Source: a virus (lineage: Duplodnaviria > Caudoviricetes). From it: 57,933 nucleotides of DNA. Positions 1 to 57,933 of this stretch are shown here, one piece after another; positions within the stretch are counted from its first letter, which is position 1; every line of letters begins with the position of its first letter. The notes beneath the pieces were generated by a model. It searched no databases. It saw only the letters and a program-made list of their open reading frames with translations, and was not told where the DNA came from. The translations under genes and the position numbers were made by a program. The DNA is taken from positions 1 to 57,933 of the IMG/VR virus record IMGVR_UViG_3300028767_000024. One strand, given 5' to 3'.

Positions 1-132
1 ACAGGGAATCGAAGTGCTGCCACTAACACAGGGGATCAAAGTGCTGCCACTAACACAGGGTATCAAAGTGCTGCCACTAACACAGGGTCTCAAAGTGCTG
101 CCACTAACACAGGGGATCAAAGTGCTGCCACT
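1..132 (+). repeat. 27-bp tandem repeat, ~4.9 copies visible (truncated by window edge)
   Basis: Unit ACAGGG-NNT-CRA-AGTGCTGCCACTAAC starting at 1, 28, 55, 82 and 109. Confidence 0.95.
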
Positions 133-330
133 GTTAATGGGGATGATTCGGTTGCATGTTCGATTGGATACAAAGGAACGGCAAGTGCATCACTGGGATC
201 AGCCATTGTATTGGCTGAACGAGATGATAACTATAAACTGATCACTATTAAGTCTGCCATTATTGACGGAGTAATTTTAAAGGCTAACGTATTTTACACA
301 CTGATTGATGGCGAGTTCGTTGAAGTATAA
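1..330 (+). CDS. 5'-truncated phage protein with 9-aa TGxxSAATN repeats (probable DUF7666-type repeat protein)
   Basis: Frame 1 is open from base 1 to TAA at 328-330: TGNRSAATNTGDQSAATN...AIVLAERDDNYKLITIKSAIIDGVILKANVFYTLIDGEFVEV. The C-terminus matches the usual ending of this phage repeat family. The ORF-track call 14..241 is the wrong frame. Confidence 0.8.
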   Translation, partial: TGNRSAATNTGDQSAATNTGYQSAATNTGSQSAATNTGDQSAATVNGDDSVACSIGYKGTASASLGSAIVLAERDDNYKLITIKSAIIDGVILKANVFYTLIDGEFVEV

Positions 331-347
331 CCATTAGCATTAATTAT

Positions 348-575
348 ATGAACATTTATCAACAGATGATTATCGAGGATACCAAATGTACTCCTGAGAT
401 CGCAGTAGAACTAGAAGAGATTATGCGTAATGACATCTCCCATAGTACGCTTGATTGGCAGACCCGCAAACAATTCCGTAAGGGTTCGAAAGAAGCCAAA
501 GAGATGTACGACTTTATGAACAGTCCTGCCGGTAAAGATTACATGGACGAATTAGAAAAGGAGTACGGATTATGA
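348..575 (+). CDS. hypothetical protein
   Basis: 75-aa ORF, A/T-rich leader, ATGA overlap with next gene. Confidence 0.7.
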   Translation: MNIYQQMIIEDTKCTPEIAVELEEIMRNDISHSTLDWQTRKQFRKGSKEAKEMYDFMNSPAGKDYMDELEKEYGL

Positions 576-754
576 AAGTATTGAAACAATCCGAATTATA
601 CAGACTATCCATAGAAGATAATGGATGGGCTAGAATTGATGATCTACGAATTGATGATCACAGGCTTATTGATAGTGAGCCTTTAATCAGGGAGTTATCT
701 GATATGACTTCTTATGACTTCGATGATGAATGTATGAGTTTATTTAATCTATAA
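572..754 (+). CDS. hypothetical acidic protein
   Basis: 60-aa ORF translationally coupled to the previous gene. Confidence 0.6.
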   Translation: MKVLKQSELYRLSIEDNGWARIDDLRIDDHRLIDSEPLIRELSDMTSYDFDDECMSLFNL

Positions 755-764
755 ATTAGTTGAT

Positions 765-986
765 ATGACAACAACGCAGAGTACTATTAACTTCATGTAT
801 TGGCTTATGAATTACAATTACGGATTCATTGCCGAGGTGTGGTCAGATGAGCCATGGTTAGCGTCACACCTAAATGAGAAATTCAAGGGTAGGACAATAC
901 TTAATTGGTTCTTTGAATTGGATACTGACAATAAGCGCAAGTTGGTAAATTGGGTAAACGAAAATTATTCAGGAGGAATTTTTTAA
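765..986 (+). CDS. hypothetical protein
   Basis: 73-aa ORF in tightly packed operon. Confidence 0.65.
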   Translation: MTTTQSTINFMYWLMNYNYGFIAEVWSDEPWLASHLNEKFKGRTILNWFFELDTDNKRKLVNWVNENYSGGIF

Positions 987-1282
987 TGAAACAGACTAAA
1001 TTAAGCCCAAATCAGGATCGACGATGCAAGTTGTCGCCCGAGGACAAGCAAACTATCATCTCTTTAAAAGGATCGCTTACAACGGCTCAGATTGCCAAAC
1101 AGTTCGGGGTAAGCTGGAATTCAATTTACTTCTTGCTCAATCCCGATAAACTTGCAGAGAGCAGGGCTAAGTCGCAAGAGAAGGGCGGAATCAAACGCTA
1201 TTACGACAAAGACAAGCAGATCGCCAGGAATAAAGCGACTGCCGAGTATAAACAACAATTAAAATCGGAGGGTAAATTATGA
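986..1282 (+). CDS. putative helix-turn-helix DNA-binding protein
   Basis: KLSPEDKQTIISLKGSLTTAQIAKQFGVSWNSIYFLL is an HTH pattern. The likely start is the ATG overlapping the previous stop (TAATG, MKQTKL) rather than the TTG at 950. Confidence 0.65.
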   Translation: MKQTKLSPNQDRRCKLSPEDKQTIISLKGSLTTAQIAKQFGVSWNSIYFLLNPDKLAESRAKSQEKGGIKRYYDKDKQIARNKATAEYKQQLKSEGKL

Positions 1283-1608
1283 ACAAGCACAAATTTACAT
1301 CAGGAGAATGGATTAACGGATGGGGTTATGGATTAACCGGCCCAACATGTCCGTGGCAGCCAACAGTAGATGATAACAGAGCATATATCCCTATATCAGT
1401 AGGAAAATCTGCGATTGCTATTGTAGTTCAGCCGGAGAGTAATTCCTTGGATGAGATGAAGGCAAATGCAAAATTAATCTGTAATGCGCCTCTTTTATTG
1501 GACGCATTATTTGAGGCGATTGATCAGCTTGAATCATGGAATCCTGAATCGGAAGATACGTTTACTATGAAAAGAATTCGTGAAACCATTCAAAAAGCAA
1601 CATCATGA
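1279..1608 (+). CDS. hypothetical phage protein (KHTPGPW...ANARLIAAAPELL-type family)
   Basis: HKFTSGEW...EMKANAKLICNAPLLLDAL resembles a common small phage protein family. Confidence 0.7.
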   Translation: MNKHKFTSGEWINGWGYGLTGPTCPWQPTVDDNRAYIPISVGKSAIAIVVQPESNSLDEMKANAKLICNAPLLLDALFEAIDQLESWNPESEDTFTMKRIRETIQKATS

Positions 1609-1799
1609 ATATTAAATTAGGATCCCAAGTAAAGTTTATTCATCCATTCAAAGATGAAGTAAACAAAGATGGGTCGTTTCTTACTTACACAGTGATTGAA
1701 ATTGAGCCCGAAACGAACTGGTGCCGGATACAGGCCAACGTACCGATGAAAATTAAGCCAAGTCAGGTTGCTAATATTAGTGATCTTGAATTGGTATGA
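1605..1799 (+). CDS. hypothetical small beta-barrel (SH3/KOW-like) protein
   Basis: MNIKLGSQVKF...YTVIEI...ISDLELV pattern. Confidence 0.55.
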   Translation: MNIKLGSQVKFIHPFKDEVNKDGSFLTYTVIEIEPETNWCRIQANVPMKIKPSQVANISDLELV

Positions 1800-1832
1800 A
1801 TTGATAGTGAATCAACATAACAACCCAACACA

Positions 1833-2063
1833 ATGAAAAAGTTAATTATAATACTCGTTTTAATGCTTGGTGTGCTCACATCTCAGGCAGGAATCAAAGT
1901 AAGACACAGTAAGTCTCACGTAGTTCACAAGACTGCAAATAAGATCAGATATTACAAACGCCATCACCAGAATCATATCTTTCAGAGGTATCTGCAAACT
2001 TACCATCCCCACAAGGGAATTTTATCAACAACTTTTCAGCCAAAGGGACAAAGAATATTTTAG
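1833..2063 (+). CDS. small secreted basic His-rich protein
   Basis: MKKLIIILVLMLGVLTSQA resembles a Sec signal peptide; mature part rich in H/K/R. Confidence 0.6.
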   Translation: MKKLIIILVLMLGVLTSQAGIKVRHSKSHVVHKTANKIRYYKRHHQNHIFQRYLQTYHPHKGILSTTFQPKGQRIF

Positions 2064-2088
2064 TTATTAACAATTAATAAACACAAAC

Positions 2089-2499
2089 ATGAAAAACGAA
2101 TCAGTAATTGTAAAAGAAATCTGTTATCACGGCAATGAGTATTCAGATGCCCCAAATACAGTAGTATTGTCTTTTAATGCAAACAGCGTTGATCGTATTG
2201 CCCACGTAATGTCATTACTTGAGCACAATAAAGAGAAGCTAATAATTAACTCCATTCGTATTGATGCCTGTCCTTATTCCTTATGGCTTGAATACGATAA
2301 GGATAATTCCGAAACAGAAAACATTGATGCTGCTGATTGGAGAGATGATGGCGGACAGTTTATCATTACTTCGTACGGAATTTACTTTTACTCTCAATCC
2401 AAATGGGATGCATCTGATCAAATCAAGTCTGATTCAATATCCTTTGAAGAAATCATGGAAGGATTTAAAGAAGATTTGATTCCGGCTATTGGAAATTAA
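2089..2499 (+). CDS. hypothetical protein
   Basis: 136-aa ORF with A-rich leader. Confidence 0.7.
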   Translation: MKNESVIVKEICYHGNEYSDAPNTVVLSFNANSVDRIAHVMSLLEHNKEKLIINSIRIDACPYSLWLEYDKDNSETENIDAADWRDDGGQFIITSYGIYFYSQSKWDASDQIKSDSISFEEIMEGFKEDLIPAIGN

Positions 2500-2510
2500 A
2501 AATACTTATT

Positions 2511-2518
2511 TATATTTG
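2511..2518 (+). promoter_or_regulatory. Bacteroidota primary-sigma -7 promoter element (TAnnTTTG)
   Basis: TATATTTG at the start of a long intergenic region. Confidence 0.65.
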
Positions 2519-2522
2519 TCCT

Positions 2523-2660
2523 GTCGTTTGGAAGCGGCCTTTAAATAAACGGAGATTATGAATTCATGTTTTGCACATACGATTTTTTGTGAATCATGCT
2601 CGGTCATGTCTCCGTCTATAAACCATCAGGACTTCCAATTCCCTGATGGTTTTTCATTTT
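2523..2660 (+). ncRNA. candidate structured leader RNA A (kissing loop + terminator-like hairpin)
   Basis: 5' hairpin with TTGGAAG (2528-2534); middle stem ACGGAGA/TCTCCGT; 3' hairpin AAACCATCAGG/CCTGATGGTTT with loop CTTCCAA (2632-2638), then a T-tract. Confidence 0.55.
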
Positions 2661-2667
2661 ATAATAG

Positions 2668-2956
2668 GCGATAGGACAAGGGATTCTCACGAAGGTTAGG
2701 GGCTTATCGTAACATTACCGAAACCAAGGGAGGCGCAATCGGTACACCGGGACAAAGAGAGGAGGTGGCGTCAACGACTGTATGAAGTCAAAAGTTGCTC
2801 TCAAATTCGTTAAGCTCATACTGCGACGATGTAAGATGACGGGGACTGGCTCCACAAGCCTGTTGATTTGATTCTTGCAGTCCTAACCATTAACGATGAG
2901 TTTTTGGTTAGGAAGAACTAACTGTAAGAATCAAAAAAACTCCACCAAAGCCTGTT
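2668..2956 (+). ncRNA. candidate large structured non-coding RNA/DNA element
   Basis: No ORF of 60 aa or more, GC-richer than flanks by eye, several stems, and a long terminal hairpin flanked by a direct repeat. Confidence 0.45.
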
Positions 2957-3026
2957 AAAACTTCTATTAACTAATACAATAATTAACAACTAATTAAATA
3001 ATATTTAATACTAACTATTAATAATC

Positions 3027-3239
3027 ATGAATCAATACAACGTAATTTATTTAAAGCATGATCAAAAGTCTGATTCATGCATTGTAACTGCTAACCGCAA
3101 ATCTAAAGCAACTTCTCTCGTTCTATCTCAGGTTAAAGATGTTGAAAGGATACTTAGTGCAACCAGAGTGGAGAGGCAGTATTCCTCATTCGATATAAAC
3201 AAATTACTGTATTCAGGATTAAATACGCAAACTGCATGA
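3027..3239 (+). CDS. hypothetical protein
   Basis: 70-aa ORF after AT-rich leader, ATGA-coupled to next gene. Confidence 0.6.
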   Translation: MNQYNVIYLKHDQKSDSCIVTANRKSKATSLVLSQVKDVERILSATRVERQYSSFDINKLLYSGLNTQTA

Positions 3240-3619
3240 AACCTAGCGTAGTCAAACTCCTCCATATTTCCCTTTCCGTTTGCCCGGATCGACAATTTAT
3301 TATCCTAGGTCAAATTCAAAGTATTGAGCGCTTATTAAAGGTAACCAATACAAAGATCAGGGTAGTAGACAGAACCAAGAGTGAGGATAACGTATCTGTA
3401 TTCAGGGTAGTATTCCGGGATGAGATCAAGAGTCTATTCGACCGCATCTGTTCTGTTCAGGACTTGCTTCATATCTCTGGAAATTTAACGACTGATAGTG
3501 AATCGAATATTGAACTGGATGCAAAATACTTCTTAGCCTTTGACGGGTTAAAGAATGTATTTGATACCTCTGTTACAGCCATACCAACGGATGAATTTGA
3601 TCCTACGAGGGCTTATTAA
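3236..3619 (+). CDS. hypothetical protein
   Basis: 127-aa ORF. Confidence 0.6.
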   Translation: MKPSVVKLLHISLSVCPDRQFIILGQIQSIERLLKVTNTKIRVVDRTKSEDNVSVFRVVFRDEIKSLFDRICSVQDLLHISGNLTTDSESNIELDAKYFLAFDGLKNVFDTSVTAIPTDEFDPTRAY

Positions 3620-3671
3620 TTCACATTTAATCCCTGTTGAAATAGTATGTATAACCAAATACATATAAATT

Positions 3672-3956
3672 ATGAATCCAATATTACAAATACCAAACAT
3701 TACTAATCCGCTGGGAAAACATTGGCAGCAACCTGTAAAATCTAAAATCCTATTAGACGAGCATAATGCAGTTATGTCAGAATCCACGCTAAAGCAATTA
3801 CTCGAATATTCTGCATCAAGACCAACAGGCTTATATGCAGGAAAGATGTGGAGATCAGTTGATACGAAAGGGATTAACGCTCTACATTTCTGTTTTGAAC
3901 TTCCAGAAGATCCTGGAGCCGTATATATTCGTTCGCTGCCCATTTTAATACTGTAA
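3672..3956 (+). CDS. hypothetical phage protein
   Basis: IPNITNPLGKHWQQP...LLEYSASRPTGLYAGKMWR resembles a recurring small phage protein. Confidence 0.7.
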   Translation: MNPILQIPNITNPLGKHWQQPVKSKILLDEHNAVMSESTLKQLLEYSASRPTGLYAGKMWRSVDTKGINALHFCFELPEDPGAVYIRSLPILIL

Positions 3957-3960
3957 GAAT

Positions 3961-4218
3961 ATGGCTTTACTATCAGACGATCAGGACATACAGATAGCAT
4001 TATTCAGAATTGAAACAGGTGGGAATGGGGATTACTACCCACAGATATTTTATAAGGATTCAGAGGGTTTAAATCATACGGTTGGCGTGAGAATAGCCAT
4101 GAGTGGCGGTAATGCTCCCACTGATGTAAAACTTGCCGTTGCTGATCTTTATAGAGCCTTAGAAAAGCATGGACTAAACGAACATCCTATTAACGAACCC
4201 GAAAAATGGGATCTTTAA
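3961..4218 (+). CDS. hypothetical protein
   Basis: 85-aa ORF in operon. Confidence 0.65.
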   Translation: MALLSDDQDIQIALFRIETGGNGDYYPQIFYKDSEGLNHTVGVRIAMSGGNAPTDVKLAVADLYRALEKHGLNEHPINEPEKWDL

Positions 4219-4271
4219 AAAGGTTCACCTTGAGTGAGTATTTGGACCAAATTAACATTAAAATTAAAATC

Positions 4272-4490
4272 ATGTCAAGAAACACAGACCCTTTTGCACC
4301 GTGGAATAATCCGATGTACGAAAACGATCCGTTAGCGGCTCACAACAATCCTATGTATAAGGATGACCCATTTAAGCCGTGGAATGAACCTTTTGGATCA
4401 GTGAACGACCTTAACCGAGAAGAGAAATCTTCTTATGGAATAAGGCGAAATTATAGAGATAATTTAGAGGAAGAAGATTACGATTATTAA
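4272..4490 (+). CDS. small protein with three DPxxPWNNPMY-like 12-aa repeats
   Basis: The ATG at 4272 follows ATTAACATTAAAATTAAAATC, nearly identical to the leader of the next gene (4486-4506). Confidence 0.65.
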   Translation: MSRNTDPFAPWNNPMYENDPLAAHNNPMYKDDPFKPWNEPFGSVNDLNREEKSSYGIRRNYRDNLEEEDYDY

Positions 4491-4506
4491 CATTAAAACA
4501 AAAATC

Positions 4507-4644
4507 ATGGGGGAAATTAGAAATGAATTAAAACAGGCGTTTAAAGAAGATCCTTGGATAATGATTAAGCTGACGTTGCAGATAATCTTTGTTCTTGGGC
4601 TTAGTGTGGGTATTATTGTGCTTGCAGCCTGCTTAGGAGATTAG
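4507..4644 (+). CDS. small membrane protein (45 aa; below ORF-track cutoff)
   Basis: MGEIRNELKQAFKEDPWIMIKLTLQIIFVLGLSVGIIVLAACLGD, one TM helix, fills the gap between genes. Confidence 0.6.
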   Translation: MGEIRNELKQAFKEDPWIMIKLTLQIIFVLGLSVGIIVLAACLGD

Positions 4645-4667
4645 TAATAACCAATAATTAACAAGTT

Positions 4668-4898
4668 ATGAACAAGAAAGAAATCAAACAAATTGAAGAA
4701 GCAAAAGAGTTGATCGAACAGGCTTCGGCTATTATCGATGAGTTAAAGTGCACAAGAGAAAGTTATGCCGAAGAACGTTCCGAGAAATGGGCTGATTCAG
4801 ATGCAGGTCAGGAGTACGTTGATCAGACAGAACGGCCTGAAGGACTGTATGAATCGATCGTAGAGTTAAGCGAACAGTTTGACGAGTTTATATCATGA
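4668..4898 (+). CDS. hypothetical acidic coiled-coil protein
   Basis: 76 aa; ERSEKWADSDAGQEY motif typical of a small phage protein family. Confidence 0.7.
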   Translation: MNKKEIKQIEEAKELIEQASAIIDELKCTRESYAEERSEKWADSDAGQEYVDQTERPEGLYESIVELSEQFDEFIS

Positions 4899-5557
4899 GA
4901 ATGCTACGCGGAATCATAGGTTGTGAAGAATCACAGACAGTATGTAAGGCATTTAGAGCGTTAGGGCACGAAGTTTACAGTTGTGATTTACAGCCATGTT
5001 CGGGAGGAGAACCTCAGTGGCATATTCAGGACGATATTCTTAATCACCTGAATGACGGATGGGACTTTGCCATTTTCCATCCCGATTGCACTTTCTTAAC
5101 TGTGTCCGGTAATAAGTGGTTCACTCCTCAGCCAAATAGAGTATCTGGTAAATTAGTTGGACAGGATAGAGTGGATGCAAGGGATAAGGCAGTAGAATTC
5201 TTTATGAAGCTAATAAATGCCCCGATACAGCACATCGCAGTAGAGAATCCTATTGGCGTCATGAGCACGCTTTACCGCAAGCCCGACCAAATTATTAACC
5301 CATTTCAGTTCGGTCATCCTGAGCCAAAGAAAACGTGTCTGTGGCTAAAGAATCTTCCATTACTTACGCCTACTAAAATTGTGGAACCGGAATGGTTTAC
5401 AACTAAGTCTGGTAAGAGGATGCCTACCTGGTCACATAAACCTTCTCCTTCTCCCGAAAGACAAAAGATGAGGTCGGTTACTTTCCAAGGAATTGCTGAT
5501 GCCATGGCAAAGCAATATAGCGAATACTTAATCAACTACTATGAGACGCCACAGTAA
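4895..5557 (+). CDS. putative DNA cytosine methyltransferase (short phage type)
   Basis: GCEESQTVCKAFRALGHEVYSCDL, FHPDCTFL, IAVENPIG, INPFQFGH..KKTCLWLKNLP, RSVTFQGIADAMAKQY. Confidence 0.75.
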   Translation: MRMLRGIIGCEESQTVCKAFRALGHEVYSCDLQPCSGGEPQWHIQDDILNHLNDGWDFAIFHPDCTFLTVSGNKWFTPQPNRVSGKLVGQDRVDARDKAVEFFMKLINAPIQHIAVENPIGVMSTLYRKPDQIINPFQFGHPEPKKTCLWLKNLPLLTPTKIVEPEWFTTKSGKRMPTWSHKPSPSPERQKMRSVTFQGIADAMAKQYSEYLINYYETPQ

Positions 5558-5711
5558 TCACTCAAGGTATCCGGTATTCTCGTTAATGTTTATGATCGCC
5601 TTTATCCTGCTACTATTCTTCATTAGTTGCAGGTCATTTCAAAGCATGGAGCAGTATAAGAATTACGAGAAGGATCATCACAGAATCAGACCGGCGCATG
5701 TAGTTAAATGA
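5541..5711 (+). CDS. small putative lipoprotein (56 aa; below ORF-track cutoff)
   Basis: MRRHSNHSRYPVFSLMFMIAFILLLFFISC-RSFQ...: basic n-region, hydrophobic h-region, lipobox-like FISC. Confidence 0.5.
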   Translation: MRRHSNHSRYPVFSLMFMIAFILLLFFISCRSFQSMEQYKNYEKDHHRIRPAHVVK

Positions 5712-5714
5712 AAT

Positions 5715-5751
5715 AAGAAAAACCCGATTCGACATTTCGAGCTTTTCTTTC
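5715..5751. terminator. imperfect hairpin between convergent transcription units
   Basis: AAGAAAAACCCGA...TCGAGCTTTTCTTT at the + / - strand junction. Confidence 0.4.
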
Positions 5752-5782
5752 AAACAACTAATTTCAATCATGAAATACAAAA

Positions 5783-5995
5783 CTATTTTTCGACGAACAA
5801 CTCTTTTGTCGGATCAGGCTCGGTTATCGTAACCTTTGTTTCCATTGCCCGGCATAGCGTGAAATATCTTTTGAATAATTCGGGATTTTGATCTACCAAG
5901 TATTTGATCATGTCCGCAATGTCTTCCTTGGACATATAGCCGAAATCGGGTTGCTTAACTTCTTCTTTTGTTTGAACTGTGTCTTTCTTTGCCAT
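5783..5995 (-). CDS. hypothetical protein
   Basis: 70-aa ORF with its own TATCTTTG promoter upstream. Confidence 0.7.
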   Translation of the reverse strand: MAKKDTVQTKEEVKQPDFGYMSKEDIADMIKYLVDQNPELFKRYFTLCRAMETKVTITEPDPTKELFVEK

Positions 5996-6031
5996 TGGAT
6001 TAAGTTTAAAGGATTACTTTTAAGTATGGAG

Positions 6032-6039
6032 CAAAGATA
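6032..6039 (-). promoter_or_regulatory. Bacteroidota -7 promoter element
   Basis: TATCTTTG on - strand, intergenic. Confidence 0.6.
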
Positions 6040-6070
6040 ATATATTTTACTTATATATTGATAGTGAATT

Positions 6071-6664
6071 TTAGAATTTGTAGTTTAATCCAAACTCATA
6101 TCCCTTACTCTTGAAATTTGACAGGTATTTTAAGCCTAATCCTACATTGTAATAGTAAATTCCGACTCCAGCACCTGCGTATCCAAAAGTGTTGTAAGAA
6201 ACGCCTAAAAATGGGGTAAACACCCTCTGTTTTATTATGGTTGTCTGTTTCTCCATAGGAGTGAAGGAATAATCCAGCTTATTGAGTTTGTTATATTGCA
6301 CCTCTGCCCCCACAACGAGTTTTCCAACGGTGCCATTATCAAACATGGTTTTACTATATTTATTTAGCTTAACGTAGTCTGCAATAATTGCTGCTGTATC
6401 AACAATAGAAGCAATATACACGGGCTTCCCGGGGATTCTGATTGTGTCAGGTTTCATAGGCAGAACGGGTTTAGTAGGAATAATCACCTCGTACGGCTTA
6501 TCTACGTACACGGTATTTGTTACAGTTTCGCCTTTTATGTATTTTGTAACTATCGAAGGCTCAGTTTGCCAGCGACCAATAAAGAATCCTATAATCAACG
6601 CTGCAATTCCAATTACCCACCAATACTTTTTAAGTAATTCCATTGTCTTAGTTTTTATATTCAT
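6071..6664 (-). CDS. N-terminally membrane-anchored lysis-module protein (spanin-like candidate)
   Basis: TM helix WWVIGIAALIIGFFIG; C-terminal beta strands ending FGLNYKF; near the lysin gene. Confidence 0.5.
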   Translation of the reverse strand: MNIKTKTMELLKKYWWVIGIAALIIGFFIGRWQTEPSIVTKYIKGETVTNTVYVDKPYEVIIPTKPVLPMKPDTIRIPGKPVYIASIVDTAAIIADYVKLNKYSKTMFDNGTVGKLVVGAEVQYNKLNKLDYSFTPMEKQTTIIKQRVFTPFLGVSYNTFGYAGAGVGIYYYNVGLGLKYLSNFKSKGYEFGLNYKF

Positions 6665-6833
6665 TTACAATTTCACAGCCTTGTATGCCCTTTTGAATAA
6701 TATCAATGGCATCACCAACATCCTTAAAGTTGTGATACTTTTCTGAGTGGCATAGAATTTTTCCGTTCTTGGCAATGATTTTAAAGCTCCATTTCTGGTG
6801 AAAGAATCCGTTACGAACAATTATGATTTTCAT
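6648..6833 (-). CDS. DUF1508/YegP-like small protein
   Basis: WSFKIIAKNGKILCHSEKY...DAIDII. Confidence 0.65.
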   Translation of the reverse strand: MKIIIVRNGFFHQKWSFKIIAKNGKILCHSEKYHNFKDVGDAIDIIQKGIQGCEIVNEYKN

Positions 6834-7252
6834 GATATTGTAATTTTAATTGGGTCGGCTGCATTATTCAGAATATCAAATAGACGAAAGAAAATGTCGT
6901 GAGAGTCGGTTAATTGACCTACGATAGAGTTTTTTCCAACAAGAATACATCCGGCAGTATTAGCAGAAGTTGTTCCGTTGTGTATACGAATACCTTCAAA
7001 CCCTGGCACATTTAGAAGCAAAGGCATGATTCTCTGGAAGCGATTGGACCAATTCAAGATAACCGTATATGTTCCCGACGGAATAGCGGTCTGTGCATAC
7101 ACCTTTTCTTCGCCGGGATCAGTTATATCCCCATCATGGTTGTAATCCCTGTCCCTATCCTCCAGTGTTTCAGAAAATAATACGCCGTCGATAAAAAGTT
7201 TACCGATGGTATATGTCGATCTTCGTGCAATTCTTTTAAGTTTTAGTTCCAT
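6830..7252 (-). CDS. DUF5675 family putative endolysin
   Basis: YTIGKLFIDG..FSETLED..TAIPSGTY..LLNVPGFEGIRIHNG....TAGCILVG. Confidence 0.85.
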   Translation of the reverse strand: MELKLKRIARRSTYTIGKLFIDGVLFSETLEDRDRDYNHDGDITDPGEEKVYAQTAIPSGTYTVILNWSNRFQRIMPLLLNVPGFEGIRIHNGTTSANTAGCILVGKNSIVGQLTDSHDIFFRLFDILNNAADPIKITIS

Positions 7253-7254
7253 GA

Positions 7255-7938
7255 TTATTTATTTAGCAAGTCTTCATTTTTCTGTTTCATATAGTCGTTT
7301 CGGTAAAACTTACTTTCCCCCCTTGTGGGATCACTAAGGTAGTGAGAGATTATCCAATAGTAATTTGTGCTGTCTATCGGGTTATTTTTATTCTGAATAA
7401 ATAACTTTTTGTAATAGGCTTCCCTTATGTCATTTATTTCTCTTGCATTTTGAATGGTTAAATATTTGAGTAGCTCTATCTTCTCTGCCTTGTTTTGTAT
7501 TTCTCTGTTATCATACAACACAACGGCACTTAACGCAACAGCAACAAGTAAAACTATCCCTAACACCCACTTTATCAATCCCAAAACTTTTTTTTCAAAG
7601 TTGTCATATTTTTCCTCTTGCTTCCCGGATTGTTTCTCTAAATGCTCTGCATAGGCAGCGTCGTGTTTTAATCCCTGTTCTTCCAGGTATGCTTTTATAG
7701 CATCATCCGTTTTGGTTCCTATCTGAATTATAGCCTTGTCTGTTTTGCGTTCAAAATGTTCTGATAATTCATCTGATTGGATTTCGAAGTTACTCAGCAC
7801 CTCTGCTGCACGAACTTCCAGTAAACCCAGAACGCCATTCGCATGACTGGCTATTCGGTCAAAACAGTTTATACACTCAGGGGTTCTTAGTGATTCCGGG
7901 GTCAGTTCGAGTCTGGGAATCCTTATTTTTTTAGCCAT
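7255..7938 (-). CDS. single-TM coiled-coil protein next to lysin (holin/antiholin-like candidate)
   Basis: TM WVLGIVLLVAVALSAVVLY; position in lysis module. Confidence 0.45.
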   Translation of the reverse strand: MAKKIRIPRLELTPESLRTPECINCFDRIASHANGVLGLLEVRAAEVLSNFEIQSDELSEHFERKTDKAIIQIGTKTDDAIKAYLEEQGLKHDAAYAEHLEKQSGKQEEKYDNFEKKVLGLIKWVLGIVLLVAVALSAVVLYDNREIQNKAEKIELLKYLTIQNAREINDIREAYYKKLFIQNKNNPIDSTNYYWIISHYLSDPTRGESKFYRNDYMKQKNEDLLNK

Positions 7939-8109
7939 AATTATTAGAGATAAATCTGGTATAAGCCAGAGGGTTCACTTTTGCATGTCGGGATATAAAT
8001 ATAGTATATTATTTTACTTAATGGAATACAGGGCATTAAATTCAAAAGCCTATGATATTAAAGCAAAAGAATTATTTGGGGAATTTGCATGGTTAAATTT
8101 TACAGATAA

Positions 8110-9651
8110 TCAAACGTTAGACCAATCATTATTATAGGCGCATAGGGCAGGTGTTGTTAGCATACTCCAGTCTTCGTTCAAAATCGCAGTGTATGATCCA
8201 CCTTCAAAGCCATGAATATAGTCTCCGTTTCTAAATTGTGTCTCTGCTAAATTTTCGCTTAACCACTCTACTCCATTTATAACTATTGTGTTATACGACT
8301 TTAAATTATTACCAGTATAAGTCCCTATATATCCGTTTTCGTGGGTTGTGGTAGGATTGCAAAGACGAATAGATGCGGCAGATGTTTTTGACTGCATACA
8401 AATCAGAGCGCTAGCATTATAGTAATTAATTCTATTCATATATGCGCTAACGGCATCGTAGTTGTCATAAATCCATATAATTCCATCATATTTTATCGTC
8501 CATTCGTCTCCAAAATTACCAACTTCAAGTCTTCCCCCACCTCCAATAATAGACAGTCCATACTCGTTGGTTGCTCCTTCGTTTGGTTCTTCCCAATGAA
8601 TTAATCCAATTTCTTTTAATTTACCACCAGCTAAAAGCCATGCATTAAATTCAGAATCAAATGTGTCTATTGAATTTAATAAATCTTCCCAAATACTTTT
8701 ACTTGGCACTACCCATTCATCTGAACTACTCAGATAAGTATAAGTAGCTGCATTGTTTTCATCGTTGTCATATACGCAACCTGCTTCAGTTTCTAATCCT
8801 GCCCATGTTGTATTATCAATAGGATGATAAACACCACCTTCAAAACCATGCACATAGTCACCGTTTTGGTATTTAGTTTCAGCTAAATTACAAGCCAACC
8901 ATTCTTGCGAACCAATGCAAATAGTAGGATAAATTTTTTCATCATTTCCAATATATATCCCAGTTTGACCATCTATTAGAGTTGTTGTTTCTTTTACTAA
9001 TCTAATAGAATAACCATAAGATTTTACATTAGTATATCCACCACTATCTGTAATTAAACTATCATACATTCTATAAAATCCAACAGAACTTCCGCTAACA
9101 GAAGAATTCCACATTTCAAATGTACTACCTATATTACCATAACCATTAATATTTCTATGACCAGAACCAACTGCCGTAAATCCAGTCTCATTAGTTGCTC
9201 CTGTGTTTGGACTTTGCCAATGTGTAAAACCTGTTTCTTTCAACTTTCCACCAGCATTTCCATATCCTAAAAACAATTGCATTGTTAAAATATCTCTATC
9301 GTCTTGACTATTATTATAAGATGGTAATTTCCATCCTATTGAAGCAATACCCCTACTATCAGTTGCAGCATACCAATTGTAAAGGCATCCGTTTGTGATA
9401 GCTTTTAACTGTTTTTGAGTTGCAAACCAGTTATACAATGCGCCGTAGCCACCTGTTTCAATTAGTTTATAGAGTGCCGTTAAAGTAGCATTACTCGCTG
9501 GCATAGTCACCGTAGCAGGATTAGCGTGTGCATCATCCAAAACTGATACATCACCGTCCCAAACATCGAATTCATATCCTTCTGGTGCGGTATCTGCCGT
9601 GATAATTCTAATATCCCCCGTATGTAATCCCGATTCAGTTGTTGTTGCCAT
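8110..9651 (-). CDS. receptor-binding/adhesin protein: partial InlB-B-repeat + two permuted Fib_succ_major (FISUMP) domains
   Basis: YGALYNW, GWKLPS, AGGKLKETGFTHWQSPNTGATNETGFTA, GYSIRLVKE, IGSQEWLACNL, with most motifs present twice. Confidence 0.8.
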   Translation of the reverse strand: MATTTESGLHTGDIRIITADTAPEGYEFDVWDGDVSVLDDAHANPATVTMPASNATLTALYKLIETGGYGALYNWFATQKQLKAITNGCLYNWYAATDSRGIASIGWKLPSYNNSQDDRDILTMQLFLGYGNAGGKLKETGFTHWQSPNTGATNETGFTAVGSGHRNINGYGNIGSTFEMWNSSVSGSSVGFYRMYDSLITDSGGYTNVKSYGYSIRLVKETTTLIDGQTGIYIGNDEKIYPTICIGSQEWLACNLAETKYQNGDYVHGFEGGVYHPIDNTTWAGLETEAGCVYDNDENNAATYTYLSSSDEWVVPSKSIWEDLLNSIDTFDSEFNAWLLAGGKLKEIGLIHWEEPNEGATNEYGLSIIGGGGRLEVGNFGDEWTIKYDGIIWIYDNYDAVSAYMNRINYYNASALICMQSKTSAASIRLCNPTTTHENGYIGTYTGNNLKSYNTIVINGVEWLSENLAETQFRNGDYIHGFEGGSYTAILNEDWSMLTTPALCAYNNDWSNV

Positions 9652-9654
9652 AAC

Positions 9655-12600
9655 TTAAAATATTATTTTTCTTATAGGTCTTACATAACCAATTTCAAAA
9701 TCATCATTACCTTCATCGTTTAAATCAGGACTAGTAGGTTGCCAATTAGTTCCATAACTATTATTTGGTAAATAACCAACTCTATAGATTATTTTTTCAT
9801 TATGATATTCATCCCAGTTTCCAGAACTACTACTCCAATAATTAGTTCTTTGTGTAGTACAAATAATAAAATTAATATTAAATAATCTTAAATTAGAAAG
9901 TGAAATATCTAGTTCTTTTGCACTAGGCAAATACCAATCATTGTGTTCACCACCATTGTATTCTCTTGTAAGTTTGGCGGCATATCCACTTTGTCCTTTT
10001 GCATCTAAATCAGCTATAATTAAATCAGTATAAGAACTTCCATTACCTATTGAACTATCATATGAAATTCCAGCAATAGGAATAAAAGGATCAGTATAAT
10101 AGTCATTAAAACAGAATCTTTGTTCTCCACCAATATCTTCTGTACTAATTACTAATATAAAAGAATGATCTGGTTCTATATAACTTACAATTCCACCACC
10201 GTATAAATCACCTATTTCTGGAAACGCAGAAGGCATTGATATTGTTCCATTATTTACAGTAAGCGTATAAGTTTGATCTAATACATTATATAATATATTC
10301 CATTCTCTACCAGTAGAATCAGGTGGTAATTCATCCATTAACATATCTATTGTATCGAGCATATCCTGATCTGTAATTGGTGGATTATCACCCTTAATAT
10401 CCAATAAACAAATATCAGTAGTAGATTCTATATTAGATAGATCAACTGCATGAATCAGGTTATATAGCTGTTCTACATCCATTCCTGTGTTCTTCCAGAT
10501 AATACTCTTGTCACCGTTATTGCCTGTCGGAATATCTGTGCCTGAGCAAATCGTAACTTTTGAATAGGATGCGTCAACATGGGCAATATCAAACAGAGTG
10601 GTTAAATCGCCTGTAATTCCGGTATTGGATATATTAAGATTGTGTGTGACTACTGATAGTGAGCTGCAATCCCCGGAAATAGGTGTGTTCTGAATCTCTA
10701 ACGAATATAGCGGGGTCTTAAACTTATCTGTCGGCATATAGAAGAACTGACCGACAGTATTCTGAATTCCAAGATTAGTGTCGCTCAAATCCACCGATCC
10801 ATTTGCAAGTAGTCCGCCATTATCTGTAAAATAAATCAGTTGTATGGCATTACAGGTAAACGATTCGAATAGGTTTTGTAAATCAGATGCCGGTATATTA
10901 TTGGTAAGCGTTACGGTATAAACTCCGGGCATGGAATATAAATGTGATTGTAGTTGTGGTTGATAAATCATACCCTCAATAATCACATCCGGTTCTCCTT
11001 CTCCGTAATCGATATGAGTTGAATAATTCGCTACCTCATCCTCATTTGGAGTGAAGCTAAAATCAATTGTAGTAGGTTCTGATATCTGAAATACAAAAGT
11101 CAAACTCTTGCTTGTTACATAAGCATCCATCCATCTAACCTGGAGCCGGGGCTGACCGTACTCTACCAAGGCATTTGTGCATCCACGACTACTTCCGCCA
11201 AACCACGTAGGATGGGCGTCGATCTCCACTGTTGGCATACGCTGAAGGCAGGCATACTTAATCATGCCTGTAAAAGATTCATCAGGGACTATCCTGAATA
11301 TCTTTTGGGTTACGGCACCTACCCGTACCAATACCTTGTATTTTTTAACTATACCTGGTTCTCCAGAAAGCCACAATCTATCCGTGCTATCTTCAAGGGT
11401 AATTCCTGTTGGGTAATCTTCCGGTTGTAGGAATGAACGCTCATGCCCGCCCTGCTTATAATAAGTATTTCCGTCAAGCCAATTGCAGATTGCCCCATCA
11501 AAAGTGCCAAGTAAATCGATAGCTAAATGCCCCGAGTTTATTACACATTCAATTTCGATAAAGCAGTATTGACCGTAATGAATCGGAGTCCTGATCTTAG
11601 GGCAACTCTGCCATACTCCATCTGTTGCATTACTCATCGAATCACGATATATGGCACCATCTCTAATCTGCCAGCTTGAATCGTAATTCCAAAACTTACG
11701 CAATAGGTAGGTAGGGTCGTCCGGGTTGTCAAACTGTTGCTCTAATCTAAACGACGGGTTGTATAATAAATTACCTTGTCCTTCCTGCATAAAAGGAACA
11801 TCATAATCGCTTGCGTCAGGATACATGTCAAGCTGAGGATTACCGGATGGATATTCTACTCCACCAAATACAAGTCCGCCCTCGGTTGTGATATTATTCC
11901 CGGCAGAGGGCATGTACTTGTTCTTTCGCATTCCCTGATCCCCATCAGAATTGATATACCGGTTATCGTAGGTAGGGAATAGTCCAAGCACACTGCCATT
12001 TTTATTCAGGTCAAGTAGTGCAAGAAAATCAACATATCTGGCATTCTGAAATATGATGGGTGTGTTTATGTAAACATTTTGCTTCCCTTCCGATGATCTT
12101 CCTAGTGGGGTGATTACATCAAATACGGGAGCCATGTATTTATCAGGGGCAATCGCAACTACAAACGCGGTAGGCTTTGCCGGTATTGTCACTCCGTCTA
12201 TTATTTTGGTTGTACTTAAATGGCATCCTGAGATAGCTTCGAGTTCTACCTTGAATGTAATTACCGGAGGCGGAGTCATTAAATCATACTGATTAGCCTT
12301 TGGGAAAAACTTAAAGTTAGCATACTTCTTTCTACCCTCGGCGTCGTCCATCGGGTACTCAGCTGAATTCATCGCGGCAGTATGGATGTTCTGATCTTTT
12401 GTGCGGGAAATTAACTTCGAACTAAAATCATCTGTTCCATCAAAAAGTCTTCCGAATCCTATCTGATATTTTGTTTTCTTAATGTCATCCCAAGTGTACA
12501 TACCAGAGATAAGATTCTTGTACTGATATATTCCGTCAATAGCCTTTGTAGGATATGAAAAAAAGTTCCATATAGAATCAGCAACTAAAATCATAGTTGT

Positions 12601-13464
12601 GTAAAGGGCTATCCCCTGAAAAATAGTTCCAACAGCCATTGATTCAGGGTTAGTCCACAGCTTATTCATTGCCTCCGATACCTTCTTGAGTACGGGAGTT
12701 TTATTTCCCAGGAGGTAATCAAACAGGTGCGCCAGGTTTAATGAGTTAGAAATAGGCCCAAGAGAATCAGATGCATTGCTGAATTTAGGAACAAAAATAG
12801 CGGCAACATGTGTTAAAAATTCATTAGGATTACCTACCGAGAAACTTACGGGAATATCGCCGTAGTAAACCGTGATATTGTACGAGAATACTGCATCCTT
12901 TGTGCTTGGTCCGGTTAAGTAATCTAGTCCAACCTTAACGCCCAGGCTTGAATCATTTAATACATCATCATTTCCATCCCTCAACATAGCTGATTGGGTA
13001 ATATCAACAAGCATTTTTGATTCGGTCTTTGCCGGGGAGGTGTATTTGTCTACTTCGAATAGTTTGGGCGGAACAGCTATTCCTATTATCTTCTGATTGT
13101 CGACAAGGTATTGTTGTGCGGACTGAGTCTGTGGCATTAATTCTACGGTAGGATCACCGGCAATAAATGGAGTGCCTACAACTGACTTAAAGTAAATTTC
13201 AGGTTCGCCTTCCGAGCCTTCTGTTCCTCCGTAGTTTCTGTAATGATCGGTTTGAAGCGGCAATGTGACGAGGTTAGTCTTTCTTTCCTCATCCGTATTT
13301 CCTTCGCAGTAATCGGGATCAACGTATGGTCCGGCGATGTCGTTATCGCCGTACATGACATCTGATGTAATATTTACTTTTGGCGAGGAAGAATTAATGT
13401 CAATGACATCCATCATCTCGTCTGTCGTCATATTGACCTTCTTAATCCTTCCTCTTGTAGCCAT
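9655..13464 (-). CDS. large tail/receptor-binding protein with PKD-like, LRR-like and C-terminal DUF1566 (C-lectin-like) regions
   Basis: IDYGEG..HLYSMPGVYTVTL; LNISNTGITGDLTTL; IGDLYGGGIVSYI..NDWYLPSAKEL..YWSSS..YVRPIR. Confidence 0.7.
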   Translation of the reverse strand: MATRGRIKKVNMTTDEMMDVIDINSSSPKVNITSDVMYGDNDIAGPYVDPDYCEGNTDEERKTNLVTLPLQTDHYRNYGGTEGSEGEPEIYFKSVVGTPFIAGDPTVELMPQTQSAQQYLVDNQKIIGIAVPPKLFEVDKYTSPAKTESKMLVDITQSAMLRDGNDDVLNDSSLGVKVGLDYLTGPSTKDAVFSYNITVYYGDIPVSFSVGNPNEFLTHVAAIFVPKFSNASDSLGPISNSLNLAHLFDYLLGNKTPVLKKVSEAMNKLWTNPESMAVGTIFQGIALYTTMILVADSIWNFFSYPTKAIDGIYQYKNLISGMYTWDDIKKTKYQIGFGRLFDGTDDFSSKLISRTKDQNIHTAAMNSAEYPMDDAEGRKKYANFKFFPKANQYDLMTPPPVITFKVELEAISGCHLSTTKIIDGVTIPAKPTAFVVAIAPDKYMAPVFDVITPLGRSSEGKQNVYINTPIIFQNARYVDFLALLDLNKNGSVLGLFPTYDNRYINSDGDQGMRKNKYMPSAGNNITTEGGLVFGGVEYPSGNPQLDMYPDASDYDVPFMQEGQGNLLYNPSFRLEQQFDNPDDPTYLLRKFWNYDSSWQIRDGAIYRDSMSNATDGVWQSCPKIRTPIHYGQYCFIEIECVINSGHLAIDLLGTFDGAICNWLDGNTYYKQGGHERSFLQPEDYPTGITLEDSTDRLWLSGEPGIVKKYKVLVRVGAVTQKIFRIVPDESFTGMIKYACLQRMPTVEIDAHPTWFGGSSRGCTNALVEYGQPRLQVRWMDAYVTSKSLTFVFQISEPTTIDFSFTPNEDEVANYSTHIDYGEGEPDVIIEGMIYQPQLQSHLYSMPGVYTVTLTNNIPASDLQNLFESFTCNAIQLIYFTDNGGLLANGSVDLSDTNLGIQNTVGQFFYMPTDKFKTPLYSLEIQNTPISGDCSSLSVVTHNLNISNTGITGDLTTLFDIAHVDASYSKVTICSGTDIPTGNNGDKSIIWKNTGMDVEQLYNLIHAVDLSNIESTTDICLLDIKGDNPPITDQDMLDTIDMLMDELPPDSTGREWNILYNVLDQTYTLTVNNGTISMPSAFPEIGDLYGGGIVSYIEPDHSFILVISTEDIGGEQRFCFNDYYTDPFIPIAGISYDSSIGNGSSYTDLIIADLDAKGQSGYAAKLTREYNGGEHNDWYLPSAKELDISLSNLRLFNINFIICTTQRTNYWSSSSGNWDEYHNEKIIYRVGYLPNNSYGTNWQPTSPDLNDEGNDDFEIGYVRPIRKIIF

Positions 13465-16400
13465 TATACAGTTGTGTCTCTAGCGATTAATTGTAATTTT
13501 AAATGAAGGTTTCCTGCCGAATCCAAGAATGCTATCCTCGTAGGAGTTCCGGCATCACCAATAGAATAGAAATTAACATTTCCTGACCCTTGCATTTTAT
13601 TTGCATACACATTTACTTCACCTGCTTTGACTTCAACCCAAGATGGAGAAACTTCATCCGATGTTCTTTTTGACAGGACAACAGATGAAGTCTCTGCGTC
13701 TGAAGTAACATGATTCCCGCTTATTTCTACGTGCTGTATCGCGGCAGTGTCATTGACCAGAAGCGTATTGCTTTCAATATCATTGGCACTAAAGTTTTGA
13801 TCGATATCTCCATTGATGTAAGCTGCTCCGATATTTGATCTTGCAATGCCACGTTTTACATTATCCCCTGATGTATTATCGGAATCCAATAAATCGTATT
13901 GAGGAGTATAAAGTATCGGGGTTACATTGAATTTTAATTCTCCTAATTCTTCGTCAAGATATAATGAGTTATCCGTAGAAAGAGCAGTTGTAATAGGACT
14001 TTTATTGACCATCACTCCACCGACATGCCTTGCTTCGTTATCGGTATAGGTTGCAATTGGAATATCGATTGTATCCAAGAACGCTAAGGCGCCAAAAGTA
14101 TAATCTACATTCATGTCAATCCCTTCTCCATACTCATCCGTTACTGCAAAATGAAGCGTATTGTCAGTCTTGGTAATGGCAGTAAGCTGATAATCCGTAG
14201 AACTTCCACCTGACGATACAGATTTTAAAGTGTTGGTTGCAAAGTCATAGAATAATCCTGCACCAACATTAAGGTTCATTATCGTAGTTGCAGCCAAGGT
14301 AGCCGAAGTACGGATATCTGCCGAATAATTAGCCTTTAATGCCAATGCACCTTGACCTAAAGTTCCGCCGGCAGTCCACGAAGGGGTAGGAGTCCATCCT
14401 ATTGCCGGGATAGCCTTAGTTACATTTATCTTAACGGAAGTTCCATCTGTAAGAGCCACTTCGGTTGCTATCCCATCGATAAGTGGTTTCTGTGTAAATG
14501 TGAATGAGTCCTCAGAGTCCTGCTCAATAAGATACACTCCCGTATCCAGATCGTCTAAAACGATATCCTGTACGTTAACTTTTATTTCTTCATCAAGTGT
14601 CTCTAAACCTATATGATCGCCTTCTAAAATAGATTTAAACCTAAGTACGGTACCTGTCTTATCTTTATACCATCCGATTCCGACTCCTACGTTACTTGCC
14701 GCATTGGATTCTCCTCCTCCCGTTCCGGTAGCTGTCACGTCGATTTCATCATTCGCCGTAGACACAAACTGAACTGATCCGTCAGTAGAGATTAATGGCC
14801 TAAATCGTAATACAGGCGCAACGCCTTCCGGGGTATCTGTCACGCGGAACACTTCGGCATAGCTTGCAGTGGTCGACACTACCGCTTCGTTCAGTCCGTC
14901 AACCGCAAGTTGTAAAGAGAAATCAAGATCGTTATCCAAAAGGTTATCTACAATCACGACCCTTGCATCATCCGGTTTAATTCCCTTGATCGGTAAATCT
15001 GACCCCACTTTGGGTAAACTTAAATCAAAAGCGGTAATTGAACCATCATATCTTAGCGCATTTGCCTGTCCTGATGTCGGTGAATTATCTAACTGCACCC
15101 ATGTACTGCCAATTCTACCGTAGTAGTGTCCTGAGTCATAAACAACAACATGATCTGAAGTTGCATATCTTGGTCTTTGTGCTAAATTAATTCCTCCTGG
15201 CACTTTTAATTCAGCCTGTGCTGATACCCATTGTAATCCTGCCTGTGCCGAAAAACCCCTATTGGTATCACCTGTGGCGCCGGAAGATATTTGAATCATC
15301 CCCGTAAGTCCGTCGTCTGATGCGTGAGGAATAATCGTAGAATTAAATGCATTGGCGCCTAACTGTAATACCAGGTCAGATAATCCGTTTCTTACAAAGG
15401 TAACCTTGAATGCATCTGAAGTAGTACCTACATCTGCCGTAGCCTTAGTAACTGCGCTCAAATAGTTATTAGCCCCCGTTGCGAAGTCTACCCAATTGTC
15501 ATTATCGTAATACTGAGGCTTAACTACCCCTCCGGCATCTACAAATTGAACCATTCCGCCTGATGGAGTATTATCTGTATCGAAGGTTCCAATCTTAACT
15601 TCCTGCCCAACATCAAGCCTATTATTAACCCTTAACCATCCTGTTGAAAAGTCACCATACAGCAAGGATCCTAGTCTTTCCAATTCCTGTGATGCGTAAT
15701 TTACATTGCCGACATAGAACTTATTGTTTTCGGATTCAAGCTTCCCTGCATAAGCTCCCACAGCGACCATTCCTGAAACATTGGACGAGATGCTTTGTCC
15801 GGCATAATTTCCAAGTAGGGTATTCCAGCTTCCTGTTGATAGTGATCCTCCTGCCTGCTCGCCTGCAAGAAGGTTGCCCTCCATATTTGCACCCCACGAC
15901 AGGTTCCTGGTAATCCCATGCCCAATTAAGGTATTCTTTCTTCCCAAATACTGAAGCACACTCTTTAGGGTCGCATCTATGCCGTTTTTAGCCTGTATGC
16001 CGGTGAATCCTGTAAAATCTAATGTCTTGGTGGTCTTGTTGTATTTAAAGGATATATCGCCTCCAATCGTGTTATTGTCATCGAACAGGACTTTTTGATC
16101 CCCCGGCAGTGTAATTGTATTCTCAACTGAGTCCAGCCATGCCAATGGTCCCAATGGAACGGTCTTGGTGGTAGAATCATTCATCGTCAGGATTAACGTA
16201 TTTCCTTCGGCCTGTCTTAATGCAGATACCAGAAAATCTTCCTTACGCCATGATGGATTCTTATTTACGTCGAGTTTCCAAATATAATTGCCGGCAGGAG
16301 AATCATTGCCCCTATGTACAATCCCATGTGCGGTTTTGGTATTGAATTCGCCGGACAGATAAGGAAGATACTTGATATAATTCAAATCATTATCCCATAC

Positions 16401-16484
16401 CAAAACTTTTTCATGCTCGGTTATTCCGGGATTCCTGTTTACTCCCCCTATTCTTGATGTCTGGCGTATTCCCCTGAATTCCAT
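13464..16484 (-). CDS. tail fibre protein
   Basis: 1006 aa, G/T/D-rich; NTLLGNYAGQSISS beta-helix-type repeats; VGIGWYKDKTGTVLRFKSI; repeated 'LGPLAWLD/LGANAFNS/FGALAFLD' linkers. Confidence 0.7.
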   Translation of the reverse strand: MEFRGIRQTSRIGGVNRNPGITEHEKVLVWDNDLNYIKYLPYLSGEFNTKTAHGIVHRGNDSPAGNYIWKLDVNKNPSWRKEDFLVSALRQAEGNTLILTMNDSTTKTVPLGPLAWLDSVENTITLPGDQKVLFDDNNTIGGDISFKYNKTTKTLDFTGFTGIQAKNGIDATLKSVLQYLGRKNTLIGHGITRNLSWGANMEGNLLAGEQAGGSLSTGSWNTLLGNYAGQSISSNVSGMVAVGAYAGKLESENNKFYVGNVNYASQELERLGSLLYGDFSTGWLRVNNRLDVGQEVKIGTFDTDNTPSGGMVQFVDAGGVVKPQYYDNDNWVDFATGANNYLSAVTKATADVGTTSDAFKVTFVRNGLSDLVLQLGANAFNSTIIPHASDDGLTGMIQISSGATGDTNRGFSAQAGLQWVSAQAELKVPGGINLAQRPRYATSDHVVVYDSGHYYGRIGSTWVQLDNSPTSGQANALRYDGSITAFDLSLPKVGSDLPIKGIKPDDARVVIVDNLLDNDLDFSLQLAVDGLNEAVVSTTASYAEVFRVTDTPEGVAPVLRFRPLISTDGSVQFVSTANDEIDVTATGTGGGESNAASNVGVGIGWYKDKTGTVLRFKSILEGDHIGLETLDEEIKVNVQDIVLDDLDTGVYLIEQDSEDSFTFTQKPLIDGIATEVALTDGTSVKINVTKAIPAIGWTPTPSWTAGGTLGQGALALKANYSADIRTSATLAATTIMNLNVGAGLFYDFATNTLKSVSSGGSSTDYQLTAITKTDNTLHFAVTDEYGEGIDMNVDYTFGALAFLDTIDIPIATYTDNEARHVGGVMVNKSPITTALSTDNSLYLDEELGELKFNVTPILYTPQYDLLDSDNTSGDNVKRGIARSNIGAAYINGDIDQNFSANDIESNTLLVNDTAAIQHVEISGNHVTSDAETSSVVLSKRTSDEVSPSWVEVKAGEVNVYANKMQGSGNVNFYSIGDAGTPTRIAFLDSAGNLHLKLQLIARDTTV

Positions 16485-16490
16485 AGCGAA

Positions 16491-17102
16491 TTAGTTTGGA
16501 TGTATTCTTTCGAACCTGATATATAAATGATCTCCTGCCTTTAATTCATAGTAATTATGCCAGTATAGCGTTGAGGCGATGATATGACAACCTTCCTCTT
16601 CCGGGGTTACTAAATTGTCCGGGTCGTTATCGTTTACTGTTACCATAAGTGAATTCCTGTCTGCAACGTAAATATCAAACGGAAGGGCAACGGTTGTTGG
16701 ATCATCTACCGTAATCAGGATATCGAAATACTCCCAATGCAAACGGGTTGTTTCCTTGATAATGATAATAGGTGGACTAGGCGGATTGATAGGATCGGGA
16801 AGAACCTGTTCTCCAAAAATGACAATCTCCTTGAGCTCGTAATCTAAGAACTCCCGAATACTGGCGCCAAGTCCGACCACGAACTCTTTATTTACCTCTC
16901 CTGATCCTATATAGATTCTATCGTCGATCAGGTTAATTGCCAATAATGCCTTCAGAAAGTAATTAATCTGAATAGAGTCTCTATACCATTGCTGATAGTC
17001 ATTGTTTCCAGCTTCAAGTATGTCGAGCAGCTTATCCGTGTAGTAGATATATACCCTCTTAGCAAGATCAATCTCTGAGTTTAAATAGCCCTGGGTTATC
17101 AT
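16491..17102 (-). CDS. putative tail structural protein
   Basis: 203-aa ORF in tail cluster. Confidence 0.55.
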   Translation of the reverse strand: MITQGYLNSEIDLAKRVYIYYTDKLLDILEAGNNDYQQWYRDSIQINYFLKALLAINLIDDRIYIGSGEVNKEFVVGLGASIREFLDYELKEIVIFGEQVLPDPINPPSPPIIIIKETTRLHWEYFDILITVDDPTTVALPFDIYVADRNSLMVTVNDNDPDNLVTPEEEGCHIIASTLYWHNYYELKAGDHLYIRFERIHPN

Positions 17103-17617
17103 ACTCCGAGTAGTTTATTTAAAGCATTAAGAGTGCGGGTTGATTTAATTTCCCTGTCCACGATGTATGAAGTATCAAGCATCGGAAGTCTGTCGAGCAA
17201 TAGTACAAGCCTGAACAAGTCTTCTACCCTGCCCTTATCTGTCTCGGGAACATGTACGCTGCTTGCTCGGCTGAATACGTTGAACTTAATGCCCTGATAC
17301 ACCATGAATCCATAGATATTGGAAACAAAATCATTTACAGCAGCTTTTAATTGTATTGTCCACCATCCGTCGGGAATATAGGTAGTCCCAAAAAAGTTCT
17401 CTTTTGAGAATAGTACCTCTACAAGTCCGTCTTCCACGAACGTTTGTTCCTCGTATGTGTCGAGCTGATATACCCTATTTAATATAGGATCAACTTCATT
17501 TGAGAAATACAGGATAATGGGGGTCCATGCGGTTCTGCTGATACCTGTATAGTCCTTGATGATAATGCTCGTCTGAGAAGCATTAGTTGTTGCGGTTATT
17601 GAAAGTGCTGTACTCAT
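17099..17617 (-). CDS. putative tail structural protein
   Basis: 172-aa ORF; IIIKDYTG...IPDGWWTI pattern; coupled to next gene. Confidence 0.55.
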   Translation of the reverse strand: MSTALSITATTNASQTSIIIKDYTGISRTAWTPIILYFSNEVDPILNRVYQLDTYEEQTFVEDGLVEVLFSKENFFGTTYIPDGWWTIQLKAAVNDFVSNIYGFMVYQGIKFNVFSRASSVHVPETDKGRVEDLFRLVLLLDRLPMLDTSYIVDREIKSTRTLNALNKLLGV

Positions 17618-17628
17618 ATCGTCGTATT

Positions 17629-17904
17629 TTAATTAACCGGATTATTTTCAGTTGTGCTCGTTGTTTTTGTTGTAATTGAACTATCGGTCTTTGTTGCCTT
17701 TATATTGCTAAACCACTCTGGCATCGTAAGTCCTGCCAGCCCGAAAGCCAGTCCGACAATAGCCCATATCAGTATCTCGTTAATGCTTGGTATCTGAACC
17801 GCCCTGTTAAGCATCCAGAGACACCAGAAGAATCCTAACCGCTTGCTTGAAATATGGCCTTCCCTGTCTTCGATAAGTGTAGCCAACCATAGAAAAAATT
17901 TCAT
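17629..17904 (-). CDS. two-TM holin-like membrane protein
   Basis: ISSKRLGFFWCLWML...ILIWAIVGLAFGLAGLT. Confidence 0.55.
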   Translation of the reverse strand: MKFFLWLATLIEDREGHISSKRLGFFWCLWMLNRAVQIPSINEILIWAIVGLAFGLAGLTMPEWFSNIKATKTDSSITTKTTSTTENNPVN

Positions 17905-18034
17905 AACGTCTATATTTAATCATTATAATCGATTCGCAGTTTAGTCAATATCTTAATACTTTTTTTCATAATGAATTATTTTTATTGCTTGTAATCTATA
18001 TTGTGAAAAGGTTCAAATTGCCCATAGTTGAACT

Positions 18035-18070
18035 AAAACTATCCCGCCAAAATATGACAGGATAGTTTTA
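18035..18070 (-). terminator. intrinsic terminator after LRR gene
   Basis: AAAACTATCC...GGATAGTTTT inverted repeat. Confidence 0.6.
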
Positions 18071-18078
18071 TAATAGAT

Positions 18079-19599
18079 TTACACCTGTGTAATATTAACC
18101 AAAGTGTTATTATCAATCAGATATTGAATATCTCCATCAGGATTACCAACATTATTTGTCATTAGGTATGAAGGAACTGTCAGGTTAATTACTGCATTAC
18201 CTGCGATGCCATAAAATACATTATCCTCACCTGTTGTATTTCCAATTGTAGGAGCTATATAATTAGATAGATCAATGTTTATCAGGGAGGTGCAACCTGC
18301 GAAACAACTATCTCCTGCTGTGGTGACACTACCTGTTGAAGTTAGAGATGTACAACCTGCGAAACAATTACTTCCTGCTGTGGTAACATTATCTATTGAA
18401 GTCAGGGAGGTACAACCTTGGAAACAATATTCTCCTGCTGTAACTACACTACCTGTTGAAGTTAGAGATGTACAACCATTGAAACAATAATTTCCTGCTG
18501 TGGTGACACTACCTGTTGTAGTCAGTGAGGTGCAACCATTGAAACAACTTTCTCCTGCTGTGGTAACGCTTCCTGTTGAAGTCAGTGAGGTGCAACCATA
18601 GAAACAATATTCTCCTGCTGTAACTACACTACCTGTTGAAGTTAGAGATGTGCAACCTGCGAAACAACTTTCTCCTGCTGTGGTAACATTATCTATTGAA
18701 GTCAGTGATGTGCAACCTGCGAAACAACCAAATCCTGCTATGGTAACGCTTCCTGTTGAAGTCAGGGAGGTGCAACCATAGAAACAATATTCTCCTGCTG
18801 TAACTACACTACCTGTTGAAGTCAGAGATGTGCAACCATTGAAACAATTATTTCCTGCTGTGGTGACACTACCTGTTGTAGTCAGTGAGGTGCAACCATA
18901 GAAACAACTATCTCCTGCTGTGGTGACACTACCTGTTGTAGTCAGTGAGGTGCAACCATAGAAACAATATTCTCCTGCTGTAACTACACTACCTGTTGAA
19001 GTTAGAGATGTACAACCATTAAAACAATAATTTCCTGCTGTGGTGACACTACCTGTTGAAGTCAGGGAGGTGCAACCATAGAAACAATTATTTCCTGCTG
19101 TGGTGAATTTAGCACCTGTGATTTCAGTTAAACTTGAACCTCCTTCATCATAATCACCAAAAGCATAATATCCTGCATAAACCACATCGTTAAATGTACC
19201 TGTAATAAGTGCTGAATTACTAAAAGCAAAATCAGAAATATACCTGAATACTCCTGTGTCCGTAATTGAAATAATGTGAGCGTTTCTGCGAAACAGACTG
19301 TCTTTCAGAATTGACCCCGAACGTCCCGTTAATGTAACAGAATTCCCATCTACGCTAACTGCGGTAAACGGTACTCCAAAGTTTGGAAAGTCCAAAAAAG
19401 CGTTCCAGTCTGATAATGAATTGACATCTGCAACTGGTATGTTTGCAGGATTTGTAACGTCATCAAACTCTAAGGTTATTGTTTTGCTTGCCCCGTAGAG
19501 TTCGGCAAACATTGCGTTTACTGCTTCAAAACCTGCACGGATGGTATCTCCCAATCCGTCATTGGCTGCATCACCAATATTAATTGTGTACTGTCCCAT
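18079..19599 (-). CDS. virion-attached BspA-like (LRR_5) leucine-rich-repeat protein
   Basis: N-terminal INIGDAANDGLGDTIRAGFEAVNAMFAELY resembles the T4 gp9/gp10-like attachment motif; ~14 x CTSLTSTGSVTTAGxxCFxG. Confidence 0.85.
   Translation of the reverse strand: MGQYTINIGDAANDGLGDTIRAGFEAVNAMFAELYGASKTITLEFDDVTNPANIPVADVNSLSDWNAFLDFPNFGVPFTAVSVDGNSVTLTGRSGSILKDSLFRRNAHIISITDTGVFRYISDFAFSNSALITGTFNDVVYAGYYAFGDYDEGGSSLTEITGAKFTTAGNNCFYGCTSLTSTGSVTTAGNYCFNGCTSLTSTGSVVTAGEYCFYGCTSLTTTGSVTTAGDSCFYGCTSLTTTGSVTTAGNNCFNGCTSLTSTGSVVTAGEYCFYGCTSLTSTGSVTIAGFGCFAGCTSLTSIDNVTTAGESCFAGCTSLTSTGSVVTAGEYCFYGCTSLTSTGSVTTAGESCFNGCTSLTTTGSVTTAGNYCFNGCTSLTSTGSVVTAGEYCFQGCTSLTSIDNVTTAGSNCFAGCTSLTSTGSVTTAGDSCFAGCTSLINIDLSNYIAPTIGNTTGEDNVFYGIAGNAVINLTVPSYLMTNNVGNPDGDIQYLIDNNTLVNITQV
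18282..19106 (-). repeat. 60-bp coding tandem repeat, ~14 copies, with a 180-bp higher-order period
   Basis: Lines 18301-19081 align column for column; the variant TAACTACACT recurs in the lines starting 18421, 18601, 18781 and 18961. Confidence 0.97.
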
Positions 19600-19611
19600 T
19601 TTTTATAAAAT

Positions 19612-20034
19612 TTAAAGGTTGTTGTATAAAATTGTTATTTTTTGATTTGTCAGATCAAACTGTTCCCTGATAGCCGAAACCACCCCATTAACCGTCACTT
19701 CCTGACTTGAATCACAGGTGACAAGTGTACTATCACAGGTTATTGAAGGTGGTTCAGAAGGGTTCACATTTGCCCCAAGTTGTGTGTTTATTGCCTTTAC
19801 TGCAAGTTCAGCGCTATCCAATAATTCCCCATTAACTTTTATTTCGCTGAATTTTTCGTACAATATCGCAGGAGAATTAGTATTTCTATTCCTAATGCCG
19901 ATATATGGTTCATCTTCTCCGGGCACAGACACTGATCTTGCCGTATAAGATTTCCTGTAACAGACTTTTCCTTTGCCTGTGTCGGAAGAGCTTATACTAA
20001 AAGTATTATCATCTATGCTATCGATATAGATCAT
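19612..20034 (-). CDS. putative structural protein, paralog of 20031..20306, with ITCDSTLVTCDS motif
   Basis: MIYIDSIDDNTF / SYTARS / FSEIKVNG..AELAVKAIN. Confidence 0.6.
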   Translation of the reverse strand: MIYIDSIDDNTFSISSSDTGKGKVCYRKSYTARSVSVPGEDEPYIGIRNRNTNSPAILYEKFSEIKVNGELLDSAELAVKAINTQLGANVNPSEPPSITCDSTLVTCDSSQEVTVNGVVSAIREQFDLTNQKITILYNNL

Positions 20035-20306
20035 GCCGGAGTAGTTTTCATCATTGTATTAAATGCTACGACTGCTTCCTGGGCTGTTTCAAAAGCTACA
20101 GAATCAATCTCAATCTCATCGAATGATTTAAGCACGACGATCCTTGTTCCAAGCTGAGTATGGGCAACGGTAATTAATGGCTCATCGTCAAGCGATAATC
20201 TCGTTGATCTTGCCTCGTAATCTTTGGGATATGTTTCTGCCGGAATGTCTGTATTCTCGCCATGCATCTTAAAAGTATTGGCGTCAACGTTTTCGATATA
20301 AATCAT
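20031..20306 (-). CDS. putative structural protein, paralog of 19612..20034
   Basis: MIYIENVDANTF / DYEARS / FDEIEIDS..AQEAVVAFN. Confidence 0.6.
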   Translation of the reverse strand: MIYIENVDANTFKMHGENTDIPAETYPKDYEARSTRLSLDDEPLITVAHTQLGTRIVVLKSFDEIEIDSVAFETAQEAVVAFNTMMKTTPA

Positions 20307-20364
20307 AGCGTTTTAATTTTATATGGTTTAAATTTATAATTATTTTTCTATTAATTGCGGACAT

Positions 20365-23300
20365 CTAATTTTTTCTTAATCGTGGTCTATTCGACATGCT
20401 ATTGCCTCTACTTGCGGGCAATCTCATTGGTTGTTGTCCTTGCTGTCTTAATAACAATCGACCCGTTCCTGCGCCTACACCCGAAGATGAACCTGCACTC
20501 TGATTAACCACGGGCGATAATTGCCCCTGAATCCATCCTGATACCGGGTTAGGCATAGAATATATCATCATCAAATTAAGCCCATTGCCGACCTTTAAAT
20601 ACTGCTCCTTGGAAACATACCCACCTTCATAGGCTTTTCCTAGTGCGTCCCATATTGCGCTTCCTGATTCAACCAAACTCCATGCATCATGAAACATAGA
20701 TGCTGATGGACCCGGGAGCACGGAAGATATAATTTGCTTTGCCTGCCCCCTGCTCGGAGTCCTGAGCATATATAATTCGTCGTTGGCATATCCGAGAATA
20801 TAATCAATCCAATCGCTTTTAACTCCGGCTGCGTCAAGTCCAAGGGATGTGGCATTAAATAGTTCATGGTACAATCCCTGTGCTCCACCCATCGTAAGAC
20901 TGGCGATAGATGCTATTCCGTTTACTACCCATGCATCGAGACTACCCAGCTGCTGTGCCTGCTTCTGAGTGTTTGCGTCAACACTTCCTAATGTCGCGGA
21001 CTGTACCGCATACTTTACCCCTACATTCGTAACAAGCCTTGTTTGCATGTATAAAAAGTTACTTACTGGAATGGAAACCATGTCCCTGATCCCCATCCAT
21101 TGAGTTGCAGATAATCCTTTTGTATTTGGATCACCACCCCTTGTAGCCCTATACCACCCAATCTTAAACTGCGACCATTCATTACGGTTAAATCCCTGAA
21201 GCCCGTCAATGGTCTTTACAATGACCGAAGATGGGTCATACTCATGCCGAAAGAATCTGGTCATCTCAGGTTGAGACATTGGATTTTTAGAGTTAAATAA
21301 TTCCTCAGTTCTTCTCAGTCCCCATGAGGTTGCGTGTTCTACGTCTTCCCTTGCCTGCTCCCTGAAAATAGGATCACTGTTGTATTTTTTAATGTCAAAC
21401 TTATGTCCTGTTCTGTCATAATACTCCTTGGCCATAAGCGAAGAAAATACCCTTCTTCCAACCTGTGTGTCGGAGAAAGTAATAATATTCATAGCTCCAT
21501 GCTCGAGAGCAGATGGAATTTTACTTGTAAAGAAGTTCTCGTTCGCGTCCTGATCCCACCTACTGAAATGTTTATCTCCAAAATAGTCGTCCATAATGGA
21601 ACTGTATTCGACGGGGTGCCTGTTGTATTCTCCGTAAAAACCCAAGGCATCCTTGGCACTAATAGCTCCCCTGAGTAAATTTGAAGCTGACTCTGCCAAT
21701 ATCCTGTTTGGATTGGCTATAAGGGCTTTCTTTTTTGCGGCCAAAAGCCTGTCGTATGTTTTTTCTGCTGTATTATAAATCTCACGCTTACGTCCGTTAA
21801 GCACAAATGCTGTCCGACTGACAAGACCCTTTTGAAATGCCACCCCTAATGTGTACATAGGGGTTTTTTTATCGGTGACTACTTTCCCGAATGCGCTTTT
21901 TATAGCATTGCTGTTTGCCCTGAGTTCAGGGAGCACGAAGTAGTTACGAGTCATTTCGTCTAAGTGAGCCTTACCGACAACACTAGGATTGGTTTCGATC
22001 ATGTATAATCTGTTCTCCCTGGCAAACGTGGCGCCGGCAATCATCTTGGGCTGAGTCCATCCGATATTCAATTCATGGGTCAGGTCATCAGATTGCAGGA
22101 ATCCTGATTTCTTATATTCCTTTAACGGGAAATAATCTTCACCTAAGTCTGTGTAAGTCCTGCCATTTCGCATTGTGGCAACCTCGGCCATTCCGTTCAT
22201 GGACTGGTAAACATTTCTTGTACCCTGAATATAGTTCCAACGCCTAGGGTCAACTATCTTTAAGTGATCCTGATATCTCTGAACGTCCAATAATTCTTTT
22301 CCGTCTATGGTCTTAGTAGCTCCAATTTCCCTTGCATCAGAAAGCAGTTTATCATACGTTCTTTTTTTATCAGCGAACTCAACCTTGTCTTTTGCCTTAT
22401 TGAAATTGGCAGTGTAGTTTTCTCCGAACATGTGATCGAGAATACTCAGGTCGCTCAACGGATCTTTGAGAGAGCTACGGAAACTTGACTCTGCCAAAAT
22501 CATCCCCATGTAATTCAACTCTTCTCGTTCTTTGGAATACTTAGTTTTCCCCGAGAATCCTCTGAGCTTATTTTGAGTACTACTCACGCTGCCTTGCCCT
22601 AGTCCTTTAAACAAAGCCTTCTCTTCTTTAAGGAATTTTTCTTCAACTTCTTTTTTGTACCGGCTTGATTGTATAATGGAGTTACCTACATCTGAAAACG
22701 TGCGGGATAGCCCATCGTTTTTGCCTAAGTTTCCAAGAATAACTTCCAACTCCCTGGGGTTTAAAGACCTGACGTATTCATAAATCTGCTTCTCGGTTTT
22801 ATCTTTCAGCCATTCATTTCCCTTCTTTGATTTCTCATATACGGCGGCGGCGGAATCCATGTATTTACGCAGGATTTCCTTAGTCTTTATTTTTTCAAGA
22901 AGCATTGCCGATTCAGGAGTGAACCCATCTACCTTCAGGTTTTTTACAAACTGCATGTAGGAATCCATGTCTACCCCATCAAGAGCTTCGATGTCAGACT
23001 TCTTTGCATTTAATAAAGTAAAGATGAGTTCTCTTGCTTTATCTCCTACGCTTTTCACATCCTGAACATTAATGCCTTTTCTTTCTGCGACGATCTTATT
23101 TGAGAATGCCGCCTTAAAATCTTCAAGTTCTTTTTCGAGCTTGCCTGATACTCCGGCGATATCCTCGCCCTTACTGCCAATTAACTTTATGGCAGAATCC
23201 AACTCCTCAGTTGTCAGTAATCCCTGATCATTCAGTTCAGATAACCTTACTCTTGCCCGGTCTAATGCCCTTGACATTTTTACATACCCTGACATGCTCG

Positions 23301-26300
23301 TAATTTCTCCAACCTTTTCGCCAAGGCTTGCCATGCTGGTTAAAAGGTCGGCATAAGTCTTTGCTTCCTTGATTTTAATGACACCTTCGTCAAAATGAGA
23401 TACCTGAAAGTAAGCCTCAATCACGGCATTCAAATCAGGAGTTTTCTGATCCCTTGTTTTGATCTTGGAAATTATTGCATTGAAATCAGCAAGCTCTTCA
23501 ACCGTCAAATCCTTAGGATTGATTTTCAATATCTCTTCAACCATAGATTTAGCTGTTCCGAAACCTGCATTCTTACCTAGATTATAGCTCTTGATTACCT
23601 TTAGCGTGTTCTTTGCTTTCCAAACAGCTTCTTTATATTCTGCCCCATCAAGAACATTATATACGTAATCGAGAAGGTGCTCCATTTTGGTATCTGTGGA
23701 AGCATTACTTAGTCGGTTGATAATTGACCTGTATTGCCCGGGATTAATCTTCTTTACGTCAGCCTTCGAGTTGTAATTCTTGATCATATCCTTGATCTGT
23801 GCGCCAAGGTCTTTGAATTGATCCTTAATGGACTTACCGCTTTTATTTGCTGATAGTGATTCAAGCCTGATCTGATCCTTTAATCCTGCCATTTCCGACA
23901 GGGTAACTTTGGTTTCAGGAGATTCAGATGGAAGTTTCATTCTTTGCTTTCTCTCGTCTTTGATTCGCTGCTTGGCTTCTTTTTGAATGTCCTTATATTC
24001 TTTGATCGATTCGTCAATTAAATCATCAGGGATTTCAATTTTATTATCCTTGAAATAATTTTTAACCGCGTCAACTAAGTCCCGTCCTTTGACTCCAAGT
24101 TTTAATGAGATGGCACGAGTCACATCTTTGATAACCGTTCCCCACCTAGCTCTTTCTTCTCCGGTAAAAGAAGTTTTGGCACCGGTCAAAGAAGCAATAT
24201 CAGATGCAGCCTTTGCCAATAAATCATCAGCTTCTTTTAATTTTGCTGCACGTTTTTCTTCCTTTGTAAGCTTAACAGGAGCCTCGATATTCTGAGGCTC
24301 AACTGTTGGATTTTCTACTTGCAGCCCTTGCCCTTTGGAGGCATCTTGACTGGTGCTTTCTTTGCCATTTTCAGTGGTTTTAGATGTTAGTACTTGTTCA
24401 TTATTTATATTCGGTTCAACTTTTTGTGAACTTAAATCAGCAGGTTTAGATATATCTGTTTGATTTTCAGTAGGAACTTCTGGATTTTCGGGAACTTTTT
24501 TTACTTCCGTGTCGGATATGTTTACAAATTCCTCTTTATTTGCCTGTACTGACTGAGCGTCTTGAAACTTAGATATCTCATTCCCTAATCGCTCTTGCTC
24601 TTTTTCGATTTGTTCAAGTGTAAATTTTCTGAGATCAGAAGATTTCATTATCTCTAAATCCTTGTAATTCTTATAGAGTTCATCAGCCGCTTCTTTTAAC
24701 GCAGCATTTATAACGGGTTCGTTATTTTTCAGCTTATCGAGTACGCCCTGAGTATCTTCTGATAAATCTACTTTTGGTGACTTTGGAAGATTCAGTCTGG
24801 TCTGTGCATTAGCAAGTGCAGCTTCTTTGTCTTCGCTGTTATTTGCTTTAAGAATCTCAATCTGAGAATTAAAGTCGGTTTTTATCTCATCGGCCTTAAT
24901 TGGATCTTCCGTCTTTGCAACCTTTCCATCTCTTTGTGCTTCGAGAGTAGCCACTTGCCCTGCTACTTCGGCATCTTTTTTTGCCTTAGCTTCTGCTTCT
25001 CTGTCTGCCTTAGCTTTATCAACCGTCTTTTTAGCCTTACCGATTGCAGTTAAAACGCTTTCTACGTAAGTTGTTTCTTCATCCGTTCTTTCGAGTGGGC
25101 TTTTATTCCATCCGCCCTGAAGATTTATGCCAATTCCCTTTTTGCGTAATTCTTTGGTGGTTTCGAAAAATCCTTCCTGAGTATTGGAGAAATTAATTGC
25201 TTCCTTCCTGCGTATTGCGTCAAGTACGGTTTGAAGATGATCTGAAATTTCCTGTGGATTAGCCGATGTAGCTACTTCAAGTAAGTTTCCATCCTTATCA
25301 AAAGTTTTAATCCTTGATATTCCGTTTTCAGTCTTAGCCTCTGCGGTAACTGCATTATCGGTTAAATCAAATCCTGTGATCAGATTTCTTGTGCCTTCTC
25401 CGTTTGGATCAAGGGCATAGGCAATTTTTACCTTTAGTGTTGCGGGAATATTCTTGTCGCTTAAATTAAATTTTCTTTCTTCTACGGCTTTCCATAACTC
25501 TTCTTTAGTGGCGTATCCCGAAGCGTTTAATTCATCGAGAGTTACACCTGTTTTTGAGAAGCTATTATATCTGTCGTATGCCAATTCGGGTCTGCGAGAT
25601 AGCGGGTTCTCGTTAAGTCCACCAACTCCATATTTATGCATCATCCCGAACATCAGGTTGCTTTTTGCGAAATCCTGCCATGTCGTAGGAGTTTTATCTC
25701 CTTCAAGCATCTTTCCGCCAATAGTGAATGCTGCAACCTCAGATTCGAACCCTGCAAGCTTTATTCCTTTATCTAATGCAATCTGAAGTAATGGCTTATC
25801 CGTAAATGAAGCAGCGTATTTCCCTGCCTGGGAAGATAATAATCCCATCGGCCCAACTGCCATACCAAGTAGCATCGGATTCTTTCCGCTTTTAATGGTT
25901 TCTTCCAAGTTGATTTCACCAATAGATTTACCGGCCTCAAGTTGTGATAATACATTCTGAGTTGCTGCATGTCCGGCAAGTGCTGTTCCTGATCCGAGCA
26001 TGGTACTACCTACCTGGTTCCCGATATTCATTATTGCATTTTTGACTGCCCAATCAGCAGCTTCTCCCTTTACCCCTGAGAGTAAAAGTTTCTTACTCAT
26101 TGCGTCTCCGGCACCTGCCAATATCTTTGTAGCTGAACTTAATGCCCTTGCGCCTTCCATTGCGGCGGGAACTGCCTTCCATAGTGTGCTTCCAACTTTA
26201 CCAAATCCCGAGAATATCGGTAAGTCTACTAATACTCCAACTCCAAATGCTGCGATATCTTCAAGTGAGTTTGGATTATAATTCTTTAGCCAAATATCTG

Positions 26301-27780
26301 ATTCCTGTTGTTTTTGTCTCCATTCTCCTATTGGACTTGTAGCTACTAATGCTGAAGTTACAGATGCAGGCTGTCCGGTTAATTTGGAAACTATTGGTGC
26401 AGCCAACCTTGCTCCGGCTGTCGGGTCTTGCATTAACGCCATGAATTGAGTAGCTGAACCAATAACTGACTTAGTAAAACTTCTTGCCTGAAATTCAAGC
26501 GCATCAGAAGTGGTTTTAGTACTACCATCTTTCTTTAATGTCGTATCATTTCCGCCACCTTCAGGAGTAATTCCTGCCGAAGTCGGTACATAATTTGCAA
26601 TTTTCTGTAAATATTCAGGAGAGAACATGGTTGTTTTCTGTGCATCCGATATAGCTATTTGCTGCATAGCCGTATTGTCTCCTGCGGCTGCGTATTTAGC
26701 CTTAAAATCGACGATCTTAGGATACATTGGGCTTGTAGGTGACAATGCCCCACCTTCCTGAAACGCGCTCTCTAAGACGTTATTTTGAGCCTGATTTGCG
26801 GCGGTAGATACTAAGTTCTGCGCATGGGAAATATCGGCATCAAGCGTTGATTTAATCGGTTGAGCTATAGTCCTGTCTTTATTAAATGATTCTATCTGAT
26901 ACTTTAAATCAGGATTGTCTTTTTTAATATTCTCGATTCTAGTTTCAAACGGAGTAATAGTCCCTTGATTGTACGTGGATGATAAGTCTGCAATAAATTT
27001 ATTTCCGTTGCCATCAACTACAATTCTGCCAACATGGTCGATGGATGACCCGTTTGTTTTGAAGAATATTACATCCCCGTCCTTAGATTTATCCTCGGGT
27101 ATGTTTTTTACAGTAGTCAGTGTACTTAATTTTGATGCGCTCGTGGTTATGGGGTCTAACCCTAAACCATTGGTTTTGTTCAGGGATGCGATTACGGCAC
27201 CTGAACAATCACTTTCTGTGACTTTAGTCTTGCCATACATCGAATCATTACCAACACCCTTAGCCCCTAATTTATAAGATTTCCCTACAACAGAATCAGC
27301 GAACGAATCTGCTGTATCCGTGCTTATTACGCCAATATAATTTGGCATTGGAAGCGCTTTCCCTTTAACTGGAACTGCCGTTGTTATTTTGTCGTTAGGC
27401 TTAATCAAAGGACGCACAGGTTCTTCCTTAATTATTGGCTGTGGGTCAGAATTATCCATTTCATCCGTACTCCTATAAAGAGAATTTGAAGGATAATAAT
27501 TAGAGTTATCTATCGGTTTCTGTGGCGTAGATTCTATTTTTGTTGTAATAGGGGCTGGAGTTGCAATAGCATCAGTAGAAGTGTCCATTGAGGCAGGTGC
27601 GATCTCCTTCGGATCAATTATGGGCTGATTTGCCATTCCGGTAGTGTCCACGGATTCATTGTACTGTGGGTATTTATCCACTATTTTTTTAACCAAAACA
27701 TTGTCATCCAAAGATTCATACTGAGGATATTTTGCCTTGATTTTTGATGCAAACTCGCTGTATGATAATTTATCTGGCAT
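20365..27780 (-). CDS. giant internal virion/ejection protein with NlpC/P60 peptidase domain
   Basis: 2471 aa; FADSVVGKSYKLG..DCSGAV..GDVIFFK..IDHVGRIV; N-terminal FASKIKAKYPQY motif; mostly helical; follows the tail genes. Confidence 0.75.
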   Translation of the reverse strand: MPDKLSYSEFASKIKAKYPQYESLDDNVLVKKIVDKYPQYNESVDTTGMANQPIIDPKEIAPASMDTSTDAIATPAPITTKIESTPQKPIDNSNYYPSNSLYRSTDEMDNSDPQPIIKEEPVRPLIKPNDKITTAVPVKGKALPMPNYIGVISTDTADSFADSVVGKSYKLGAKGVGNDSMYGKTKVTESDCSGAVIASLNKTNGLGLDPITTSASKLSTLTTVKNIPEDKSKDGDVIFFKTNGSSIDHVGRIVVDGNGNKFIADLSSTYNQGTITPFETRIENIKKDNPDLKYQIESFNKDRTIAQPIKSTLDADISHAQNLVSTAANQAQNNVLESAFQEGGALSPTSPMYPKIVDFKAKYAAAGDNTAMQQIAISDAQKTTMFSPEYLQKIANYVPTSAGITPEGGGNDTTLKKDGSTKTTSDALEFQARSFTKSVIGSATQFMALMQDPTAGARLAAPIVSKLTGQPASVTSALVATSPIGEWRQKQQESDIWLKNYNPNSLEDIAAFGVGVLVDLPIFSGFGKVGSTLWKAVPAAMEGARALSSATKILAGAGDAMSKKLLLSGVKGEAADWAVKNAIMNIGNQVGSTMLGSGTALAGHAATQNVLSQLEAGKSIGEINLEETIKSGKNPMLLGMAVGPMGLLSSQAGKYAASFTDKPLLQIALDKGIKLAGFESEVAAFTIGGKMLEGDKTPTTWQDFAKSNLMFGMMHKYGVGGLNENPLSRRPELAYDRYNSFSKTGVTLDELNASGYATKEELWKAVEERKFNLSDKNIPATLKVKIAYALDPNGEGTRNLITGFDLTDNAVTAEAKTENGISRIKTFDKDGNLLEVATSANPQEISDHLQTVLDAIRRKEAINFSNTQEGFFETTKELRKKGIGINLQGGWNKSPLERTDEETTYVESVLTAIGKAKKTVDKAKADREAEAKAKKDAEVAGQVATLEAQRDGKVAKTEDPIKADEIKTDFNSQIEILKANNSEDKEAALANAQTRLNLPKSPKVDLSEDTQGVLDKLKNNEPVINAALKEAADELYKNYKDLEIMKSSDLRKFTLEQIEKEQERLGNEISKFQDAQSVQANKEEFVNISDTEVKKVPENPEVPTENQTDISKPADLSSQKVEPNINNEQVLTSKTTENGKESTSQDASKGQGLQVENPTVEPQNIEAPVKLTKEEKRAAKLKEADDLLAKAASDIASLTGAKTSFTGEERARWGTVIKDVTRAISLKLGVKGRDLVDAVKNYFKDNKIEIPDDLIDESIKEYKDIQKEAKQRIKDERKQRMKLPSESPETKVTLSEMAGLKDQIRLESLSANKSGKSIKDQFKDLGAQIKDMIKNYNSKADVKKINPGQYRSIINRLSNASTDTKMEHLLDYVYNVLDGAEYKEAVWKAKNTLKVIKSYNLGKNAGFGTAKSMVEEILKINPKDLTVEELADFNAIISKIKTRDQKTPDLNAVIEAYFQVSHFDEGVIKIKEAKTYADLLTSMASLGEKVGEITSMSGYVKMSRALDRARVRLSELNDQGLLTTEELDSAIKLIGSKGEDIAGVSGKLEKELEDFKAAFSNKIVAERKGINVQDVKSVGDKARELIFTLLNAKKSDIEALDGVDMDSYMQFVKNLKVDGFTPESAMLLEKIKTKEILRKYMDSAAAVYEKSKKGNEWLKDKTEKQIYEYVRSLNPRELEVILGNLGKNDGLSRTFSDVGNSIIQSSRYKKEVEEKFLKEEKALFKGLGQGSVSSTQNKLRGFSGKTKYSKEREELNYMGMILAESSFRSSLKDPLSDLSILDHMFGENYTANFNKAKDKVEFADKKRTYDKLLSDAREIGATKTIDGKELLDVQRYQDHLKIVDPRRWNYIQGTRNVYQSMNGMAEVATMRNGRTYTDLGEDYFPLKEYKKSGFLQSDDLTHELNIGWTQPKMIAGATFARENRLYMIETNPSVVGKAHLDEMTRNYFVLPELRANSNAIKSAFGKVVTDKKTPMYTLGVAFQKGLVSRTAFVLNGRKREIYNTAEKTYDRLLAAKKKALIANPNRILAESASNLLRGAISAKDALGFYGEYNRHPVEYSSIMDDYFGDKHFSRWDQDANENFFTSKIPSALEHGAMNIITFSDTQVGRRVFSSLMAKEYYDRTGHKFDIKKYNSDPIFREQAREDVEHATSWGLRRTEELFNSKNPMSQPEMTRFFRHEYDPSSVIVKTIDGLQGFNRNEWSQFKIGWYRATRGGDPNTKGLSATQWMGIRDMVSIPVSNFLYMQTRLVTNVGVKYAVQSATLGSVDANTQKQAQQLGSLDAWVVNGIASIASLTMGGAQGLYHELFNATSLGLDAAGVKSDWIDYILGYANDELYMLRTPSRGQAKQIISSVLPGPSASMFHDAWSLVESGSAIWDALGKAYEGGYVSKEQYLKVGNGLNLMMIYSMPNPVSGWIQGQLSPVVNQSAGSSSGVGAGTGRLLLRQQGQQPMRLPASRGNSMSNRPRLRKN

Positions 27781-27783
27781 AGC

Positions 27784-29382
27784 TTATAATATTCCTAGTG
27801 GATCAACTTCTTTTGGCTTTGGTGCAGTATTTGGCGTAGGCTCAGCCTTCTTCCCATCCTTCAACTCAATCGCATTTTTATAATTGGTTTCCGAGATGGA
27901 ATTTTCTTTATGGAATTTAAGAAGTGCCTTTACGTCTTCCGGCTTAGTCCAATCAAAAACATGAGACACGGGATTGCTTGGGTTGGTTTTGTCGATTATT
28001 TCAATATTATTTGAACCTTTACCCATATCTCCCCATATCACGCTAGTTTTTCTGACCTCGTATTTTGCCGGGTCCAAGTCAGCGCTTAACGCGTCAATTG
28101 CTCTTTTATATCCGGGCTTAGATTCATATCCGGGATCGGTAGGCTTCATAGGATTACCTTTTTCGTCTACGCTCGGCATTTCTTTCTTCCTATTGTCTTT
28201 CGACAATAAGTTCGCAATATTGGCATTCTCGAGAGGCGCATCAATTTTCACGGGATCAATTAATGGCTGTTCTGTCTTGATGTTAGTAGGCTTCTTTACC
28301 TGATAGATAGGTGCCAACATCGAGTTATATGCTAATTTTGCTGCACGTACTTCTTCCTCGGATGAATTCGCATCCAATACGGGTATTCTTTTTTGATCTC
28401 CATTGGGCATAAAAATAGTTACAGAACCTTTCATCCTTCCGGTAGTAGGATCTTTTACCCAAGCCGGATTTGATCTTGAAGAACCGCCTATTTTATTCAC
28501 GTAATTATCAAGTGAGCCCGAATCTCCATAAAGAGTAGCCTGCATGACCTTATTGGCATCAATATAATCATTTGGATCAGTTTGTTTTCCACCCGATCTC
28601 GGTTGATTTGCCCTGATGTATTTTTCCTTAGTAATATCCCTAAGCCTGATATCAACCAATTTCTGTGCGTCTGCTATTTTATCGGGAGTATTTAGCCTCT
28701 TATTGGCTAGGATTATTTTTGCAGCATCAGCGGCTTCTTTACCGAATGTTTCAATAATCTGTTCCTTTTCTCCCGGTTTTGCATAAGCCATTTTTTCGTT
28801 GAATCGTTTACTGATATCATCAAGCATTTTGCCATCGTCAGCCATTACGATCTGTGCTCCCGTCCAATCACGAAGTTTCATTAATCCTAATGTACTCTTG
28901 CCGATATTTCCATCCTGTGCCCATTTTGCCATATTAGCAGCCGTAGTCTCAACATCCATATAGTCATTAGCCTTTGGGTCTTGCAATTTCTTCCATAATT
29001 CGGCATAGGCTAATACATTTGCCTTTTTATTGGCAATATCTGTTTCCATTTCCCGCTGATCCCTTTTCATTTCAAGTATTACGGTAGTCGGAAATTTACC
29101 ATCGTACTGCTTGTATTTTTCAGCATATTTATCGGTCATATCCTGAACTGCCTGAACGTGATCTTCCTGAATTTTATCCGACAAGCCCTGTACGGTTTCA
29201 AAATCCATAGCCTTTAGCATCATAGCCTCATTCTCACTGATCGTAGCCTTTTCTGCTGCTATTTCCTGCTTCCTGCTCTTAATCATGTTCTGTGTAATCG
29301 CCATGATCGGGGTAGCTAAGTCCATTGCAAACGGAGTTGCCGTTGGCGGAAGACCTGAGCCGGTATCCATGAAGTTTGCCAT
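27784..29382 (-). CDS. putative internal virion/ejection protein
   Basis: 532 aa, helical, ends EVDPLGIL; position between pilot-like and giant protein. Confidence 0.55.
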   Translation of the reverse strand: MANFMDTGSGLPPTATPFAMDLATPIMAITQNMIKSRKQEIAAEKATISENEAMMLKAMDFETVQGLSDKIQEDHVQAVQDMTDKYAEKYKQYDGKFPTTVILEMKRDQREMETDIANKKANVLAYAELWKKLQDPKANDYMDVETTAANMAKWAQDGNIGKSTLGLMKLRDWTGAQIVMADDGKMLDDISKRFNEKMAYAKPGEKEQIIETFGKEAADAAKIILANKRLNTPDKIADAQKLVDIRLRDITKEKYIRANQPRSGGKQTDPNDYIDANKVMQATLYGDSGSLDNYVNKIGGSSRSNPAWVKDPTTGRMKGSVTIFMPNGDQKRIPVLDANSSEEEVRAAKLAYNSMLAPIYQVKKPTNIKTEQPLIDPVKIDAPLENANIANLLSKDNRKKEMPSVDEKGNPMKPTDPGYESKPGYKRAIDALSADLDPAKYEVRKTSVIWGDMGKGSNNIEIIDKTNPSNPVSHVFDWTKPEDVKALLKFHKENSISETNYKNAIELKDGKKAEPTPNTAPKPKEVDPLGIL

Positions 29383-29384
29383 CG

Positions 29385-30149
29385 TTAGTGGTTTGGGGGA
29401 TTATATTTTACCTGATTTCCCGCATTGATAGCCCATTCGGGAGTTTGCTCAAATTGATTCACATAACTGTTCGGGTTGTATTGAGCGCCATTTGCTGCGT
29501 TATTCATCCATGAAGGGGACTGCCCTGCAAACATATCCTTTACGTTTGCCTGTGCCCCATCTAATCCATGCTGTAATTTCCAAAGTTCCTTTTCTTTATT
29601 CAGCGCATCCTTTTCCCACTTAGCCGTTCCGATTGCCATACCTGCTCCGATAGCTGATCCTATATTCTGATTTCCTGCCTGTCCGGTCATAGATGAAGTT
29701 TGTAATGCCTGAATGTATGGAAGGTATTCGTTCTGTCTCCATCTTTCAGTTTCGTACTGCCCGAAAGTATTTAATGCCTGCTGTTGCTGTGCCTGATTCT
29801 GTTGATAAAATTCCGAACCCTTGGCAGCAATATCTTTGTAAAAATTATCCAAGTTATTCTGTACTCCTGGAAGTACGCCCATTACATCAGAAGACGACCC
29901 TGCCGTTCGCTGTGCATTTTCAATCGTTTGAGACGCATTACTTCTTGCCTTGGACTGATAAATATCTGCGCCAGGGATGTTGGTCTGGGAAGCTAATTGA
30001 TTAGCCTTATCGAGCATCATATTTACGGACGAAGGAATCTGGTATGGAGTGAAATTCTTTTTAGCATTTGATGCCTGAATTCCTGATACCACCTTTTGTC
30101 CTATCCCAAATACTCCTTGCGCTAAGGCAAGTAATGTCATTGTATCCAT
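29385..30149 (-). CDS. putative DNA-ejection/pilot protein
   Basis: A/G/Q-rich with hydrophobic Gly-rich ends, directly after the stabilisation protein. Confidence 0.55.
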   Translation of the reverse strand: MDTMTLLALAQGVFGIGQKVVSGIQASNAKKNFTPYQIPSSVNMMLDKANQLASQTNIPGADIYQSKARSNASQTIENAQRTAGSSSDVMGVLPGVQNNLDNFYKDIAAKGSEFYQQNQAQQQQALNTFGQYETERWRQNEYLPYIQALQTSSMTGQAGNQNIGSAIGAGMAIGTAKWEKDALNKEKELWKLQHGLDGAQANVKDMFAGQSPSWMNNAANGAQYNPNSYVNQFEQTPEWAINAGNQVKYNPPNH

Positions 30150-30155
30150 TGCGCG

Positions 30156-33100
30156 CTATTTTGATGTTAAAAACTTAATCTCTACCTCTTTCAATGTATA
30201 ATCACCTATACTGTCATCCGAGGTAATGGTAACTGTCATTGTTTCTCCGGTCATTTCCTGTCCGTTATACAACCTGTTTAATTCGGTCACCCCATTACGT
30301 CCTAAAATGTTTCTCAGTATCGGGGAATACAGCCTGTTTTCTTTTGTCCTAATAATTGCAGGTCTTAAAATAGATTTCTGCACAGGATAATTAGTTCCTG
30401 CTGCAATATCGAACTGAACATCCCAAACGTTATCAGGACTGCTCATCTCGATATTCGAAAACTTATTGGCATCTCCGGCACCCGCATTAACCACAAATGA
30501 TATGCTTGGCGTCTTGGTATCCCCATAAAATTCATTCGGATTGCCAATATTGTGCTTCCACAACTTGCCTTGATAAAACGAAAATAATTTGTCTCCATAC
30601 CAAGCAAAATTATCAGAACAGTTAACGTGGGGCTTGATTTCTGCCCTGAAAATGAATCCTTTCAATTCTTCCTTTTCGAAGAACGCATAGGTTTCGCTTT
30701 CGTTTCCGTTGATAAATGTAATTAAAACTTCTTCATATTTAGAATCAACTGCAACAATTACATCAGTATAATTTGTAGAATTCCTTAATTCGTCAGCTTT
30801 TGCCTTGAATTTAGTATTCAACTTGTAATATTCTGATAGTGACATTTGCCCGTTTGGAGAACTTCTAATAAAATCTCCGGTAGTCTGGTCAAAGTAATAC
30901 AGGTTCCGGTCGTTGGATGCAGTCGACCTCGGGTATGATGTGCCATGTAATGATTCAGCTTTATTGATCGTTCCAAACACCTGATCAGAGATAACAGTAA
31001 GGTTTGATCCGTCAGCCTGTTTTATGGCAGTTTTGCCCACGTAAACCGACGTTTCCTTATGTTCCTGTATAACCTTTAATACTTCGCCAACCTCTCGCAT
31101 TCCGGTTATTTTGCCGTAAGATTGGCTTAGGGTTAAAAATGGGGTCTGGGCAAGAAATACGTTCAGTAAGTTGTATTCTGAATCTTCGATGTAATTTTCA
31201 GAACGGACTACACGATGTAATTCTTTCTGCTTGACTTCGCCGGCAATCTTTATGACTGCACGACCCTGATTCATACAATTCGAAACATAGAAATCCGAGT
31301 AGGATGAGTCCTCTACGACGATAGATCCGTCTGTGGTTTTTCGATTCCTCATATACACGTCTCCGAAAGTAAAATAACCTGACGCGGGAGTGGTTAAGTC
31401 ATCGGATTGAATAATATTGTTTGAGGAATGTCTCCTTATGGCGGTTCCTGCATCAAGTATTGGGAAACTATCTCCGGTTTCATATAGGATATTACCTTCA
31501 AATTCAAAGTTTGGCCGATATATTTCTATGCCAGAAACATTGTCTATAATGCCATCCACCAGAAATCCGCTCTCCTTTAATTTGGGATTAGCAGGATCGG
31601 GATCAGGGCCGAGGTTATCGTATTCTCTTACGAGTGGCCCTGTAATTTCATAACTTAAATCGCTGATTGTACTTCCGATTCTGCCAGACTGATAAAACAT
31701 CTTTGCTCTGTCTCCCTTAATCCATACATAGTCAGAAATAATAGTCTTGTTGTTATCGTCCTTGTATTTTTTAATTGCCTGATTTATCTTTAAGAACGTA
31801 TGTCCTGCCGGTACTCCTCCTGTACCTCCTGATACAAACTCAACTCCCACTATATCTAAAAAGTAGGTATAACTCATATTTTTCTGATATACGAATCGAT
31901 AGGATGCTGCTTCTATTGGCGGACGATTGAATATTGACCATGATATTTTTGACACCTGGTCGTAATTGTCTGTAAGTACAGGATAGGGAACAAATATAGT
32001 AGTGTCATTATTGACAATATTGTATCTTCCGAACTCGTCATTATATACAATTCCAAACTTATGATACTGCCCGCGCTTAAATGAAATGGCAGATGCTATG
32101 GAACTAAGTTCTATTTCTGCCGTAAATCCTGTTACGTCGGACACCCCGGGACTTCTAATTACGGTGATATTTATTCCATCTGTTCCATATTCGGATACCT
32201 GACCGTGCGCCAGCCTGTCGTTGCCAAACAGGGAACCATAGATGGCATCCCTTATAGCCTCAATGCCGGGGTCGGCACCCAATACCGGGTATGTCGCATC
32301 AATGTAAGTTCCATCTCCAAACTTAACCCTTATCCGGTAGGTTGAATTAAGCGTTGCCGGGGAAGGAAATGTCACCCTGTGGTCTGCGCGAGTTCTGGTC
32401 GATGTGATGACGGTTGATGGCAAGGAAATGTATGACTGACCAAAATCAAGGTTCTCAAATGAATGTGTTAATTCCAGTCTCCCGGTAACAGAATCATACC
32501 CTTTTGTAGGCATGGACATGGCAGAATATTTGCCATCCAAAAGCAATATGTCGCCTGCACACAAGGGAACATCATCACAATACCGGGTTCCTATTTCCGT
32601 ATTGATGTTGCGTATGTACTCGTTATTTAAAAATGTTACCTCGTAGGCCGAATTTTCTTCTATAATTCTTGTCTTATCGCTGTCCAGAAGATCAATTATT
32701 TTGAAAATATTGAATTCTCCCGTATTCTGTTCTGACGCAATCCTGGCCGCTATGTTGATTTTTTTAACTAGATGGTTTCCAGTTAATAACGAAACCTTTA
32801 TGGCATTATTTGTTGAAAAATCAGCAACCCATTCGCCGGTAGATGTTAAGTCTCCTTCCGGTAGCGGAACTTTGCTGATCTCTGAATAGGCTGATTCCTG
32901 ATTGTCCTCGTAAACAAAATTATACTTGAATTGGAATAGTTTTCCCCGAAGGTTATTGAAGTTCACGGTTAGTCCGGCCTCTTCGGTGACGCTCGTATAA
33001 GCCACCTCCGGCGCGAATTGAGGTGGTCTTTTAATTAACGGGAAGATAATGTCTTTGGCAGGCATGTCATCTGCCGTATAAGAATCTCCATCAAGCGAAT

Positions 33101-33563
33101 TAGTAAAATTTACAGCCTTCTCAATATTGAATGACTTTGGCTGTTGCGAGCCATTTATCCAATACAATCTCCCGTCAGCCACAGATGCCTTTATAATTGC
33201 ATCCTCAAATTCTAATTCAGGATTGAATCCTCCAAGGGGATACCACACTTTCTGAACTGTATCGGTATTTACAAAGTATCTGTAAATAGAATGATCCCCC
33301 AAGCTATTTAATACGAACCAAATCAGTGATTCAGTCTTATAGTCAGCAGTCCACCCAATACACTTGTTTACTCCGGCAGGCAAAGTCATGTCTGCAAGAA
33401 CATTTCCTTTTAGCTTCTTATTGAACAGAGAATTTCCGTCAAGCTCATTAGGGCGCAAGTTTAGTCTATCTCGCACCCAACCTCTCGACGTATCTATGTA
33501 TTTGTCGCCTGAATCTGTATCTATGGCGTGACTGAGGGGCGCTACTTGGGCTTTGAGTGACAT
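30156..33563 (-). CDS. tail stabilisation/nozzle (muzzle-like) protein
   Basis: 1135 aa; NKCIG..LYWING..QPKSFNI; FQFKYNFVYEDNQESAYS; FKRGQYHKFGIVYNDEFGR; YGKITGM; as in crAss-related stabilisation proteins. Confidence 0.75.
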   Translation of the reverse strand: MSLKAQVAPLSHAIDTDSGDKYIDTSRGWVRDRLNLRPNELDGNSLFNKKLKGNVLADMTLPAGVNKCIGWTADYKTESLIWFVLNSLGDHSIYRYFVNTDTVQKVWYPLGGFNPELEFEDAIIKASVADGRLYWINGSQQPKSFNIEKAVNFTNSLDGDSYTADDMPAKDIIFPLIKRPPQFAPEVAYTSVTEEAGLTVNFNNLRGKLFQFKYNFVYEDNQESAYSEISKVPLPEGDLTSTGEWVADFSTNNAIKVSLLTGNHLVKKINIAARIASEQNTGEFNIFKIIDLLDSDKTRIIEENSAYEVTFLNNEYIRNINTEIGTRYCDDVPLCAGDILLLDGKYSAMSMPTKGYDSVTGRLELTHSFENLDFGQSYISLPSTVITSTRTRADHRVTFPSPATLNSTYRIRVKFGDGTYIDATYPVLGADPGIEAIRDAIYGSLFGNDRLAHGQVSEYGTDGINITVIRSPGVSDVTGFTAEIELSSIASAISFKRGQYHKFGIVYNDEFGRYNIVNNDTTIFVPYPVLTDNYDQVSKISWSIFNRPPIEAASYRFVYQKNMSYTYFLDIVGVEFVSGGTGGVPAGHTFLKINQAIKKYKDDNNKTIISDYVWIKGDRAKMFYQSGRIGSTISDLSYEITGPLVREYDNLGPDPDPANPKLKESGFLVDGIIDNVSGIEIYRPNFEFEGNILYETGDSFPILDAGTAIRRHSSNNIIQSDDLTTPASGYFTFGDVYMRNRKTTDGSIVVEDSSYSDFYVSNCMNQGRAVIKIAGEVKQKELHRVVRSENYIEDSEYNLLNVFLAQTPFLTLSQSYGKITGMREVGEVLKVIQEHKETSVYVGKTAIKQADGSNLTVISDQVFGTINKAESLHGTSYPRSTASNDRNLYYFDQTTGDFIRSSPNGQMSLSEYYKLNTKFKAKADELRNSTNYTDVIVAVDSKYEEVLITFINGNESETYAFFEKEELKGFIFRAEIKPHVNCSDNFAWYGDKLFSFYQGKLWKHNIGNPNEFYGDTKTPSISFVVNAGAGDANKFSNIEMSSPDNVWDVQFDIAAGTNYPVQKSILRPAIIRTKENRLYSPILRNILGRNGVTELNRLYNGQEMTGETMTVTITSDDSIGDYTLKEVEIKFLTSK

Positions 33564-33588
33564 ATTATTAGGGTGTCAACAGTGAATA

Positions 33589-33891
33589 TTAATCTTCAAT
33601 GATCTTGTAAAATCCTGATTTCCAATACTTTCCTTTAATGGACTTGTCGTGTTCTTCGAGGGATGCAATTTTGGCGGTTGCCTGCCCGTAAGATAATCCT
33701 GTTGCAACAACTTTGCCGTCTTTAATCTGAACCGCATAAGCCTTACCGAAATGTTTTGTATCAACTTTGGGTGTAGGTTCAACTGTAATAGGTTTAACCA
33801 CCGCATCTTCGGCGATAGGATTAGGTGCAGATTTTGGTGTAATTAAAACTTTTGTCCCAACTTCGTTTTGAGTCACTTTTTTCTTTGCCAT
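33589..33891 (-). CDS. hypothetical small basic protein
   Basis: 100-aa ORF filling the gap in the structural operon. Confidence 0.6.
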   Translation of the reverse strand: MAKKKVTQNEVGTKVLITPKSAPNPIAEDAVVKPITVEPTPKVDTKHFGKAYAVQIKDGKVVATGLSYGQATAKIASLEEHDKSIKGKYWKSGFYKIIED

Positions 33892-33902
33892 AATAATTAT
33901 AT

Positions 33903-34619
33903 TTAAGTCCGCCCGAAAAGAGCGTCCCTGATTTCGTACATGTTTCCGGGTTCGTAAAGCAGCGCCATATAATCCTCCCGGAACTTATCAACTTGGGCTT
34001 GATCATCCCTGAGCACCATATTGGTAACTCTGACAGGAATACTCTTAGCCATGAATTTATGAGCAACAGAAGCAACGATAAAATCTCTTGCCTCGGCAGG
34101 GATAAATATGTCACCGCCTAAGTTCAGTCCGGTTGTTCGGAACCTGATTACCACCTTGCTTCGAATGACTGAAGTTGTGTCTTCAATTCCGTTATTTGTC
34201 TGCCTGAAATTACGAACAAAGAACCTCGAATGCTCCCGATCTTCCTTCCAATAGCCTCCGCCTGTTAAGACTTGATCGGGATTAATTGGGAAGATACTTT
34301 TACTGTCGTAAATTCCATCGCTCATGTCTTCCGGCCTTACCTGCATGTCAGGTAACTTTTCAAACGGATCAAATACCCCATTTCTGTAAATTCCTACTGT
34401 GATTAATTTAACTGATTCGTCAGGAATTTGCCCGGTATTATTGTCGTCGATCTCAGCTTTGCGCTCGTAATAAACGTCAGATAGATGTACGTTAATCCTG
34501 CGATATTCATCCAATGCCCACTGACGAGCTTTTAGCTGGTATCTCTTATTTGCCTCATCTCCGATTTCAAGTAGGATTGAAGCTACCACAGTGTCGAGCA
34601 ATACAAAGTTATCGGGCAT
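33903..34619 (-). CDS. putative tail ring/adaptor protein
   Basis: 238 aa; position and size match crAss-like ring proteins. Confidence 0.55.
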   Translation of the reverse strand: MPDNFVLLDTVVASILLEIGDEANKRYQLKARQWALDEYRRINVHLSDVYYERKAEIDDNNTGQIPDESVKLITVGIYRNGVFDPFEKLPDMQVRPEDMSDGIYDSKSIFPINPDQVLTGGGYWKEDREHSRFFVRNFRQTNNGIEDTTSVIRSKVVIRFRTTGLNLGGDIFIPAEARDFIVASVAHKFMAKSIPVRVTNMVLRDDQAQVDKFREDYMALLYEPGNMYEIRDALFGRT

Positions 34620-34625
34620 AATTTA

Positions 34626-35234
34626 TTATTTAACGTCGTCATTAACACTGTCTGTCGGGCGAATACCTACAAGTTGCAGAACAGTCTTAATCGCTTCTGC
34701 TTCACCCATAGGAAATTCAATATTGTCTGTCATTGCCAAATCTTCAAAGTGCGGAATCATTTTAACTACCACGCTTGAAATCAACTTCATTTTAGCTGAG
34801 GTGTAAACCAAAAATATCATCGGTCCACTCAGGTAATACATCCCGTCTCCGGTTCTGAATACTTCGAGTAAACGGTAAGTGTCCATTGCATCTTCGGTCG
34901 TTCTATCGAGGGATATATACCCGCCAAGAGGACGAACCGATCTTACTCCCATTCCATCGGGTAATTCAAATGGAAGTGCGGTTAGCGTTACGTGTCTTAA
35001 TGCCGGTATAGCTGAATCCTGGGCAACGGGTAATGTGTATTTCTTGCTGTAAAAATCAAAGTCGGTTGTCATCAGATTCCGGGGATCAGTAAAATACTGT
35101 TTCAGCATGGACGAATAAGCCAAACTGATTTGATATTCAATGTCTTTAGGATGAGATTGTTTGAGGGAGTCCTGCGTCTGACCCTGCTTGTTGATCTCAA
35201 ACTGTACTGCTTCTATGAGTGCGCCCTTGATCAT
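34626..35234 (-). CDS. putative tail ring/adaptor protein
   Basis: 202 aa; synteny. Confidence 0.5.
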   Translation of the reverse strand: MIKGALIEAVQFEINKQGQTQDSLKQSHPKDIEYQISLAYSSMLKQYFTDPRNLMTTDFDFYSKKYTLPVAQDSAIPALRHVTLTALPFELPDGMGVRSVRPLGGYISLDRTTEDAMDTYRLLEVFRTGDGMYYLSGPMIFLVYTSAKMKLISSVVVKMIPHFEDLAMTDNIEFPMGEAEAIKTVLQLVGIRPTDSVNDDVK

Positions 35235-35896
35235 TTACCGGTTACGATTAGTTTATTAGCTAGTTGAGTAACTTCCTGTCTTTCGATCGTCACTCCCATA
35301 TCCTGCAAAATCAGATGTAAAATATCCAACTTACAGCCATCATTCCATTCAAGCTCGGTAGATGCAGTTTCATCATACTCCAATTCTAAAGTGCCTTCAT
35401 TGGTTGTCAAAACGAATACCGGATCTGTTGGTAACCGGTATCCTAAAACGTGGATATTCCCGGACGCAACATTCAGTATTTTCAAACCACCGGCAACTAC
35501 ATAAACTACAAGGTCGGTAGCTGTCGGGGGTTTAATATAGCTTTTCAATCTGCCAGATACTTCCTGTAATGAAATAAGTTCGCTGGAACCGTGGGCGTTA
35601 GTCGGAGAATAAAAGTTCTCGACGTAATACAGACCCGGAATATCTACCATCCCAATATTTGATACGGCGTAAAAATCATCGATCAAAAATGGAGACAGGT
35701 CGTGTTGTGACATCCTCGTTACACCAACGCCTATTTGCTGTGTATTTAAAGACTTATCACTTGGCAATTTTGAGGTAAACAGAAGAATGTTCTTCGCTTT
35801 TAACTGAAGCTCAAACTCTTCCCCTGAAATTGCATTTGCGTAAATATCCTTATTTACAATCAGGTTCAATAACCGGTATAGATTAAAATTTGTCAT
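35231..35896 (-). CDS. putative tail ring/head-tail connector protein
   Basis: LYRLLNLIVNKD..ISGEEF..YRLPTDPVF..STELEW resembles crAss-like ring protein 1. Confidence 0.6.
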   Translation of the reverse strand: MTNFNLYRLLNLIVNKDIYANAISGEEFELQLKAKNILLFTSKLPSDKSLNTQQIGVGVTRMSQHDLSPFLIDDFYAVSNIGMVDIPGLYYVENFYSPTNAHGSSELISLQEVSGRLKSYIKPPTATDLVVYVVAGGLKILNVASGNIHVLGYRLPTDPVFVLTTNEGTLELEYDETASTELEWNDGCKLDILHLILQDMGVTIERQEVTQLANKLIVTGK

Positions 35897-35899
35897 AGT

Positions 35900-36805
35900 T
35901 TATTGTGCTGTTTCGAGCAGTTTTAACTTTGCCTGCAATATCGAATACTTAATTTCATTTTTCAGTATTTTCTTTGGCAGTTCGATCCCGTAATTCTCGG
36001 CTTCCTGCATGATGTTTTTTAAAGTCCATCCTTCAGGCAACGGAAGTATCGGGTATTCCACATCGTCAATGATGATCGAGCCGTCTTTAGCAACAGGTTC
36101 GGGTTTAATAACCTTATCCAACGCCTTTTTAAGCGAGTTCATAGCCTCCGCATTGCCATTCTTTGCCTGCAATATAGCCAAGTCCCAAATACGCATTGAG
36201 TTTGCCCTTATTGGAGCAGCTTCGTCGTAGCTGAATTTACCGTCAAGGAAATAAACGAATACCTGTGCGAGTTCATCTTCCGAGATATTTCTCAGGGCAA
36301 TAGCTACATCAGCTTGCAATGCCATTGTATCCCATTTTGCCTGAATCTCAACATCCTCGTCAACGAGCTTTAAAATACCCTTGTCAAAGAAGTTTGATGC
36401 CTTGAAGAAGAACCATGCTTTATCCGTGTTTTTTTCGTCAATAGAATAAATGTCGTAGATTTTCTCATGCGACTCATTCCAGCGTAATCTTCCGTTTGTC
36501 TTTTCAGGAGGTGATGCTGAATATCGAATATCGATTGCACCCGCACCCTGTATCCCGTCGAATCCACTGTCGTAATAACTTGCCCGAAGCGGGATTGCCA
36601 TTGGAGGACATGGTTTCCATGAGGTTTTACTCTCATTCCACTGCCTTGACCATTCCCGTTTAAACAACAGTACCGGCGGCGTGGTGCCTTTTCTGAATTT
36701 ATCAAAGAGTTTTTTTAGCTCCTGCAAGTCAGAGTAATATTTTCTTTCCATCGAAGTTCCGTTTTGTTTGGGAACCAACTGAACACCATCAATGTAAATA
36801 GCCAT
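35900..36805 (-). CDS. putative capsid-associated/cargo protein
   Basis: 301 aa directly downstream of the major capsid gene. Confidence 0.45.
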   Translation of the reverse strand: MAIYIDGVQLVPKQNGTSMERKYYSDLQELKKLFDKFRKGTTPPVLLFKREWSRQWNESKTSWKPCPPMAIPLRASYYDSGFDGIQGAGAIDIRYSASPPEKTNGRLRWNESHEKIYDIYSIDEKNTDKAWFFFKASNFFDKGILKLVDEDVEIQAKWDTMALQADVAIALRNISEDELAQVFVYFLDGKFSYDEAAPIRANSMRIWDLAILQAKNGNAEAMNSLKKALDKVIKPEPVAKDGSIIIDDVEYPILPLPEGWTLKNIMQEAENYGIELPKKILKNEIKYSILQAKLKLLETAQ

Positions 36806-36827
36806 AATTTATTTTTTAAAGGTAGTT

Positions 36828-36855
36828 AAAAGCCGGTGAGTCGTAACCCACCGGC
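36828..36855 (-). terminator. intrinsic terminator after major capsid gene
   Basis: GCCGGTGGGT-TACG-ACTCACCGGC-TTTT on - strand. Confidence 0.75.
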
Positions 36856-36877
36856 AGAAGTTAGATCAATATTAAGA

Positions 36878-38305
36878 TCAAACGTCAGTTCTCAGAACGA
36901 GAATGGTTTGATTCATATTAACAAAGATATTCATAGCTTCGGTAAGGGTGTACTCCGAAGAGTTATCCCAATCAGAAGAGAATGGAATTCCCCATCCGTT
37001 TACGCCTGCCTTATCACCCGTAATTAACCGGCGATTTTCTCCGCCATAATTCAGGAAGCCAAGGGTAAAGTTAGAAAGAGAAGCAGTCTTGGATGCAAGC
37101 ATAGAGCCATTAGGAAGACCCTGATTGATGGTTGCAGTAACTTTAGCGTCAGGGAAGATCATTCCAAGAGACTCGAAGTTATAACCGGCAGCACCGTACA
37201 GTTTTGGATTGCTGAACTCAGGAATGCGAACAATACGGGTAGTGAACCCATTTTTCGTGATCTGAGATACGCCGAATCCAATACCCTGCATTTTAGTGTA
37301 CAGGTCGGTTCCGCCTGAATATTCTTTAACCATATTCAAGGTAGCATTTTCAACGCCAAGTCCTAATTCGTTTCCAATAAGGAACATGCCTGATTGCCCT
37401 GCTACACCCTGAGATGCAAGCAAGAATGGGATGATGTCAAAATTATCCTCGGTAAACGAACCGGTATAATATTGTTTCATCGATTCAGCAATCATGGTAG
37501 GCAGTAATCCGTTATTACTCAGAACAACATTTGCTTCACCCTGCTCGTTAGCCTGGGTCCATCCGCCTGAGTGGGTAATCTTATAACCCATAAGTGCGGC
37601 ATCACTCAACTGATAACGTAAACGAAGCTGTGCATCGAGACGAGAACGTGCCTTTAAATTACCCAGAGAAGCGATTGCATCAAGTTCTTTCAATGCGCCC
37701 TGTCCACCCTCGTAGTTTATGGTTTCCTTCATAATACGGGTATTGTATTTCTGAGAGTAGAATTGGTCAATCAAACCGGCAGGCTGTTGAGTTCCGGCTG
37801 CAAACATAGAACCTCCGACTACCAACTCCTGAGTTACAGGAATGGCTACTGCCAACTGCTGTCCGGCAAGAAGCGGAACCAAGGTGTGAACCCAATGGTC
37901 GGTATCATAAGTTTTAACAGTACAACGATACGACTGCGGAATTTCTGCCGAGGTCATATATTTTGCAGGAATATGCACAACAAATCCTACACGGAGGATA
38001 TTTTTTGTTGACAAAAGAGTCAAAGACGCATTAGCCCCGGCGGCTTCAATCTGCGTTTTCACATCAATAGTGTCAAGAAAATAACCCTTGGTCAAAACGG
38101 TCATTTCACGGGTAGAGATATCGATGGTTCTTCCGGCAGCCATTTGTGCATCCCAGAATGTTAAACCTCCGTAGGGTTGGATTACTTCTCCATAATACTG
38201 AGGAGCAAGAGAAGTATCATTAATGGCGAAATCCTCACGCCAAGCTTCGGTGTATGCGCCCTGCCCTACGTGTGATACGACTGCGGGGCCTTTTGGTGTA
38301 CTCAT
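36878..38305 (-). CDS. major capsid protein
   Basis: 475 aa after scaffold and portal, followed by a terminator; VVGGSMFAAGT, NTRIMKET, ALMG, NGLLP patterns of crAss-related MCPs. Confidence 0.75.
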   Translation of the reverse strand: MSTPKGPAVVSHVGQGAYTEAWREDFAINDTSLAPQYYGEVIQPYGGLTFWDAQMAAGRTIDISTREMTVLTKGYFLDTIDVKTQIEAAGANASLTLLSTKNILRVGFVVHIPAKYMTSAEIPQSYRCTVKTYDTDHWVHTLVPLLAGQQLAVAIPVTQELVVGGSMFAAGTQQPAGLIDQFYSQKYNTRIMKETINYEGGQGALKELDAIASLGNLKARSRLDAQLRLRYQLSDAALMGYKITHSGGWTQANEQGEANVVLSNNGLLPTMIAESMKQYYTGSFTEDNFDIIPFLLASQGVAGQSGMFLIGNELGLGVENATLNMVKEYSGGTDLYTKMQGIGFGVSQITKNGFTTRIVRIPEFSNPKLYGAAGYNFESLGMIFPDAKVTATINQGLPNGSMLASKTASLSNFTLGFLNYGGENRRLITGDKAGVNGWGIPFSSDWDNSSEYTLTEAMNIFVNMNQTILVLRTDV

Positions 38306-38330
38306 AGTAAAATAAGTTTTAAATTAATAA

Positions 38331-39500
38331 CTAACGTCTTTCCTCAATCATTTCCATGACTGCCTGAGCTTGCGGACTCAGCTTGGCTTCCGTAGTCTTA
38401 ATTGGTGCAGGCTCGTCTTTTTTGATCGGGCTTGCATTGTTAGACTTCTGACGAAAGGCACTCTGTTCTTGTTCCCGAATGAATTTTTCGTGGGCCACAG
38501 AAATCTTCTTACGATTATTCACGTAAGCTAAATCCTGAACAGCTTCCCATAATTCAGCCTTACCTCTTTCTGTCGATAAGTCGTACTCACCTGACAGAAT
38601 GGTGTCGGAAATAAAATCTTCGTACTCTTTGCGTTCCTCGGAATTCATGTCGAGAACGTACTTGAATCCATCTGTAATTTCCAGTTCTTTCAGGTCGGCT
38701 GCCAATGCCTTGCTTATAGGGGCAAGATTCGTCCGCTTTGCAGCTAAGTCCTCCTTGCTGCGCAAACTTTCCTGCTCGTATTCTGCTAAAATATCGGTAT
38801 CCCCACTGACGGGTATCTGGATATCACCTCCAAGTTTGGATAAAACCTTTCTTTCTGCGGCTGCGGCATAATCGATTTGATCCTTGTCATCCTCTGACAA
38901 AGAATCGTATCCCTCAGTTACATTATCCGGGTCTAATCCCATGCTGCGTAATTTCAACCTTAGCGGGTTTCTGGCACCTACCGGGGCATCTAATCTTGCA
39001 GCAAGTTCTAACACTTCGAGTGACGGTAATTCAGCGATGTTACTGTGTAACACCTTGCTTATAACAGCTTCTTTCCCCTTGTATTCTTCGCTTTTACTGA
39101 GCTGGGCAACTTTATAGGCTGCCTCATCAGGGAAGTACGAGAGGATATTTTGAGATGATTTGATTTTTTCGACTAATTTCGGAATAAGTTCGATATGTTT
39201 CTGCGCTGATTCCAGATTCGAGAACTTAGCCTTAAATGATTCTACCTCGGCTTCTGTGGTAAATTCCATGCCAAACAGTTTACTGGCAATGGCTAATTTC
39301 TTTTCTACGGGAAGTTTGTCGATGTCAACTTCCGGCTGTGCAATTTCTTCTACTACTTCGGCTTCAGTTTCCTGAACCTGCTCCTCGGTCTGTTCGACAA
39401 CTTCTTCAGTCTGTTCTTCGACCTGTTCCCCGGTTTGCTCCAATACTTCTGTTTCGGTTTGGGTTCCGAGATTGTTTAAATAATCTTCTAATCCTGGCAT
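38331..39500 (-). CDS. capsid scaffolding protein
   Basis: Highly acidic E/Q/T N-terminus, helical, between portal and MCP. Confidence 0.6.
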   Translation of the reverse strand: MPGLEDYLNNLGTQTETEVLEQTGEQVEEQTEEVVEQTEEQVQETEAEVVEEIAQPEVDIDKLPVEKKLAIASKLFGMEFTTEAEVESFKAKFSNLESAQKHIELIPKLVEKIKSSQNILSYFPDEAAYKVAQLSKSEEYKGKEAVISKVLHSNIAELPSLEVLELAARLDAPVGARNPLRLKLRSMGLDPDNVTEGYDSLSEDDKDQIDYAAAAERKVLSKLGGDIQIPVSGDTDILAEYEQESLRSKEDLAAKRTNLAPISKALAADLKELEITDGFKYVLDMNSEERKEYEDFISDTILSGEYDLSTERGKAELWEAVQDLAYVNNRKKISVAHEKFIREQEQSAFRQKSNNASPIKKDEPAPIKTTEAKLSPQAQAVMEMIEERR

Positions 39501-39510
39501 AAATTTATTT

Positions 39511-41937
39511 TTAAGTTTGTTGCGTCATCATTTGTTGTGGCATTTCTGCCGGTTGTGCTTGTTGTTCTTGTGGCTGAGGCGACCCTTGTGCGCCTTGTTG
39601 AGGCATGCTGCCTAATCCTAGCATTTGATCAGGTGTTTTTCCCCACTTAACAGTAAATTGACTCCACCACTCACGATTTAAAAATTCCATATTGTAATCT
39701 TGATCCTGCTTGGCGGCCTGCTGTTTCATTACTTCAAGCTGTTTCAATTGGTCGTTCTGAGCCTTGATAGCCTCTAATTTGGCTGCCTGTTGCTTTTCGG
39801 ATTTCTTTTCCATCATATATCCAAGCACCATTCCAATACGGCGCAGATTTTGGCGCTGATGAATCATGTCCATTATATGAATTCCCTCTGCTATATTACT
39901 TGGACTTCCATCGGGATTAGGTGCCATAAATTGCTGCACCATCGCCATAATATTTCTTTTTTCTTCCGTAATGTCCTGAGCCTCAATGGTTATGCCATAA
40001 GATACATGATTCTTTTCTGCATCGAGTACGGCCTTCATTCTTGTTTCTCCAATTACCTCGGCATAAGAATCTGCTATGACTTTATTCAAATGACAATACT
40101 GCCTGATCCGGTAGCATACATTTACCGAAACATCTTCCTGTAAATCGGTCACTGCCCTGACGATATTATTGATAATCTCATTAGTGCCCTGAACCGAAAT
40201 CTGCATGTTGAATTTGGCTACGTTCGGGTCAGCCTGTTCTCCTGTCGAGATTCCTGAAATTCCAGAAGTGGTTTCAATTAACGACAACTCTTTTGACATT
40301 GCCTCGAATTGAGCGCGAATGTTTTCGTGAGATGAATTATTTATTGGAATAACCGGCGGTGAAGCTGATCTCCCAAAGCCTGATAGTGAATTGTTTTTCT
40401 TGTATAACAGAAATGAACTCTGTTTGTAGAATTTTAACACTTCAAGCGCATCCCAACTTTTATCCTTACCGATGGATATTTCTTTCAATGCACCCACATC
40501 AACAGCAAATCCATTGGCTATTGCCTGTGCGATTGCATGTTGTGCCTTAATCCATGCCAATTGAAATCCTTTCAAGAACGGCTTAATCTGTACAATAATC
40601 GGCGTAGTTGCCAGCATAACACCGCGATAACTCAACCTTGGCATTCCAAATTTATCCTTGGCGATATATTCACTTTTACCCCAATCAAATACATAATCAG
40701 TACCGACTACCCACGAACATTTACGGACGTACCTGATCTGATTATCCATTAATGTTTCGTCATCATGTACTTCTCCGCGATATTCTTTTTCTCTTCTTCT
40801 TCCGAACTGATCAGTAAATCTCAGGTATTGCTCATTGTCAATATCAATCCATTCTGTGCTGAATACCGGTATCTTAAAGGCGTCAAAACTTGCATAAGAT
40901 GATGATCCCTCTCCAACTTGTTTATTGTAGTTTTCCCATCTATCCTGGGTAGGGTTTCCGTATTGCCCAGCATAAGACCTTGCCAATGCTGATGCGTCTT
41001 CCCATGATAAACCCAATCGTTGCCGGATAACAGATATCTCGATCAAATCATTGTCGTACCCAAATTCCGAGTTCTTAAATGATTTCCTTGAAGAAAACTG
41101 CATCCCCGAATGTGCGATGTCCTTATACTCAACAACAACACGGTTAATCTCTCTGTCGAATCTCTCCCTGATAATTGCATAACCATTAGTCAAAAGATCA
41201 TCCTTAACCTTTTCTGCAACCTCTTTATCCCAATCAGAAATTTCAAAGGTGTGCTTAATCAAATCTTCCATCGCAATCGAATACGGCACCCTGATACCAC
41301 CATTAGCGGCATAAAGTTCTAATTCGTCAAGATTGCGGGGCATGAAGTCAGGTTCGGATACACCTATACCTGCTGCTGCCATTTGGGAATCAACCCATTT
41401 CTGATTTTCTTTATAAAACCAAAGTTTATATTTTTCTGATTCCTCAGTTTTGATCGAGAATGAATCAATAGCACGAACAGCCATTTCGTAATACATAGAC
41501 CGGCTGTGCTCATTTATTTTAGTCTTGATTTTTGGGGCAACGCTTACGGGCGATAAATCCAAGTTCGCCCAAGCTTTTCTTCCTGATGATGGAGTCTGTC
41601 CGTTAATGTCGCGTACATCCTTTCCTGTTGCATCAAAGGCGCTCTCAGGAGTAGGATCATTACTTGTGCCAAATATTAAATCAACTGCAAATCTTGTGTC
41701 GTGAGTTCCATTTGACCATCTGCGGTTTTCTTCAATCGTATTTCGGGTAGCAGTAGTCATCCATGTTCTCCCGTTCAGGTGAAGGTTGTAAATTTTCTCA
41801 CACCACATCTTATGGTACTCTTCTGTCTTTTTATCGACAGGGATATTTTGATCAGGATAGACGAATGACCCTTCTTTGTAGTGGGCTTCCTTTTGAACTT
41901 TTAGTTTCTCGTTAGTCTTAATAACTGCCATGATCAA
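39511..41937 (-). CDS. portal protein
   Basis: 808 aa after TerL; WANLDLSPVSVAPK, ELELY, VRKCSWVVGTDYVFDWG, TTSGISGISTG, Q-rich tail. Confidence 0.85.
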   Translation of the reverse strand: MIMAVIKTNEKLKVQKEAHYKEGSFVYPDQNIPVDKKTEEYHKMWCEKIYNLHLNGRTWMTTATRNTIEENRRWSNGTHDTRFAVDLIFGTSNDPTPESAFDATGKDVRDINGQTPSSGRKAWANLDLSPVSVAPKIKTKINEHSRSMYYEMAVRAIDSFSIKTEESEKYKLWFYKENQKWVDSQMAAAGIGVSEPDFMPRNLDELELYAANGGIRVPYSIAMEDLIKHTFEISDWDKEVAEKVKDDLLTNGYAIIRERFDREINRVVVEYKDIAHSGMQFSSRKSFKNSEFGYDNDLIEISVIRQRLGLSWEDASALARSYAGQYGNPTQDRWENYNKQVGEGSSSYASFDAFKIPVFSTEWIDIDNEQYLRFTDQFGRRREKEYRGEVHDDETLMDNQIRYVRKCSWVVGTDYVFDWGKSEYIAKDKFGMPRLSYRGVMLATTPIIVQIKPFLKGFQLAWIKAQHAIAQAIANGFAVDVGALKEISIGKDKSWDALEVLKFYKQSSFLLYKKNNSLSGFGRSASPPVIPINNSSHENIRAQFEAMSKELSLIETTSGISGISTGEQADPNVAKFNMQISVQGTNEIINNIVRAVTDLQEDVSVNVCYRIRQYCHLNKVIADSYAEVIGETRMKAVLDAEKNHVSYGITIEAQDITEEKRNIMAMVQQFMAPNPDGSPSNIAEGIHIMDMIHQRQNLRRIGMVLGYMMEKKSEKQQAAKLEAIKAQNDQLKQLEVMKQQAAKQDQDYNMEFLNREWWSQFTVKWGKTPDQMLGLGSMPQQGAQGSPQPQEQQAQPAEMPQQMMTQQT

Positions 41938-44270
41938 TAGTTATAAGTAGTTGCGCCTAAGCTAAATACCTCATCTGAATCACCGAAATCTTTCGACATG
42001 ATCTCAGCATAAGGGCTTTCATCCCCAAATAATGCCTCGATCACAGCAGAAAGTCCATCATACCCGGTAAGCTGTTCCATTGAGGATATTTCATCAGCTT
42101 CTTTCATCCACTCTTTGACCTTCTGAATTCGTGAGTGAAATGTAATAAAATTTCCTAATAATGCGAATCCATCCTTTTTATTTTCTGGTCCCATGTGAGT
42201 TCCCGGTTTTGCAGCCTTTCTCATGTCTCCCTGTGCAGATATTTCTACGTCATAATTCAGGTATCCGCCCATTCTCCATTCGATCAATCTTTCCCATACT
42301 TCTGATCTGTTGCGCTCACAATGTATCAATCCTCCATAGTAAATAGCTGCCATTAAAGCCTCGTTTGCAGCTTCTATGGATGAAGATAGCCTTTCCCGAA
42401 AGAATGCCACAATCTGTCTTGTTGTCCATTCTGCGGGATTATCGGACTTATCAATTTCCTTATCGCGTTTGCGTAAAACACAGATACCGGTGTCAGATTT
42501 TTTAGTATGACCGCCCTTAATATGAACTGCTTCTGCATTATTCGAAAATTGAGCAGGGTCTAATCCTACGATAAATTTAGGATCAGCAGGTCGGTTTACA
42601 AGTATCTCATCATCTTCAATCGCACTGTAATCCATCATTGACGACATCCTGTTTGCTGTTCCATAAGGCATCTCGTAGGAAATCACCCATCGACCATCTG
42701 CACATTCGTTGAACCCAACAATATAGTGCGCTTTGTCAATCCAATAGAAATTACCTCGCTTGGATTGAGATTTATTTTCAAGTTCGATAATTTTTTCTCT
42801 GAGCTTGTCGTTATCAAGCCCCAACTGTCCCGATACTCCTGTCCAGCACTCATCGTAGTCTTCGGGGAATTTACGGACAAAACTCTTTAGGTCACTCATC
42901 TTCTTCGGATCATCGGGCACGTTTAAATCCTTGCGTTTATTCCGAATATAAGCCGAGCTCCCAATTCTGCTTTCGAAACCTGCCTGAATCTGTCTTGGAG
43001 TTGGTTTCTCATAAACAGGATTGCCCCATGCATCAATAAATCCTTCCAAACAAAACGAACTTGGCATATAACAAAGGGATAATCCAGACGTTGTTTGTCC
43101 GTCAGCTTTTCTCTGGTAAAAATTTGAACTGTCTGCCATCTCCTTAAAATCTGCCCCACCCTCATTCATTTGTTCTACCGTGGATGGGTGCATGCAGAAT
43201 CCGATAATCTTTGATCCGCCACCAAGAGACATTGTTTCTTTGTTGATCTGCCAACGTGTTTGTACATTTCCGGTTCTCTTTCCTTTACCTTGTTCGTCGT
43301 ATCCTGCCGCAAGTATCATTTTTCCGTCATTAGCGAGGTCTTCTGCTGATTCGGTATAGTTTATCATGCAATCAAGAGTTTCGATGTCTGTGGGCATAGA
43401 AGCGGTAAATTCTAACTGTTTGACCACATTCATTCCACCCTTCCAAATTGGCTTAAGGAATAAATACCAACTATTCCAGGCGGGAATCAGTTTCTTCCTA
43501 AAATGTGTTTCTGCGTTTTCTCCTCCAAGGCTCACGATAGTGCCCAATTTATCGGCACCACGCTCACTTGTCATTATCCGGGTTATGATATGGCAGTATT
43601 CATTTGTCAATCCTCCGCGCCTATCTTTAGGCTCAATAGTTCCGAAGAATGTTCTCTTTCCTACATCTGCCATCCGGTAAACAAGTTTGCCATTTTCGTC
43701 CATAACCTTATAAGCAATGCCTTCTTTATCCAAGTCAGCAAACGTTTCGGTAGTATTCCAAATGTAATGGCGAAACAGGAAGCGGTATAATCCCTTTTTA
43801 CGATACTCAGGATATTGATAACCCTTCTCGGTTGTCATTCGATGAATATTCAGATATGAAAAATACCAACCCGGAATGAACGTAGGCTTACCGTCAATAT
43901 AACACCAATACCCGTAATTCATGAAGTAAATGAATCGCTTAATAAAGTTGATTTCATCTACGTAATTATTTCGGTCAGCTTCAAGTGTATTCCAATACGC
44001 CTGTAATATGTTTACCCCATTAGCCGACCTTACTGAATCCTGAAAGTCGCGTAGTATTTTCTTTTGAAGTGCCATCAATTTTATTGGCATCTCGAATCTA
44101 TTGAATTTTTGATCGTCAGGATGTAACCCAAATCCGTCAATTAGTGAAAGTTTTGGTGGTGCAGGTAAACTTATACGAATTGGTCGTAAATTCTTGGAGT
44201 TGAAGTTTACGACAAAAGACCGGTCTGCATCGGTATAAAGTGGGGAATATTTGCAGTAGTCATCGCTCAT
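41934..44270 (-). CDS. terL: terminase large subunit
   Basis: GYWCYIDGKPTFIPGWYFSYL; Walker A-like PKDRRGGLT; Walker B AGYDEQGK; RKFP; RNase-H-like IVGLDP; IHCERN. Confidence 0.9.
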   Translation of the reverse strand: MSDDYCKYSPLYTDADRSFVVNFNSKNLRPIRISLPAPPKLSLIDGFGLHPDDQKFNRFEMPIKLMALQKKILRDFQDSVRSANGVNILQAYWNTLEADRNNYVDEINFIKRFIYFMNYGYWCYIDGKPTFIPGWYFSYLNIHRMTTEKGYQYPEYRKKGLYRFLFRHYIWNTTETFADLDKEGIAYKVMDENGKLVYRMADVGKRTFFGTIEPKDRRGGLTNEYCHIITRIMTSERGADKLGTIVSLGGENAETHFRKKLIPAWNSWYLFLKPIWKGGMNVVKQLEFTASMPTDIETLDCMINYTESAEDLANDGKMILAAGYDEQGKGKRTGNVQTRWQINKETMSLGGGSKIIGFCMHPSTVEQMNEGGADFKEMADSSNFYQRKADGQTTSGLSLCYMPSSFCLEGFIDAWGNPVYEKPTPRQIQAGFESRIGSSAYIRNKRKDLNVPDDPKKMSDLKSFVRKFPEDYDECWTGVSGQLGLDNDKLREKIIELENKSQSKRGNFYWIDKAHYIVGFNECADGRWVISYEMPYGTANRMSSMMDYSAIEDDEILVNRPADPKFIVGLDPAQFSNNAEAVHIKGGHTKKSDTGICVLRKRDKEIDKSDNPAEWTTRQIVAFFRERLSSSIEAANEALMAAIYYGGLIHCERNRSEVWERLIEWRMGGYLNYDVEISAQGDMRKAAKPGTHMGPENKKDGFALLGNFITFHSRIQKVKEWMKEADEISSMEQLTGYDGLSAVIEALFGDESPYAEIMSKDFGDSDEVFSLGATTYNY

Positions 44271-44968
44271 TGGTCGCCTATGAATTTTAAAACAGGAATC
44301 TCATAATTTGATCCATAAGGGGTAATATCAACGACAGGTTCTCCGCGCTCTTTTTTAGTTATCAACTGTTCGGGACGAAGATCAAGACTTTTTCTATATG
44401 AGTCTTCGTAGAGCAAATTAACCAACGTTCGATCCTCCATTCCTGAAAATATTTTATAATTTAACTTATCAATATCTTCACGTATATCTTCCGCATTTTG
44501 TTTTGCTTTTTGTAGGTCTGACGGCTTATCGTAGTTATATTTCTGTAAATCTTTCATTACATTATAATACATTTCGTTGTACACCGAATGCATCAGCCAA
44601 TCTGAATCCCACTGTATGAATAGGTATAACATTATCAAGTCTGAAAATTGCGGATTCTTATTGAATATTATCGACTCAGACTCTACAGTAAATTTAAGTA
44701 GATTCCCATCATTAATCGTTGGAAATCCGGCTCTGATAGCACTTTCCTTTTTTTTCTGAATCCACCTAGACTTAAATTCTATGGCTATATGCGAATTCTT
44801 ATCATACGCAAATACCATATATCTCACAAGCATAGGAATAGTTATCCCAAGTGGCGGATCAATTTCTGAAACCAAATCACTAAACCCTCTGTCCAAATTA
44901 TATAACTCACTAATAATGTCATCATCAGTAGCGCCTGTTTGGATTAGACATCTTCCGTTTCCTGCCAT
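44267..44968 (-). CDS. hypothetical helical protein, possible terminase small subunit
   Basis: Coupled (ATGA) immediately upstream of terL; function inferred from position only. Confidence 0.4.
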   Translation of the reverse strand: MAGNGRCLIQTGATDDDIISELYNLDRGFSDLVSEIDPPLGITIPMLVRYMVFAYDKNSHIAIEFKSRWIQKKKESAIRAGFPTINDGNLLKFTVESESIIFNKNPQFSDLIMLYLFIQWDSDWLMHSVYNEMYYNVMKDLQKYNYDKPSDLQKAKQNAEDIREDIDKLNYKIFSGMEDRTLVNLLYEDSYRKSLDLRPEQLITKKERGEPVVDITPYGSNYEIPVLKFIGDQ

Positions 44969-45002
44969 AAATTATCGTTTTGTCAAAACTAATAAATATA
45001 TT

Positions 45003-45820
45003 TTATATTTCACATACACTATTATCCGGGAAATTTAACCGAGCAAAATCACCGCGCAATTCACGCACACGCTGGTCAAATGCATGAGCAGCGTCTATTT
45101 CATTATCGAAATATCCTAAATGCAATTGCTTACCATTATAATGTAACCACGCCCTCCATCGCCCATCTCTTTTAAACCATGAAACTCCCCTATATTTTGA
45201 TGTAGCCAATTCGTGTTTTAGCCCAGTGCACGTTTCAGATGCCCTGTTTTTATCTTCGTCTGTCCAAACCCTCCTTAATCCGCCTATTCTCAACTTTTTA
45301 TCCTCGTCACTTAAACTTTTCCAAAATTCAATATGAGAATCACTTAGTCTTTTTTTTGCAATTTCAGTGGCGTGACCTCCGGTTAACTTTATTGACGCTT
45401 TAGCTGCCGCAATCCGCCTACTTTCTTTAGATCTTTGTTTTAGTGCAATAATAATTTTATCAACCGCTTCCTTTTTATGCCTCCATCCGGCAGGACTACC
45501 ATCTCCGCCCTTAGTCCCATTGGTTAAGTTTTCTCCGTAGCTGATATCCAGTATCGTTCCCTTTCCTGCCATTCCTGCCTGCGAACCTTTTCGATAATGA
45601 TCAATTCAGGGTATAAGTCTAATTTCATCAATTCGTTCAACCATCTTGATTTGCGCGTGTTCGTATTTGCTTCATATCGATGGTCAGTAAATCTTTTTTG
45701 GGGATGTATTGATTTCCCAACATACCTAATTTCGCCGGATATAGGGCACTTTAGTCCATATATAAAACAATAATAATTAACCAAACCCCCTTTTTCTTCA
45801 TTGATTTTTAGCTTATCCAT
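45003..45820 (-). pseudogene. GIY-YIG homing endonuclease with NUMOD3-like and AP2 domains, frameshifted at ~45540
   Basis: FIYGLKCP..IRYVGKS..RFTDH..ERERYWIS in one frame continues as YGENLTNGTKGGDG..SKYRGVSW..WRAWL..LHLGYFDNEIDAAHAFD..ARLNF in another. Confidence 0.75.
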
Positions 45821-45832
45821 TTTTTTTAAATT

Positions 45833-45922
45833 AAAAACCCACAACCAGAGGAACGAGCTCCGGCAATGGGTTTCGTGAGTTATTACTAACTCAATATCTT
45901 CATGTAAATCTCGTTCATTTAC
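45833..45922 (-). ncRNA. candidate structured leader RNA C (kissing loop + terminator-like hairpin)
   Basis: GTAAAT-GAACGAG-ATTTAC; TGAGTTA-GTAA-TAACTCA; AAACCCATTGCCGGAG-CTCGTTC-CTCTGGTTGTGGGTTT-TT. Confidence 0.6.
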
Positions 45923-45926
45923 CCGA

Positions 45927-45934
45927 CCAAGATA
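45927..45934 (-). promoter_or_regulatory. Bacteroidota -7 promoter variant
   Basis: TATCTTGG (1 mismatch to TAnnTTTG) directly before leader C. Confidence 0.45.
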
Positions 45935-45970
45935 TAAAACTATTTTCAAAATCTACGCTCATATATAAAT

Positions 45971-45996
45971 AAAAAGGCATCCCGAAGAATGCCTTT
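45971..45996 (-). terminator. intrinsic terminator
   Basis: AAAGGCAT...ATGCCTTT hairpin with T-tract on - strand after 46017..46739. Confidence 0.65.
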
Positions 45997-46016
45997 AAAT
46001 ATGAGATCAAATAAGA

Positions 46017-46739
46017 TTACTCGGCAGCTACAGTCAATGAGACCGTCCAGTTTTTACTTGTGATGCCATCGCTTGCAACTAATGCGTACACAACAGGTGT
46101 GGCAAAGCTGTTACTTGTGGCAGCACTTGTCTGCGCGGTAACTCCGATATTGGTAGACGATGATCCGCCGGTGCCGCTCCTCGTCCAAGTTGCGACCTGT
46201 GTGGTGCTTGTGCCAAATGGGGCTGTCAACGATACGGTTTTTGCAGCAACATTTATCGAGCTTGTGCTTCCGACCACAGGAATTGTAAATGTCAAAAAGT
46301 CAGCAGCATTACTTGCAACCAAAGTTGCTAACGTGCTATTGATATATTTCGTTTTGTTCTTAAACTGCCCGTCAGCAAAAATAAATGCAACTGCGGCGGT
46401 TTTAGTTCCTGAAATGTTTACGTAGGTATCTTTCAGTGAAATAAGATATTTCTCATTAAAAGATGTTGCAGTGGTTACGCCGGTAGTAGTGTCAAATACG
46501 TTGACGGTAAGCAAGGTAATTGCCGAATCGGTAGCGACCAAAGAATCAACTGCTGCCTTATTAACCGTAAGCGTAAGCGACTCTGGCTCCCAATTAGATG
46601 TAGCCTCATTCACATATCGAACTACGGCATAACCGGCCGAATTCTGATAATAATACACAATATTGCGAAGATTAATCGCAATTGTCTCGTTCGGAGTGAC
46701 CGATATTCCATTCTTTGAACTAACTGTTACTGTTTTCAT
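46017..46739 (-). CDS. putative head-decoration protein with C-terminal Ig-like (DUF5018-like) domain
   Basis: AADFLTFTIP..SINVAAKTVSLTAPFGT..NSFATPVVYALVASDG..WTVSL; own promoter and terminator. Confidence 0.6.
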   Translation of the reverse strand: MKTVTVSSKNGISVTPNETIAINLRNIVYYYQNSAGYAVVRYVNEATSNWEPESLTLTVNKAAVDSLVATDSAITLLTVNVFDTTTGVTTATSFNEKYLISLKDTYVNISGTKTAAVAFIFADGQFKNKTKYINSTLATLVASNAADFLTFTIPVVGSTSSINVAAKTVSLTAPFGTSTTQVATWTRSGTGGSSSTNIGVTAQTSAATSNSFATPVVYALVASDGITSKNWTVSLTVAAE

Positions 46740-46780
46740 TTTATAAAATTTACGTCACATACTTTATTGTCTGGACAAAG

Positions 46781-46788
46781 CAAATATA
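46781..46788 (-). promoter_or_regulatory. Bacteroidota -7 promoter element
   Basis: TATATTTG on - strand, intergenic. Confidence 0.6.
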
Positions 46789-46829
46789 AACTTTTATTTC
46801 AGAAATACAAATACGACTTAACCTATAAT

Positions 46830-49418
46830 TTAAAGTACCGAGTACATAAAAGTAAAATATATAGTACTTGTTTGTCCTACTCCTGCGCTTGTAAAGAAAA
46901 TTCTTGCCCTGTCATTGGTTGAATCTCCATTTATATACAGGTTTACGCTTGCTGTGCTATCCATAGTTCCGGTTCCATTCAAATCAGTTGCAGCCGACAA
47001 GTTAGATGCAACCGGAAGAGCTATGTCTACCTGGGAAGCTACGGCAAGGGTATTTGTAATCGTTACAGTTCCGAATACAGTTACTCTATTACCTACCCTC
47101 GTGTAAGTTGAGTTGTTTGGAGTTGACGAAGTAATATTGGTGACATTCGTGGTTGCTGGGGTGTAAGTACCAGAAGTAATTCCAATACTAGCCAAAGTAC
47201 TCCAACTAAGATTACCACCTGAATCACCTGTGGCTATTGTGTTTGCGGCTGCTCCTGTGGTGAATTTGGCGGTTGAAGATTGAAGTAAACCATTAAAATA
47301 CCCACTACCATTAACAGCAAGTTTATTGTTGTATATTTCAGTTCCTGAGGAGTAACCGATGCCGACGTTGCCGCTCGCTAAAAATGTCGCAAGATTACTC
47401 ACTAACCCTCCAACACCGGGAACAGCTGAATTACTAGTATTATCAATTGTTAATGCTTCAGAAACCCTATTTGCGAAAATAGAATAATGTGCAATTGCAT
47501 CACCCCTAAATTTAATTTCTCTGTTATCAATAAGAATACTTTGTGCTGTACCACCTGAACCAACAACCTGCAATTTCGCCCAAGCATCCATCGTCCCGAT
47601 GCCGACGTTGGTTCCATCCGTATAAATAGGACTATTTCCCAACCCACTTGCATCTGTAAATTTTGGTATGTAACCTGATGTGCCTGTGCCTGTGATGGGA
47701 TTGGTTAGTAATGGTTGATAATAACTACCATGCTGACCATCTAATAAATCAGCATTAAGATTTGTATTAAGAGTAGTACTTGCCACAGTCAAAGGGCTAG
47801 TACCTGTTGCAACTGTGGATTGTAGAACATTAGCCTTTGCTGTTCCGCTTATAGTTGAATTAGCAGGCTGTGTAGAAGTACCATTTTGAATGTAATTAGC
47901 AGAACCACTTGCAGGTGCAGCACCAACATTACTATAACTTAATCCATGTGCACCGAAAGCATAAGTAGTTGCGCCCGTTGCCTTAAGGAAATATCCTGTG
48001 GTTAGACCACTTACAGTATGTCCTGTGGTGTTAATTAATGCGTGTGCTGTAGGTGTCCTTGCGTCACTTAATCTTGAATCATTACCTTGCGTAAATGTAC
48101 CAGAAGTGGTTCCGAATGAACCTGCCTGTATTATACCTGCTGTACCAGTTATTAATGGTATAGAAATCGTTGTCCCTAAGTAGCCTGCATTAGTTATATT
48201 TCCATGTGTATGTGAAACGGGAGTTCTTGCATCTGACAGCCTACTGTCGTCGCCTTGAGTTATCTTGCCTGTTGTAATTCCAAAGTTTGATGCCCAATTA
48301 CCCCATCCATAAGCGGTATTGTAATTAGAATGATTATATGTAGATTCATGTCCAGATACAGCACTTGCAGCCGCACCACTTGAATCAAAATCGGTAGTTG
48401 CACTTGCAGCCGCAGTACCAAAAGTTCTTCCTTCCAAGACTGTTCCTGTTGTACTTCCCATTGGTAAATCAGATGTTGCTATTACTTTTGTTTTCAGGGA
48501 TAATGTTGCTGAATCGTAATAAGTAAACTTCCCATTAGTAGGCGTTTCCTCGATTGTAGCAATCTTTAAAAGTGAGCCAACATCCCCTACTCTTGCATAT
48601 CCGTCTTTATCAAATACAAGGTTACCATCATTCGTACCATCGTATAGTTTTGCCAGAATTCCTGCGTATTGTCCTGGCGCAAGTCCAGATACAGCTCCAT
48701 CTCTAAGTATTATTTGATCTTTTGTTGTGTAGACCTGTTCAGCATGAGTGACATAACTTACCCCTACTTGGGATATATTTTCAACATGAAGTGTACCACC
48801 TGAATCCAAACTAACTACATGCAATCCGTTTGCTATCTGGGTATCGGTATTCTGAGTATGTATTTTAGCAATTTCAGTATCCGCAACAAGTGAACTTCCC
48901 GAAACTGTATTTACTTTTAATTGAAGCTGATCGTATAGTAGTTTTGCACTTCCGTATTGAGTGTCAGTCGAACCGCTTGATATGGAAGTCACCTTATTAG
49001 ATGCGACTTCATATCCTGCGCCAGTCCAAGGCGTACCAGTTACGTAACCTACAAGTGAATGATCGCCCCAGCCGTATGCAGTTTCCCCGTGAGCAATATG
49101 GGTGTGATCGTAAGCGGCTTCATGTGCAGTCACGTCGCTGGAATATTGAACAAAATCAGCGTCTTCTATGCCACCCGTAAATCTATATTTAGTAAATGTT
49201 CGTGTAGAAAATCCTGCAATACAATCCTGAAATGATATTGTACCCGTCGGGGAAACGATGGTAATATCAACCCCAATCGGCCTATTATATGTAAGTACCC
49301 TTAATAGGTATTCCGGTATAGATTCGATGACAAAGCCATAGTCCCCCTGCCTGACATTTGACAGCTTGGCATTAAGAGGCAGTCTTGATGATACCAACAT
49401 CTGTTCTAGTGCGGTCAT
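46830..49418 (-). CDS. fibre protein (tail or head fibre)
   Basis: G/T/S-rich; QGDDSRLSDARTP twice, TAYGWG twice, STVATGTSPLTVASTT..NLNADLLDGQHG, GNVGIG, YTRVGNRVTV receptor tip. Confidence 0.8.
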   Translation of the reverse strand: MTALEQMLVSSRLPLNAKLSNVRQGDYGFVIESIPEYLLRVLTYNRPIGVDITIVSPTGTISFQDCIAGFSTRTFTKYRFTGGIEDADFVQYSSDVTAHEAAYDHTHIAHGETAYGWGDHSLVGYVTGTPWTGAGYEVASNKVTSISSGSTDTQYGSAKLLYDQLQLKVNTVSGSSLVADTEIAKIHTQNTDTQIANGLHVVSLDSGGTLHVENISQVGVSYVTHAEQVYTTKDQIILRDGAVSGLAPGQYAGILAKLYDGTNDGNLVFDKDGYARVGDVGSLLKIATIEETPTNGKFTYYDSATLSLKTKVIATSDLPMGSTTGTVLEGRTFGTAAASATTDFDSSGAAASAVSGHESTYNHSNYNTAYGWGNWASNFGITTGKITQGDDSRLSDARTPVSHTHGNITNAGYLGTTISIPLITGTAGIIQAGSFGTTSGTFTQGNDSRLSDARTPTAHALINTTGHTVSGLTTGYFLKATGATTYAFGAHGLSYSNVGAAPASGSANYIQNGTSTQPANSTISGTAKANVLQSTVATGTSPLTVASTTLNTNLNADLLDGQHGSYYQPLLTNPITGTGTSGYIPKFTDASGLGNSPIYTDGTNVGIGTMDAWAKLQVVGSGGTAQSILIDNREIKFRGDAIAHYSIFANRVSEALTIDNTSNSAVPGVGGLVSNLATFLASGNVGIGYSSGTEIYNNKLAVNGSGYFNGLLQSSTAKFTTGAAANTIATGDSGGNLSWSTLASIGITSGTYTPATTNVTNITSSTPNNSTYTRVGNRVTVFGTVTITNTLAVASQVDIALPVASNLSAATDLNGTGTMDSTASVNLYINGDSTNDRARIFFTSAGVGQTSTIYFTFMYSVL

Positions 49419-49483
49419 GTCGTAAGTTTTATTCGATAAACTTACAATTTTTTAGGTGAACTGCGAATACATTGAATTATTTT

Positions 49484-49491
49484 TATCTTTG
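49484..49491 (+). promoter_or_regulatory. Bacteroidota -7 promoter element
   Basis: TATCTTTG about 20 nt before the ATG at 49511. Confidence 0.6.
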
Positions 49492-49510
49492 GTAATTAAA
49501 ATTTACGATT

Positions 49511-49768
49511 ATGCCGTTAAAGAAGACAGCTATTTATTATCATAATCATCCTGAAGCCAGAAAAAAGAAATTATATTATGACCTGAAGTACGAGTCTACC
49601 CCGGAGCGCAAGAAATATCGGTCGTTACTCGCTATTGCTAGGCATAAAAGAGGATTAACTCATAAAGCCGGTGACTTATCACATACAAAAAATCACACGC
49701 TCGTGCTTGAAAATAGATCACGCAATCGCGCAAGGCAGGGTAGCGGAGGGGGGTCGACCTTAAAATAA
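49511..49768 (+). CDS. small basic protein with degenerate HNH-like motif
   Basis: ERKKYRSLL..AR...GDLSHTK...LVLENRSRNRARQG; only convincing + strand gene in this part of the genome. Confidence 0.6.
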   Translation: MPLKKTAIYYHNHPEARKKKLYYDLKYESTPERKKYRSLLAIARHKRGLTHKAGDLSHTKNHTLVLENRSRNRARQGSGGGSTLK

Positions 49769-49818
49769 AAAGGGCACCCGATATATAGGCACCCTTGCTT
49801 GGATTTGCAATTCAAGGC

Positions 49819-50490
49819 TTACTCAACAGTGCAGAGCACCATAAATCTTGGAACTGCATATAAGTCTTCTTCCAGCACTTTATTCAAGTCCCCCTCAATC
49901 TTATACGGACTCATTCCTACCATGATTTTAACCTGATCTCCTGCTTCCCACGGAGTAGTTGTGTTTCTTCGTGGAATTGTAGATACCGCATCTTTATCGG
50001 GTAGCTGTTTAATTTTCCATATATCAGTAATTTCCTGAGTCTTTGAATACGATAATGCAGTAACTGTTTTTGATACCGGAGATAAAAGTACATATCCGTT
50101 AATCGGCGTTATTACACCATTCCTAACCCTGATCAAAATGCCATGATAATCAATTAAAGCGTATTTCTCTCCGTCACATACAAGTATCTGCATATCCATA
50201 CAGACGGTTAAATTCCAGAATACGGTATCGCCAATTTCAAGTTCATTTTCAGTATCGTAATCGAATCCGTATCTGCTGATCAGCCTTGGTAATCTGACAA
50301 CTTCTCCGTGACGCGGAATAAAATCGGATACGTTGTGACCAGTACTGTCCGACCACGCACCTTCATGAATTGAACTCTTGATTGTAATTCCAGATTTGGT
50401 CTGCATCTCGTCAAACGTGTCCTTGATTTTGATCAGGCACTTGTTCATTACAGGACGACCTAGCCCATTGACGCTGATTTCATTCCTCAT
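49819..50490 (-). CDS. tandem two-domain GroES-like protein
   Basis: RPVMNKCLIKI..TKSGITI..GEVVRLP..ELEIGDTVFW; second unit TPINGYVLLSPV..EAGDQVKI. Confidence 0.65.
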   Translation of the reverse strand: MRNEISVNGLGRPVMNKCLIKIKDTFDEMQTKSGITIKSSIHEGAWSDSTGHNVSDFIPRHGEVVRLPRLISRYGFDYDTENELEIGDTVFWNLTVCMDMQILVCDGEKYALIDYHGILIRVRNGVITPINGYVLLSPVSKTVTALSYSKTQEITDIWKIKQLPDKDAVSTIPRRNTTTPWEAGDQVKIMVGMSPYKIEGDLNKVLEEDLYAVPRFMVLCTVE

Positions 50491-50764
50491 CCTCTACCAA
50501 AATTAAATCGTTTTGAGCAACTAAGTCCATGCCGTCAACTTTGGTTATGATTACATCATGCTTGTAAATCACGATATCACCAATTTCAACTTCCATTGGA
50601 ATACTAGGAAGTCCTCCGCCGATTTCTTTTACTACTGCCCTGATTGGCAGGTTCGATTTACTACTCATTCCTAGTGGAATAATGATACCAGCCTTAGTCG
50701 TTTGTTCCTTCTGCTTCGACTCGCAACGGAGACAAAGTATGAGAAGGTTCTTTAATTTTGTCAT
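50480..50764 (-). CDS. groES: GroES-like co-chaperonin
   Basis: EQTTKAGIIIP..AVVKEIGGG..PMEVEIGDIVIY..LVAQNDLILV. Confidence 0.8.
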   Translation of the reverse strand: MTKLKNLLILCLRCESKQKEQTTKAGIIIPLGMSSKSNLPIRAVVKEIGGGLPSIPMEVEIGDIVIYKHDVIITKVDGMDLVAQNDLILVEDEE

Positions 50765-50990
50765 CTTCGTAACTGTTTATTACAATGTCTTTTAATTTAA
50801 CGTCCTGTACTTCCCCGTTAATAGGATTAAAAATGTATGCTACCATATACTGTTCCGATGTAGCGTATTCTCCTGAGCCCTGAGAAAATGTTTCCTGACA
50901 GATGGTTATTACCTTGCATAAACAATCTGAACTAGGCTTCTCGTCGTCAGGATCCTCAAAAACTTTGATGTACGCGTCAATTATTTTCAA
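50694..50990 (-). CDS. hypothetical protein
   Basis: 98-aa ORF with TTG start, overlapping the groES-like gene. Confidence 0.45.
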   Translation of the reverse strand: MKIIDAYIKVFEDPDDEKPSSDCLCKVITICQETFSQGSGEYATSEQYMVAYIFNPINGEVQDVKLKDIVINSYEDDKIKEPSHTLSPLRVEAEGTND

Positions 50991-50991
50991 T

Positions 50992-51579
50992 TTAATTATT
51001 TTTAGTTGTTAACTTCCAGATAAATCCACCAGCCATTTCCGACCTTCCGTGTGTGCAGTTCGATATACTCGTTCCTAATATTCCAGTGTTTTCCGTAGCG
51101 TATCTTATGCAATCAAAGGTGTTGATTAATTCTCCTTTTAAATCTCTCTGTTCTACAATCTTTCGCGCAAAGCTAAATTCTCCTAGCTTACCCTTCCCTG
51201 ACGATACCCTTCCCCCAACTCTATATGCGTGAATACAATCCTCTGACTTAGTGGCCCATTCTAAATTAGACGCGTAGGGATTAAGTCTATTGCTATCTAT
51301 GTGATTAACGCATGGTTTATTTTTCGGATTAGGAATAAACGCGATTGCGACAAGTCTGTGCACCCGGTGCACCATGAATTTTCCGTTGTTGTCGGTTAGA
51401 TTTACGGTCCAGTATCCAGTAGTCGCTATTTGCTGAACCTTTAGCCTAGCTTTCATTGTGGCCAGACAGTATCCTCTCCTCACCTGTCTCTCGTATCTCC
51501 AAACCCTACCAAGATTACTAACCTGATATAACCCTTCATAACCAACTACATCTTTCCAAATTTCTTCTTGATTTTCCAT
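50992..51579 (-). CDS. NUMOD4-HNH-NUMOD1 homing endonuclease
   Basis: EIWKDVVGYEGLYQVSNLGRV; VHRLVAIAFIPNP..VNHIDSNRLN..SNLEW; VEQRDLKGELINTFDCI..AGGFIWK; true start probably the ATG at 51579. Confidence 0.9.
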   Translation of the reverse strand: MENQEEIWKDVVGYEGLYQVSNLGRVWRYERQVRRGYCLATMKARLKVQQIATTGYWTVNLTDNNGKFMVHRVHRLVAIAFIPNPKNKPCVNHIDSNRLNPYASNLEWATKSEDCIHAYRVGGRVSSGKGKLGEFSFARKIVEQRDLKGELINTFDCIRYATENTGILGTSISNCTHGRSEMAGGFIWKLTTKNN

Positions 51580-51581
51580 AT

Positions 51582-51686
51582 TAAAATACCCATACCAATC
51601 ACAAGGGCGATCCAGTCCTGCGAAGTTGCAGATAGGCAATGTGACTAATATGGGATTTTTAAATGTTTTCATAACTGAATCGCGAT
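51582..51686 (-). ncRNA. candidate structured leader RNA B (pseudoknot + long hairpin)
   Basis: 5' GCGATTCAGT pairs with ACTGGATCGC in the loop of the 15-bp stem CCCATATTAGTCACA/TGTGATTGGTATGGG, then TATTTT. Confidence 0.55.
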
Positions 51687-51687
51687 A

Positions 51688-51695
51688 CAAAGATA
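51688..51695 (-). promoter_or_regulatory. Bacteroidota -7 promoter element
   Basis: TATCTTTG directly before leader B. Confidence 0.65.
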
Positions 51696-51706
51696 TAAAA
51701 ATATTT

Positions 51707-52204
51707 CTACTTAGTGAAATTAAAGCGTAATTTTTCAATCGACTCCTCAGCCTTTTCGATAGCTTCAATAACTTCGGCATCAGTACATTCATCTGAAAGA
51801 AATGCATTAGCTCTATCCATGAGCCTGACAAATACTGCATTTTGTTCATGGATAATACCGTAGAGTCCGTAATCCTTGGCAGTAGAAAAATTATTGCGCG
51901 TATTGGATTCTTCTTCCTGGTGTTCAAAACACGTTTTCAAATACTTATCAACCATCTGTTTAAATGGTGCATCGTATTCAGACCTGTCGTCCAGAACTCT
52001 TTTACTATGGGAAACAGAACAATGCCCTTTTAATCCAAATCTTTTTGCATTATCGTCCTGACACATCCTATGGCTCTGTTCCACATAAACCATACATAGC
52101 ATCCTGGCAAGGACTTCTTCTCCTTTCCTGGTCTTGGTAAACATTTTTTGAATGTTCGCCCCGGTCGTCTTTGCAGCTAAAAGCTCATGAAATTTATAGG
52201 TCAT
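51707..52204 (-). CDS. protein with DnaA C-terminal (domain IV)-like HTH
   Basis: KTRKGEEVLARMLCM...RFGLKGHCSVSHS mirrors the DnaA domain IV pattern KxRxxxIVxARQxAMY..FGxRDHxTVxH. Confidence 0.6.
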   Translation of the reverse strand: MTYKFHELLAAKTTGANIQKMFTKTRKGEEVLARMLCMVYVEQSHRMCQDDNAKRFGLKGHCSVSHSKRVLDDRSEYDAPFKQMVDKYLKTCFEHQEEESNTRNNFSTAKDYGLYGIIHEQNAVFVRLMDRANAFLSDECTDAEVIEAIEKAEESIEKLRFNFTK

Positions 52205-52215
52205 CTTATTATTAA

Positions 52216-52998
52216 TTAGAGATCATAAAAAGATAAAATGGATGACAATTTTTTATTCAGCACACAGTAGGCGCACTTACCACAAGGCGTACTCGGAATA
52301 TCGTGATTCTTTACCGCCATCACATGATCAATATTCATCCTTACCTGCTCTAGTGCCATATCCATTTCGAGAACCGGGACCTCAATTATTTCAATGTCGA
52401 TTGGGTTTTCCTTAGATATTGCAGCAATGAATGCAGGGAGAAGTTCCCCTGTGTTAATTCTCACGATTTCTCGGTAGATTGCTAATTGCTGACAGTATCC
52501 GCCGGCTTCAATGAAGTTTACTTTCATGTTGCCGTTCCATACACGTTCACGGATTGATTTCGTGGTTTTTAAGTCCACTAGACATCTGCCGGGATGATAG
52601 GAGTCAATCTTGATTTTCCACGGCACATTAAACATTACGCCAGTCATAATGACTTGTTTTTGCCCGTTCATAAAATCCATGAAGAACTCGTCGGATTCGG
52701 CTCTTGCGATCATTTCTTCTGCTAATTTAAAGGGGGCTTTTAACTCGCCTTTAAGGGTAAACATATCATTGTTTAAAAACTTAAATTCAGGAAGCGTATG
52801 TTCAAAATGAGCGTCACAAAAACTCCCAATCTGAAATGCTATATTCGGTTCATCTACCCATTCGCCACGAAGTTTTGCTAATGCCATACTTTCACATCCG
52901 GGATATATTCCACTTCCAATAAATGAGTTATATTGAGAATTGGACATATAAAGGGCGTCTGATTCTTTGCTGAAGTAGTTATCTTTGGTCAGTATCAT
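52216..52998 (-). CDS. PD-(D/E)XK exonuclease (DUF3799/RecE-like)
   Basis: LTKDNYFS..YMSNSQY; WKIKIDS..LVDLKTT; GYCQQLAIYR; C-terminal CGKCAYC. Confidence 0.8.
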   Translation of the reverse strand: MILTKDNYFSKESDALYMSNSQYNSFIGSGIYPGCESMALAKLRGEWVDEPNIAFQIGSFCDAHFEHTLPEFKFLNNDMFTLKGELKAPFKLAEEMIARAESDEFFMDFMNGQKQVIMTGVMFNVPWKIKIDSYHPGRCLVDLKTTKSIRERVWNGNMKVNFIEAGGYCQQLAIYREIVRINTGELLPAFIAAISKENPIDIEIIEVPVLEMDMALEQVRMNIDHVMAVKNHDIPSTPCGKCAYCVLNKKLSSILSFYDL

Positions 52999-54221
52999 AG
53001 CGCCTCAATTTTAGTAACCGCCCATTTTTTGAATAGCTCAAATTTAGCATCGATTTCTTGCGCTACGATAATGGATTCCATGTTTGAAAGCTTCAGTTCG
53101 GGAAGAGTGCAATTGTTAATCCATAGAACCATTTTTGTCTTGTCGGGCGCTTTTAATGCCTGTTTTTCGGCAGCAATACGTTCAGCCTCCTTTATCTTAG
53201 CTTCGGCTAATACTCTTCGTTCTTCGGCTTCTTTCTTGGCAATTTGATCCTGTAATGCTTTCCGCTCTGCCTCAGCTTTTTCTCTTTCGATTCTTGCCTT
53301 TTCTTCGATAGCATCCTGAATTCGTTTTGCTTCTGCACGCTCTTTGGCGAGAATGGCGTCCTGTTTTTCTTTTTCGATACGAGCCTTTTTGTCAGCTTCC
53401 GCTTTCTGTTTTGCGAGTAGATCGGCCTGACGTTTCCGTTCTGCCTCGGCCTTCTTTTCTCTTTCGATAGCTTCGGCTTTCAGCCTTTCGTTCTCCTGAT
53501 GGATTCGCGCCTGTTCAGTTTCGTATGCCGTCTTTTTGCCTTCGAGATATATAAGATGCTGAGTATAATCTTCGGTTGACATTATACCAAGATTAACCAC
53601 TGAGTATATTTCCTCCTGAAATTGAATGTACTTATACAACTCAACCTGCCGTTCTCTTCCGAGTTTATCAATGCGTTCGTTCTCAATAAGTAATTCTTCA
53701 GCTTCCCTATCAGCTTTAACTTTTGCATCGAAAGCTACTTTAATTCCAACCAAGTAGTTCTGATAAATACTTTCGGGCATCTCGCCTAATCGATCAGGAA
53801 GTAGAAATTCAGAAGTGTATTGAAGCAATTCCACCTTCCGTTCTGCCGCAATCTTAGCAATCTTCTCGGCTTCCTGAATGGCAAAGTGTTTCTCAATCTT
53901 TTCCAGGTTCTCTTCCATCTGCTCAACCGGTAGTGTTTCCTTATTCTTCCACGCATCAACAAACTGTCCGGCACGAAGGAAGTACGCTTTCTGTGTTTTA
54001 TGAATTTCGCCGATACCGGTTCTGACTTTGACTAATTTCAACCTGAGTTCCCGTGCTTCAATGCAGGTTTCTTTATTAATCTCCTTGGTTAAAAGAAGAT
54101 TGTAAACTTCCTGATAACCTTCGCGTTCTGCAATCTTGGGTAAAAACGCTTTTTCGATTTCAACTGCGCTTGAATCTGACAACCCGTATTCTTTTGGGTC
54201 AACTTTTGCTAATTCGTTCAT
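52995..54221 (-). CDS. long coiled-coil protein of recombination module
   Basis: E/K/A/R-rich; ARELRLKLVKVRTGI..HKTQK. Confidence 0.65.
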   Translation of the reverse strand: MNELAKVDPKEYGLSDSSAVEIEKAFLPKIAEREGYQEVYNLLLTKEINKETCIEARELRLKLVKVRTGIGEIHKTQKAYFLRAGQFVDAWKNKETLPVEQMEENLEKIEKHFAIQEAEKIAKIAAERKVELLQYTSEFLLPDRLGEMPESIYQNYLVGIKVAFDAKVKADREAEELLIENERIDKLGRERQVELYKYIQFQEEIYSVVNLGIMSTEDYTQHLIYLEGKKTAYETEQARIHQENERLKAEAIEREKKAEAERKRQADLLAKQKAEADKKARIEKEKQDAILAKERAEAKRIQDAIEEKARIEREKAEAERKALQDQIAKKEAEERRVLAEAKIKEAERIAAEKQALKAPDKTKMVLWINNCTLPELKLSNMESIIVAQEIDAKFELFKKWAVTKIEAL

Positions 54222-54238
54222 GTCTGTACTGTCTTAGA

Positions 54239-55057
54239 TTAATTTACCTCTTCCGGTTTAACTTCTTCCTTCTTGGTTTCTTTGGACAGAGGATTGACTA
54301 CTTCATGTTTGGTCTTAGCCTTACGAAATGCGGTATCTACATCTGTATCTCCGTCCTTGATTGCAGTTCCAATTCCGATGAGAACCACCAAGTCGTCAGG
54401 TGTAATGTGATCGATTGAAGCCTTACCGATTGCACCAAGAATTTCAGCTTCGGTTAATGAATACGAATCTTTCAGCGCATCAATTACCTGTTTTCTTCGG
54501 GTAAGCAATTTGGTCTTATCGGATACGTCGCCGGTAATCTTACTTTTAGCCTCGTTATAAACTTTATCTACGATGGCTTTAGGGATAACGGACAAGATGG
54601 CGTTACGAAGCGCGATTGAATTACCGGCATTTCCTGTCACGACGATCATGTCGTCATTCATTCTGCCGGTCTTTGTCATGATCGATCGCTTAACCTCAAC
54701 CTTTATTGCGAGGTTATTTTCAAGATCAAAACATACTGCCTGACATGTTACTTGCTTTGCATCCACTCCAATAACCTTGGCCTCAATTCTCAGGTTTCCC
54801 CAACTCTGGGCAAGAATTTTTGCAAGATGAACACTTGGGCCGGTAATTGACTTACCTCCTCTTGGCACCGAATAAGTACATGTTGCTGCCGTTTCCTTAT
54901 CGAGAGTAACCACAGCTATTGCATTCTCAATTGCCCGTTTCATATTTCTCCCGTACAGCTTTGCAGTAGCAATCTGAACGTCAATCTGAGCCTTGTCCTG
55001 CGAATAAACTATATCCGCATTTACTTCTTCTACGTGAACTAAATCTTCTGATTCCAT
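54239..55057 (-). CDS. putative single-strand annealing/recombination protein
   Basis: IDVQIATAK..CTYSVPRGGKSITGPSVHLA..WGNL..DLENN; a family usually found next to phage exonucleases. Confidence 0.55.
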   Translation of the reverse strand: MESEDLVHVEEVNADIVYSQDKAQIDVQIATAKLYGRNMKRAIENAIAVVTLDKETAATCTYSVPRGGKSITGPSVHLAKILAQSWGNLRIEAKVIGVDAKQVTCQAVCFDLENNLAIKVEVKRSIMTKTGRMNDDMIVVTGNAGNSIALRNAILSVIPKAIVDKVYNEAKSKITGDVSDKTKLLTRRKQVIDALKDSYSLTEAEILGAIGKASIDHITPDDLVVLIGIGTAIKDGDTDVDTAFRKAKTKHEVVNPLSKETKKEEVKPEEVN

Positions 55058-55078
55058 GTCTATTTATTTATTGGTTAA

Positions 55079-55309
55079 TTATTCTCCATCTTCAAAATAA
55101 CCTTCTTTTCTAAGGCAGTCGTCGCATTTGTAAAATATACAATCTACCTCATCATGAAGTTTTTTATCAAACCTAAATCCGGTAACTTCATTTCGTGATT
55201 CGTAGGTCGTTTCATTTCCGCAGAAATGACAGGGCGGATCATCTTCCTGGTTCCAAGGAGCGTCTGGACTAAAATATGCGCCTGCCGGGTAATAGTCTGC
55301 TTCTGTCAT
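55079..55309 (-). CDS. small zinc-finger protein
   Basis: YPAGA..PDAPWN; CHFCG...CDDC. Confidence 0.65.
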   Translation of the reverse strand: MTEADYYPAGAYFSPDAPWNQEDDPPCHFCGNETTYESRNEVTGFRFDKKLHDEVDCIFYKCDDCLRKEGYFEDGE

Positions 55310-55506
55310 TTTGTATGAATTTTATCAAGTTCTGCTGTAAGTTTATAAATTTCTGATATAGCAAAGTTAATACCATCAATTTTTGCTTGAATTCTTATCA
55401 CAAAAGAAGAATTGTCTTTCCACTGTTCTTGTTCTTTCTTTAAATCCAATTCCCAACAACTACGTTGGTAGGTTAATGTCCTGATCAAATAGTCTAAGTA
55501 TTCCAT
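55306..55506 (-). CDS. hypothetical protein
   Basis: 66-aa coupled ORF. Confidence 0.6.
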   Translation of the reverse strand: MEYLDYLIRTLTYQRSCWELDLKKEQEQWKDNSSFVIRIQAKIDGINFAISEIYKLTAELDKIHTK

Positions 55507-55517
55507 TTTACTTACTT

Positions 55518-55823
55518 TTAAATTAAATTAGCCTTCAACCACCGTTCGCCTTTCCATCCTTTTATCCATTGATTGTTGTCACAGAATAAAACGGAACCTG
55601 CCTTTGGATAAAATACAACTCTACCCCATTCATTAGTGTAAATTTTAATCCTATCCTCATATTCTTCAACTAAATATAACGCCCTTAATGCAGGCATAAC
55701 TTCTTCTTCGAACTTCTCTTTCCTTTCGGCTCTTTCAATCTTTCTAATCCAATTACAATCCCGTTCGTCATTGTCTGAATTATCCTCGGACATCTGCTGT
55801 TTTAACCGCTCTGATTCCTTCAT
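55518..55823 (-). CDS. hypothetical protein
   Basis: 101-aa ORF. Confidence 0.65.
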   Translation of the reverse strand: MKESERLKQQMSEDNSDNDERDCNWIRKIERAERKEKFEEEVMPALRALYLVEEYEDRIKIYTNEWGRVVFYPKAGSVLFCDNNQWIKGWKGERWLKANLI

Positions 55824-55960
55824 TTTAATCCTTTTAAAATGTTTATCGCAACATCAATTGCTTCTCCTATTTCTTTCGGACCAGGTAACTCTACATCGTC
55901 ACTACCCCTGCGCCATTTATTGTAAATTACCAGTATTTTTAATGCTTCTTGTAGGTTCAT
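55820..55960 (-). CDS. hypothetical protein (46 aa; below ORF-track cutoff)
   Basis: MNLQEALKILVIYNKWRRGSDDVELPGPKEIGEAIDVAINILKGLK; promoter upstream, ATGA overlap downstream. Confidence 0.7.
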   Translation of the reverse strand: MNLQEALKILVIYNKWRRGSDDVELPGPKEIGEAIDVAINILKGLK

Positions 55961-55980
55961 ATCGTTGAATTATTTCTGCA

Positions 55981-55988
55981 CAAATATA
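55981..55988 (-). promoter_or_regulatory. Bacteroidota -7 promoter element
   Basis: TATATTTG on - strand, intergenic. Confidence 0.6.
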
Positions 55989-56044
55989 TATATATTTATT
56001 GACTTGGCAATGGGTAATCGTAGTTTAAAATGATTATAAATAGT

Positions 56045-56683
56045 CTAATATTTTTTAGTCCTCCATGGGTCACTTATTCCACGTCTAAGCATCTCGTTTT
56101 TAAGTAGATCCTTGTATTTATTATGAACTTCCCTTATCTGCTCCATGGTAAGTTCGGGATCATTCATTCTGTCCTCCAATTTCGTCACAGTTCCTTCTCC
56201 ATGAGTTCGCTCTATCCATTGTGCCATGGCTTCCTGATTTCCGGCGAAATGTTTATTTTCCTGCAAGCTCTGTGGTGCCAGATTTGTAAATTCAAACTTA
56301 AGTGCCGGATACTTGTCCGAACGAATGTAATGCCCTGTTTGCAATCGTTTATCATTTACTTTATACTTCAGTTCGGGATTAGTGGCGCAATGAACCCATA
56401 AATTATCGTCCGCATATTTTAGGCAAATAAATCTACTTACCAACTTCCATGTCTGGTTATGATACCCTTTTTTTGCCTCATCCTTTCGATCCTGACGAGC
56501 TTTCTCTAACTCCGCAGTAGTTTGTACCCTTTGATCTTCTAACTGTCTTAAAACGGCTAAAATCGCGTGATCCTCGCAATAGGGTTTAAACTTACCTTCA
56601 CGAGTCGGATCAGGCATTCGGGTTTTATCGCATCCTGGTTCTTTGCAGATATTTTTTAGCTTTGGTAGTTTTTTGGTTCTCAT
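56045..56683 (-). CDS. NinG-like recombination endonuclease with N-terminal zinc-finger-like segment
   Basis: WKLVSRFICLKYAD..VHCAT..LQTGHYIRS..LKFEFTNLAPQ..NKHFAGN..HGEGTVTKLE; N-terminal CKEPGC...YCEDH. Confidence 0.65.
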   Translation of the reverse strand: MRTKKLPKLKNICKEPGCDKTRMPDPTREGKFKPYCEDHAILAVLRQLEDQRVQTTAELEKARQDRKDEAKKGYHNQTWKLVSRFICLKYADDNLWVHCATNPELKYKVNDKRLQTGHYIRSDKYPALKFEFTNLAPQSLQENKHFAGNQEAMAQWIERTHGEGTVTKLEDRMNDPELTMEQIREVHNKYKDLLKNEMLRRGISDPWRTKKY

Positions 56684-56883
56684 TTCTTTGGTTTTAAAAT
56701 ATTAATTGGCGGTAATCCGAATTCAATACAGAACCTATCATAACATAGGGCAGCTTCTCTCTCGGATTTACAGCACTTCTTTTTATAAACATACTTATGC
56801 ATCAACTGAGCCATGTAACACACGTACTTACCGTTTAAGATAATCGGATACACGCCCTTAAATTTGGATTTTGGTAGGGTCAT
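56680..56883 (-). CDS. small AP2-like DNA-binding protein
   Basis: SKFKGVY..YMAQL..SEREAALCYDR..GLPPIN. Confidence 0.6.
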   Translation of the reverse strand: MTLPKSKFKGVYPIILNGKYVCYMAQLMHKYVYKKKCCKSEREAALCYDRFCIEFGLPPINILKPKK

Positions 56884-56886
56884 TTT

Positions 56887-57933
56887 CTAAAATGGTTTAT
56901 CGTCTTCGTATTCAAAATTAGAATTTACCGGCATCTTTGAACTCACGTTTTGTATGTCGGGATAATCTTCGTACTGAGGATTCATATCATAGAACTGAGT
57001 CATGTCCTCGTTTGCTCTTATCGGTATGTCATAACACTTTCCGCGACGATGCTTTGCAATAGATAAAATCAAATCATCATTCTCGTCCTTGAATGGGAAT
57101 AGGATTATATCCGTGTCCTGCTCTAAACTTCCTGATTCCCTGAGATCACCCTTTCGTGGCTTTGCTCCGGCACCCCTTGTTTCTACTTCACGGTTAAGTT
57201 GGGCCAATGCCATTAGCGGCACATGACAATCAAGAGTAACACTTTTAAGGGTTCTGCTTATTTTGCTTATTTGCTGTTCCCTTATCTTGGATTCTTCTTC
57301 GGGAGGAATAAGCTGAAGATAATCAGCAAATACCATGTCGCACTTGCCGGACTTGATATTTTTTTTTGTGTTGGATTTTATCTTGCCAGATTTAATGTCA
57401 GATTTGTCATACCAAAGTATAGGTAGTTTTCTTAAAATCTGATTAGCCCTATTTATTTCATCCCAATCCAATTCAGTAAACTTGGCGTCCCTCACTTTGG
57501 TTCTACTTACGCCTGACTCGCCGGAAAGAATTATTCGATATAAGTCTTCAGAGTTCATTTCGTATCCGTAAACGTTCACCCAAAATCCAGCCTTAGCCGC
57601 TACAACTATAAATCTAAGCATTAACGAAGTCTTTCCTACAGATGGTCTTGCCGCAAGGATTATAAAGTTAGGTGATCTCCACCCAGAAGTCCCCTTATCC
57701 AATTCAAAAAATCCTGTTGGTATTCCGATCAGCTTTCCTTCTTTGGCTTTTTCGTAATCTTCCTTCAACTCTTCTATGGTTTTTTCCGCCACGGCTTCCG
57801 TAGACTTACAGCCATCTGCGCCACCGGAACCATTACTTAAATTTTCAATAGAACTTTCAGCAAACGCAAGAAGATCATCTACGTCCTGCGTGTCATCGTA
57901 TGCCTGAGTCTGAATCATGGTTCCAATTCTAAT
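56887..57933 (-). CDS. dnaB: replicative DNA helicase DnaB (5'-truncated)
   Basis: GIPTGFFELD, ILAARPSVGKT, ADYLQLI, REQQISKISRTLK, LAQLNREVE, DLRESGSLEQDTD, IAKHRRG; frame open to the window edge. Confidence 0.95.
   Translation of the reverse strand: MRIGTMIQTQAYDDTQDVDDLLAFAESSIENLSNGSGGADGCKSTEAVAEKTIEELKEDYEKAKEGKLIGIPTGFFELDKGTSGWRSPNFIILAARPSVGKTSLMLRFIVVAAKAGFWVNVYGYEMNSEDLYRIILSGESGVSRTKVRDAKFTELDWDEINRANQILRKLPILWYDKSDIKSGKIKSNTKKNIKSGKCDMVFADYLQLIPPEEESKIREQQISKISRTLKSVTLDCHVPLMALAQLNREVETRGAGAKPRKGDLRESGSLEQDTDIILFPFKDENDDLILSIAKHRRGKCYDIPIRANEDMTQFYDMNPQYEDYPDIQNVSSKMPVNSNFEYEDDKPF

What the first reader, a model, noticed from the sequence alone, without database searches (positions are those of the whole stretch)
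2511..2660. Leader RNA A: promoter, kissing-loop pair and terminator-like hairpin, one of three with the same architecture
Just after TATATTTG, the hairpin GTCGT-TTGGAA-GCGGC exposes TTGGAAG (2528-2534). This is the exact complement of CTTCCAA (2632-2638) in the loop of an 11-bp hairpin followed by a T-tract, and a middle stem (2549-2555/2609-2615) lies between them. Elements at 45833-45934 and 51582-51695 show the same design with unrelated sequence. Recurrence of architecture without sequence identity suggests a shared attenuation/antitermination or RNA-stabilising module placed in front of risky or selfish cargo. I cannot assign it to a named Rfam family. A 38-codon ORF (2558-2674) runs through it and could be a leader peptide.
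Basis: partly seen in the sequence, partly recalled or inferred. Interest (0 to 1): 0.75.

Follow-up and report, generated by a model that had tools for sequence, protein, structure and literature searches.

The report
Kissing-loop leader RNA, orphan copy
This is a small folded RNA leader whose first hairpin loop pairs with the loop of a terminator-like hairpin, a design that in related phages of Bacteroidota sits directly in front of selfish homing-endonuclease genes, although this particular copy has no such gene behind it.

Summary
All motifs are at the stated coordinates and the region folds much better than shuffles (z -4.5). A bare 7-nt loop-loop match is common in this AT-rich window, so it proves nothing alone.

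The significance comes from context. A Bacteroidota -7 promoter box places the predicted transcript start on the first base of hairpin 1. The partner lies in the apical loop of a strong hairpin followed by a U-tract.

The same design recurs in window element B, before a GIY-YIG homing endonuclease. It recurs in 11 further leaders before HNH endonucleases in other phage contigs, including cultured Flavobacterium phages.

Across these 13 leaders the 7-bp loop-loop helix is Watson-Crick at 91 of 91 positions, with 13 different sequences. Homologous leaders differ only by compensated pairs. Element C and five others pair the transcript's 5' end with the hairpin interior instead.

One subtype scores just under threshold as Rfam c4-2, the phage P1 c4 antisense RNA clan. 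A, B and C hit no Rfam family.

Most likely this is a portable throttle for endonuclease expression, combining attenuation with a poor, partly occluded start site. Element A is an orphan or co-opted copy with no ORF for about 370 nt. The mechanism is untested.

The parts
2511..2518 (+). Bacteroidota-type -7 promoter box (TAnnTTTG). It is the only one on the + strand in the first 9 kb of the window.
   Evidence: One search lists all boxes. Passages of PMC6847099 place the G of the box at -5, so +1 is predicted at 2523.
2523..2538 (+). Hairpin 1, starting at the predicted transcript start. Its loop region carries the 7-mer X (2528-2534).
   Evidence: -4.1 kcal/mol. It holds two G.U pairs, so it forms only on the + strand transcript.
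2549..2615 (+). Middle hairpin (outer stem 2549-2555/2609-2615). This is an insertion relative to most other leaders of the family.
   Evidence: -19.9 kcal/mol. Other leaders have a 10-22 nt single-stranded linker here.
2620..2652 (+). Hairpin 3: 11-bp stem and 11-nt apical loop containing X' (2632-2638), the exact complement of X.
   Evidence: -14.8 kcal/mol; loop-loop duplex -7.2 kcal/mol.
2650..2660 (+). U-rich tail of hairpin 3 (terminator-like).
   Evidence: Not called by the simple scan because the loop exceeds 8 nt.
2558..2674 (+). 38-codon ORF proposed as a leader peptide; no support found.
   Evidence: One search lists it. No Pfam match. No homologues to test.
2661..3026 (+). ORF-free spacer behind element A, where the other leaders have an endonuclease gene. 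GC is 0.50 in 2680-2870.
45834..45934 (-). Element B. Box 45934-45927; hairpin 1 at 45922-45904 (7-nt loop 45916-45910); small middle hairpin; hairpin 3 at 45874-45834 (7-nt apical loop 45857-45851); U/A-rich tail; ATG at 45823.
   Evidence: The loops are 7 of 7 complementary.
45003..45823 (-). Cargo of B: a GIY-YIG domain ORF (45823-45524) and an AP2-domain ORF (45572-45003) in different frames, overlapping by 49 nt.
51589..51695 (-). Element C. Box 51695-51688; 5' segment 51683-51674 starting at the predicted +1; hairpin 3 core 51654-51589, whose interior (51616-51607) pairs with the 5' segment over 10 bp including one G.U; ATG at 51579.
50992..51579 (-). Cargo of C: a NUMOD4 + HNH_3 homing endonuclease.

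Best explanation
Element A is a copy of a portable 5' leader RNA that, in phages with Bacteroidota-type promoters, belongs to free-standing homing-endonuclease (HEG) cassettes.

Proposed working:
1. Host RNA polymerase starts at the first base of hairpin 1.
2. The loop of hairpin 1 (or, in a second form, the unpaired 5' end) pairs with the apical or interior loop of a long hairpin that carries a U-tract. This forms an intramolecular kissing complex (pseudoknot) that locks the roughly 100-140 nt leader into one compact fold with a base-paired 5' end.
3. The last hairpin with its U-tract stops most transcripts (attenuation).
4. In read-through transcripts the same hairpin sits 9-27 nt before the start codon, in an unusually U-rich and partly paired initiation region. 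Little endonuclease is therefore made, whatever the genomic context.
5. Each cassette uses its own private 7-12 nt pairing sequence.

A is an orphan or co-opted copy. It probably ends the upstream small-gene operon, gives a roughly 135-nt RNA, and supplies the only recognisable promoter for the operon starting at 3027.

Shown here: anatomy, recurrence, covariation, cassette indel.
Inferred: transcription start, kissing in the RNA, termination, low translation.
For: Anatomy of A.

Transcript start: the -7 box has its G at -5 (passages of PMC6847099). This puts +1 on the first base of hairpin 1 in A, B, L007 and L010, and on the first base of the 5' pairing segment in C, L027 and L132.

Other promoters in the window (6039-, 46788-, 55988-) have short leaders of about 20-40 nt; their structure was not folded.

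Family:
- In 8 of 34 leaders tested, the only two or three MFE apical loops are mutually complementary (p 0.001-0.0085 each against loop shuffles).
- In 13 hairpin-hairpin leaders, 91 of 91 kissing pairs are Watson-Crick, with 13 different sequences.
- Homologous leaders differ only by pairs changed on both sides: L018 vs the Flavobacterium phage leader 1, L018 vs L026 2, L007 vs its paralogue in the same contig 4, L083 vs L105 1 plus one C-G to U.G.
- G.U pairs in helices fit RNA of the gene strand.

Survey of 165 distinct HNH-endonuclease upstream regions: 33 have a -7-type box 75-190 nt upstream. 14 of those 33 carry this pairing, against 1 of the other 132.

Genome scan of 447,836 bases: 13 box-linked places, of which 7 sit within 30 nt of an endonuclease start codon. 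Three endonuclease architectures are represented.

Cassette: a related phage has the two genes that flank B only 6 nt apart, without terminator, leader or endonuclease.

Throttle: the 15 nt before the start codon are 59% T and 20% A in 18 leaders, against 29% T and 46% A for 48 window genes. A-rich unpaired initiation regions are favoured in Flavobacterium (abstract and passages of PMC6847099). In C the start codon is paired in the MFE fold.

Precedent: RNA structures limit translation of I-TevI, mobE and segB in T4-type phages (passages of PMC3014915).
Against: - No expression data. No RNA run holds the phage.
- A has no endonuclease or any ORF for about 370 nt, so its membership rests on architecture alone.
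- A has no homologues, and four peat runs show no variation in it.
- A fails the MFE-loop test, and its hairpin 1 is weak (-4.1 kcal/mol).
- A bare 7-mer match is common by chance.
- The terminator scan did not call hairpin 3.
- U-tracts are weak in 4 of 18 leaders: L083, L105, L132, L206.
- In the Flavobacterium phage the next gene starts 2 nt after the endonuclease gene. An efficient terminator there would be polar.
- Why a kiss is needed for attenuation is not explained.
- The sample was drawn with an endonuclease query, so the association is partly built in. Only the genome scan is free of that bias, and I set aside 5 of its 13 places as AT-rich chance hits by my own judgement.
Confidence: 0.5

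Rival explanations
1. A c4-like small regulatory RNA. The last hairpin is released by termination, and perhaps RNase P-type processing, as a small RNA. Its loop is an antisense 'address'. The upstream complementary hairpin is the counterpart of the a1/b1 sites of phage P1/P7 c4 RNA. On this reading element A is a stand-alone small-RNA gene, not a relic.
For: - The last hairpin of L083 and L105 scores 40.4 and 34.8 bits against Rfam c4-2 RF02944 (gathering score 41). There the upstream segments pair with its hairpin loop and the adjacent junction.
- c4 RNA is made from the same operon as the genes it blocks (passages of PMC8198154).
- c4-2 is described as a likely distant homologue of a known RNA (passage of PMC5737381).
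- Private, co-varying addresses resemble the P1/P7 difference (recalled).
- A has promoter, structured RNA and terminator but no ORF.
Against: - A, B and C give no c4-clan match even at E up to 10.
- There is no second copy of the target near the start codon in 19 leaders.
- There is no convincing trans target in the window.
- In a terminated leader both partners sit in one molecule and would mask each other.
- The supplementary text on c4-2 could not be read.
Confidence: 0.2
2. For A only: an ordinary terminator of the upstream operon plus chance. The promoter-like box, the weak first hairpin and the 7-nt match are coincidences in AT-rich intergenic DNA.
For: - 7-nt loop-loop matches are frequent.
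- A fails the MFE-loop test.
- There is no endonuclease behind it.
- Hairpin 3 lies 120 nt after the stop codon of the last gene of a + strand block.
Against: - By my estimate (about 5 background places in 116 kb, and about 1 kb of sequence within reach of the 98 boxes counted), about 0.04 box-linked strict hits are expected per window. Two are seen, and the other one (B) is validated by its cargo.
- In A the predicted +1 falls exactly on the first base of hairpin 1, as in other members.
- The hairpin-3 loop has the family's 'A then partner' layout.
- The whole region has z -4.46.
Confidence: 0.15
3. A stability and insulation module rather than an attenuator. The base-paired 5' end and compact knot protect the mRNA from 5'-end-dependent decay and keep upstream sequence from pairing with the start region. 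The U-rich tail is simply the initiation region.
For: - The 5' end is paired in all members.
- The distance from hairpin to start codon is fixed and short.
- U-tracts are weak in 4 of 18 leaders.
- A downstream gene abuts the endonuclease gene in the Flavobacterium phage.
Against: - The U-rich pre-start region is the opposite of the A-rich regions of the phage's other genes and of what favours initiation.
- A simple 5' hairpin would suffice for protection.
- A has nothing to protect for about 370 nt.
Confidence: 0.1
4. A DNA-level element (a protein-binding inverted repeat, a cruciform or an endonuclease recognition feature) rather than an RNA.
For: Inverted repeats are symmetrical in DNA, and the elements travel with DNA endonucleases.
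Against: - G.U pairs would be A.C on the other strand.
- The + strand folds better than the - strand.
- The U-tract is on one side only.
- The position relative to promoter and start codon is fixed.
- Sequences differ in every copy, which a shared binding protein would not tolerate.
Confidence: 0.05

Closest known systems
Phage P1/P7 c4 antisense RNA with its a1/b1 sites (Rfam clan CL00128: c4 antisense RNA, c4-a1b1, c4-2)
   Same: - Phage RNA in which loops of a structured RNA are complementary to sites a short way upstream in the same transcript.
- The complementary sequences differ between relatives and co-vary.
- It is co-transcribed with the gene behind it.
- One subtype of the present family (L083, L105) matches c4-2 at 40.4 and 34.8 bits.
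   Different: - A, B and C give no c4-clan match.
- Most members have one simple hairpin with a single 7-nt address instead of the multi-stem c4 fold.
- No downstream target overlaps the start region.
- The cargo is a homing endonuclease, not an antirepressor.
- The host phylum is different.
- Details of a'/a1/a2 pairing and of RNase P processing are recalled, not read here.
RNA hairpins that limit homing-endonuclease translation in T4-type phages (I-TevI, mobE of Aeh1, segB)
   Same: A cis RNA structure directly before a phage homing-endonuclease gene keeps its expression low (passages of PMC3014915). In C the start codon is paired.
   Different: - The T4-type hairpins sequester a Shine-Dalgarno site and are bypassed by promoters inside the hairpin.
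- Here there is no Shine-Dalgarno use, the promoter lies upstream of the whole structure, and there is a U-tract and a long-range loop-loop pairing.
Promoter-proximal terminators and attenuators (phage lambda PR'-tR' 6S RNA; countertranscript-driven attenuation of pT181/pIP501); kissing complexes of ColE1 RNA I/RNA II. All recalled.
   Same: - A promoter is followed within about 100-200 nt by a terminator before the regulated genes.
- Seven-nucleotide loops pair fully.
   Different: - Here the two kissing loops are in one molecule.
- The pairing does not overlap the terminator arms, so it cannot act as a classical antiterminator or preemptor.
- No antiterminator protein or antisense promoter was found.
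int-alpA RNA (Rfam RF02996)
   Same: It lies behind the same type of promoter and directly before HNH endonuclease genes in other loci (L079 at 41.3 bits; similar by eye in L053, L061, L102, L109, L110 and L149). It also has a loop that can pair outside its hairpin.
   Different: - It is a different fold with conserved nucleotides.
- Its loop pairs with sites in the 3' tail near the start codon, not with the 5' end.
- It is not present in the window.

Membership tests
   Box at 2511-2518, predicted +1 at 2523, which is the first base of hairpin 1.
   2528-2534 with 2632-2638, 7 of 7. One position is the closing G of hairpin 1, and the MFE fold shows a 4-nt loop.
   11 bp, -14.8 kcal/mol, T-rich 2650-2660.
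   No ORF until 3027; no Pfam match in any stop-free frame of 2640-3030. All 7 other credible places meet this feature.
   No homologue of A was found. Four runs show no variant. Covariation is shown only for other members.
Rfam c4 clan (c4 antisense RNA, c4-2, c4-a1b1) | Covariance-model score at or above the gathering score | tested here: not met
   0 matches at gathering in the whole window. No c4-clan match at E up to 10 in 2400-3100, 51450-51800 or 45750-46050.
Rfam c4 clan (c4 antisense RNA, c4-2, c4-a1b1) | Second target site overlapping the start region of the downstream gene | tested here: not met
   The best downstream partner of the loop within 130 nt is 5 nt. No match of 7 nt or more near 3027.
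Intrinsic (Rho-independent) terminator | G+C-containing stem directly followed by a U-tract | tested here: met
Intrinsic (Rho-independent) terminator | Short loop (3-8 nt in the scan used) | tested here: not met
   The loop is 11 nt, and the scan found 0 sites in 2000-3500.
Intrinsic (Rho-independent) terminator | RNA 3' ends at the U-tract | not testable with these tools
   No RNA run is listed.
Riboswitch / ligand-binding leader | Conserved nucleotides in unpaired positions across members | tested here: not met
   Alignment of 11 leaders has mean column identity 49%; the invariant columns are one A in the linker and T/A positions in the tail. The loop sequences differ in all 13 members.
Leader-peptide attenuator | Conserved short ORF whose translation would alter the terminator | tested here: inconclusive
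   An ORF at 2558-2674 exists but has no family match and no homologue. The other members were not searched systematically for short ORFs; they are about 90-120 nt long.

The most novel reading that the evidence does not exclude
Homing-endonuclease cassettes of Bacteroidota phages carry a self-addressed RNA module. Each cassette has a private 7-12 nt RNA-RNA code between its transcript 5' end and its terminator hairpin. The code works as a c4-like, copy-specific feedback or immunity device: accumulated leader RNA acts on nascent leaders of the same cassette only. Endonuclease dosage would then be set per cassette, and cassettes sharing one genome would be kept orthogonal. Element A would be such a module that has lost, or never had, its endonuclease and now acts as a stand-alone small RNA or operon gate.
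Probability: 0.15. Interest if true: 0.8.

Novelty: new variant of a known kind. Interest (0 to 1): 0.6.

Why it matters
How free-standing homing endonucleases are kept harmless to their phage is known mainly from T4-type phages, where hairpins hide the ribosome-binding site. Bacteroidota do not use Shine-Dalgarno sites.

The present data point to a different, portable solution. It is a promoter-proximal leader with a 5'-to-terminator-loop kiss, and it travels with at least three endonuclease architectures.

The same leader type is present in cultured Flavobacterium phages (34 records). Loop mutation and compensatory rescue can therefore be done at once.

It is also a clean natural set of short orthogonal kissing-loop pairs, and it links the P1 c4 RNA clan to endonuclease cassettes.

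For the window itself, element A marks a probable operon boundary and the only recognisable promoter for the genes at 3027-5557.

Tried and rejected
- Homologues of A. The flanking proteins 2089-2499 and 3236-3619 gave no relative in viral contigs. An exact scan with the hairpin-3 sequence found nothing. megablast and blastn against phage records gave no match. blastn of 2500-3030 against the window and all held loci gave only chance matches.
- RNA evidence. No RNA holder is listed among 24 runs.
- Population variation. Contigs of 4 DNA runs laid on 1800-3800 show no difference inside 2511-2660 where covered (two of the four runs had no cover there), so there is no population-level covariation to use.
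- Coding relic behind A. Eight stop-free segments gave no Pfam family below E 0.02.
- Covariance model of the family. Not built, because MAFFT alignments of the leaders did not put the helices in register. For the same reason count of structure pairs was not used; pair counts were made by script on the extracted partners.
- Downstream or trans targets of the loops. None found.
- crAss001, first 50 kb. No box-linked kissing leader, so no link to its published transcriptome.
- Broad-window shuffle test. Only 1 of 33 leaders had p <= 0.01 and 7 of 33 had p <= 0.05, so that statistic is too blunt.
- The classic c4 papers are not held, and the supplementary text on c4-2 and int-alpA could not be read.
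- Not-in-print claim. It rests on searches and on passages of PMC10690425. None describes a kissing-loop leader before homing endonucleases.

Full report
**What the window is.** The window is a 57.9-kb virus record, estimated 71% complete. It holds a portal and large terminase. 24 DNA runs labelled peat metagenome hold at least part of it, 16 of them half its sampled words or more, and no RNA run does. Its nearest relatives in viral contigs share only 52-63% identity in the terminase. Likely promoters are of the Bacteroidota type: an AT-rich stretch followed by TAnnTTTG. The start regions of its genes are A-rich. I did not establish the phage family.

**The observation.** The + strand RNA of 2511-2660 folds into three parts:
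- hairpin 1 (2523-2538);
- a long middle hairpin closed by 2549-2555/2609-2615;
- an 11-bp hairpin (2620-2652) with an 11-nt loop and a U-rich tail.

The energy is -42.7 kcal/mol, z -4.46, and 0 of 200 shuffles fold as well. The opposite strand folds less well. Hairpin 1 holds two G.U pairs, so it exists only in the + strand transcript.

The 7-mer at 2528-2534 is the exact complement of 2632-2638 in the apical loop. The match cannot be extended on either side.

Rfam gives nothing at gathering score in the whole window. At E up to 10 in 2400-3100 it gives only seven far-sub-threshold hairpin-type matches.

**Is it more than chance?** Taken alone, no.
- With 4-bp hairpins allowed, the window holds 95 (+) and 103 (-) hairpin pairs within 160 nt whose loops share a 7-nt complement.
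- In a shuffle test between the first 40 nt and the last 85 nt of 33 leaders, a 7-nt run had p of only 0.1-0.2.
- In the MFE fold of A the hairpin-1 loop is closed to 4 nt, so A fails a strict loop-against-loop test.
- The terminator scan did not call hairpin 3, because its loop exceeds 8 nt.

What makes A stand out is position. In Flavobacterium the G of the -7 box lies at -5 (passages of PMC6847099). The predicted first transcribed base is therefore 2523, exactly the first base of hairpin 1. A stricter detector requires two hairpins, an enclosing stem and a U-tract. It finds 7 places on both strands of the window, and only A and B lie directly behind a box. From the background rate I estimate about 0.04 such box-linked hits per window.

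**Elements B and C.** Both are on the - strand. B consists of:
- the box at 45934-45927;
- hairpin 1 at 45922-45904, starting at the predicted +1, with a 7-nt loop;
- a small middle hairpin;
- hairpin 3 at 45874-45834, whose 7-nt apical loop is the exact complement of the first loop;
- a U/A-rich tail and the ATG at 45823.

Its gene has a GIY-YIG domain, followed in another frame by an AP2-domain ORF.

C has the box at 51695-51688. A 10-nt segment begins at the predicted +1 and pairs (one G.U) with the interior of a long hairpin (51654-51589). The ATG follows at 51579 and opens a NUMOD4/HNH_3 endonuclease gene. So B shares A's design, while C is a variant in which the free 5' end, not a hairpin loop, is the partner. 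The other promoters of the window have short leaders.

**Relatives elsewhere.** I collected HNH endonuclease relatives:
- 26 loci from viral contigs;
- 80 loci from metagenome contigs;
- 80 loci from genome contigs.

After dropping identical copies and loci with under 150 nt upstream, and adding B and C, 165 distinct upstream regions remained. Of these, 33 have a -7-type box 75-190 nt upstream.
- 14 of the 33 show the 5'-to-last-hairpin pairing: B, C, L007, L010, L018, L026, L027, L069, L082, L083, L105, L122, L132, L168.
- Of the other 132, one does (L031).
- A further 6 of the 33 carry a different leader that resembles int-alpA RNA. L079 passes the Rfam threshold; the rest were judged by eye.

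In 8 leaders the MFE fold has only two or three apical loops, and those loops are mutually complementary.

Scanning 447,836 bases (the window, three terminase loci and five whole virus records) gave 13 box-linked places.
- 7 precede an endonuclease start codon within 30 nt. Two are new: L206, a third endonuclease type with HNH_3 at 23.8 bits, just under its cutoff; and a second cassette in the contig of L007.
- One is A.
- 5 have AT-only partners and no such gene. I take these as chance hits.

The L018-type leader is also present, at 81% identity, in 34 records of cultured Flavobacterium phages, before an annotated endonuclease.

**Covariation.** In the 13 hairpin-hairpin leaders the 7-bp helix is Watson-Crick at 91 of 91 positions, with 13 different sequences. 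Leaders that are clearly homologous in the rest of their sequence differ in this helix only by pairs changed on both sides:

| Comparison | Pairs changed on both sides |
|---|---|
| L018 vs the Flavobacterium phage | 1 |
| L018 vs L026 | 2 |
| L007 vs its paralogue in the same contig | 4 |
| L083 vs L105 | 1, plus one C-G to U.G |

No pair is broken. The stems that present the loops also change in a compensated way. This is good evidence that the pairing is selected, and that it acts in RNA of the gene strand. For A itself the test cannot be made. No homologue exists in any collection searched, and four runs show no variant.

**The leader belongs to the cassette.** In a related phage (L004) the homologues of the two genes that flank B are 6 nt apart. 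The terminator, promoter, leader and endonuclease gene of the window, about 1050 nt in all, are absent there.

**How it probably works.** The last hairpin is followed by a U-rich tail in most members. The 15 nt before the start codon are 59% T and 20% A in 18 leaders, against 29% T and 46% A in 48 genes of the window. In Flavobacterium, A-rich unpaired start regions favour initiation. In several folds the A-rich linker pairs with the tail, and in C the start codon itself is paired.

I therefore read the leader as a throttle with two parts:
- an intrinsic terminator that ends most transcripts;
- a poor, partly occluded start region for the rest.

The kiss locks the fold and buries the 5' end. 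This matches the general precedent that phage homing endonucleases are held down by RNA structure (passages of PMC3014915). None of it has been measured. The need for a kiss is not explained. In the Flavobacterium phage a gene abuts the endonuclease gene, so termination cannot be complete there.

**Relation to c4.** The last hairpin of L083 and L105 matches Rfam c4-2 at 40.4 and 34.8 bits (gathering score 41). In these two leaders the upstream segments pair with its hairpin loop and the adjacent junction. As I recall it, the a1/b1 sites pair with P1 c4 RNA in the same way. The 2017 paper calls c4-2 a likely distant homologue of a known RNA, and c4 is co-transcribed with the genes it blocks. 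This is the closest known system.

A, B and C do not match it. No second target near the start codon exists.

**What A is.** A meets every architectural feature of the family except the cargo. Behind it lie about 370 nt without an ORF, without protein similarity and without similar DNA, somewhat richer in G+C. Its box is the only one on the + strand in the first 9 kb. A probably both ends the upstream small-gene block and feeds the operon from 3027 to 5557, which includes a DNA methyltransferase. Whether it is a relic of a lost endonuclease cassette, a co-opted gate or a small-RNA gene cannot be decided here.

**Verdict.** The family is real and, as far as my searches show, undescribed except for the c4-2 subtype. 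The given element is its weakest and only cargo-less member.

Noticed in passing
window 2661-3026: A stretch of about 370 nt has no ORF on either strand. G+C is 0.50 in 2680-2870 against 0.40 overall, and a long imperfect hairpin at 2866-2936 is followed by a run of A. The + strand fold has z -3.4. There is no Rfam, Pfam or DNA match. Its nature is unknown.
   Followed up: partly
window 45003-45823 (- strand): The endonuclease behind element B is in two frames: a GIY-YIG ORF at 45823-45524 and an AP2-domain ORF at 45572-45003, overlapping by 49 nt. This could be a frameshifted pseudogene, a sequencing error or a programmed shift; it was not resolved.
   Followed up: partly
L079 617-680; by eye also L053, L061, L102, L109, L110, L149: A second leader type stands before HNH endonuclease genes behind the same promoter type. 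It is int-alpA RNA (RF02996, 41.3 bits in L079). Its internal loop is complementary to one or two sites in the 3' tail just before the start codon.
   Followed up: partly
L083 621-700 and L105 621-700: Matches to c4-2 RNA (RF02944) at 40.4 and 34.8 bits, just under the gathering score of 41, lie directly before an HNH endonuclease gene. Two upstream segments are complementary to its loop and junction.
   Followed up: yes
L217 (record G005) 7163-7231 and 16077-16145: Two paralogous endonuclease cassettes sit in one 21-kb phage contig. Their leaders are homologous, with the same outer stem, but the loop-loop sequences differ at 4 of 7 pairs and the inner stems also differ. The two copies would not cross-pair.
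   Followed up: partly
L004 8724-9992 versus window 44267-46739: In a related phage the two genes flanking element B and its endonuclease are only 6 nt apart. The upstream gene there ends in a tandem repeat of a short Thr/Ala/Pro-rich unit.
   Followed up: partly
window 1-330: The ORF running in from the left end encodes tandem copies of a short peptide unit (about seven residues, Ser/Ala/Thr/Asn/Gly-rich). The opposite strand is also open there.
   Followed up: no
L132 574-703 (genome contigs record titled as a Thiolinea MAG): A C-type leader with a Bacteroidota-type box lies on a 25-kb contig binned with a gammaproteobacterium. It may be a mis-binned phage contig.
   Followed up: no

What the first reader, a model, noticed from the sequence alone, without database searches (positions are those of the whole stretch)
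2661..2960. ~300-nt multi-stem non-coding element downstream of leader A (candidate large ncRNA or replication-origin RNA)
This is the largest non-coding stretch in an otherwise densely packed genome, and it is GC-richer than its AT-rich flanks by eye. Visible stems are GCGATAGG/CTTATCGT (2668-2710), TACCGA/TCGGTA (2716-2744), GAGAG/CTCTC enclosing CAAC-GACT..AGTC-GTTG (2757-2802), and a long terminal hairpin (2867-2935). It occupies the slot that homing endonuclease ORFs fill behind leaders B and C, so here the regulated cargo appears to be an RNA. It could be a primer/origin RNA, a ribozyme or a protein-binding scaffold; all three are inference.
Basis: partly seen in the sequence, partly recalled or inferred. 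Interest (0 to 1): 0.75.

Follow-up and report, generated by a model that had tools for sequence, protein, structure and literature searches.

The report
Orphan non-coding filler with one hairpin
The stretch is truly non-coding and unusually GC-rich, but apart from one long hairpin it folds no better than shuffled sequence, has no relatives anywhere searched, and sits in a slot where related phages carry a homing endonuclease gene, so it looks like a variable untranslated spacer rather than a large structured RNA.

Summary
Window 2661-2960 lies in the largest gene-free gap (2500-3026) of a peat phage contig whose nearest named kin infect Bacteroidota. It is non-coding by every test run: stops in all frames, no codon bias, no 3-base periodicity, no Pfam/PHROG or homing-endonuclease remnant. 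Its core (2661-2866) has GC 0.49, the top 1% of 200-nt windows. The 'multi-stem' fold is not more than chance. The core gives z=+1.30, its two halves +0.22 and +0.29, and with the hairpin kept and the flanks shuffled z=+0.92. Only the terminal hairpin 2862-2940 is significant (-35.3 kcal/mol, z=-8.6). There was no Rfam match and no homolog in any collection searched, so covariation could not be tested. Upstream lie a Bacteroidota-type promoter, 30/32 identical to one in a distant relative, and a strongly folded leader ending in a terminator-like hairpin. In two independent relatives the same slot holds an AP2/HNH-type homing endonuclease gene. Best reading (about 0.5): lineage-specific non-coding DNA in a hypervariable insertion slot, transcribed by read-through as a long 5' UTR, with the hairpin as a processing or stability element. 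A functional orphan RNA or an R-loop origin is not excluded. Interest is low.

The parts
2494..2525 (+). Promoter. Holds a Bacteroidota-type -7 box (TATATTTG, 2511-2518), with the probable transcription start near 2524.
   Evidence: It is the only TAnnTTTG on the + strand within the + gene block 1-5711. It is 30/32 identical to L021 2760-2791, while the flanking genes are only about 49% identical in protein. Similar boxes lie in intergenic regions upstream of - strand genes. The consensus itself is recalled knowledge.
2520..2660 (+). Leader A: a small hairpin, a long hairpin (2545-2619), and a terminator-like hairpin (2620-2630 / 2642-2652, 11 bp, 11-nt loop) followed by UUUUUCAUUUU.
   Evidence: MFE -41.6 kcal/mol, z=-4.37, 0/200 shuffles as good. 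Pair probabilities are 0.95-0.99. The tool's terminator scan did not list it, because its loop limit is 8 nt.
2661..2861 (+). GC-rich (0.49), purine-rich (0.60) non-coding core; no significant fold, orphan sequence.
2862..2940 (+). Long compound hairpin. Lower stem 14 bp (2867-2880 / 2922-2935), an 8-9-nt internal loop on the 3' side only, upper stem 8-9 bp (2882-2889 / 2905-2912), and a small apical stem. An A7 run follows.
   Evidence: z=-8.64. Pair probabilities are 0.98-1.00. It is the second-longest close inverted repeat in the contig. No copy was found elsewhere.
2850..2866 (+). Direct repeat copy 1 (CTCCAC-AAGCCTGTTGA), immediately 5' of the hairpin.
   Evidence: Perfect 9-nt AAGCCTGTT at 2856-2864 and 2948-2956; the extension was read.
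2940..2958 (+). Direct repeat copy 2 (CTCCACCAAAGCCTGTTAA), immediately 3' of the hairpin. Its GCCUGUUA pairs with UAAUAGGC at 2662-2669 in the ensemble.
   Evidence: The closing helix has P=0.97 when 2655-2965 is folded alone, but it adds nothing beyond chance in the shuffle test.
2959..3026 (+). AT-rich spacer (GC about 0.2-0.25) with two 15-nt direct repeats (2969-2983, 2988-3002) and a near-consensus -7 box (TAATATTTA, about 3000-3008) ahead of the next gene.
   Evidence: the near-box was read (inference).
3027..3239 (+). 70-aa ORF, first gene after the gap. Its stop overlaps the start of the 127-aa gene. It has no counterpart in L021.
   Evidence: The next gene, 3236-3619, is 38% identical to L021 3580-3963 (E=3e-26).

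Best explanation
The 300 nt are lineage-specific non-coding DNA in a hypervariable insertion slot. The slot lies between a conserved host-type promoter with a terminator-bearing leader and the first conserved gene of the downstream operon. In relatives the slot holds a free-standing AP2/HNH-type homing endonuclease gene. Here it holds a GC-rich, unfolded 200-nt core of unknown (probably foreign) origin, one very stable 79-nt hairpin flanked by a short direct repeat, an AT-rich spacer and a small orphan ORF.

Likely working, all inferred. RNA polymerase starts near 2524 and mostly stops at the leader terminator (about 2655). Read-through transcripts carry 2661-3026 as a long 5' untranslated region of the ORF70 / 127-aa operon. 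The hairpin, two helical segments separated by a one-sided internal loop, acts as an RNA processing or stability element: an RNase III-type site or an exonuclease barrier. It separates the upstream RNA from the downstream message. The core itself has no folded function.

Shown: non-coding status, composition, lack of fold in the core, significance of the hairpin, slot variability, and promoter conservation. Inferred: transcription, termination, processing, and the foreign origin of the core.
For: Non-coding:
- All three stop types occur in every frame.
- The best codon-usage score in the core, 0.19 per codon, is below the in-frame mean of 0.35 and below the mean of the small + strand genes, 0.26.
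- There is no 3-base periodicity: chi2 4.95, p=0.55. Coding windows have median 13.5 and 5th percentile 6.2, n=35.
- 0 of 9 stop-free fragments hit Pfam or PHROGs at a meaningful level.

No fold beyond chance outside the hairpin. The hairpin gives z=-8.64.

Slot variability:
- Of the 4 metagenome loci found with the upstream protein, 1 is identical to the window.
- 2 are near-duplicates of each other and carry the promoter (30/32 identical), a leader and a 228-aa AP2-domain ORF.
- 1 carries a leader and a 226-aa AP2 + HNH_3-like ORF.
- All three leaders are significantly folded and end in a hairpin plus U-run just before the cargo: z=-4.37, -4.65 and -2.97.

Orphan status: no match in any collection searched.

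Precedent: tight transcriptional and translational restraint of free-standing endonuclease genes by terminators and hairpins is described for T4 (PMC2988022, passages read). Promoter plus stem-loop cassettes flank variable genes in T4-type phages (PMC2839356, abstract read).
Against: - No expression data exist. No RNA run was listed as a holder, so transcription, read-through and processing are untested.
- A phage genome this compact rarely keeps 200 nt of useless DNA. Its GC of 0.49, against 0.26-0.28 for the other intergenic gaps, argues for either recent acquisition or selection.
- No donor for the core was found, so 'foreign debris' is an argument by exclusion.
- The hairpin is followed by A7 rather than a U-run, and nothing shows that RNase III cuts it.
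- The leader terminator has an unusually large 11-nt loop and was not called by the scan.
- Absence of a thermodynamic signal does not exclude an RNA that works unfolded or through tertiary or protein contacts.
- All assemblies of this phage are identical, so purifying selection could not be measured.
Confidence: 0.5

Rival explanations
1. A genuine trans-acting phage ncRNA of about 300 nt, structured through contacts that energy models miss or deliberately unstructured (decoy, sponge or antisense). It would be made by read-through from the 2511 promoter and ended or stabilised by the hairpin.
For: - GC is in the top 1% and this is the only non-coding GC-rich window.
- It sits behind a conserved promoter.
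- The + strand folds 11 kcal/mol better than the - strand over the whole element.
- A terminal 8-bp helix 2662-2669 / 2950-2957 has P=0.97.
- No coding signal was found.
Against: - The core folds no better than shuffles.
- There is no Rfam family at gathering score, and the best sub-threshold match is RAGATH-26 at 16.5 bits against a cutoff of 86.3, E=2.4.
- No homolog was found, so there is no covariation evidence.
- A terminator-like hairpin lies between the promoter and the element.
- No complementarity to other phage transcripts beyond 11-13 nt was seen.
Confidence: 0.17
2. A decayed protein-coding gene, either a homing endonuclease or another cargo gene, eroded beyond recognition.
For: - The same slot holds an AP2/HNH-type gene in relatives.
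- The distance from the promoter to the 127-aa gene is similar in the two phages: about 710 nt here and about 788 nt in L021.
- The purine-rich composition resembles the sense strand of the + block.
- Another endonuclease remnant survives elsewhere in the contig, at 7949-8107.
Against: - Five endonuclease-type proteins were compared with the region by tblastn; the best E-values were 0.37-1.6 in a 601-nt database.
- tblastx against three related genomes, the contig itself and the slot loci gave nothing better than E=0.039, from a 15-aa match.
- Pfam and PHROGs gave nothing.
- There is no periodicity or codon bias.
- GC is higher, not lower, than in the endonuclease genes and the other gaps, which is opposite to expected decay in an AT-rich phage.
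Confidence: 0.13
3. A replication origin of the transcription-primed (R-loop) type. A promoter drives a G-cluster-rich, purine-rich, unfolded transcript into a hairpin and an AT-rich unwinding region with short direct repeats.
For: - The layout runs promoter, then a purine-rich core with five runs of three or four G and no self-structure, then AT-rich 2959-3026 with two 15-nt repeats.
- The contig encodes a DnaB-like helicase.
Against: - A terminator-like hairpin sits between the promoter and the core.
- Cumulative GC skew follows gene orientation, peaks at the convergent junction near 6 kb and shows nothing at 2.6-3.0 kb.
- The replication genes lie at the far end of the contig.
- Relatives place an endonuclease gene, not an origin-like sequence, behind the same promoter.
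- AT-rich intergenic DNA is the rule in this genome.
Confidence: 0.07
4. The hairpin with its flanking direct repeats is a miniature inverted-repeat insertion into an older, shorter spacer. The repeats are a target duplication.
For: Inverted arms abut a direct repeat on both sides: 9 nt perfect, and about 17 of 19 over the extended repeat with one indel.
Against: - No second copy was found in the contig, in three related genomes or in the slot loci.
- No exact arm pattern was found in IMG/VR or in the GTDB species genomes.
- A 17-nt target duplication would be unusually long.
Confidence: 0.08
5. The region encodes a small protein, for example the 29-aa basic ORF 2782-2871 that follows an AGGAGG motif.
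For: An ATG ORF of 29 codons, with AGGAGGTG 14-16 nt upstream.
Against: - The codon score in that frame is negative, -0.12 to -0.28.
- The spacing to the AGGAGG is too long, and Bacteroidota rarely use such sites (recalled).
- The start context is unlike that of the other genes here.
Confidence: 0.04

Closest known systems
PeSL (promoter-early stem-loop) regulatory cassettes of T4-type phages (Arbiol et al. 2010, PMC2839356, abstract read; Comeau et al. 2014, PMC4122927, search listing only)
   Same: A strong host-type promoter is coupled to a stem-loop terminator. The pair lies in a region of small non-essential genes, next to cargo that differs between related phages.
   Different: PeSLs occur as many near-identical copies per genome and recombine with each other. 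Here the promoter 20-mer occurs once in 57.9 kb, even with 3 mismatches allowed, and not at all in IMG/VR. The order differs too: here promoter, leader, terminator, then cargo. Mini-circles or recombination are untested.
Regulation of free-standing homing endonuclease genes in T4-like phages: terminators and hairpins ahead of or inside mobE, segB, segF and I-TevI-III (review PMC2988022, passages read)
   Same: In the relatives L021 and L023 the endonuclease start codon lies 13-17 nt after a stable hairpin plus U-run. Expression therefore needs read-through. The window keeps the same kind of leader.
   Different: In the window no endonuclease gene follows the leader. The phage lineage and host phylum also differ.
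RNase III processing sites of the phage T7 early region (recalled, not checked in a paper here)
   Same: An intergenic hairpin built of two helical segments of about 10-14 bp, separated by an internal loop, between an upstream RNA and the next gene.
   Different: No cleavage data exist. The internal loop here is entirely one-sided (8-9 nt). There is a single site, not a series. The host enzyme's specificity is unknown.
RAGATH-26 RNA (Rfam RF03051)
   Same: It is the best sub-threshold Rfam match, at 2740-2811 on the + strand.
   Different: It scores 16.5 bits against a gathering score of 86.3, E=2.4 in a 601-nt search, and the model's only stem is mostly deleted in the alignment. It is not a member.

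Membership tests
Any Rfam 15 family (riboswitch, ribozyme, group I/II intron, tmRNA, RNase P, 6S, HEARO, GOLLD/ROOL, Bacteroidota sRNAs) | Covariance-model score at or above the family's gathering score | tested here: not met
   0 matches in the whole window at gathering score. In 2450-3050 with permissive filters there were 5 matches, all with E of 2.4 or more and at or below 16.5 bits. ARAGORN found 0 tRNA or tmRNA genes.
Structured ncRNA in general | Folding energy better than dinucleotide shuffles | tested here: not met
   The core gives z=+1.30; its halves give +0.22 and +0.29; with the hairpin fixed, z=+0.92. Only the hairpin passes, z=-8.64.
Structured ncRNA in general | Homologs with structure-preserving (compensatory) changes | tested here: inconclusive
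   No homolog was found in the phage records, IMG/VR exact patterns, 3 related genomes, 401 Bacteroidota genomes or GTDB exact patterns. Contigs of 4 runs are identical.
Homing endonuclease pseudogene (AP2 / HNH_3 / NUMOD4 types) | Residual protein similarity to endonucleases of relatives or of the same genome | tested here: not met
   tblastn best E-values were 0.37-1.6. Pfam and PHROGs gave nothing. By contrast the remnant at 7949-8107 is detected at E=3.6e-4 to 0.007 (53).
Protein-coding sequence | Open frame, codon bias, 3-base periodicity | tested here: not met
PeSL-like regulatory cassette | Host-type promoter followed by a stem-loop terminator | tested here: met
   TATATTTG box at 2511 (16); an 11-bp hairpin plus U-run at 2620-2660 (45, 48). 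Function was not assayed.
PeSL-like regulatory cassette | Multiple conserved copies per genome that flank variable genes | tested here: not met
   One copy in the window at up to 3 mismatches. There are no leader repeats.
T7-type RNase III site | Two helical segments around an internal loop, in an intergenic position | tested here: met
   The predicted structure has pair probabilities of 0.98-1.00.
T7-type RNase III site | Cleavage by RNase III | not testable with these tools
   Needs an in vitro or in vivo assay.
MITE-like insertion | Terminal inverted repeats flanked by a direct target duplication | tested here: met
   Arms 2862-2881 / 2921-2940 (55). Direct repeat at 2856-2864 and 2948-2956, extendable to about 17 nt (61, 1).
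MITE-like insertion | Several copies in the genome or in related genomes | tested here: not met
Transcription-primed replication origin (T4 oriF/oriG or ColE1 type; recalled) | A promoter reading into an unwinding element, with origin activity | not testable with these tools
   The layout is compatible. GC skew is uninformative because it follows gene orientation.

The most novel reading that the evidence does not exclude
The core is an orphan phage RNA selected to stay unfolded. It would be a purine- and G-cluster-rich read-through transcript. It could seed a persistent RNA-DNA hybrid next to the AT-rich repeats, acting as a primer RNA for replication in a Bacteroidota phage. Alternatively it could act as a decoy for a host RNA-binding or defence factor. 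The leader terminator would serve as its on/off gate, and the hairpin would be its 3' end.
Probability: 0.08. Interest if true: 0.6.

Novelty: new member of a known kind. Interest (0 to 1): 0.2.

Why it matters
As it stands this is a cautionary case. Stems picked by eye in a GC-rich gap were no better than chance, and one hairpin carried the whole signal.

The useful positive result is the anatomy of a hypervariable slot in an unstudied peat phage lineage of Bacteroidota. A conserved promoter and a folded, terminator-bearing leader are kept. The cargo behind them alternates between a homing endonuclease gene and orphan non-coding DNA. This extends the promoter/stem-loop cassette logic known from T4-type phages to a very different group.

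If the core proved to be expressed and needed, it would be a new orphan phage RNA. Nothing yet argues for that.

Tried and rejected
- **Rfam:** at gathering score and at permissive thresholds, nothing.
- **ARAGORN**: nothing.
- **Phage GenBank collection:** blastn 'distant' with 2480-3030 and megablast with 1-12000, no match.
- **IMG/VR exact patterns:** a 29-mer, a core 20-mer, the promoter 20-mer and the hairpin arms with a gap. All gave 0.
- **GTDB species genomes:** hairpin 20-mer, 0.
- **Flanking proteins as bait:**
  - IMG/VR with the 136-aa and 94-aa proteins, and with a 3-sequence alignment: none.
  - GTDB with the alignment: none.
  - Metagenomes with the 136-aa protein: 4 loci, none with a homolog of the element.
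- **TerL relatives:** 4 IMG/VR loci. Three records were searched whole with the DNA and with a hairpin covariance model. Only chance-level hits appeared, and their small early genes are not conserved: 1 weak hit among 22 proteins.
- **401 Bacteroidota genomes, blast:** 6 genomes had 26-40-nt matches at per-genome E of 0.0016-0.008. That is about what 401 trials give by chance, and the matches lie mostly in the A/T-rich hairpin arm.
- **Sequencing runs:** 23 DNA holders, all peat metagenomes; no RNA holder was listed.
- **Laying 4 runs:** only identical low-depth contigs, so no variants and no joints.
- **Recoding:** TAG, TGA and TAA all occur in every frame, so recoding was rejected.
- **Intron reading:** rejected, because the upstream gene ends where its homologs end.
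- **DGR template, retron or omega-RNA readings:** no matching repeat was found in the window, no Rfam match for such RNAs, and no partner enzyme among the ORFs annotated. The window was not searched specifically for a reverse transcriptase or TnpB/IscB.
- **L021 non-coding stretch 3964-4119:** tested as a possible analogue; it is not folded (z=-0.19) and not similar.
- **Not run:** large protein-database searches with the 36-55-aa stop-free fragments. At 1.8-5.8 billion targets, such short and presumably diverged queries cannot reach significance.
- **Earlier findings:** the store was closed.
- **Supplementary files of papers:** not consulted.

Full report
**Context**

The window is one IMG/VR virus record of 57,933 bases, judged 71% complete. 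Small genes on the + strand fill 1-5711. Everything else runs on the - strand, including the portal, the large terminase, a 2471-aa ORF and a DnaB-like helicase.

The terminase's nearest named relatives are Cellulophaga phages phi46:3, phi19:3, phi18:3 and phi13:2 (24.7% identity) and Flavobacterium phages. The methyltransferase at 4895-5557 is closest to Chitinophagales and Bacteroidetes MAG sequences. Boxes of the form TAnnTTTG sit in several intergenic regions; that this is the Bacteroidota -7 consensus is recalled knowledge. The host is therefore probably a member of Bacteroidota. Near-identical DNA is held by 23 peat metagenome runs.

**The observation**

- The gap 2500-3026 (527 nt) is the largest stretch free of ORFs on the local coding strand. 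The only other gap above 200 nt (49419-49818) contains a + strand ORF.
- GC rises to 0.47-0.48 across 2601-2900 and falls to 0.255 just after.
- The core 2661-2866 has GC 0.49. Only 1% of 200-nt windows reach that, and all the other GC-rich windows lie inside genes.

So the description is accurate. What fails is the claim that the stems amount to structure.

| Piece folded | z-score | Shuffles folding at least as well |
|---|---|---|
| 2640-2960, + strand (321 nt) | -2.41 | 2/100 |
| 2658-2870, + strand | +1.30 | 182/200 |
| 2658-2870, - strand | +0.15 | 104/200 |
| 2661-2760 | +0.22 | 119/200 |
| 2745-2870 | +0.29 | 121/200 |
| 2655-2965, hairpin kept, flanks shuffled | +0.92 | 256/300 |
| 2860-2945 (hairpin alone) | -8.64 | 0/200 |

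The signal of the whole element disappears once the last hairpin is removed. That hairpin alone is -35.3 kcal/mol, with pair probabilities of 0.98-1.00. An 8-bp helix can join 2662-2669 to 2950-2957 (P=0.97), but it adds nothing beyond chance in the shuffle test.

**Is it coding or ex-coding?**

- Every frame on both strands has TAA, TAG and TGA stops, so recoding does not rescue a frame.
- The longest stop-free fragments are 55 and 52 aa.
- Nine such fragments gave no Pfam or PHROG match of note.
- A codon-usage log-ratio trained on this contig's genes peaks at 0.19 per codon in the core. In-frame genes average 0.35, and the small + strand genes 0.26.
- There is no three-base periodicity: chi2 4.95, p=0.55. 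Thirty-five coding windows of the same size have a median of 13.5 and a 5th percentile of 6.2.
- Endonuclease proteins from the relatives and from this contig find nothing in 2450-3050 (best E 0.37-1.6). Yet they do detect a decayed AP2 remnant at 7949-8107 (E=3.6e-4 to 0.007).
- tblastx against three related genomes, the contig itself and the slot loci is empty.

The test has limited power for an old or foreign gene.

**Is it a known RNA, or a conserved one?**

Rfam gives no match at gathering score in the whole window. In the gap it gives only noise. There is no tRNA or tmRNA.

No homolog was found in any of these:
- GenBank phages;
- IMG/VR, with three exact patterns from the element;
- GTDB species genomes, with one exact pattern;
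- three related phage records, by DNA and by a covariance model of the hairpin;
- 401 sampled Bacteroidota genomes, where the six short hits are at the level expected from 401 trials.

Four peat runs hold only identical contigs. Covariation, the one test that could establish a structured RNA, could not be applied.

**The surroundings**

A TATATTTG box at 2511 is the only such box on the + strand of the + block.

The 146 nt that follow fold very well (z=-4.37, 0/200). They form a small hairpin, a long hairpin, and an 11-bp perfect hairpin at 2620-2652 followed by UUUUUCAUUUU. I read this last one as an intrinsic terminator.

Using the upstream 136-aa protein as bait, the metagenome collection gave four loci:
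- L020 is identical to the window.
- L021 and L022 are near-duplicates of each other, 49% identical in protein to the bait.
- L023 is 51% identical.

In L021 the 32 nt around the promoter are 30/32 identical to window 2494-2525, although the flanking genes are far more diverged. After a 90-nt leader that is also strongly folded (z=-4.65) and ends in a hairpin plus U-run comes a 228-aa ORF with AP2 domains. The homolog of window gene 3236-3619 follows (38% identity, E=3e-26).

In L023 a folded leader (z=-2.97) with a hairpin and U-run precedes a 226-aa ORF with an AP2 domain and a sub-threshold HNH_3 match.

The slot behind this promoter and leader is thus an insertion site for free-standing homing endonuclease genes. 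In the window it instead holds the 200-nt core, the hairpin, an AT-rich spacer and a 70-aa ORF with no counterpart in L021. I could not find 'leaders B and C' as repeats of leader A inside the window.

**The hairpin**

It has a 14-bp lower stem, an 8-9-nt loop on the 3' side only, an 8-9-bp upper stem and a small cap. It is followed by seven A, not by U, so it is not an intrinsic terminator on either strand.

It is bracketed by a direct repeat: AAGCCTGTT perfect at 2856 and 2948, extendable to about 17 nt with one indel. That layout suggests either an inserted palindromic element with a target duplication, or two alternative partners for upstream segments. No second copy exists in anything searched, so mobility is unproven.

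Its two-segment shape resembles the RNase III sites that separate early messages of T7 (recalled, not checked).

**Most likely working**

- Transcription from the 2511 promoter mostly ends at the leader terminator.
- Read-through carries the gap as a long 5' untranslated region into ORF70 and the conserved 127-aa gene.
- The hairpin serves as a processing or stability element.
- The core is sequence left by turnover of mobile cargo at a recombination-prone slot, without a folded function.

The same logic of restraint by terminators and hairpins is described for T4 free-standing endonuclease genes (PMC2988022, passages read). Promoter/stem-loop cassettes that flank variable genes are described for T4-type phages (PMC2839356, abstract read; PMC4122927, listing only).

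I give this reading about 0.5. The main weakness is the composition: 200 nt at GC 0.49 in a compact phage whose other gaps are at 0.26-0.28 is either recent or selected. No donor was found.

**Rivals**

| Reading | Confidence | Main point |
|---|---|---|
| Functional orphan RNA, folded in ways energy models miss or working unfolded | 0.17 | Cannot be excluded |
| Eroded gene | 0.13 | No residual protein or coding signal |
| Transcription-primed origin | 0.07 | Fits the layout (promoter, G-cluster-rich unfolded transcript, AT-rich repeats), but a terminator intervenes, GC skew only tracks gene orientation, and relatives put an endonuclease gene in the same place |
| Hairpin as an inserted element | 0.08 | No second copy found |
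| 29-aa ORF | 0.04 | Negative codon score |

**Verdict**

- The feature is an ordinary kind of thing, a variable non-coding spacer with a stable hairpin in an endonuclease slot, in an unstudied lineage.
- Interest is low unless expression data show a discrete RNA.

Noticed in passing
window 2520-2660 (+): Leader A has its own promoter, three hairpins and a terminator-like end, and it is the significantly folded RNA of the gap (z=-4.37). It could be a stand-alone small RNA of about 130 nt, or an attenuator. A 38-codon ORF (2558-2674) runs through its long hairpin and the terminator stem, with no codon bias.
   Followed up: partly
window 7949-8107 (+), in the 171-nt gap 7939-8109: This is a remnant of the C-terminal AP2 domain of a homing endonuclease (tblastn E=3.6e-4 to 0.007), on the strand opposite to the surrounding genes. 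It looks like a decayed endonuclease gene.
   Followed up: partly
window 49484-49768 (+): An 85-aa + strand ORF with its own TATCTTTG box lies inside the - strand block. It has no Pfam match. By eye its sequence resembles a small HNH-like protein, but that is not shown.
   Followed up: partly
window 50992-51927 (-) and 45003-45572 (-): The first is a NUMOD4 + HNH_3 endonuclease gene whose real start is probably about 115 codons inside the listed ORF. The second is an AP2-domain protein. The contig therefore carries several endonuclease-type genes.
   Followed up: partly
window 18162-19181 and 1-162: There are thirteen tandem 60-nt repeats inside ORF 18079-19599, and five 27-nt repeats at the 3' end of the truncated first ORF. 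Both look like repetitive fibre-like proteins.
   Followed up: no
L021 3964-4119: A GC-rich stretch of about 155 nt without an ORF follows the 127-aa gene of the relative. It is not significantly folded (z=-0.19) and has no Rfam match.
   Followed up: partly
window 2557-2592, run X14: One 195-nt contig of another organism in a peat run matches 36 nt of the leader's long hairpin with 6 differences and then diverges on both sides. This hints that leader-like sequences occur in other peat phages.
   Followed up: no
window 46781-46788 (-) and 46733-46746: A promoter box with a context resembling the 2511 promoter (TTTATATTTG...TTTGTCC) lies upstream of gene 46017-46739.
   Followed up: no

Follow-up and report, generated by a model that had tools for sequence, protein, structure and literature searches.

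A B-repeat domain divided between two neighbouring genes of a peat-soil phage: a candidate strand-and-socket joint between predicted tail-fibre proteins

In chaperone-usher pili, and in the type V pili of Bacteroidota, an acceptor domain that lacks one strand is completed by a strand supplied from the neighbouring polypeptide. These pilus systems have Ig-like pilin folds, polymerise into chains and depend on a chaperone or a protease step. B-repeats of the Flg_new_2 family, whose canonical unit reads YTLTVNGGSGSGSY...TATY, occur in bacterial surface proteins (3171 proteins at E <= 0.001). Among phages, the report on Pseudomonas podophage A1002 describes a nozzle that is split between gp39 and gp42 and is a single chain in other phages; in the cryo-EM structure strands of one protein fill gaps in the other, an arrangement termed 'structural complementation', and the fibre dimers dock by beta-sheet augmentation (PMC13730344). 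Phage tailspikes and fibres, for example the tailspikes reported for Przondovirus, combine a conserved N-terminal anchor or adaptor domain with variable distal domains (PMC12692247). Both phage host range and its engineering turn on the question of how exchangeable receptor binders stay on a conserved tail. The open literature yielded no phage tail fibre or receptor-binding protein with strand complementation or a donor strand, and the open publications listed on B-repeats or InlB and phage tails, going by their titles and abstracts, do not deal with phage fibres.

Here we find that in a peat-soil phage one small B-repeat domain is divided between two neighbouring genes, gpA and gpB. The window, by which we mean the whole stretch of DNA analysed, is a contig of 57,933 nucleotides with an estimated completeness of 71%. 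The features of the locus are the following.

9655..13464, minus strand: gpA, an ORF of 1269 aa with a large conserved body and a variable C-terminal module
9655..10470, minus strand: AT-rich block holding the last ~65 body residues, the strand and the Lcl_C-like module, delimited by GC3 and by identity to homolog P0002
10237..10272, minus strand: orphan B-repeat first strand TYTLTVNNGTIS, gpA residues 1065-1076, the proposed plug
9664..10218, minus strand: Lcl_C/DUF1566-like C-terminal module, gpA residues 1083-1267, from identity to the L001 ORF, Pfam and Atlas
9652..9657, minus strand: gpA stop TAA plus GTT, the gpB ATG following in the same frame
9460..9651, minus strand: gpB residues 1-64, a B-repeat without strand 1, the proposed socket, from Pfam and our own HMM
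8110..9459, minus strand: gpB residues 65-513, two Fib_succ_major (FISUMP) domains, PF09603

We hold it moderately probable that gpA and gpB are tail-fibre proteins joined by the split B-repeat, with a conserved plug and socket, and that the 3' end of gpA is exchanged as a block. gpA is the last but one gene of a long minus-strand gene block; neither Pfam nor PHROGs gave a function for its body, and an Atlas search with residues 1-1064 gave no usable hit. Its gene position and the adhesin-type domains point to a tail fibre or baseplate virion protein, and the basis on which both gpA and gpB would be placed on the virion is gene order together with domain type.

The initial annotation had taken TYTLTVNNGT (minus strand, 10272-10243; residues 1065-1074 of the 1269-aa ORF) for the first strand of a B-repeat, and this identification holds. 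Scored with a PSSM covering columns 1-9 of 20 canonical B-repeats from 6 proteins, picked among the 150 matches listed, TYTLTVNNGTIS is the contig's best match to a B-repeat first strand: the gpA nine-mer reaches 28.2 bits and the runner-up 14.8, among 62,818 nine-mers in six frames of the whole contig. A degenerate DNA pattern for YTLTVNNGT has a single match in the window, where 0 are expected (100 shuffles).

Scoring of 7,999 candidates, those sharing most words with the gpA query, gave 6 homologs of gpA at 47-56% identity over residues 760-1082. The pattern of this family is directly observed. The strand is present in all 6 homologs, and so in 7/7 members with gpA itself, alone in its own chain; none of the 6 runs on from the equivalent strand into the remainder of a B-repeat. 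Behind it comes either a domain, of three types in all, or the predicted C-terminus, and in 7/7 members it marks the boundary between constant and variable parts. The strand is followed by LRR_5 in P0005 and by a domain resembling FISUMP in P0006 (33% identical to gpB, E 5e-20); four predicted proteins, among them P0003, P0004 and P0007, end 2-6 residues past it. Where P0007 ends, P0002 carries a whole B-repeat and then a terminal second orphan strand, YLDLTVNGGTIS. A homolog with an uninterrupted repeat at the equivalent junction, as sought initially, therefore exists in P0002. The ends of P0002, P0003, P0004 and P0007 are ends of predicted proteins, and might reflect contig breaks at a module boundary, a typical site for assembly to break. 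In P0004, P0005 and P0006 the strand is identical at 11/11 aligned residues, as against 36-70% elsewhere and about 50% overall; by this alignment it is the best-conserved segment of gpA. After NNGT, I[ST].P replaces the canonical GSGxY turn throughout the gpA family.

At the DNA level, phage records gave short, chance-like matches with none at the junction, and viral_contigs yielded, of the family locus, only the Lcl_C-like module (L001) and a 109-aa remnant (L014), with 0 occurrences each of the patterns for YTLTVNNGTI and ANPATVTMP. No family locus was found in metagenome_contigs (queries A1 and A2) or in genome_contigs with query A1; query A2 against genome_contigs returned 3 generic bacterial B-repeats.

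The rest of the repeat had been proposed to open gpB at 9651, and the coverage of both Pfam and our own HMM confirms it. Residues 11-64 of gpB (8110..9651) match Flg_new_2 (PF18998) with E 2.6e-10 and 40.6 bits over a cut-off of 23.6 (45.3 bits in a second scan), spanning profile positions 21-72 of 73 (20-72 in the second scan), and gpB covers positions 16-66 of our 66-position repeat HMM. The gpB repeat comes without its first strand and turn, and gpB does not hold a whole Flg_new_2 domain in one chain. The gpB socket and the gpA strand together make one canonical repeat, which supports the reading as a split domain. The socket has a GC of 0.43, like the rest of the genome. Downstream, Fib_succ_major (PF09603, TIGR02145) matches in 3 stretches with 95.7 bits over a cut-off of 33.9 and E 5.5e-27; the duplication of the FISUMP domain, whose GC3 over 8110..9459 is 0.22, is seen in a repeat scan and again when gpB is aligned with P0009 and P0010. 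These domains are presumed to be the receptor-binding part.

P0009 and P0010 are the 2 homologs of gpB residues 1-75 found among 40 candidates. They are 72-78% identical to the gpB N-terminus, carry different numbers of FISUMP domains, and both open with the strand-less repeat, so that gpB-type proteins start with Met in the same repeat loop in 3/3 cases. A search for longer, fused proteins with a gpB-like repeat gave none (0/150 candidates scored, which is weak evidence), and tblastn with the gpB N-terminus gave no match in 50,697 phage records. Of 6 B-repeat proteins taken from a representative search dominated by multi-repeat proteins, two start inside a repeat but look like fragments. Twelve FISUMP loci (L002-L013) have other N-termini and no strand-like motif and are therefore uninformative on the split.

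The proposal that the two products rebuild one B-repeat by strand complementation finds its support in a predicted complex. Three runs gave ipSAE values of 0.83, 0.82 and 0.83, against 0.00 for the best of 3 controls; the ipSAE mark is reached by 58/80 solved complexes and by 2/110 mismatched pairs, counts that are rough here because our own alignments were used. The three runs have at least 96% of contacts in common. On gpA the modelled interface is limited to residues 1064-1078 (10231-10275), and on gpB it comprises residues 1-11, 14-20, 47-48 and 50-61; the gpA strand is placed centrally in the gpB sheet. The gpB domain has a pLDDT of 83-84 with gpA and of 56 with an unrelated chain in gpA's place. 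Split-domain halves tend to do well in a test of this kind because they resemble solved whole domains, and the model may be a mere rebuilding of a fold known from whole B-repeats, silent on affinity and on events in the cell.

A question arises, do gpA and gpB dock at all? The strand could close gpA's own fold as its last strand, or be a conserved DNA and protein junction at which C-terminal modules recombine, and the gpB repeat a tolerated remnant or linker, with gpB attached otherwise or not at all. We consider this unlikely, though it is the alternative that survives best. A position at the constant/variable boundary in every family member is what a recombination junction would give, mosaicism is evident, a predictor will reassemble a familiar fold from two halves even if these do not bind each other, and the adjacency of plug gene and socket gene comes from this window only. 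A relic, however, is expected to decay, whereas the strand is identical at 11/11 residues in P0004, P0005 and P0006, at about 50% identity overall, and the socket keeps 72-78% identity in proteins whose later domains differ. The recombination breakpoint, moreover, lies upstream of the strand and not at it, and in the model the strand is internal to the sheet of a gpB domain that is predicted with less confidence when it is withheld.

The compositional and mosaic breakpoints are also seen directly. Positions 9655-10242 (588 nt) form the lowest-GC 588-nt stretch of the contig, where GC is 0.289, the contig mean being 0.402 (sd 0.029), and GC3 is 0.087. The initial annotation was right that an AT-rich segment of ~590 nt lies between the halves, and wrong in starting it after the strand: GC3 in gpA is 0.3-0.5 and drops to <=0.16 from about residue 1000 (about 10470) to the stop, strand included, and the break in GC and codon usage thus falls ~65 codons 5' of the strand. 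Identity between gpA and P0002 is 80% over residues 986-1064, 41-62% in seven bins over 301-985 and 22-46% in the first three bins. Given that both breakpoints lie ~65 codons upstream of the strand, they fit an exchange of the whole gpA 3' end better than the interruption of an intact repeat by an insert, which they do not suit.

The module at this 3' end had been called a complete DUF1566 domain. Completeness is not borne out by Pfam, where Lcl_C (PF07603) scores 18.3-21.4 bits, below the cut-off of 34.9, as does the homologous module in L001 (20.8 bits, same cut-off). The affiliation agrees with three other comparisons: 13/30 Atlas neighbours fall in Lcl_C clusters (score 0.96), a Porphyromonas phage protein annotated by its depositor as a DUF1566 C-type lectin fold is 31% identical, and a 308-aa ORF in viral contig L001 is 52% identical. 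No PDB sequence matches the module at E <= 1, and AlphaFold2 on gpA 1060-1269 with a 2-row alignment gave a mean pLDDT of 28.4.

The origin first suggested for the split, in which a DUF1566 cassette that brought a stop, with a new start behind it, entered the loop between strand 1 and strand 2 of an intact B-repeat and left two products that reassemble, now appears improbable. The Lcl_C-like segment does lie exactly between the repeat halves, and the stop that terminates it is followed at 3 nt by a start; nowhere in the contig is AT content higher, the two genes share a frame, and the module is mobile, as its relative in the unrelated ORF of L001 indicates. Against this, homologs without the module share the orphan strand and the non-canonical I[ST].P, two of them with unrelated domains in its place, and gpB-type proteins elsewhere already start at the same loop. 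The upstream breakpoint argues likewise, and neither flanking direct repeats nor a target-site duplication were found around the segment. A cassette-free form was not found in 4/24 runs, for which the contigs obtained were short, identical to the window and partial in coverage, and contigs of three other sequencing runs span both junctions without differences. Run X17 shows a joint of 8633 to 9343 whose 709 nt are not divisible by 3 (side 36); it is probably from a relative or a repeat. A far older variant of the cassette idea, with the insertion in the family ancestor and later swaps of the appended domain, is conceivable. Of the wider claim of repeated insertion of C-lectin folds, the point that lectin-like domains were gained here more than once stands in part, one of the three appended domains being LRR_5. 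The lectin-like domain thus appears as a passenger behind the plug and not as the cause of the split. The absence of a visible DGR noted at the outset is upheld within a contig estimated to be 71% complete: no RVT_1 match appears at E <= 0.1, and 0/8 direct-repeat families (>=35 nt) touch 9655-10242 as a template/variable pair would.

The junction itself reads as described initially, with TAA at 9657-9655, then GTT, then the gpB ATG at 9651, all in one frame. Three-base, same-frame gaps occur at 3/31 gene junctions on the minus strand of the contig, and thus the gpA-gpB junction is ordinary for this genome. Read-through of the TAA to a fused gpA-gpB, with the Lcl_C-like domain nested in the first B-repeat loop, is very improbable, for although the frame is shared and TAA GTT is the sole separation, a shared frame is expected in 1/3 of cases, gaps of this kind recur as just stated, TAA is the commonest stop of the genome (20/32) and gpB homologs start with Met at this place. 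Stop-codon recoding is set aside, as all three stops are used in the genome. An in-frame nucleotide likeness of 9/12 between AATGGAACAATA (gpA N-G-T-I) and ATGGCAACAACA (gpB M-A-T-T) is absent from P0009 and P0010 and is put down to chance.

In the split-domain reading that we prefer, gpA would supply the first strand (YTLTVNNGTIS) only, and gpB would begin with the other strands. After translation the gpA strand would enter the gpB sheet between residues 6-9 and the last strand, 54-59, and fasten gpB. The constant gpA body would retain the plug, and socket-first genes could be exchanged downstream of it. In this phage one block, reaching from about residue 990 of gpA to its stop, would have come from an AT-richer relative, bringing the Lcl_C/DUF1566-like domain behind the plug, and gpA with its own lectin-like domain and a docked gpB with two FISUMP domains would make a branched adhesin. 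That gpA binds gpB, and in which direction the exchange ran, we infer. AT-rich composition suggests that the gpA 3' end is a recent arrival; if so, the plug-socket pair in this phage may not have passed through selection, and a bulky domain directly behind the plug could hinder docking.

If the joint is real, its interface is very small, about 12 residues, nearly invariant, enforced by the fold and recognisable from sequence alone; in uncultured phages it would allow the neighbouring genes that belong to a single fibre to be predicted, and would be a natural counterpart of engineered split-domain tags. More tentatively, and with a probability somewhat below even, phage adhesins may share a general and heritable plug-and-socket standard in the form of a B-repeat split at its first loop: the constant fibre protein would end in or display the plug, and any downstream socket-first gene could dock. 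Were this so, a plug followed by a further binding domain on the same chain would give branched fibres, and host range could shift by swapping either side with no need to evolve the interface anew. P0002, with its whole repeat and its second orphan strand, suggests that several of these units can be linked in series.

How does this locus compare with the systems described? As in A1002, a domain that is a single chain elsewhere lies here in two adjacent genes, P0002 being the case with the whole repeat in one chain. The A1002 element is a nozzle beta-propeller and platform and is solved, whereas ours is a B-repeat and is predicted; as reported, the A1002 split is not cast as a site where receptor binders are exchanged, unlike our proposal for gpA and gpB. 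If real, the present case would be a second one of structural complementation, in another fold than the solved podophage tail (PMC13730344). With the anchors of Przondovirus type (PMC12692247), gpB would share a conserved N-terminal attachment module on exchangeable receptor-binding proteins; those anchors are whole domains binding to the surface of a partner, whereas gpB would offer an incomplete domain for its partner to complete. Like the acceptors of donor-strand pili, gpB lacks a strand according to the profiles, and its supply in trans by gpA is predicted (0.83 against 0.00). Here, unlike in those pili, a single B-repeat strand would join two different phage proteins once, and scans with Pfam or PHROGs showed no pilin, chaperone or usher family in 23 proteins of the window; the likeness would be one of mechanism, not of membership. 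Tandem Flg_new_2 arrays belong to the same repeat family, and the two halves found here sum to one of their units. In the arrays each repeat is whole and in one chain, whereas in gpA and gpB the gene boundary falls in the first loop.

The organization of this locus is most likely that of a plug and a socket, in which the virus protein gpA carries an orphan first strand of an InlB B-repeat (the plug) and the protein of the next gene, gpB, opens with a B-repeat devoid of that strand (the socket). The window is an entire IMG/VR virus record of 57,933 bases with an estimated completeness of 71%, and near-identical DNA is present in 24 listed peat-metagenome runs; the source sample may be represented by 10 of these. 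Almost all large genes of the window are on the minus strand, and the two genes are adjacent, close to the downstream end of a long minus-strand gene block:

9655..13464, minus strand, gpA, 1269 aa
8110..9651, minus strand, gpB, 513 aa

Downstream of the pair lie a coiled-coil/membrane-like ORF, a DUF5675 protein and small ORFs; the DUF5675 protein (6830-7252, minus strand, 140 aa, E 9.1e-27, also phrog_1501) is two ORFs downstream of gpB. Neither Pfam nor PHROGs yields a function for the body of gpA; gene position and adhesin-type domains suggest that gpA and gpB are tail-fibre proteins. The same structural block encodes a candidate second adhesin, a 506-aa protein of BspA-type LRR_5 repeats (18079-19599, minus strand, E 5.3e-45) in which a 60-nt unit recurs 13 times in tandem at 18162-19181. 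At the extreme left end of the contig (1-162) there are five tandem copies of a 27-nt unit, which may be the cause of the assembly stop.

Canonical divergent InlB B-repeats open with YTLTVNGGSGSGSY, and gpA residues 1065-1074, encoded by 10272-10243, read TYTLTVNNGT. On a first-strand matrix built from columns 1-9 of 20 canonical B-repeats (from 6 proteins chosen out of 150 listed), the gpA nine-mer scores 28.2 bits versus 14.8 bits for the second-best of the 62,818 nine-mers across all six frames. gpB matches Pfam Flg_new_2 at profile positions 21-72 of 73 only, and a repeat HMM of our own, built here, at positions 16-66 of 66; its N-terminus opens directly past the first strand and turn of a B-repeat. 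The strand match and the partial Flg_new_2 match in gpB bear out the initial annotation, which had noticed one B-repeat divided over two genes. The halves are separated by a linker of 8 residues and a module of 185 (residues 1083-1267), followed by TAA, GTT and the ATG of gpB.

A search with gpA residues 760-1082 returned six homologs of 1065-1457 aa and 47-56% identity, all of which (6/6) contain the strand. What follows it differs:

P0003: terminates after the strand with ...YTLIVNNGIISIPTP
P0004: terminates after the strand with ...YTLTVNNGTISIP
P0007: terminates after the strand with ...YTLTVNNGTITT
P0005: YTLTVNNGTISMP, then LRR_5 (E 4.4e-30), the domain type of the 506-aa protein
P0006: YTLTVNNGTISS, then a FISUMP-like domain (33% identical to gpB, E 5e-20)
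P0002: a whole B-repeat (Pfam E 2.7e-09) at the exact end point of P0007, then an extra terminal orphan strand, YLDLTVNGGTIS

Judged from these C-terminal contexts, therefore, all seven family members (7/7) carry a first strand that their own chain does not extend into a full repeat. Past NNGT the family reads I[ST].P, replacing the canonical glycine-rich turn. In P0004, P0005 and P0006 the 12-residue strand is identical to that of gpA at 11/11 aligned positions, and identity to gpA outside the strand is 36-70%. The homologs' own loci were not found in scans of viral, metagenome and genome contigs. An unrelated viral contig (L014, 516-845) holds a lone 109-aa ORF with 57% identity to gpA residues 314-401, which looks like the remnant of a gpA-family gene.

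With gpB residues 1-75 as query, two homologs were retrieved, P0009 (289 aa) and P0010 (486 aa), which are 72-78% identical to the N-terminal part of gpB. P0009 has the same socket as gpB and a single FISUMP domain, and P0010 has two such domains. gpB also has two, with a 56-nt stretch that is 79% identical between 8198-8253 and 8834-8889, 636 nt apart. One contig of a metagenome run (X17) connects 8633 directly with 9343 (709 nt, not divisible by 3, with a short side); this joint probably reflects a relative or an artefact of the repeat.

The ends of P0003, P0004, P0007 and P0002 might be contig breaks rather than stop codons, since assemblies are likely to break where conserved sequence gives way to variable sequence. 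The orphan-strand argument does not rely on these short forms alone, because sequence that extends at least 6 residues past the strand (the window, P0005 and P0006) is never B-repeat, the tails of P0003 and P0004 (ISIP...) resemble the start of the same linker, and all three socket proteins (gpB, P0009 and P0010) have their Met start in the same B-repeat loop.

Do the two halves fit together? Modelling of gpA 860-1269 with gpB 1-78, each with its own alignment, gave an ipSAE of 0.83, 0.82 and 0.83 in three runs versus 0.00 for the best of three controls, which makes the proposed reassembly of the two products by strand complementation plausible. Among solved complexes, 58 of 80 attain that mark, as do 2 of 110 mismatched pairs; these counts are only rough here because own alignments were used. 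At least 96% of contacts are common to the three runs, and partner pLDDT is at least 83. In the model the gpA interface consists of residues 1064-1078 only. Residues 1066-1071 are flanked by gpB 54-59 (the last strand) and gpB 6-9, and would therefore occupy the central place that the strand has in a whole repeat; residues 1074-1075 contact gpB 16-18. Once an unrelated protein is substituted for gpA, the pLDDT of the gpB domain is 56. The predicted complex matches what strand complementation would require, and we count it as support, not proof, because a structure predictor familiar with the complete fold may put its halves together whether or not they bind.

The module between the halves had been described as a complete DUF1566 domain. 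It scores 18.3-21.4 bits on Lcl_C/DUF1566, under the cut-off of 34.9, yet three lines agree on this kinship: its Atlas neighbours, a Porphyromonas phage protein (31% identical) annotated as a DUF1566 C-type lectin fold, and part of an unrelated 308-aa ORF on another viral contig (L001, 5773-6699; 52% identical). A structure model of the module, from a shallow alignment, has a mean pLDDT of only 28.4, which leaves the lectin fold putative. The L001 ORF consists of a short N-terminal part, the Lcl_C-like module and a weak Trp_ring-like tail (E 0.0072), and sits among tail-like genes. That DGRs target DUF1566 as a C-type lectin has already been published; no DGR is visible in the window, as had been stated.

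How did the split arise? An insertion in an ancestor of the entire family is a possible origin. If the module had entered an intact repeat in this lineage, foreign composition would be expected to begin after the strand, and module-less relatives should have an uninterrupted repeat; neither sign is seen. No stretch of the contig is more AT-rich than the 588 nt between the halves (GC 0.289 versus 0.402 ± 0.029; GC3 0.087), as had been noted, but the low-GC3 block starts at around residue 1000, some 65 codons ahead of the strand. Identity of gpA to P0002 is 80% over residues 986-1064, 52% over 901-985 and 41-62% between 301 and 985, placing a mosaic breakpoint in the conserved gpA body at about 10470-10510 (residues ~985-1000), coincident with the GC3 drop. 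Genome-typical composition resumes precisely where gpB starts (GC 0.43-0.45). We found no direct repeats flanking the module. Contigs of three other runs span both junctions with zero differences, and no shorter form of the locus was seen in the 4 of 24 runs examined. Given that the breakpoint lies upstream of the strand, that flanking repeats were not found and that relatives without the module also have the orphan strand, the claim that a cassette cut the ancestral gene is not supported; the simplest reading is that the whole gpA 3' end, strand included, was swapped homologously with an AT-richer relative. TAA GTT alone (9652-9657) separates gpA from gpB in an identical frame, and read-through of the TAA would nest the Lcl_C-like domain within the B-repeat, an arrangement we take as chance because a 3-nt gap that keeps the frame is found at 3/31 gene junctions of the genome.

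In the plug-and-socket reading, a constant fibre protein would present the plug, interchangeable receptor binders would start with the socket, and an extra binding domain could follow the plug within the same chain. The outcome here would be a branched adhesin with one Lcl_C-like and two FISUMP domains. In the open literature we found nothing on phage fibre genes that share one B-repeat between them, nor on fibres joined by strand complementation. The principle has precedents. Donor strands assemble pili, a precedent for completion of a fold by a strand from another chain. In the podophage A1002, one tail protein contributes strands that close the gaps of another and restore a nozzle of canonical form, and docking of the fibre dimers uses an augmented sheet (PMC13730344). 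Conserved N-terminal anchors are well known in tailspikes (PMC12692247), and offer a precedent for a conserved attachment part.
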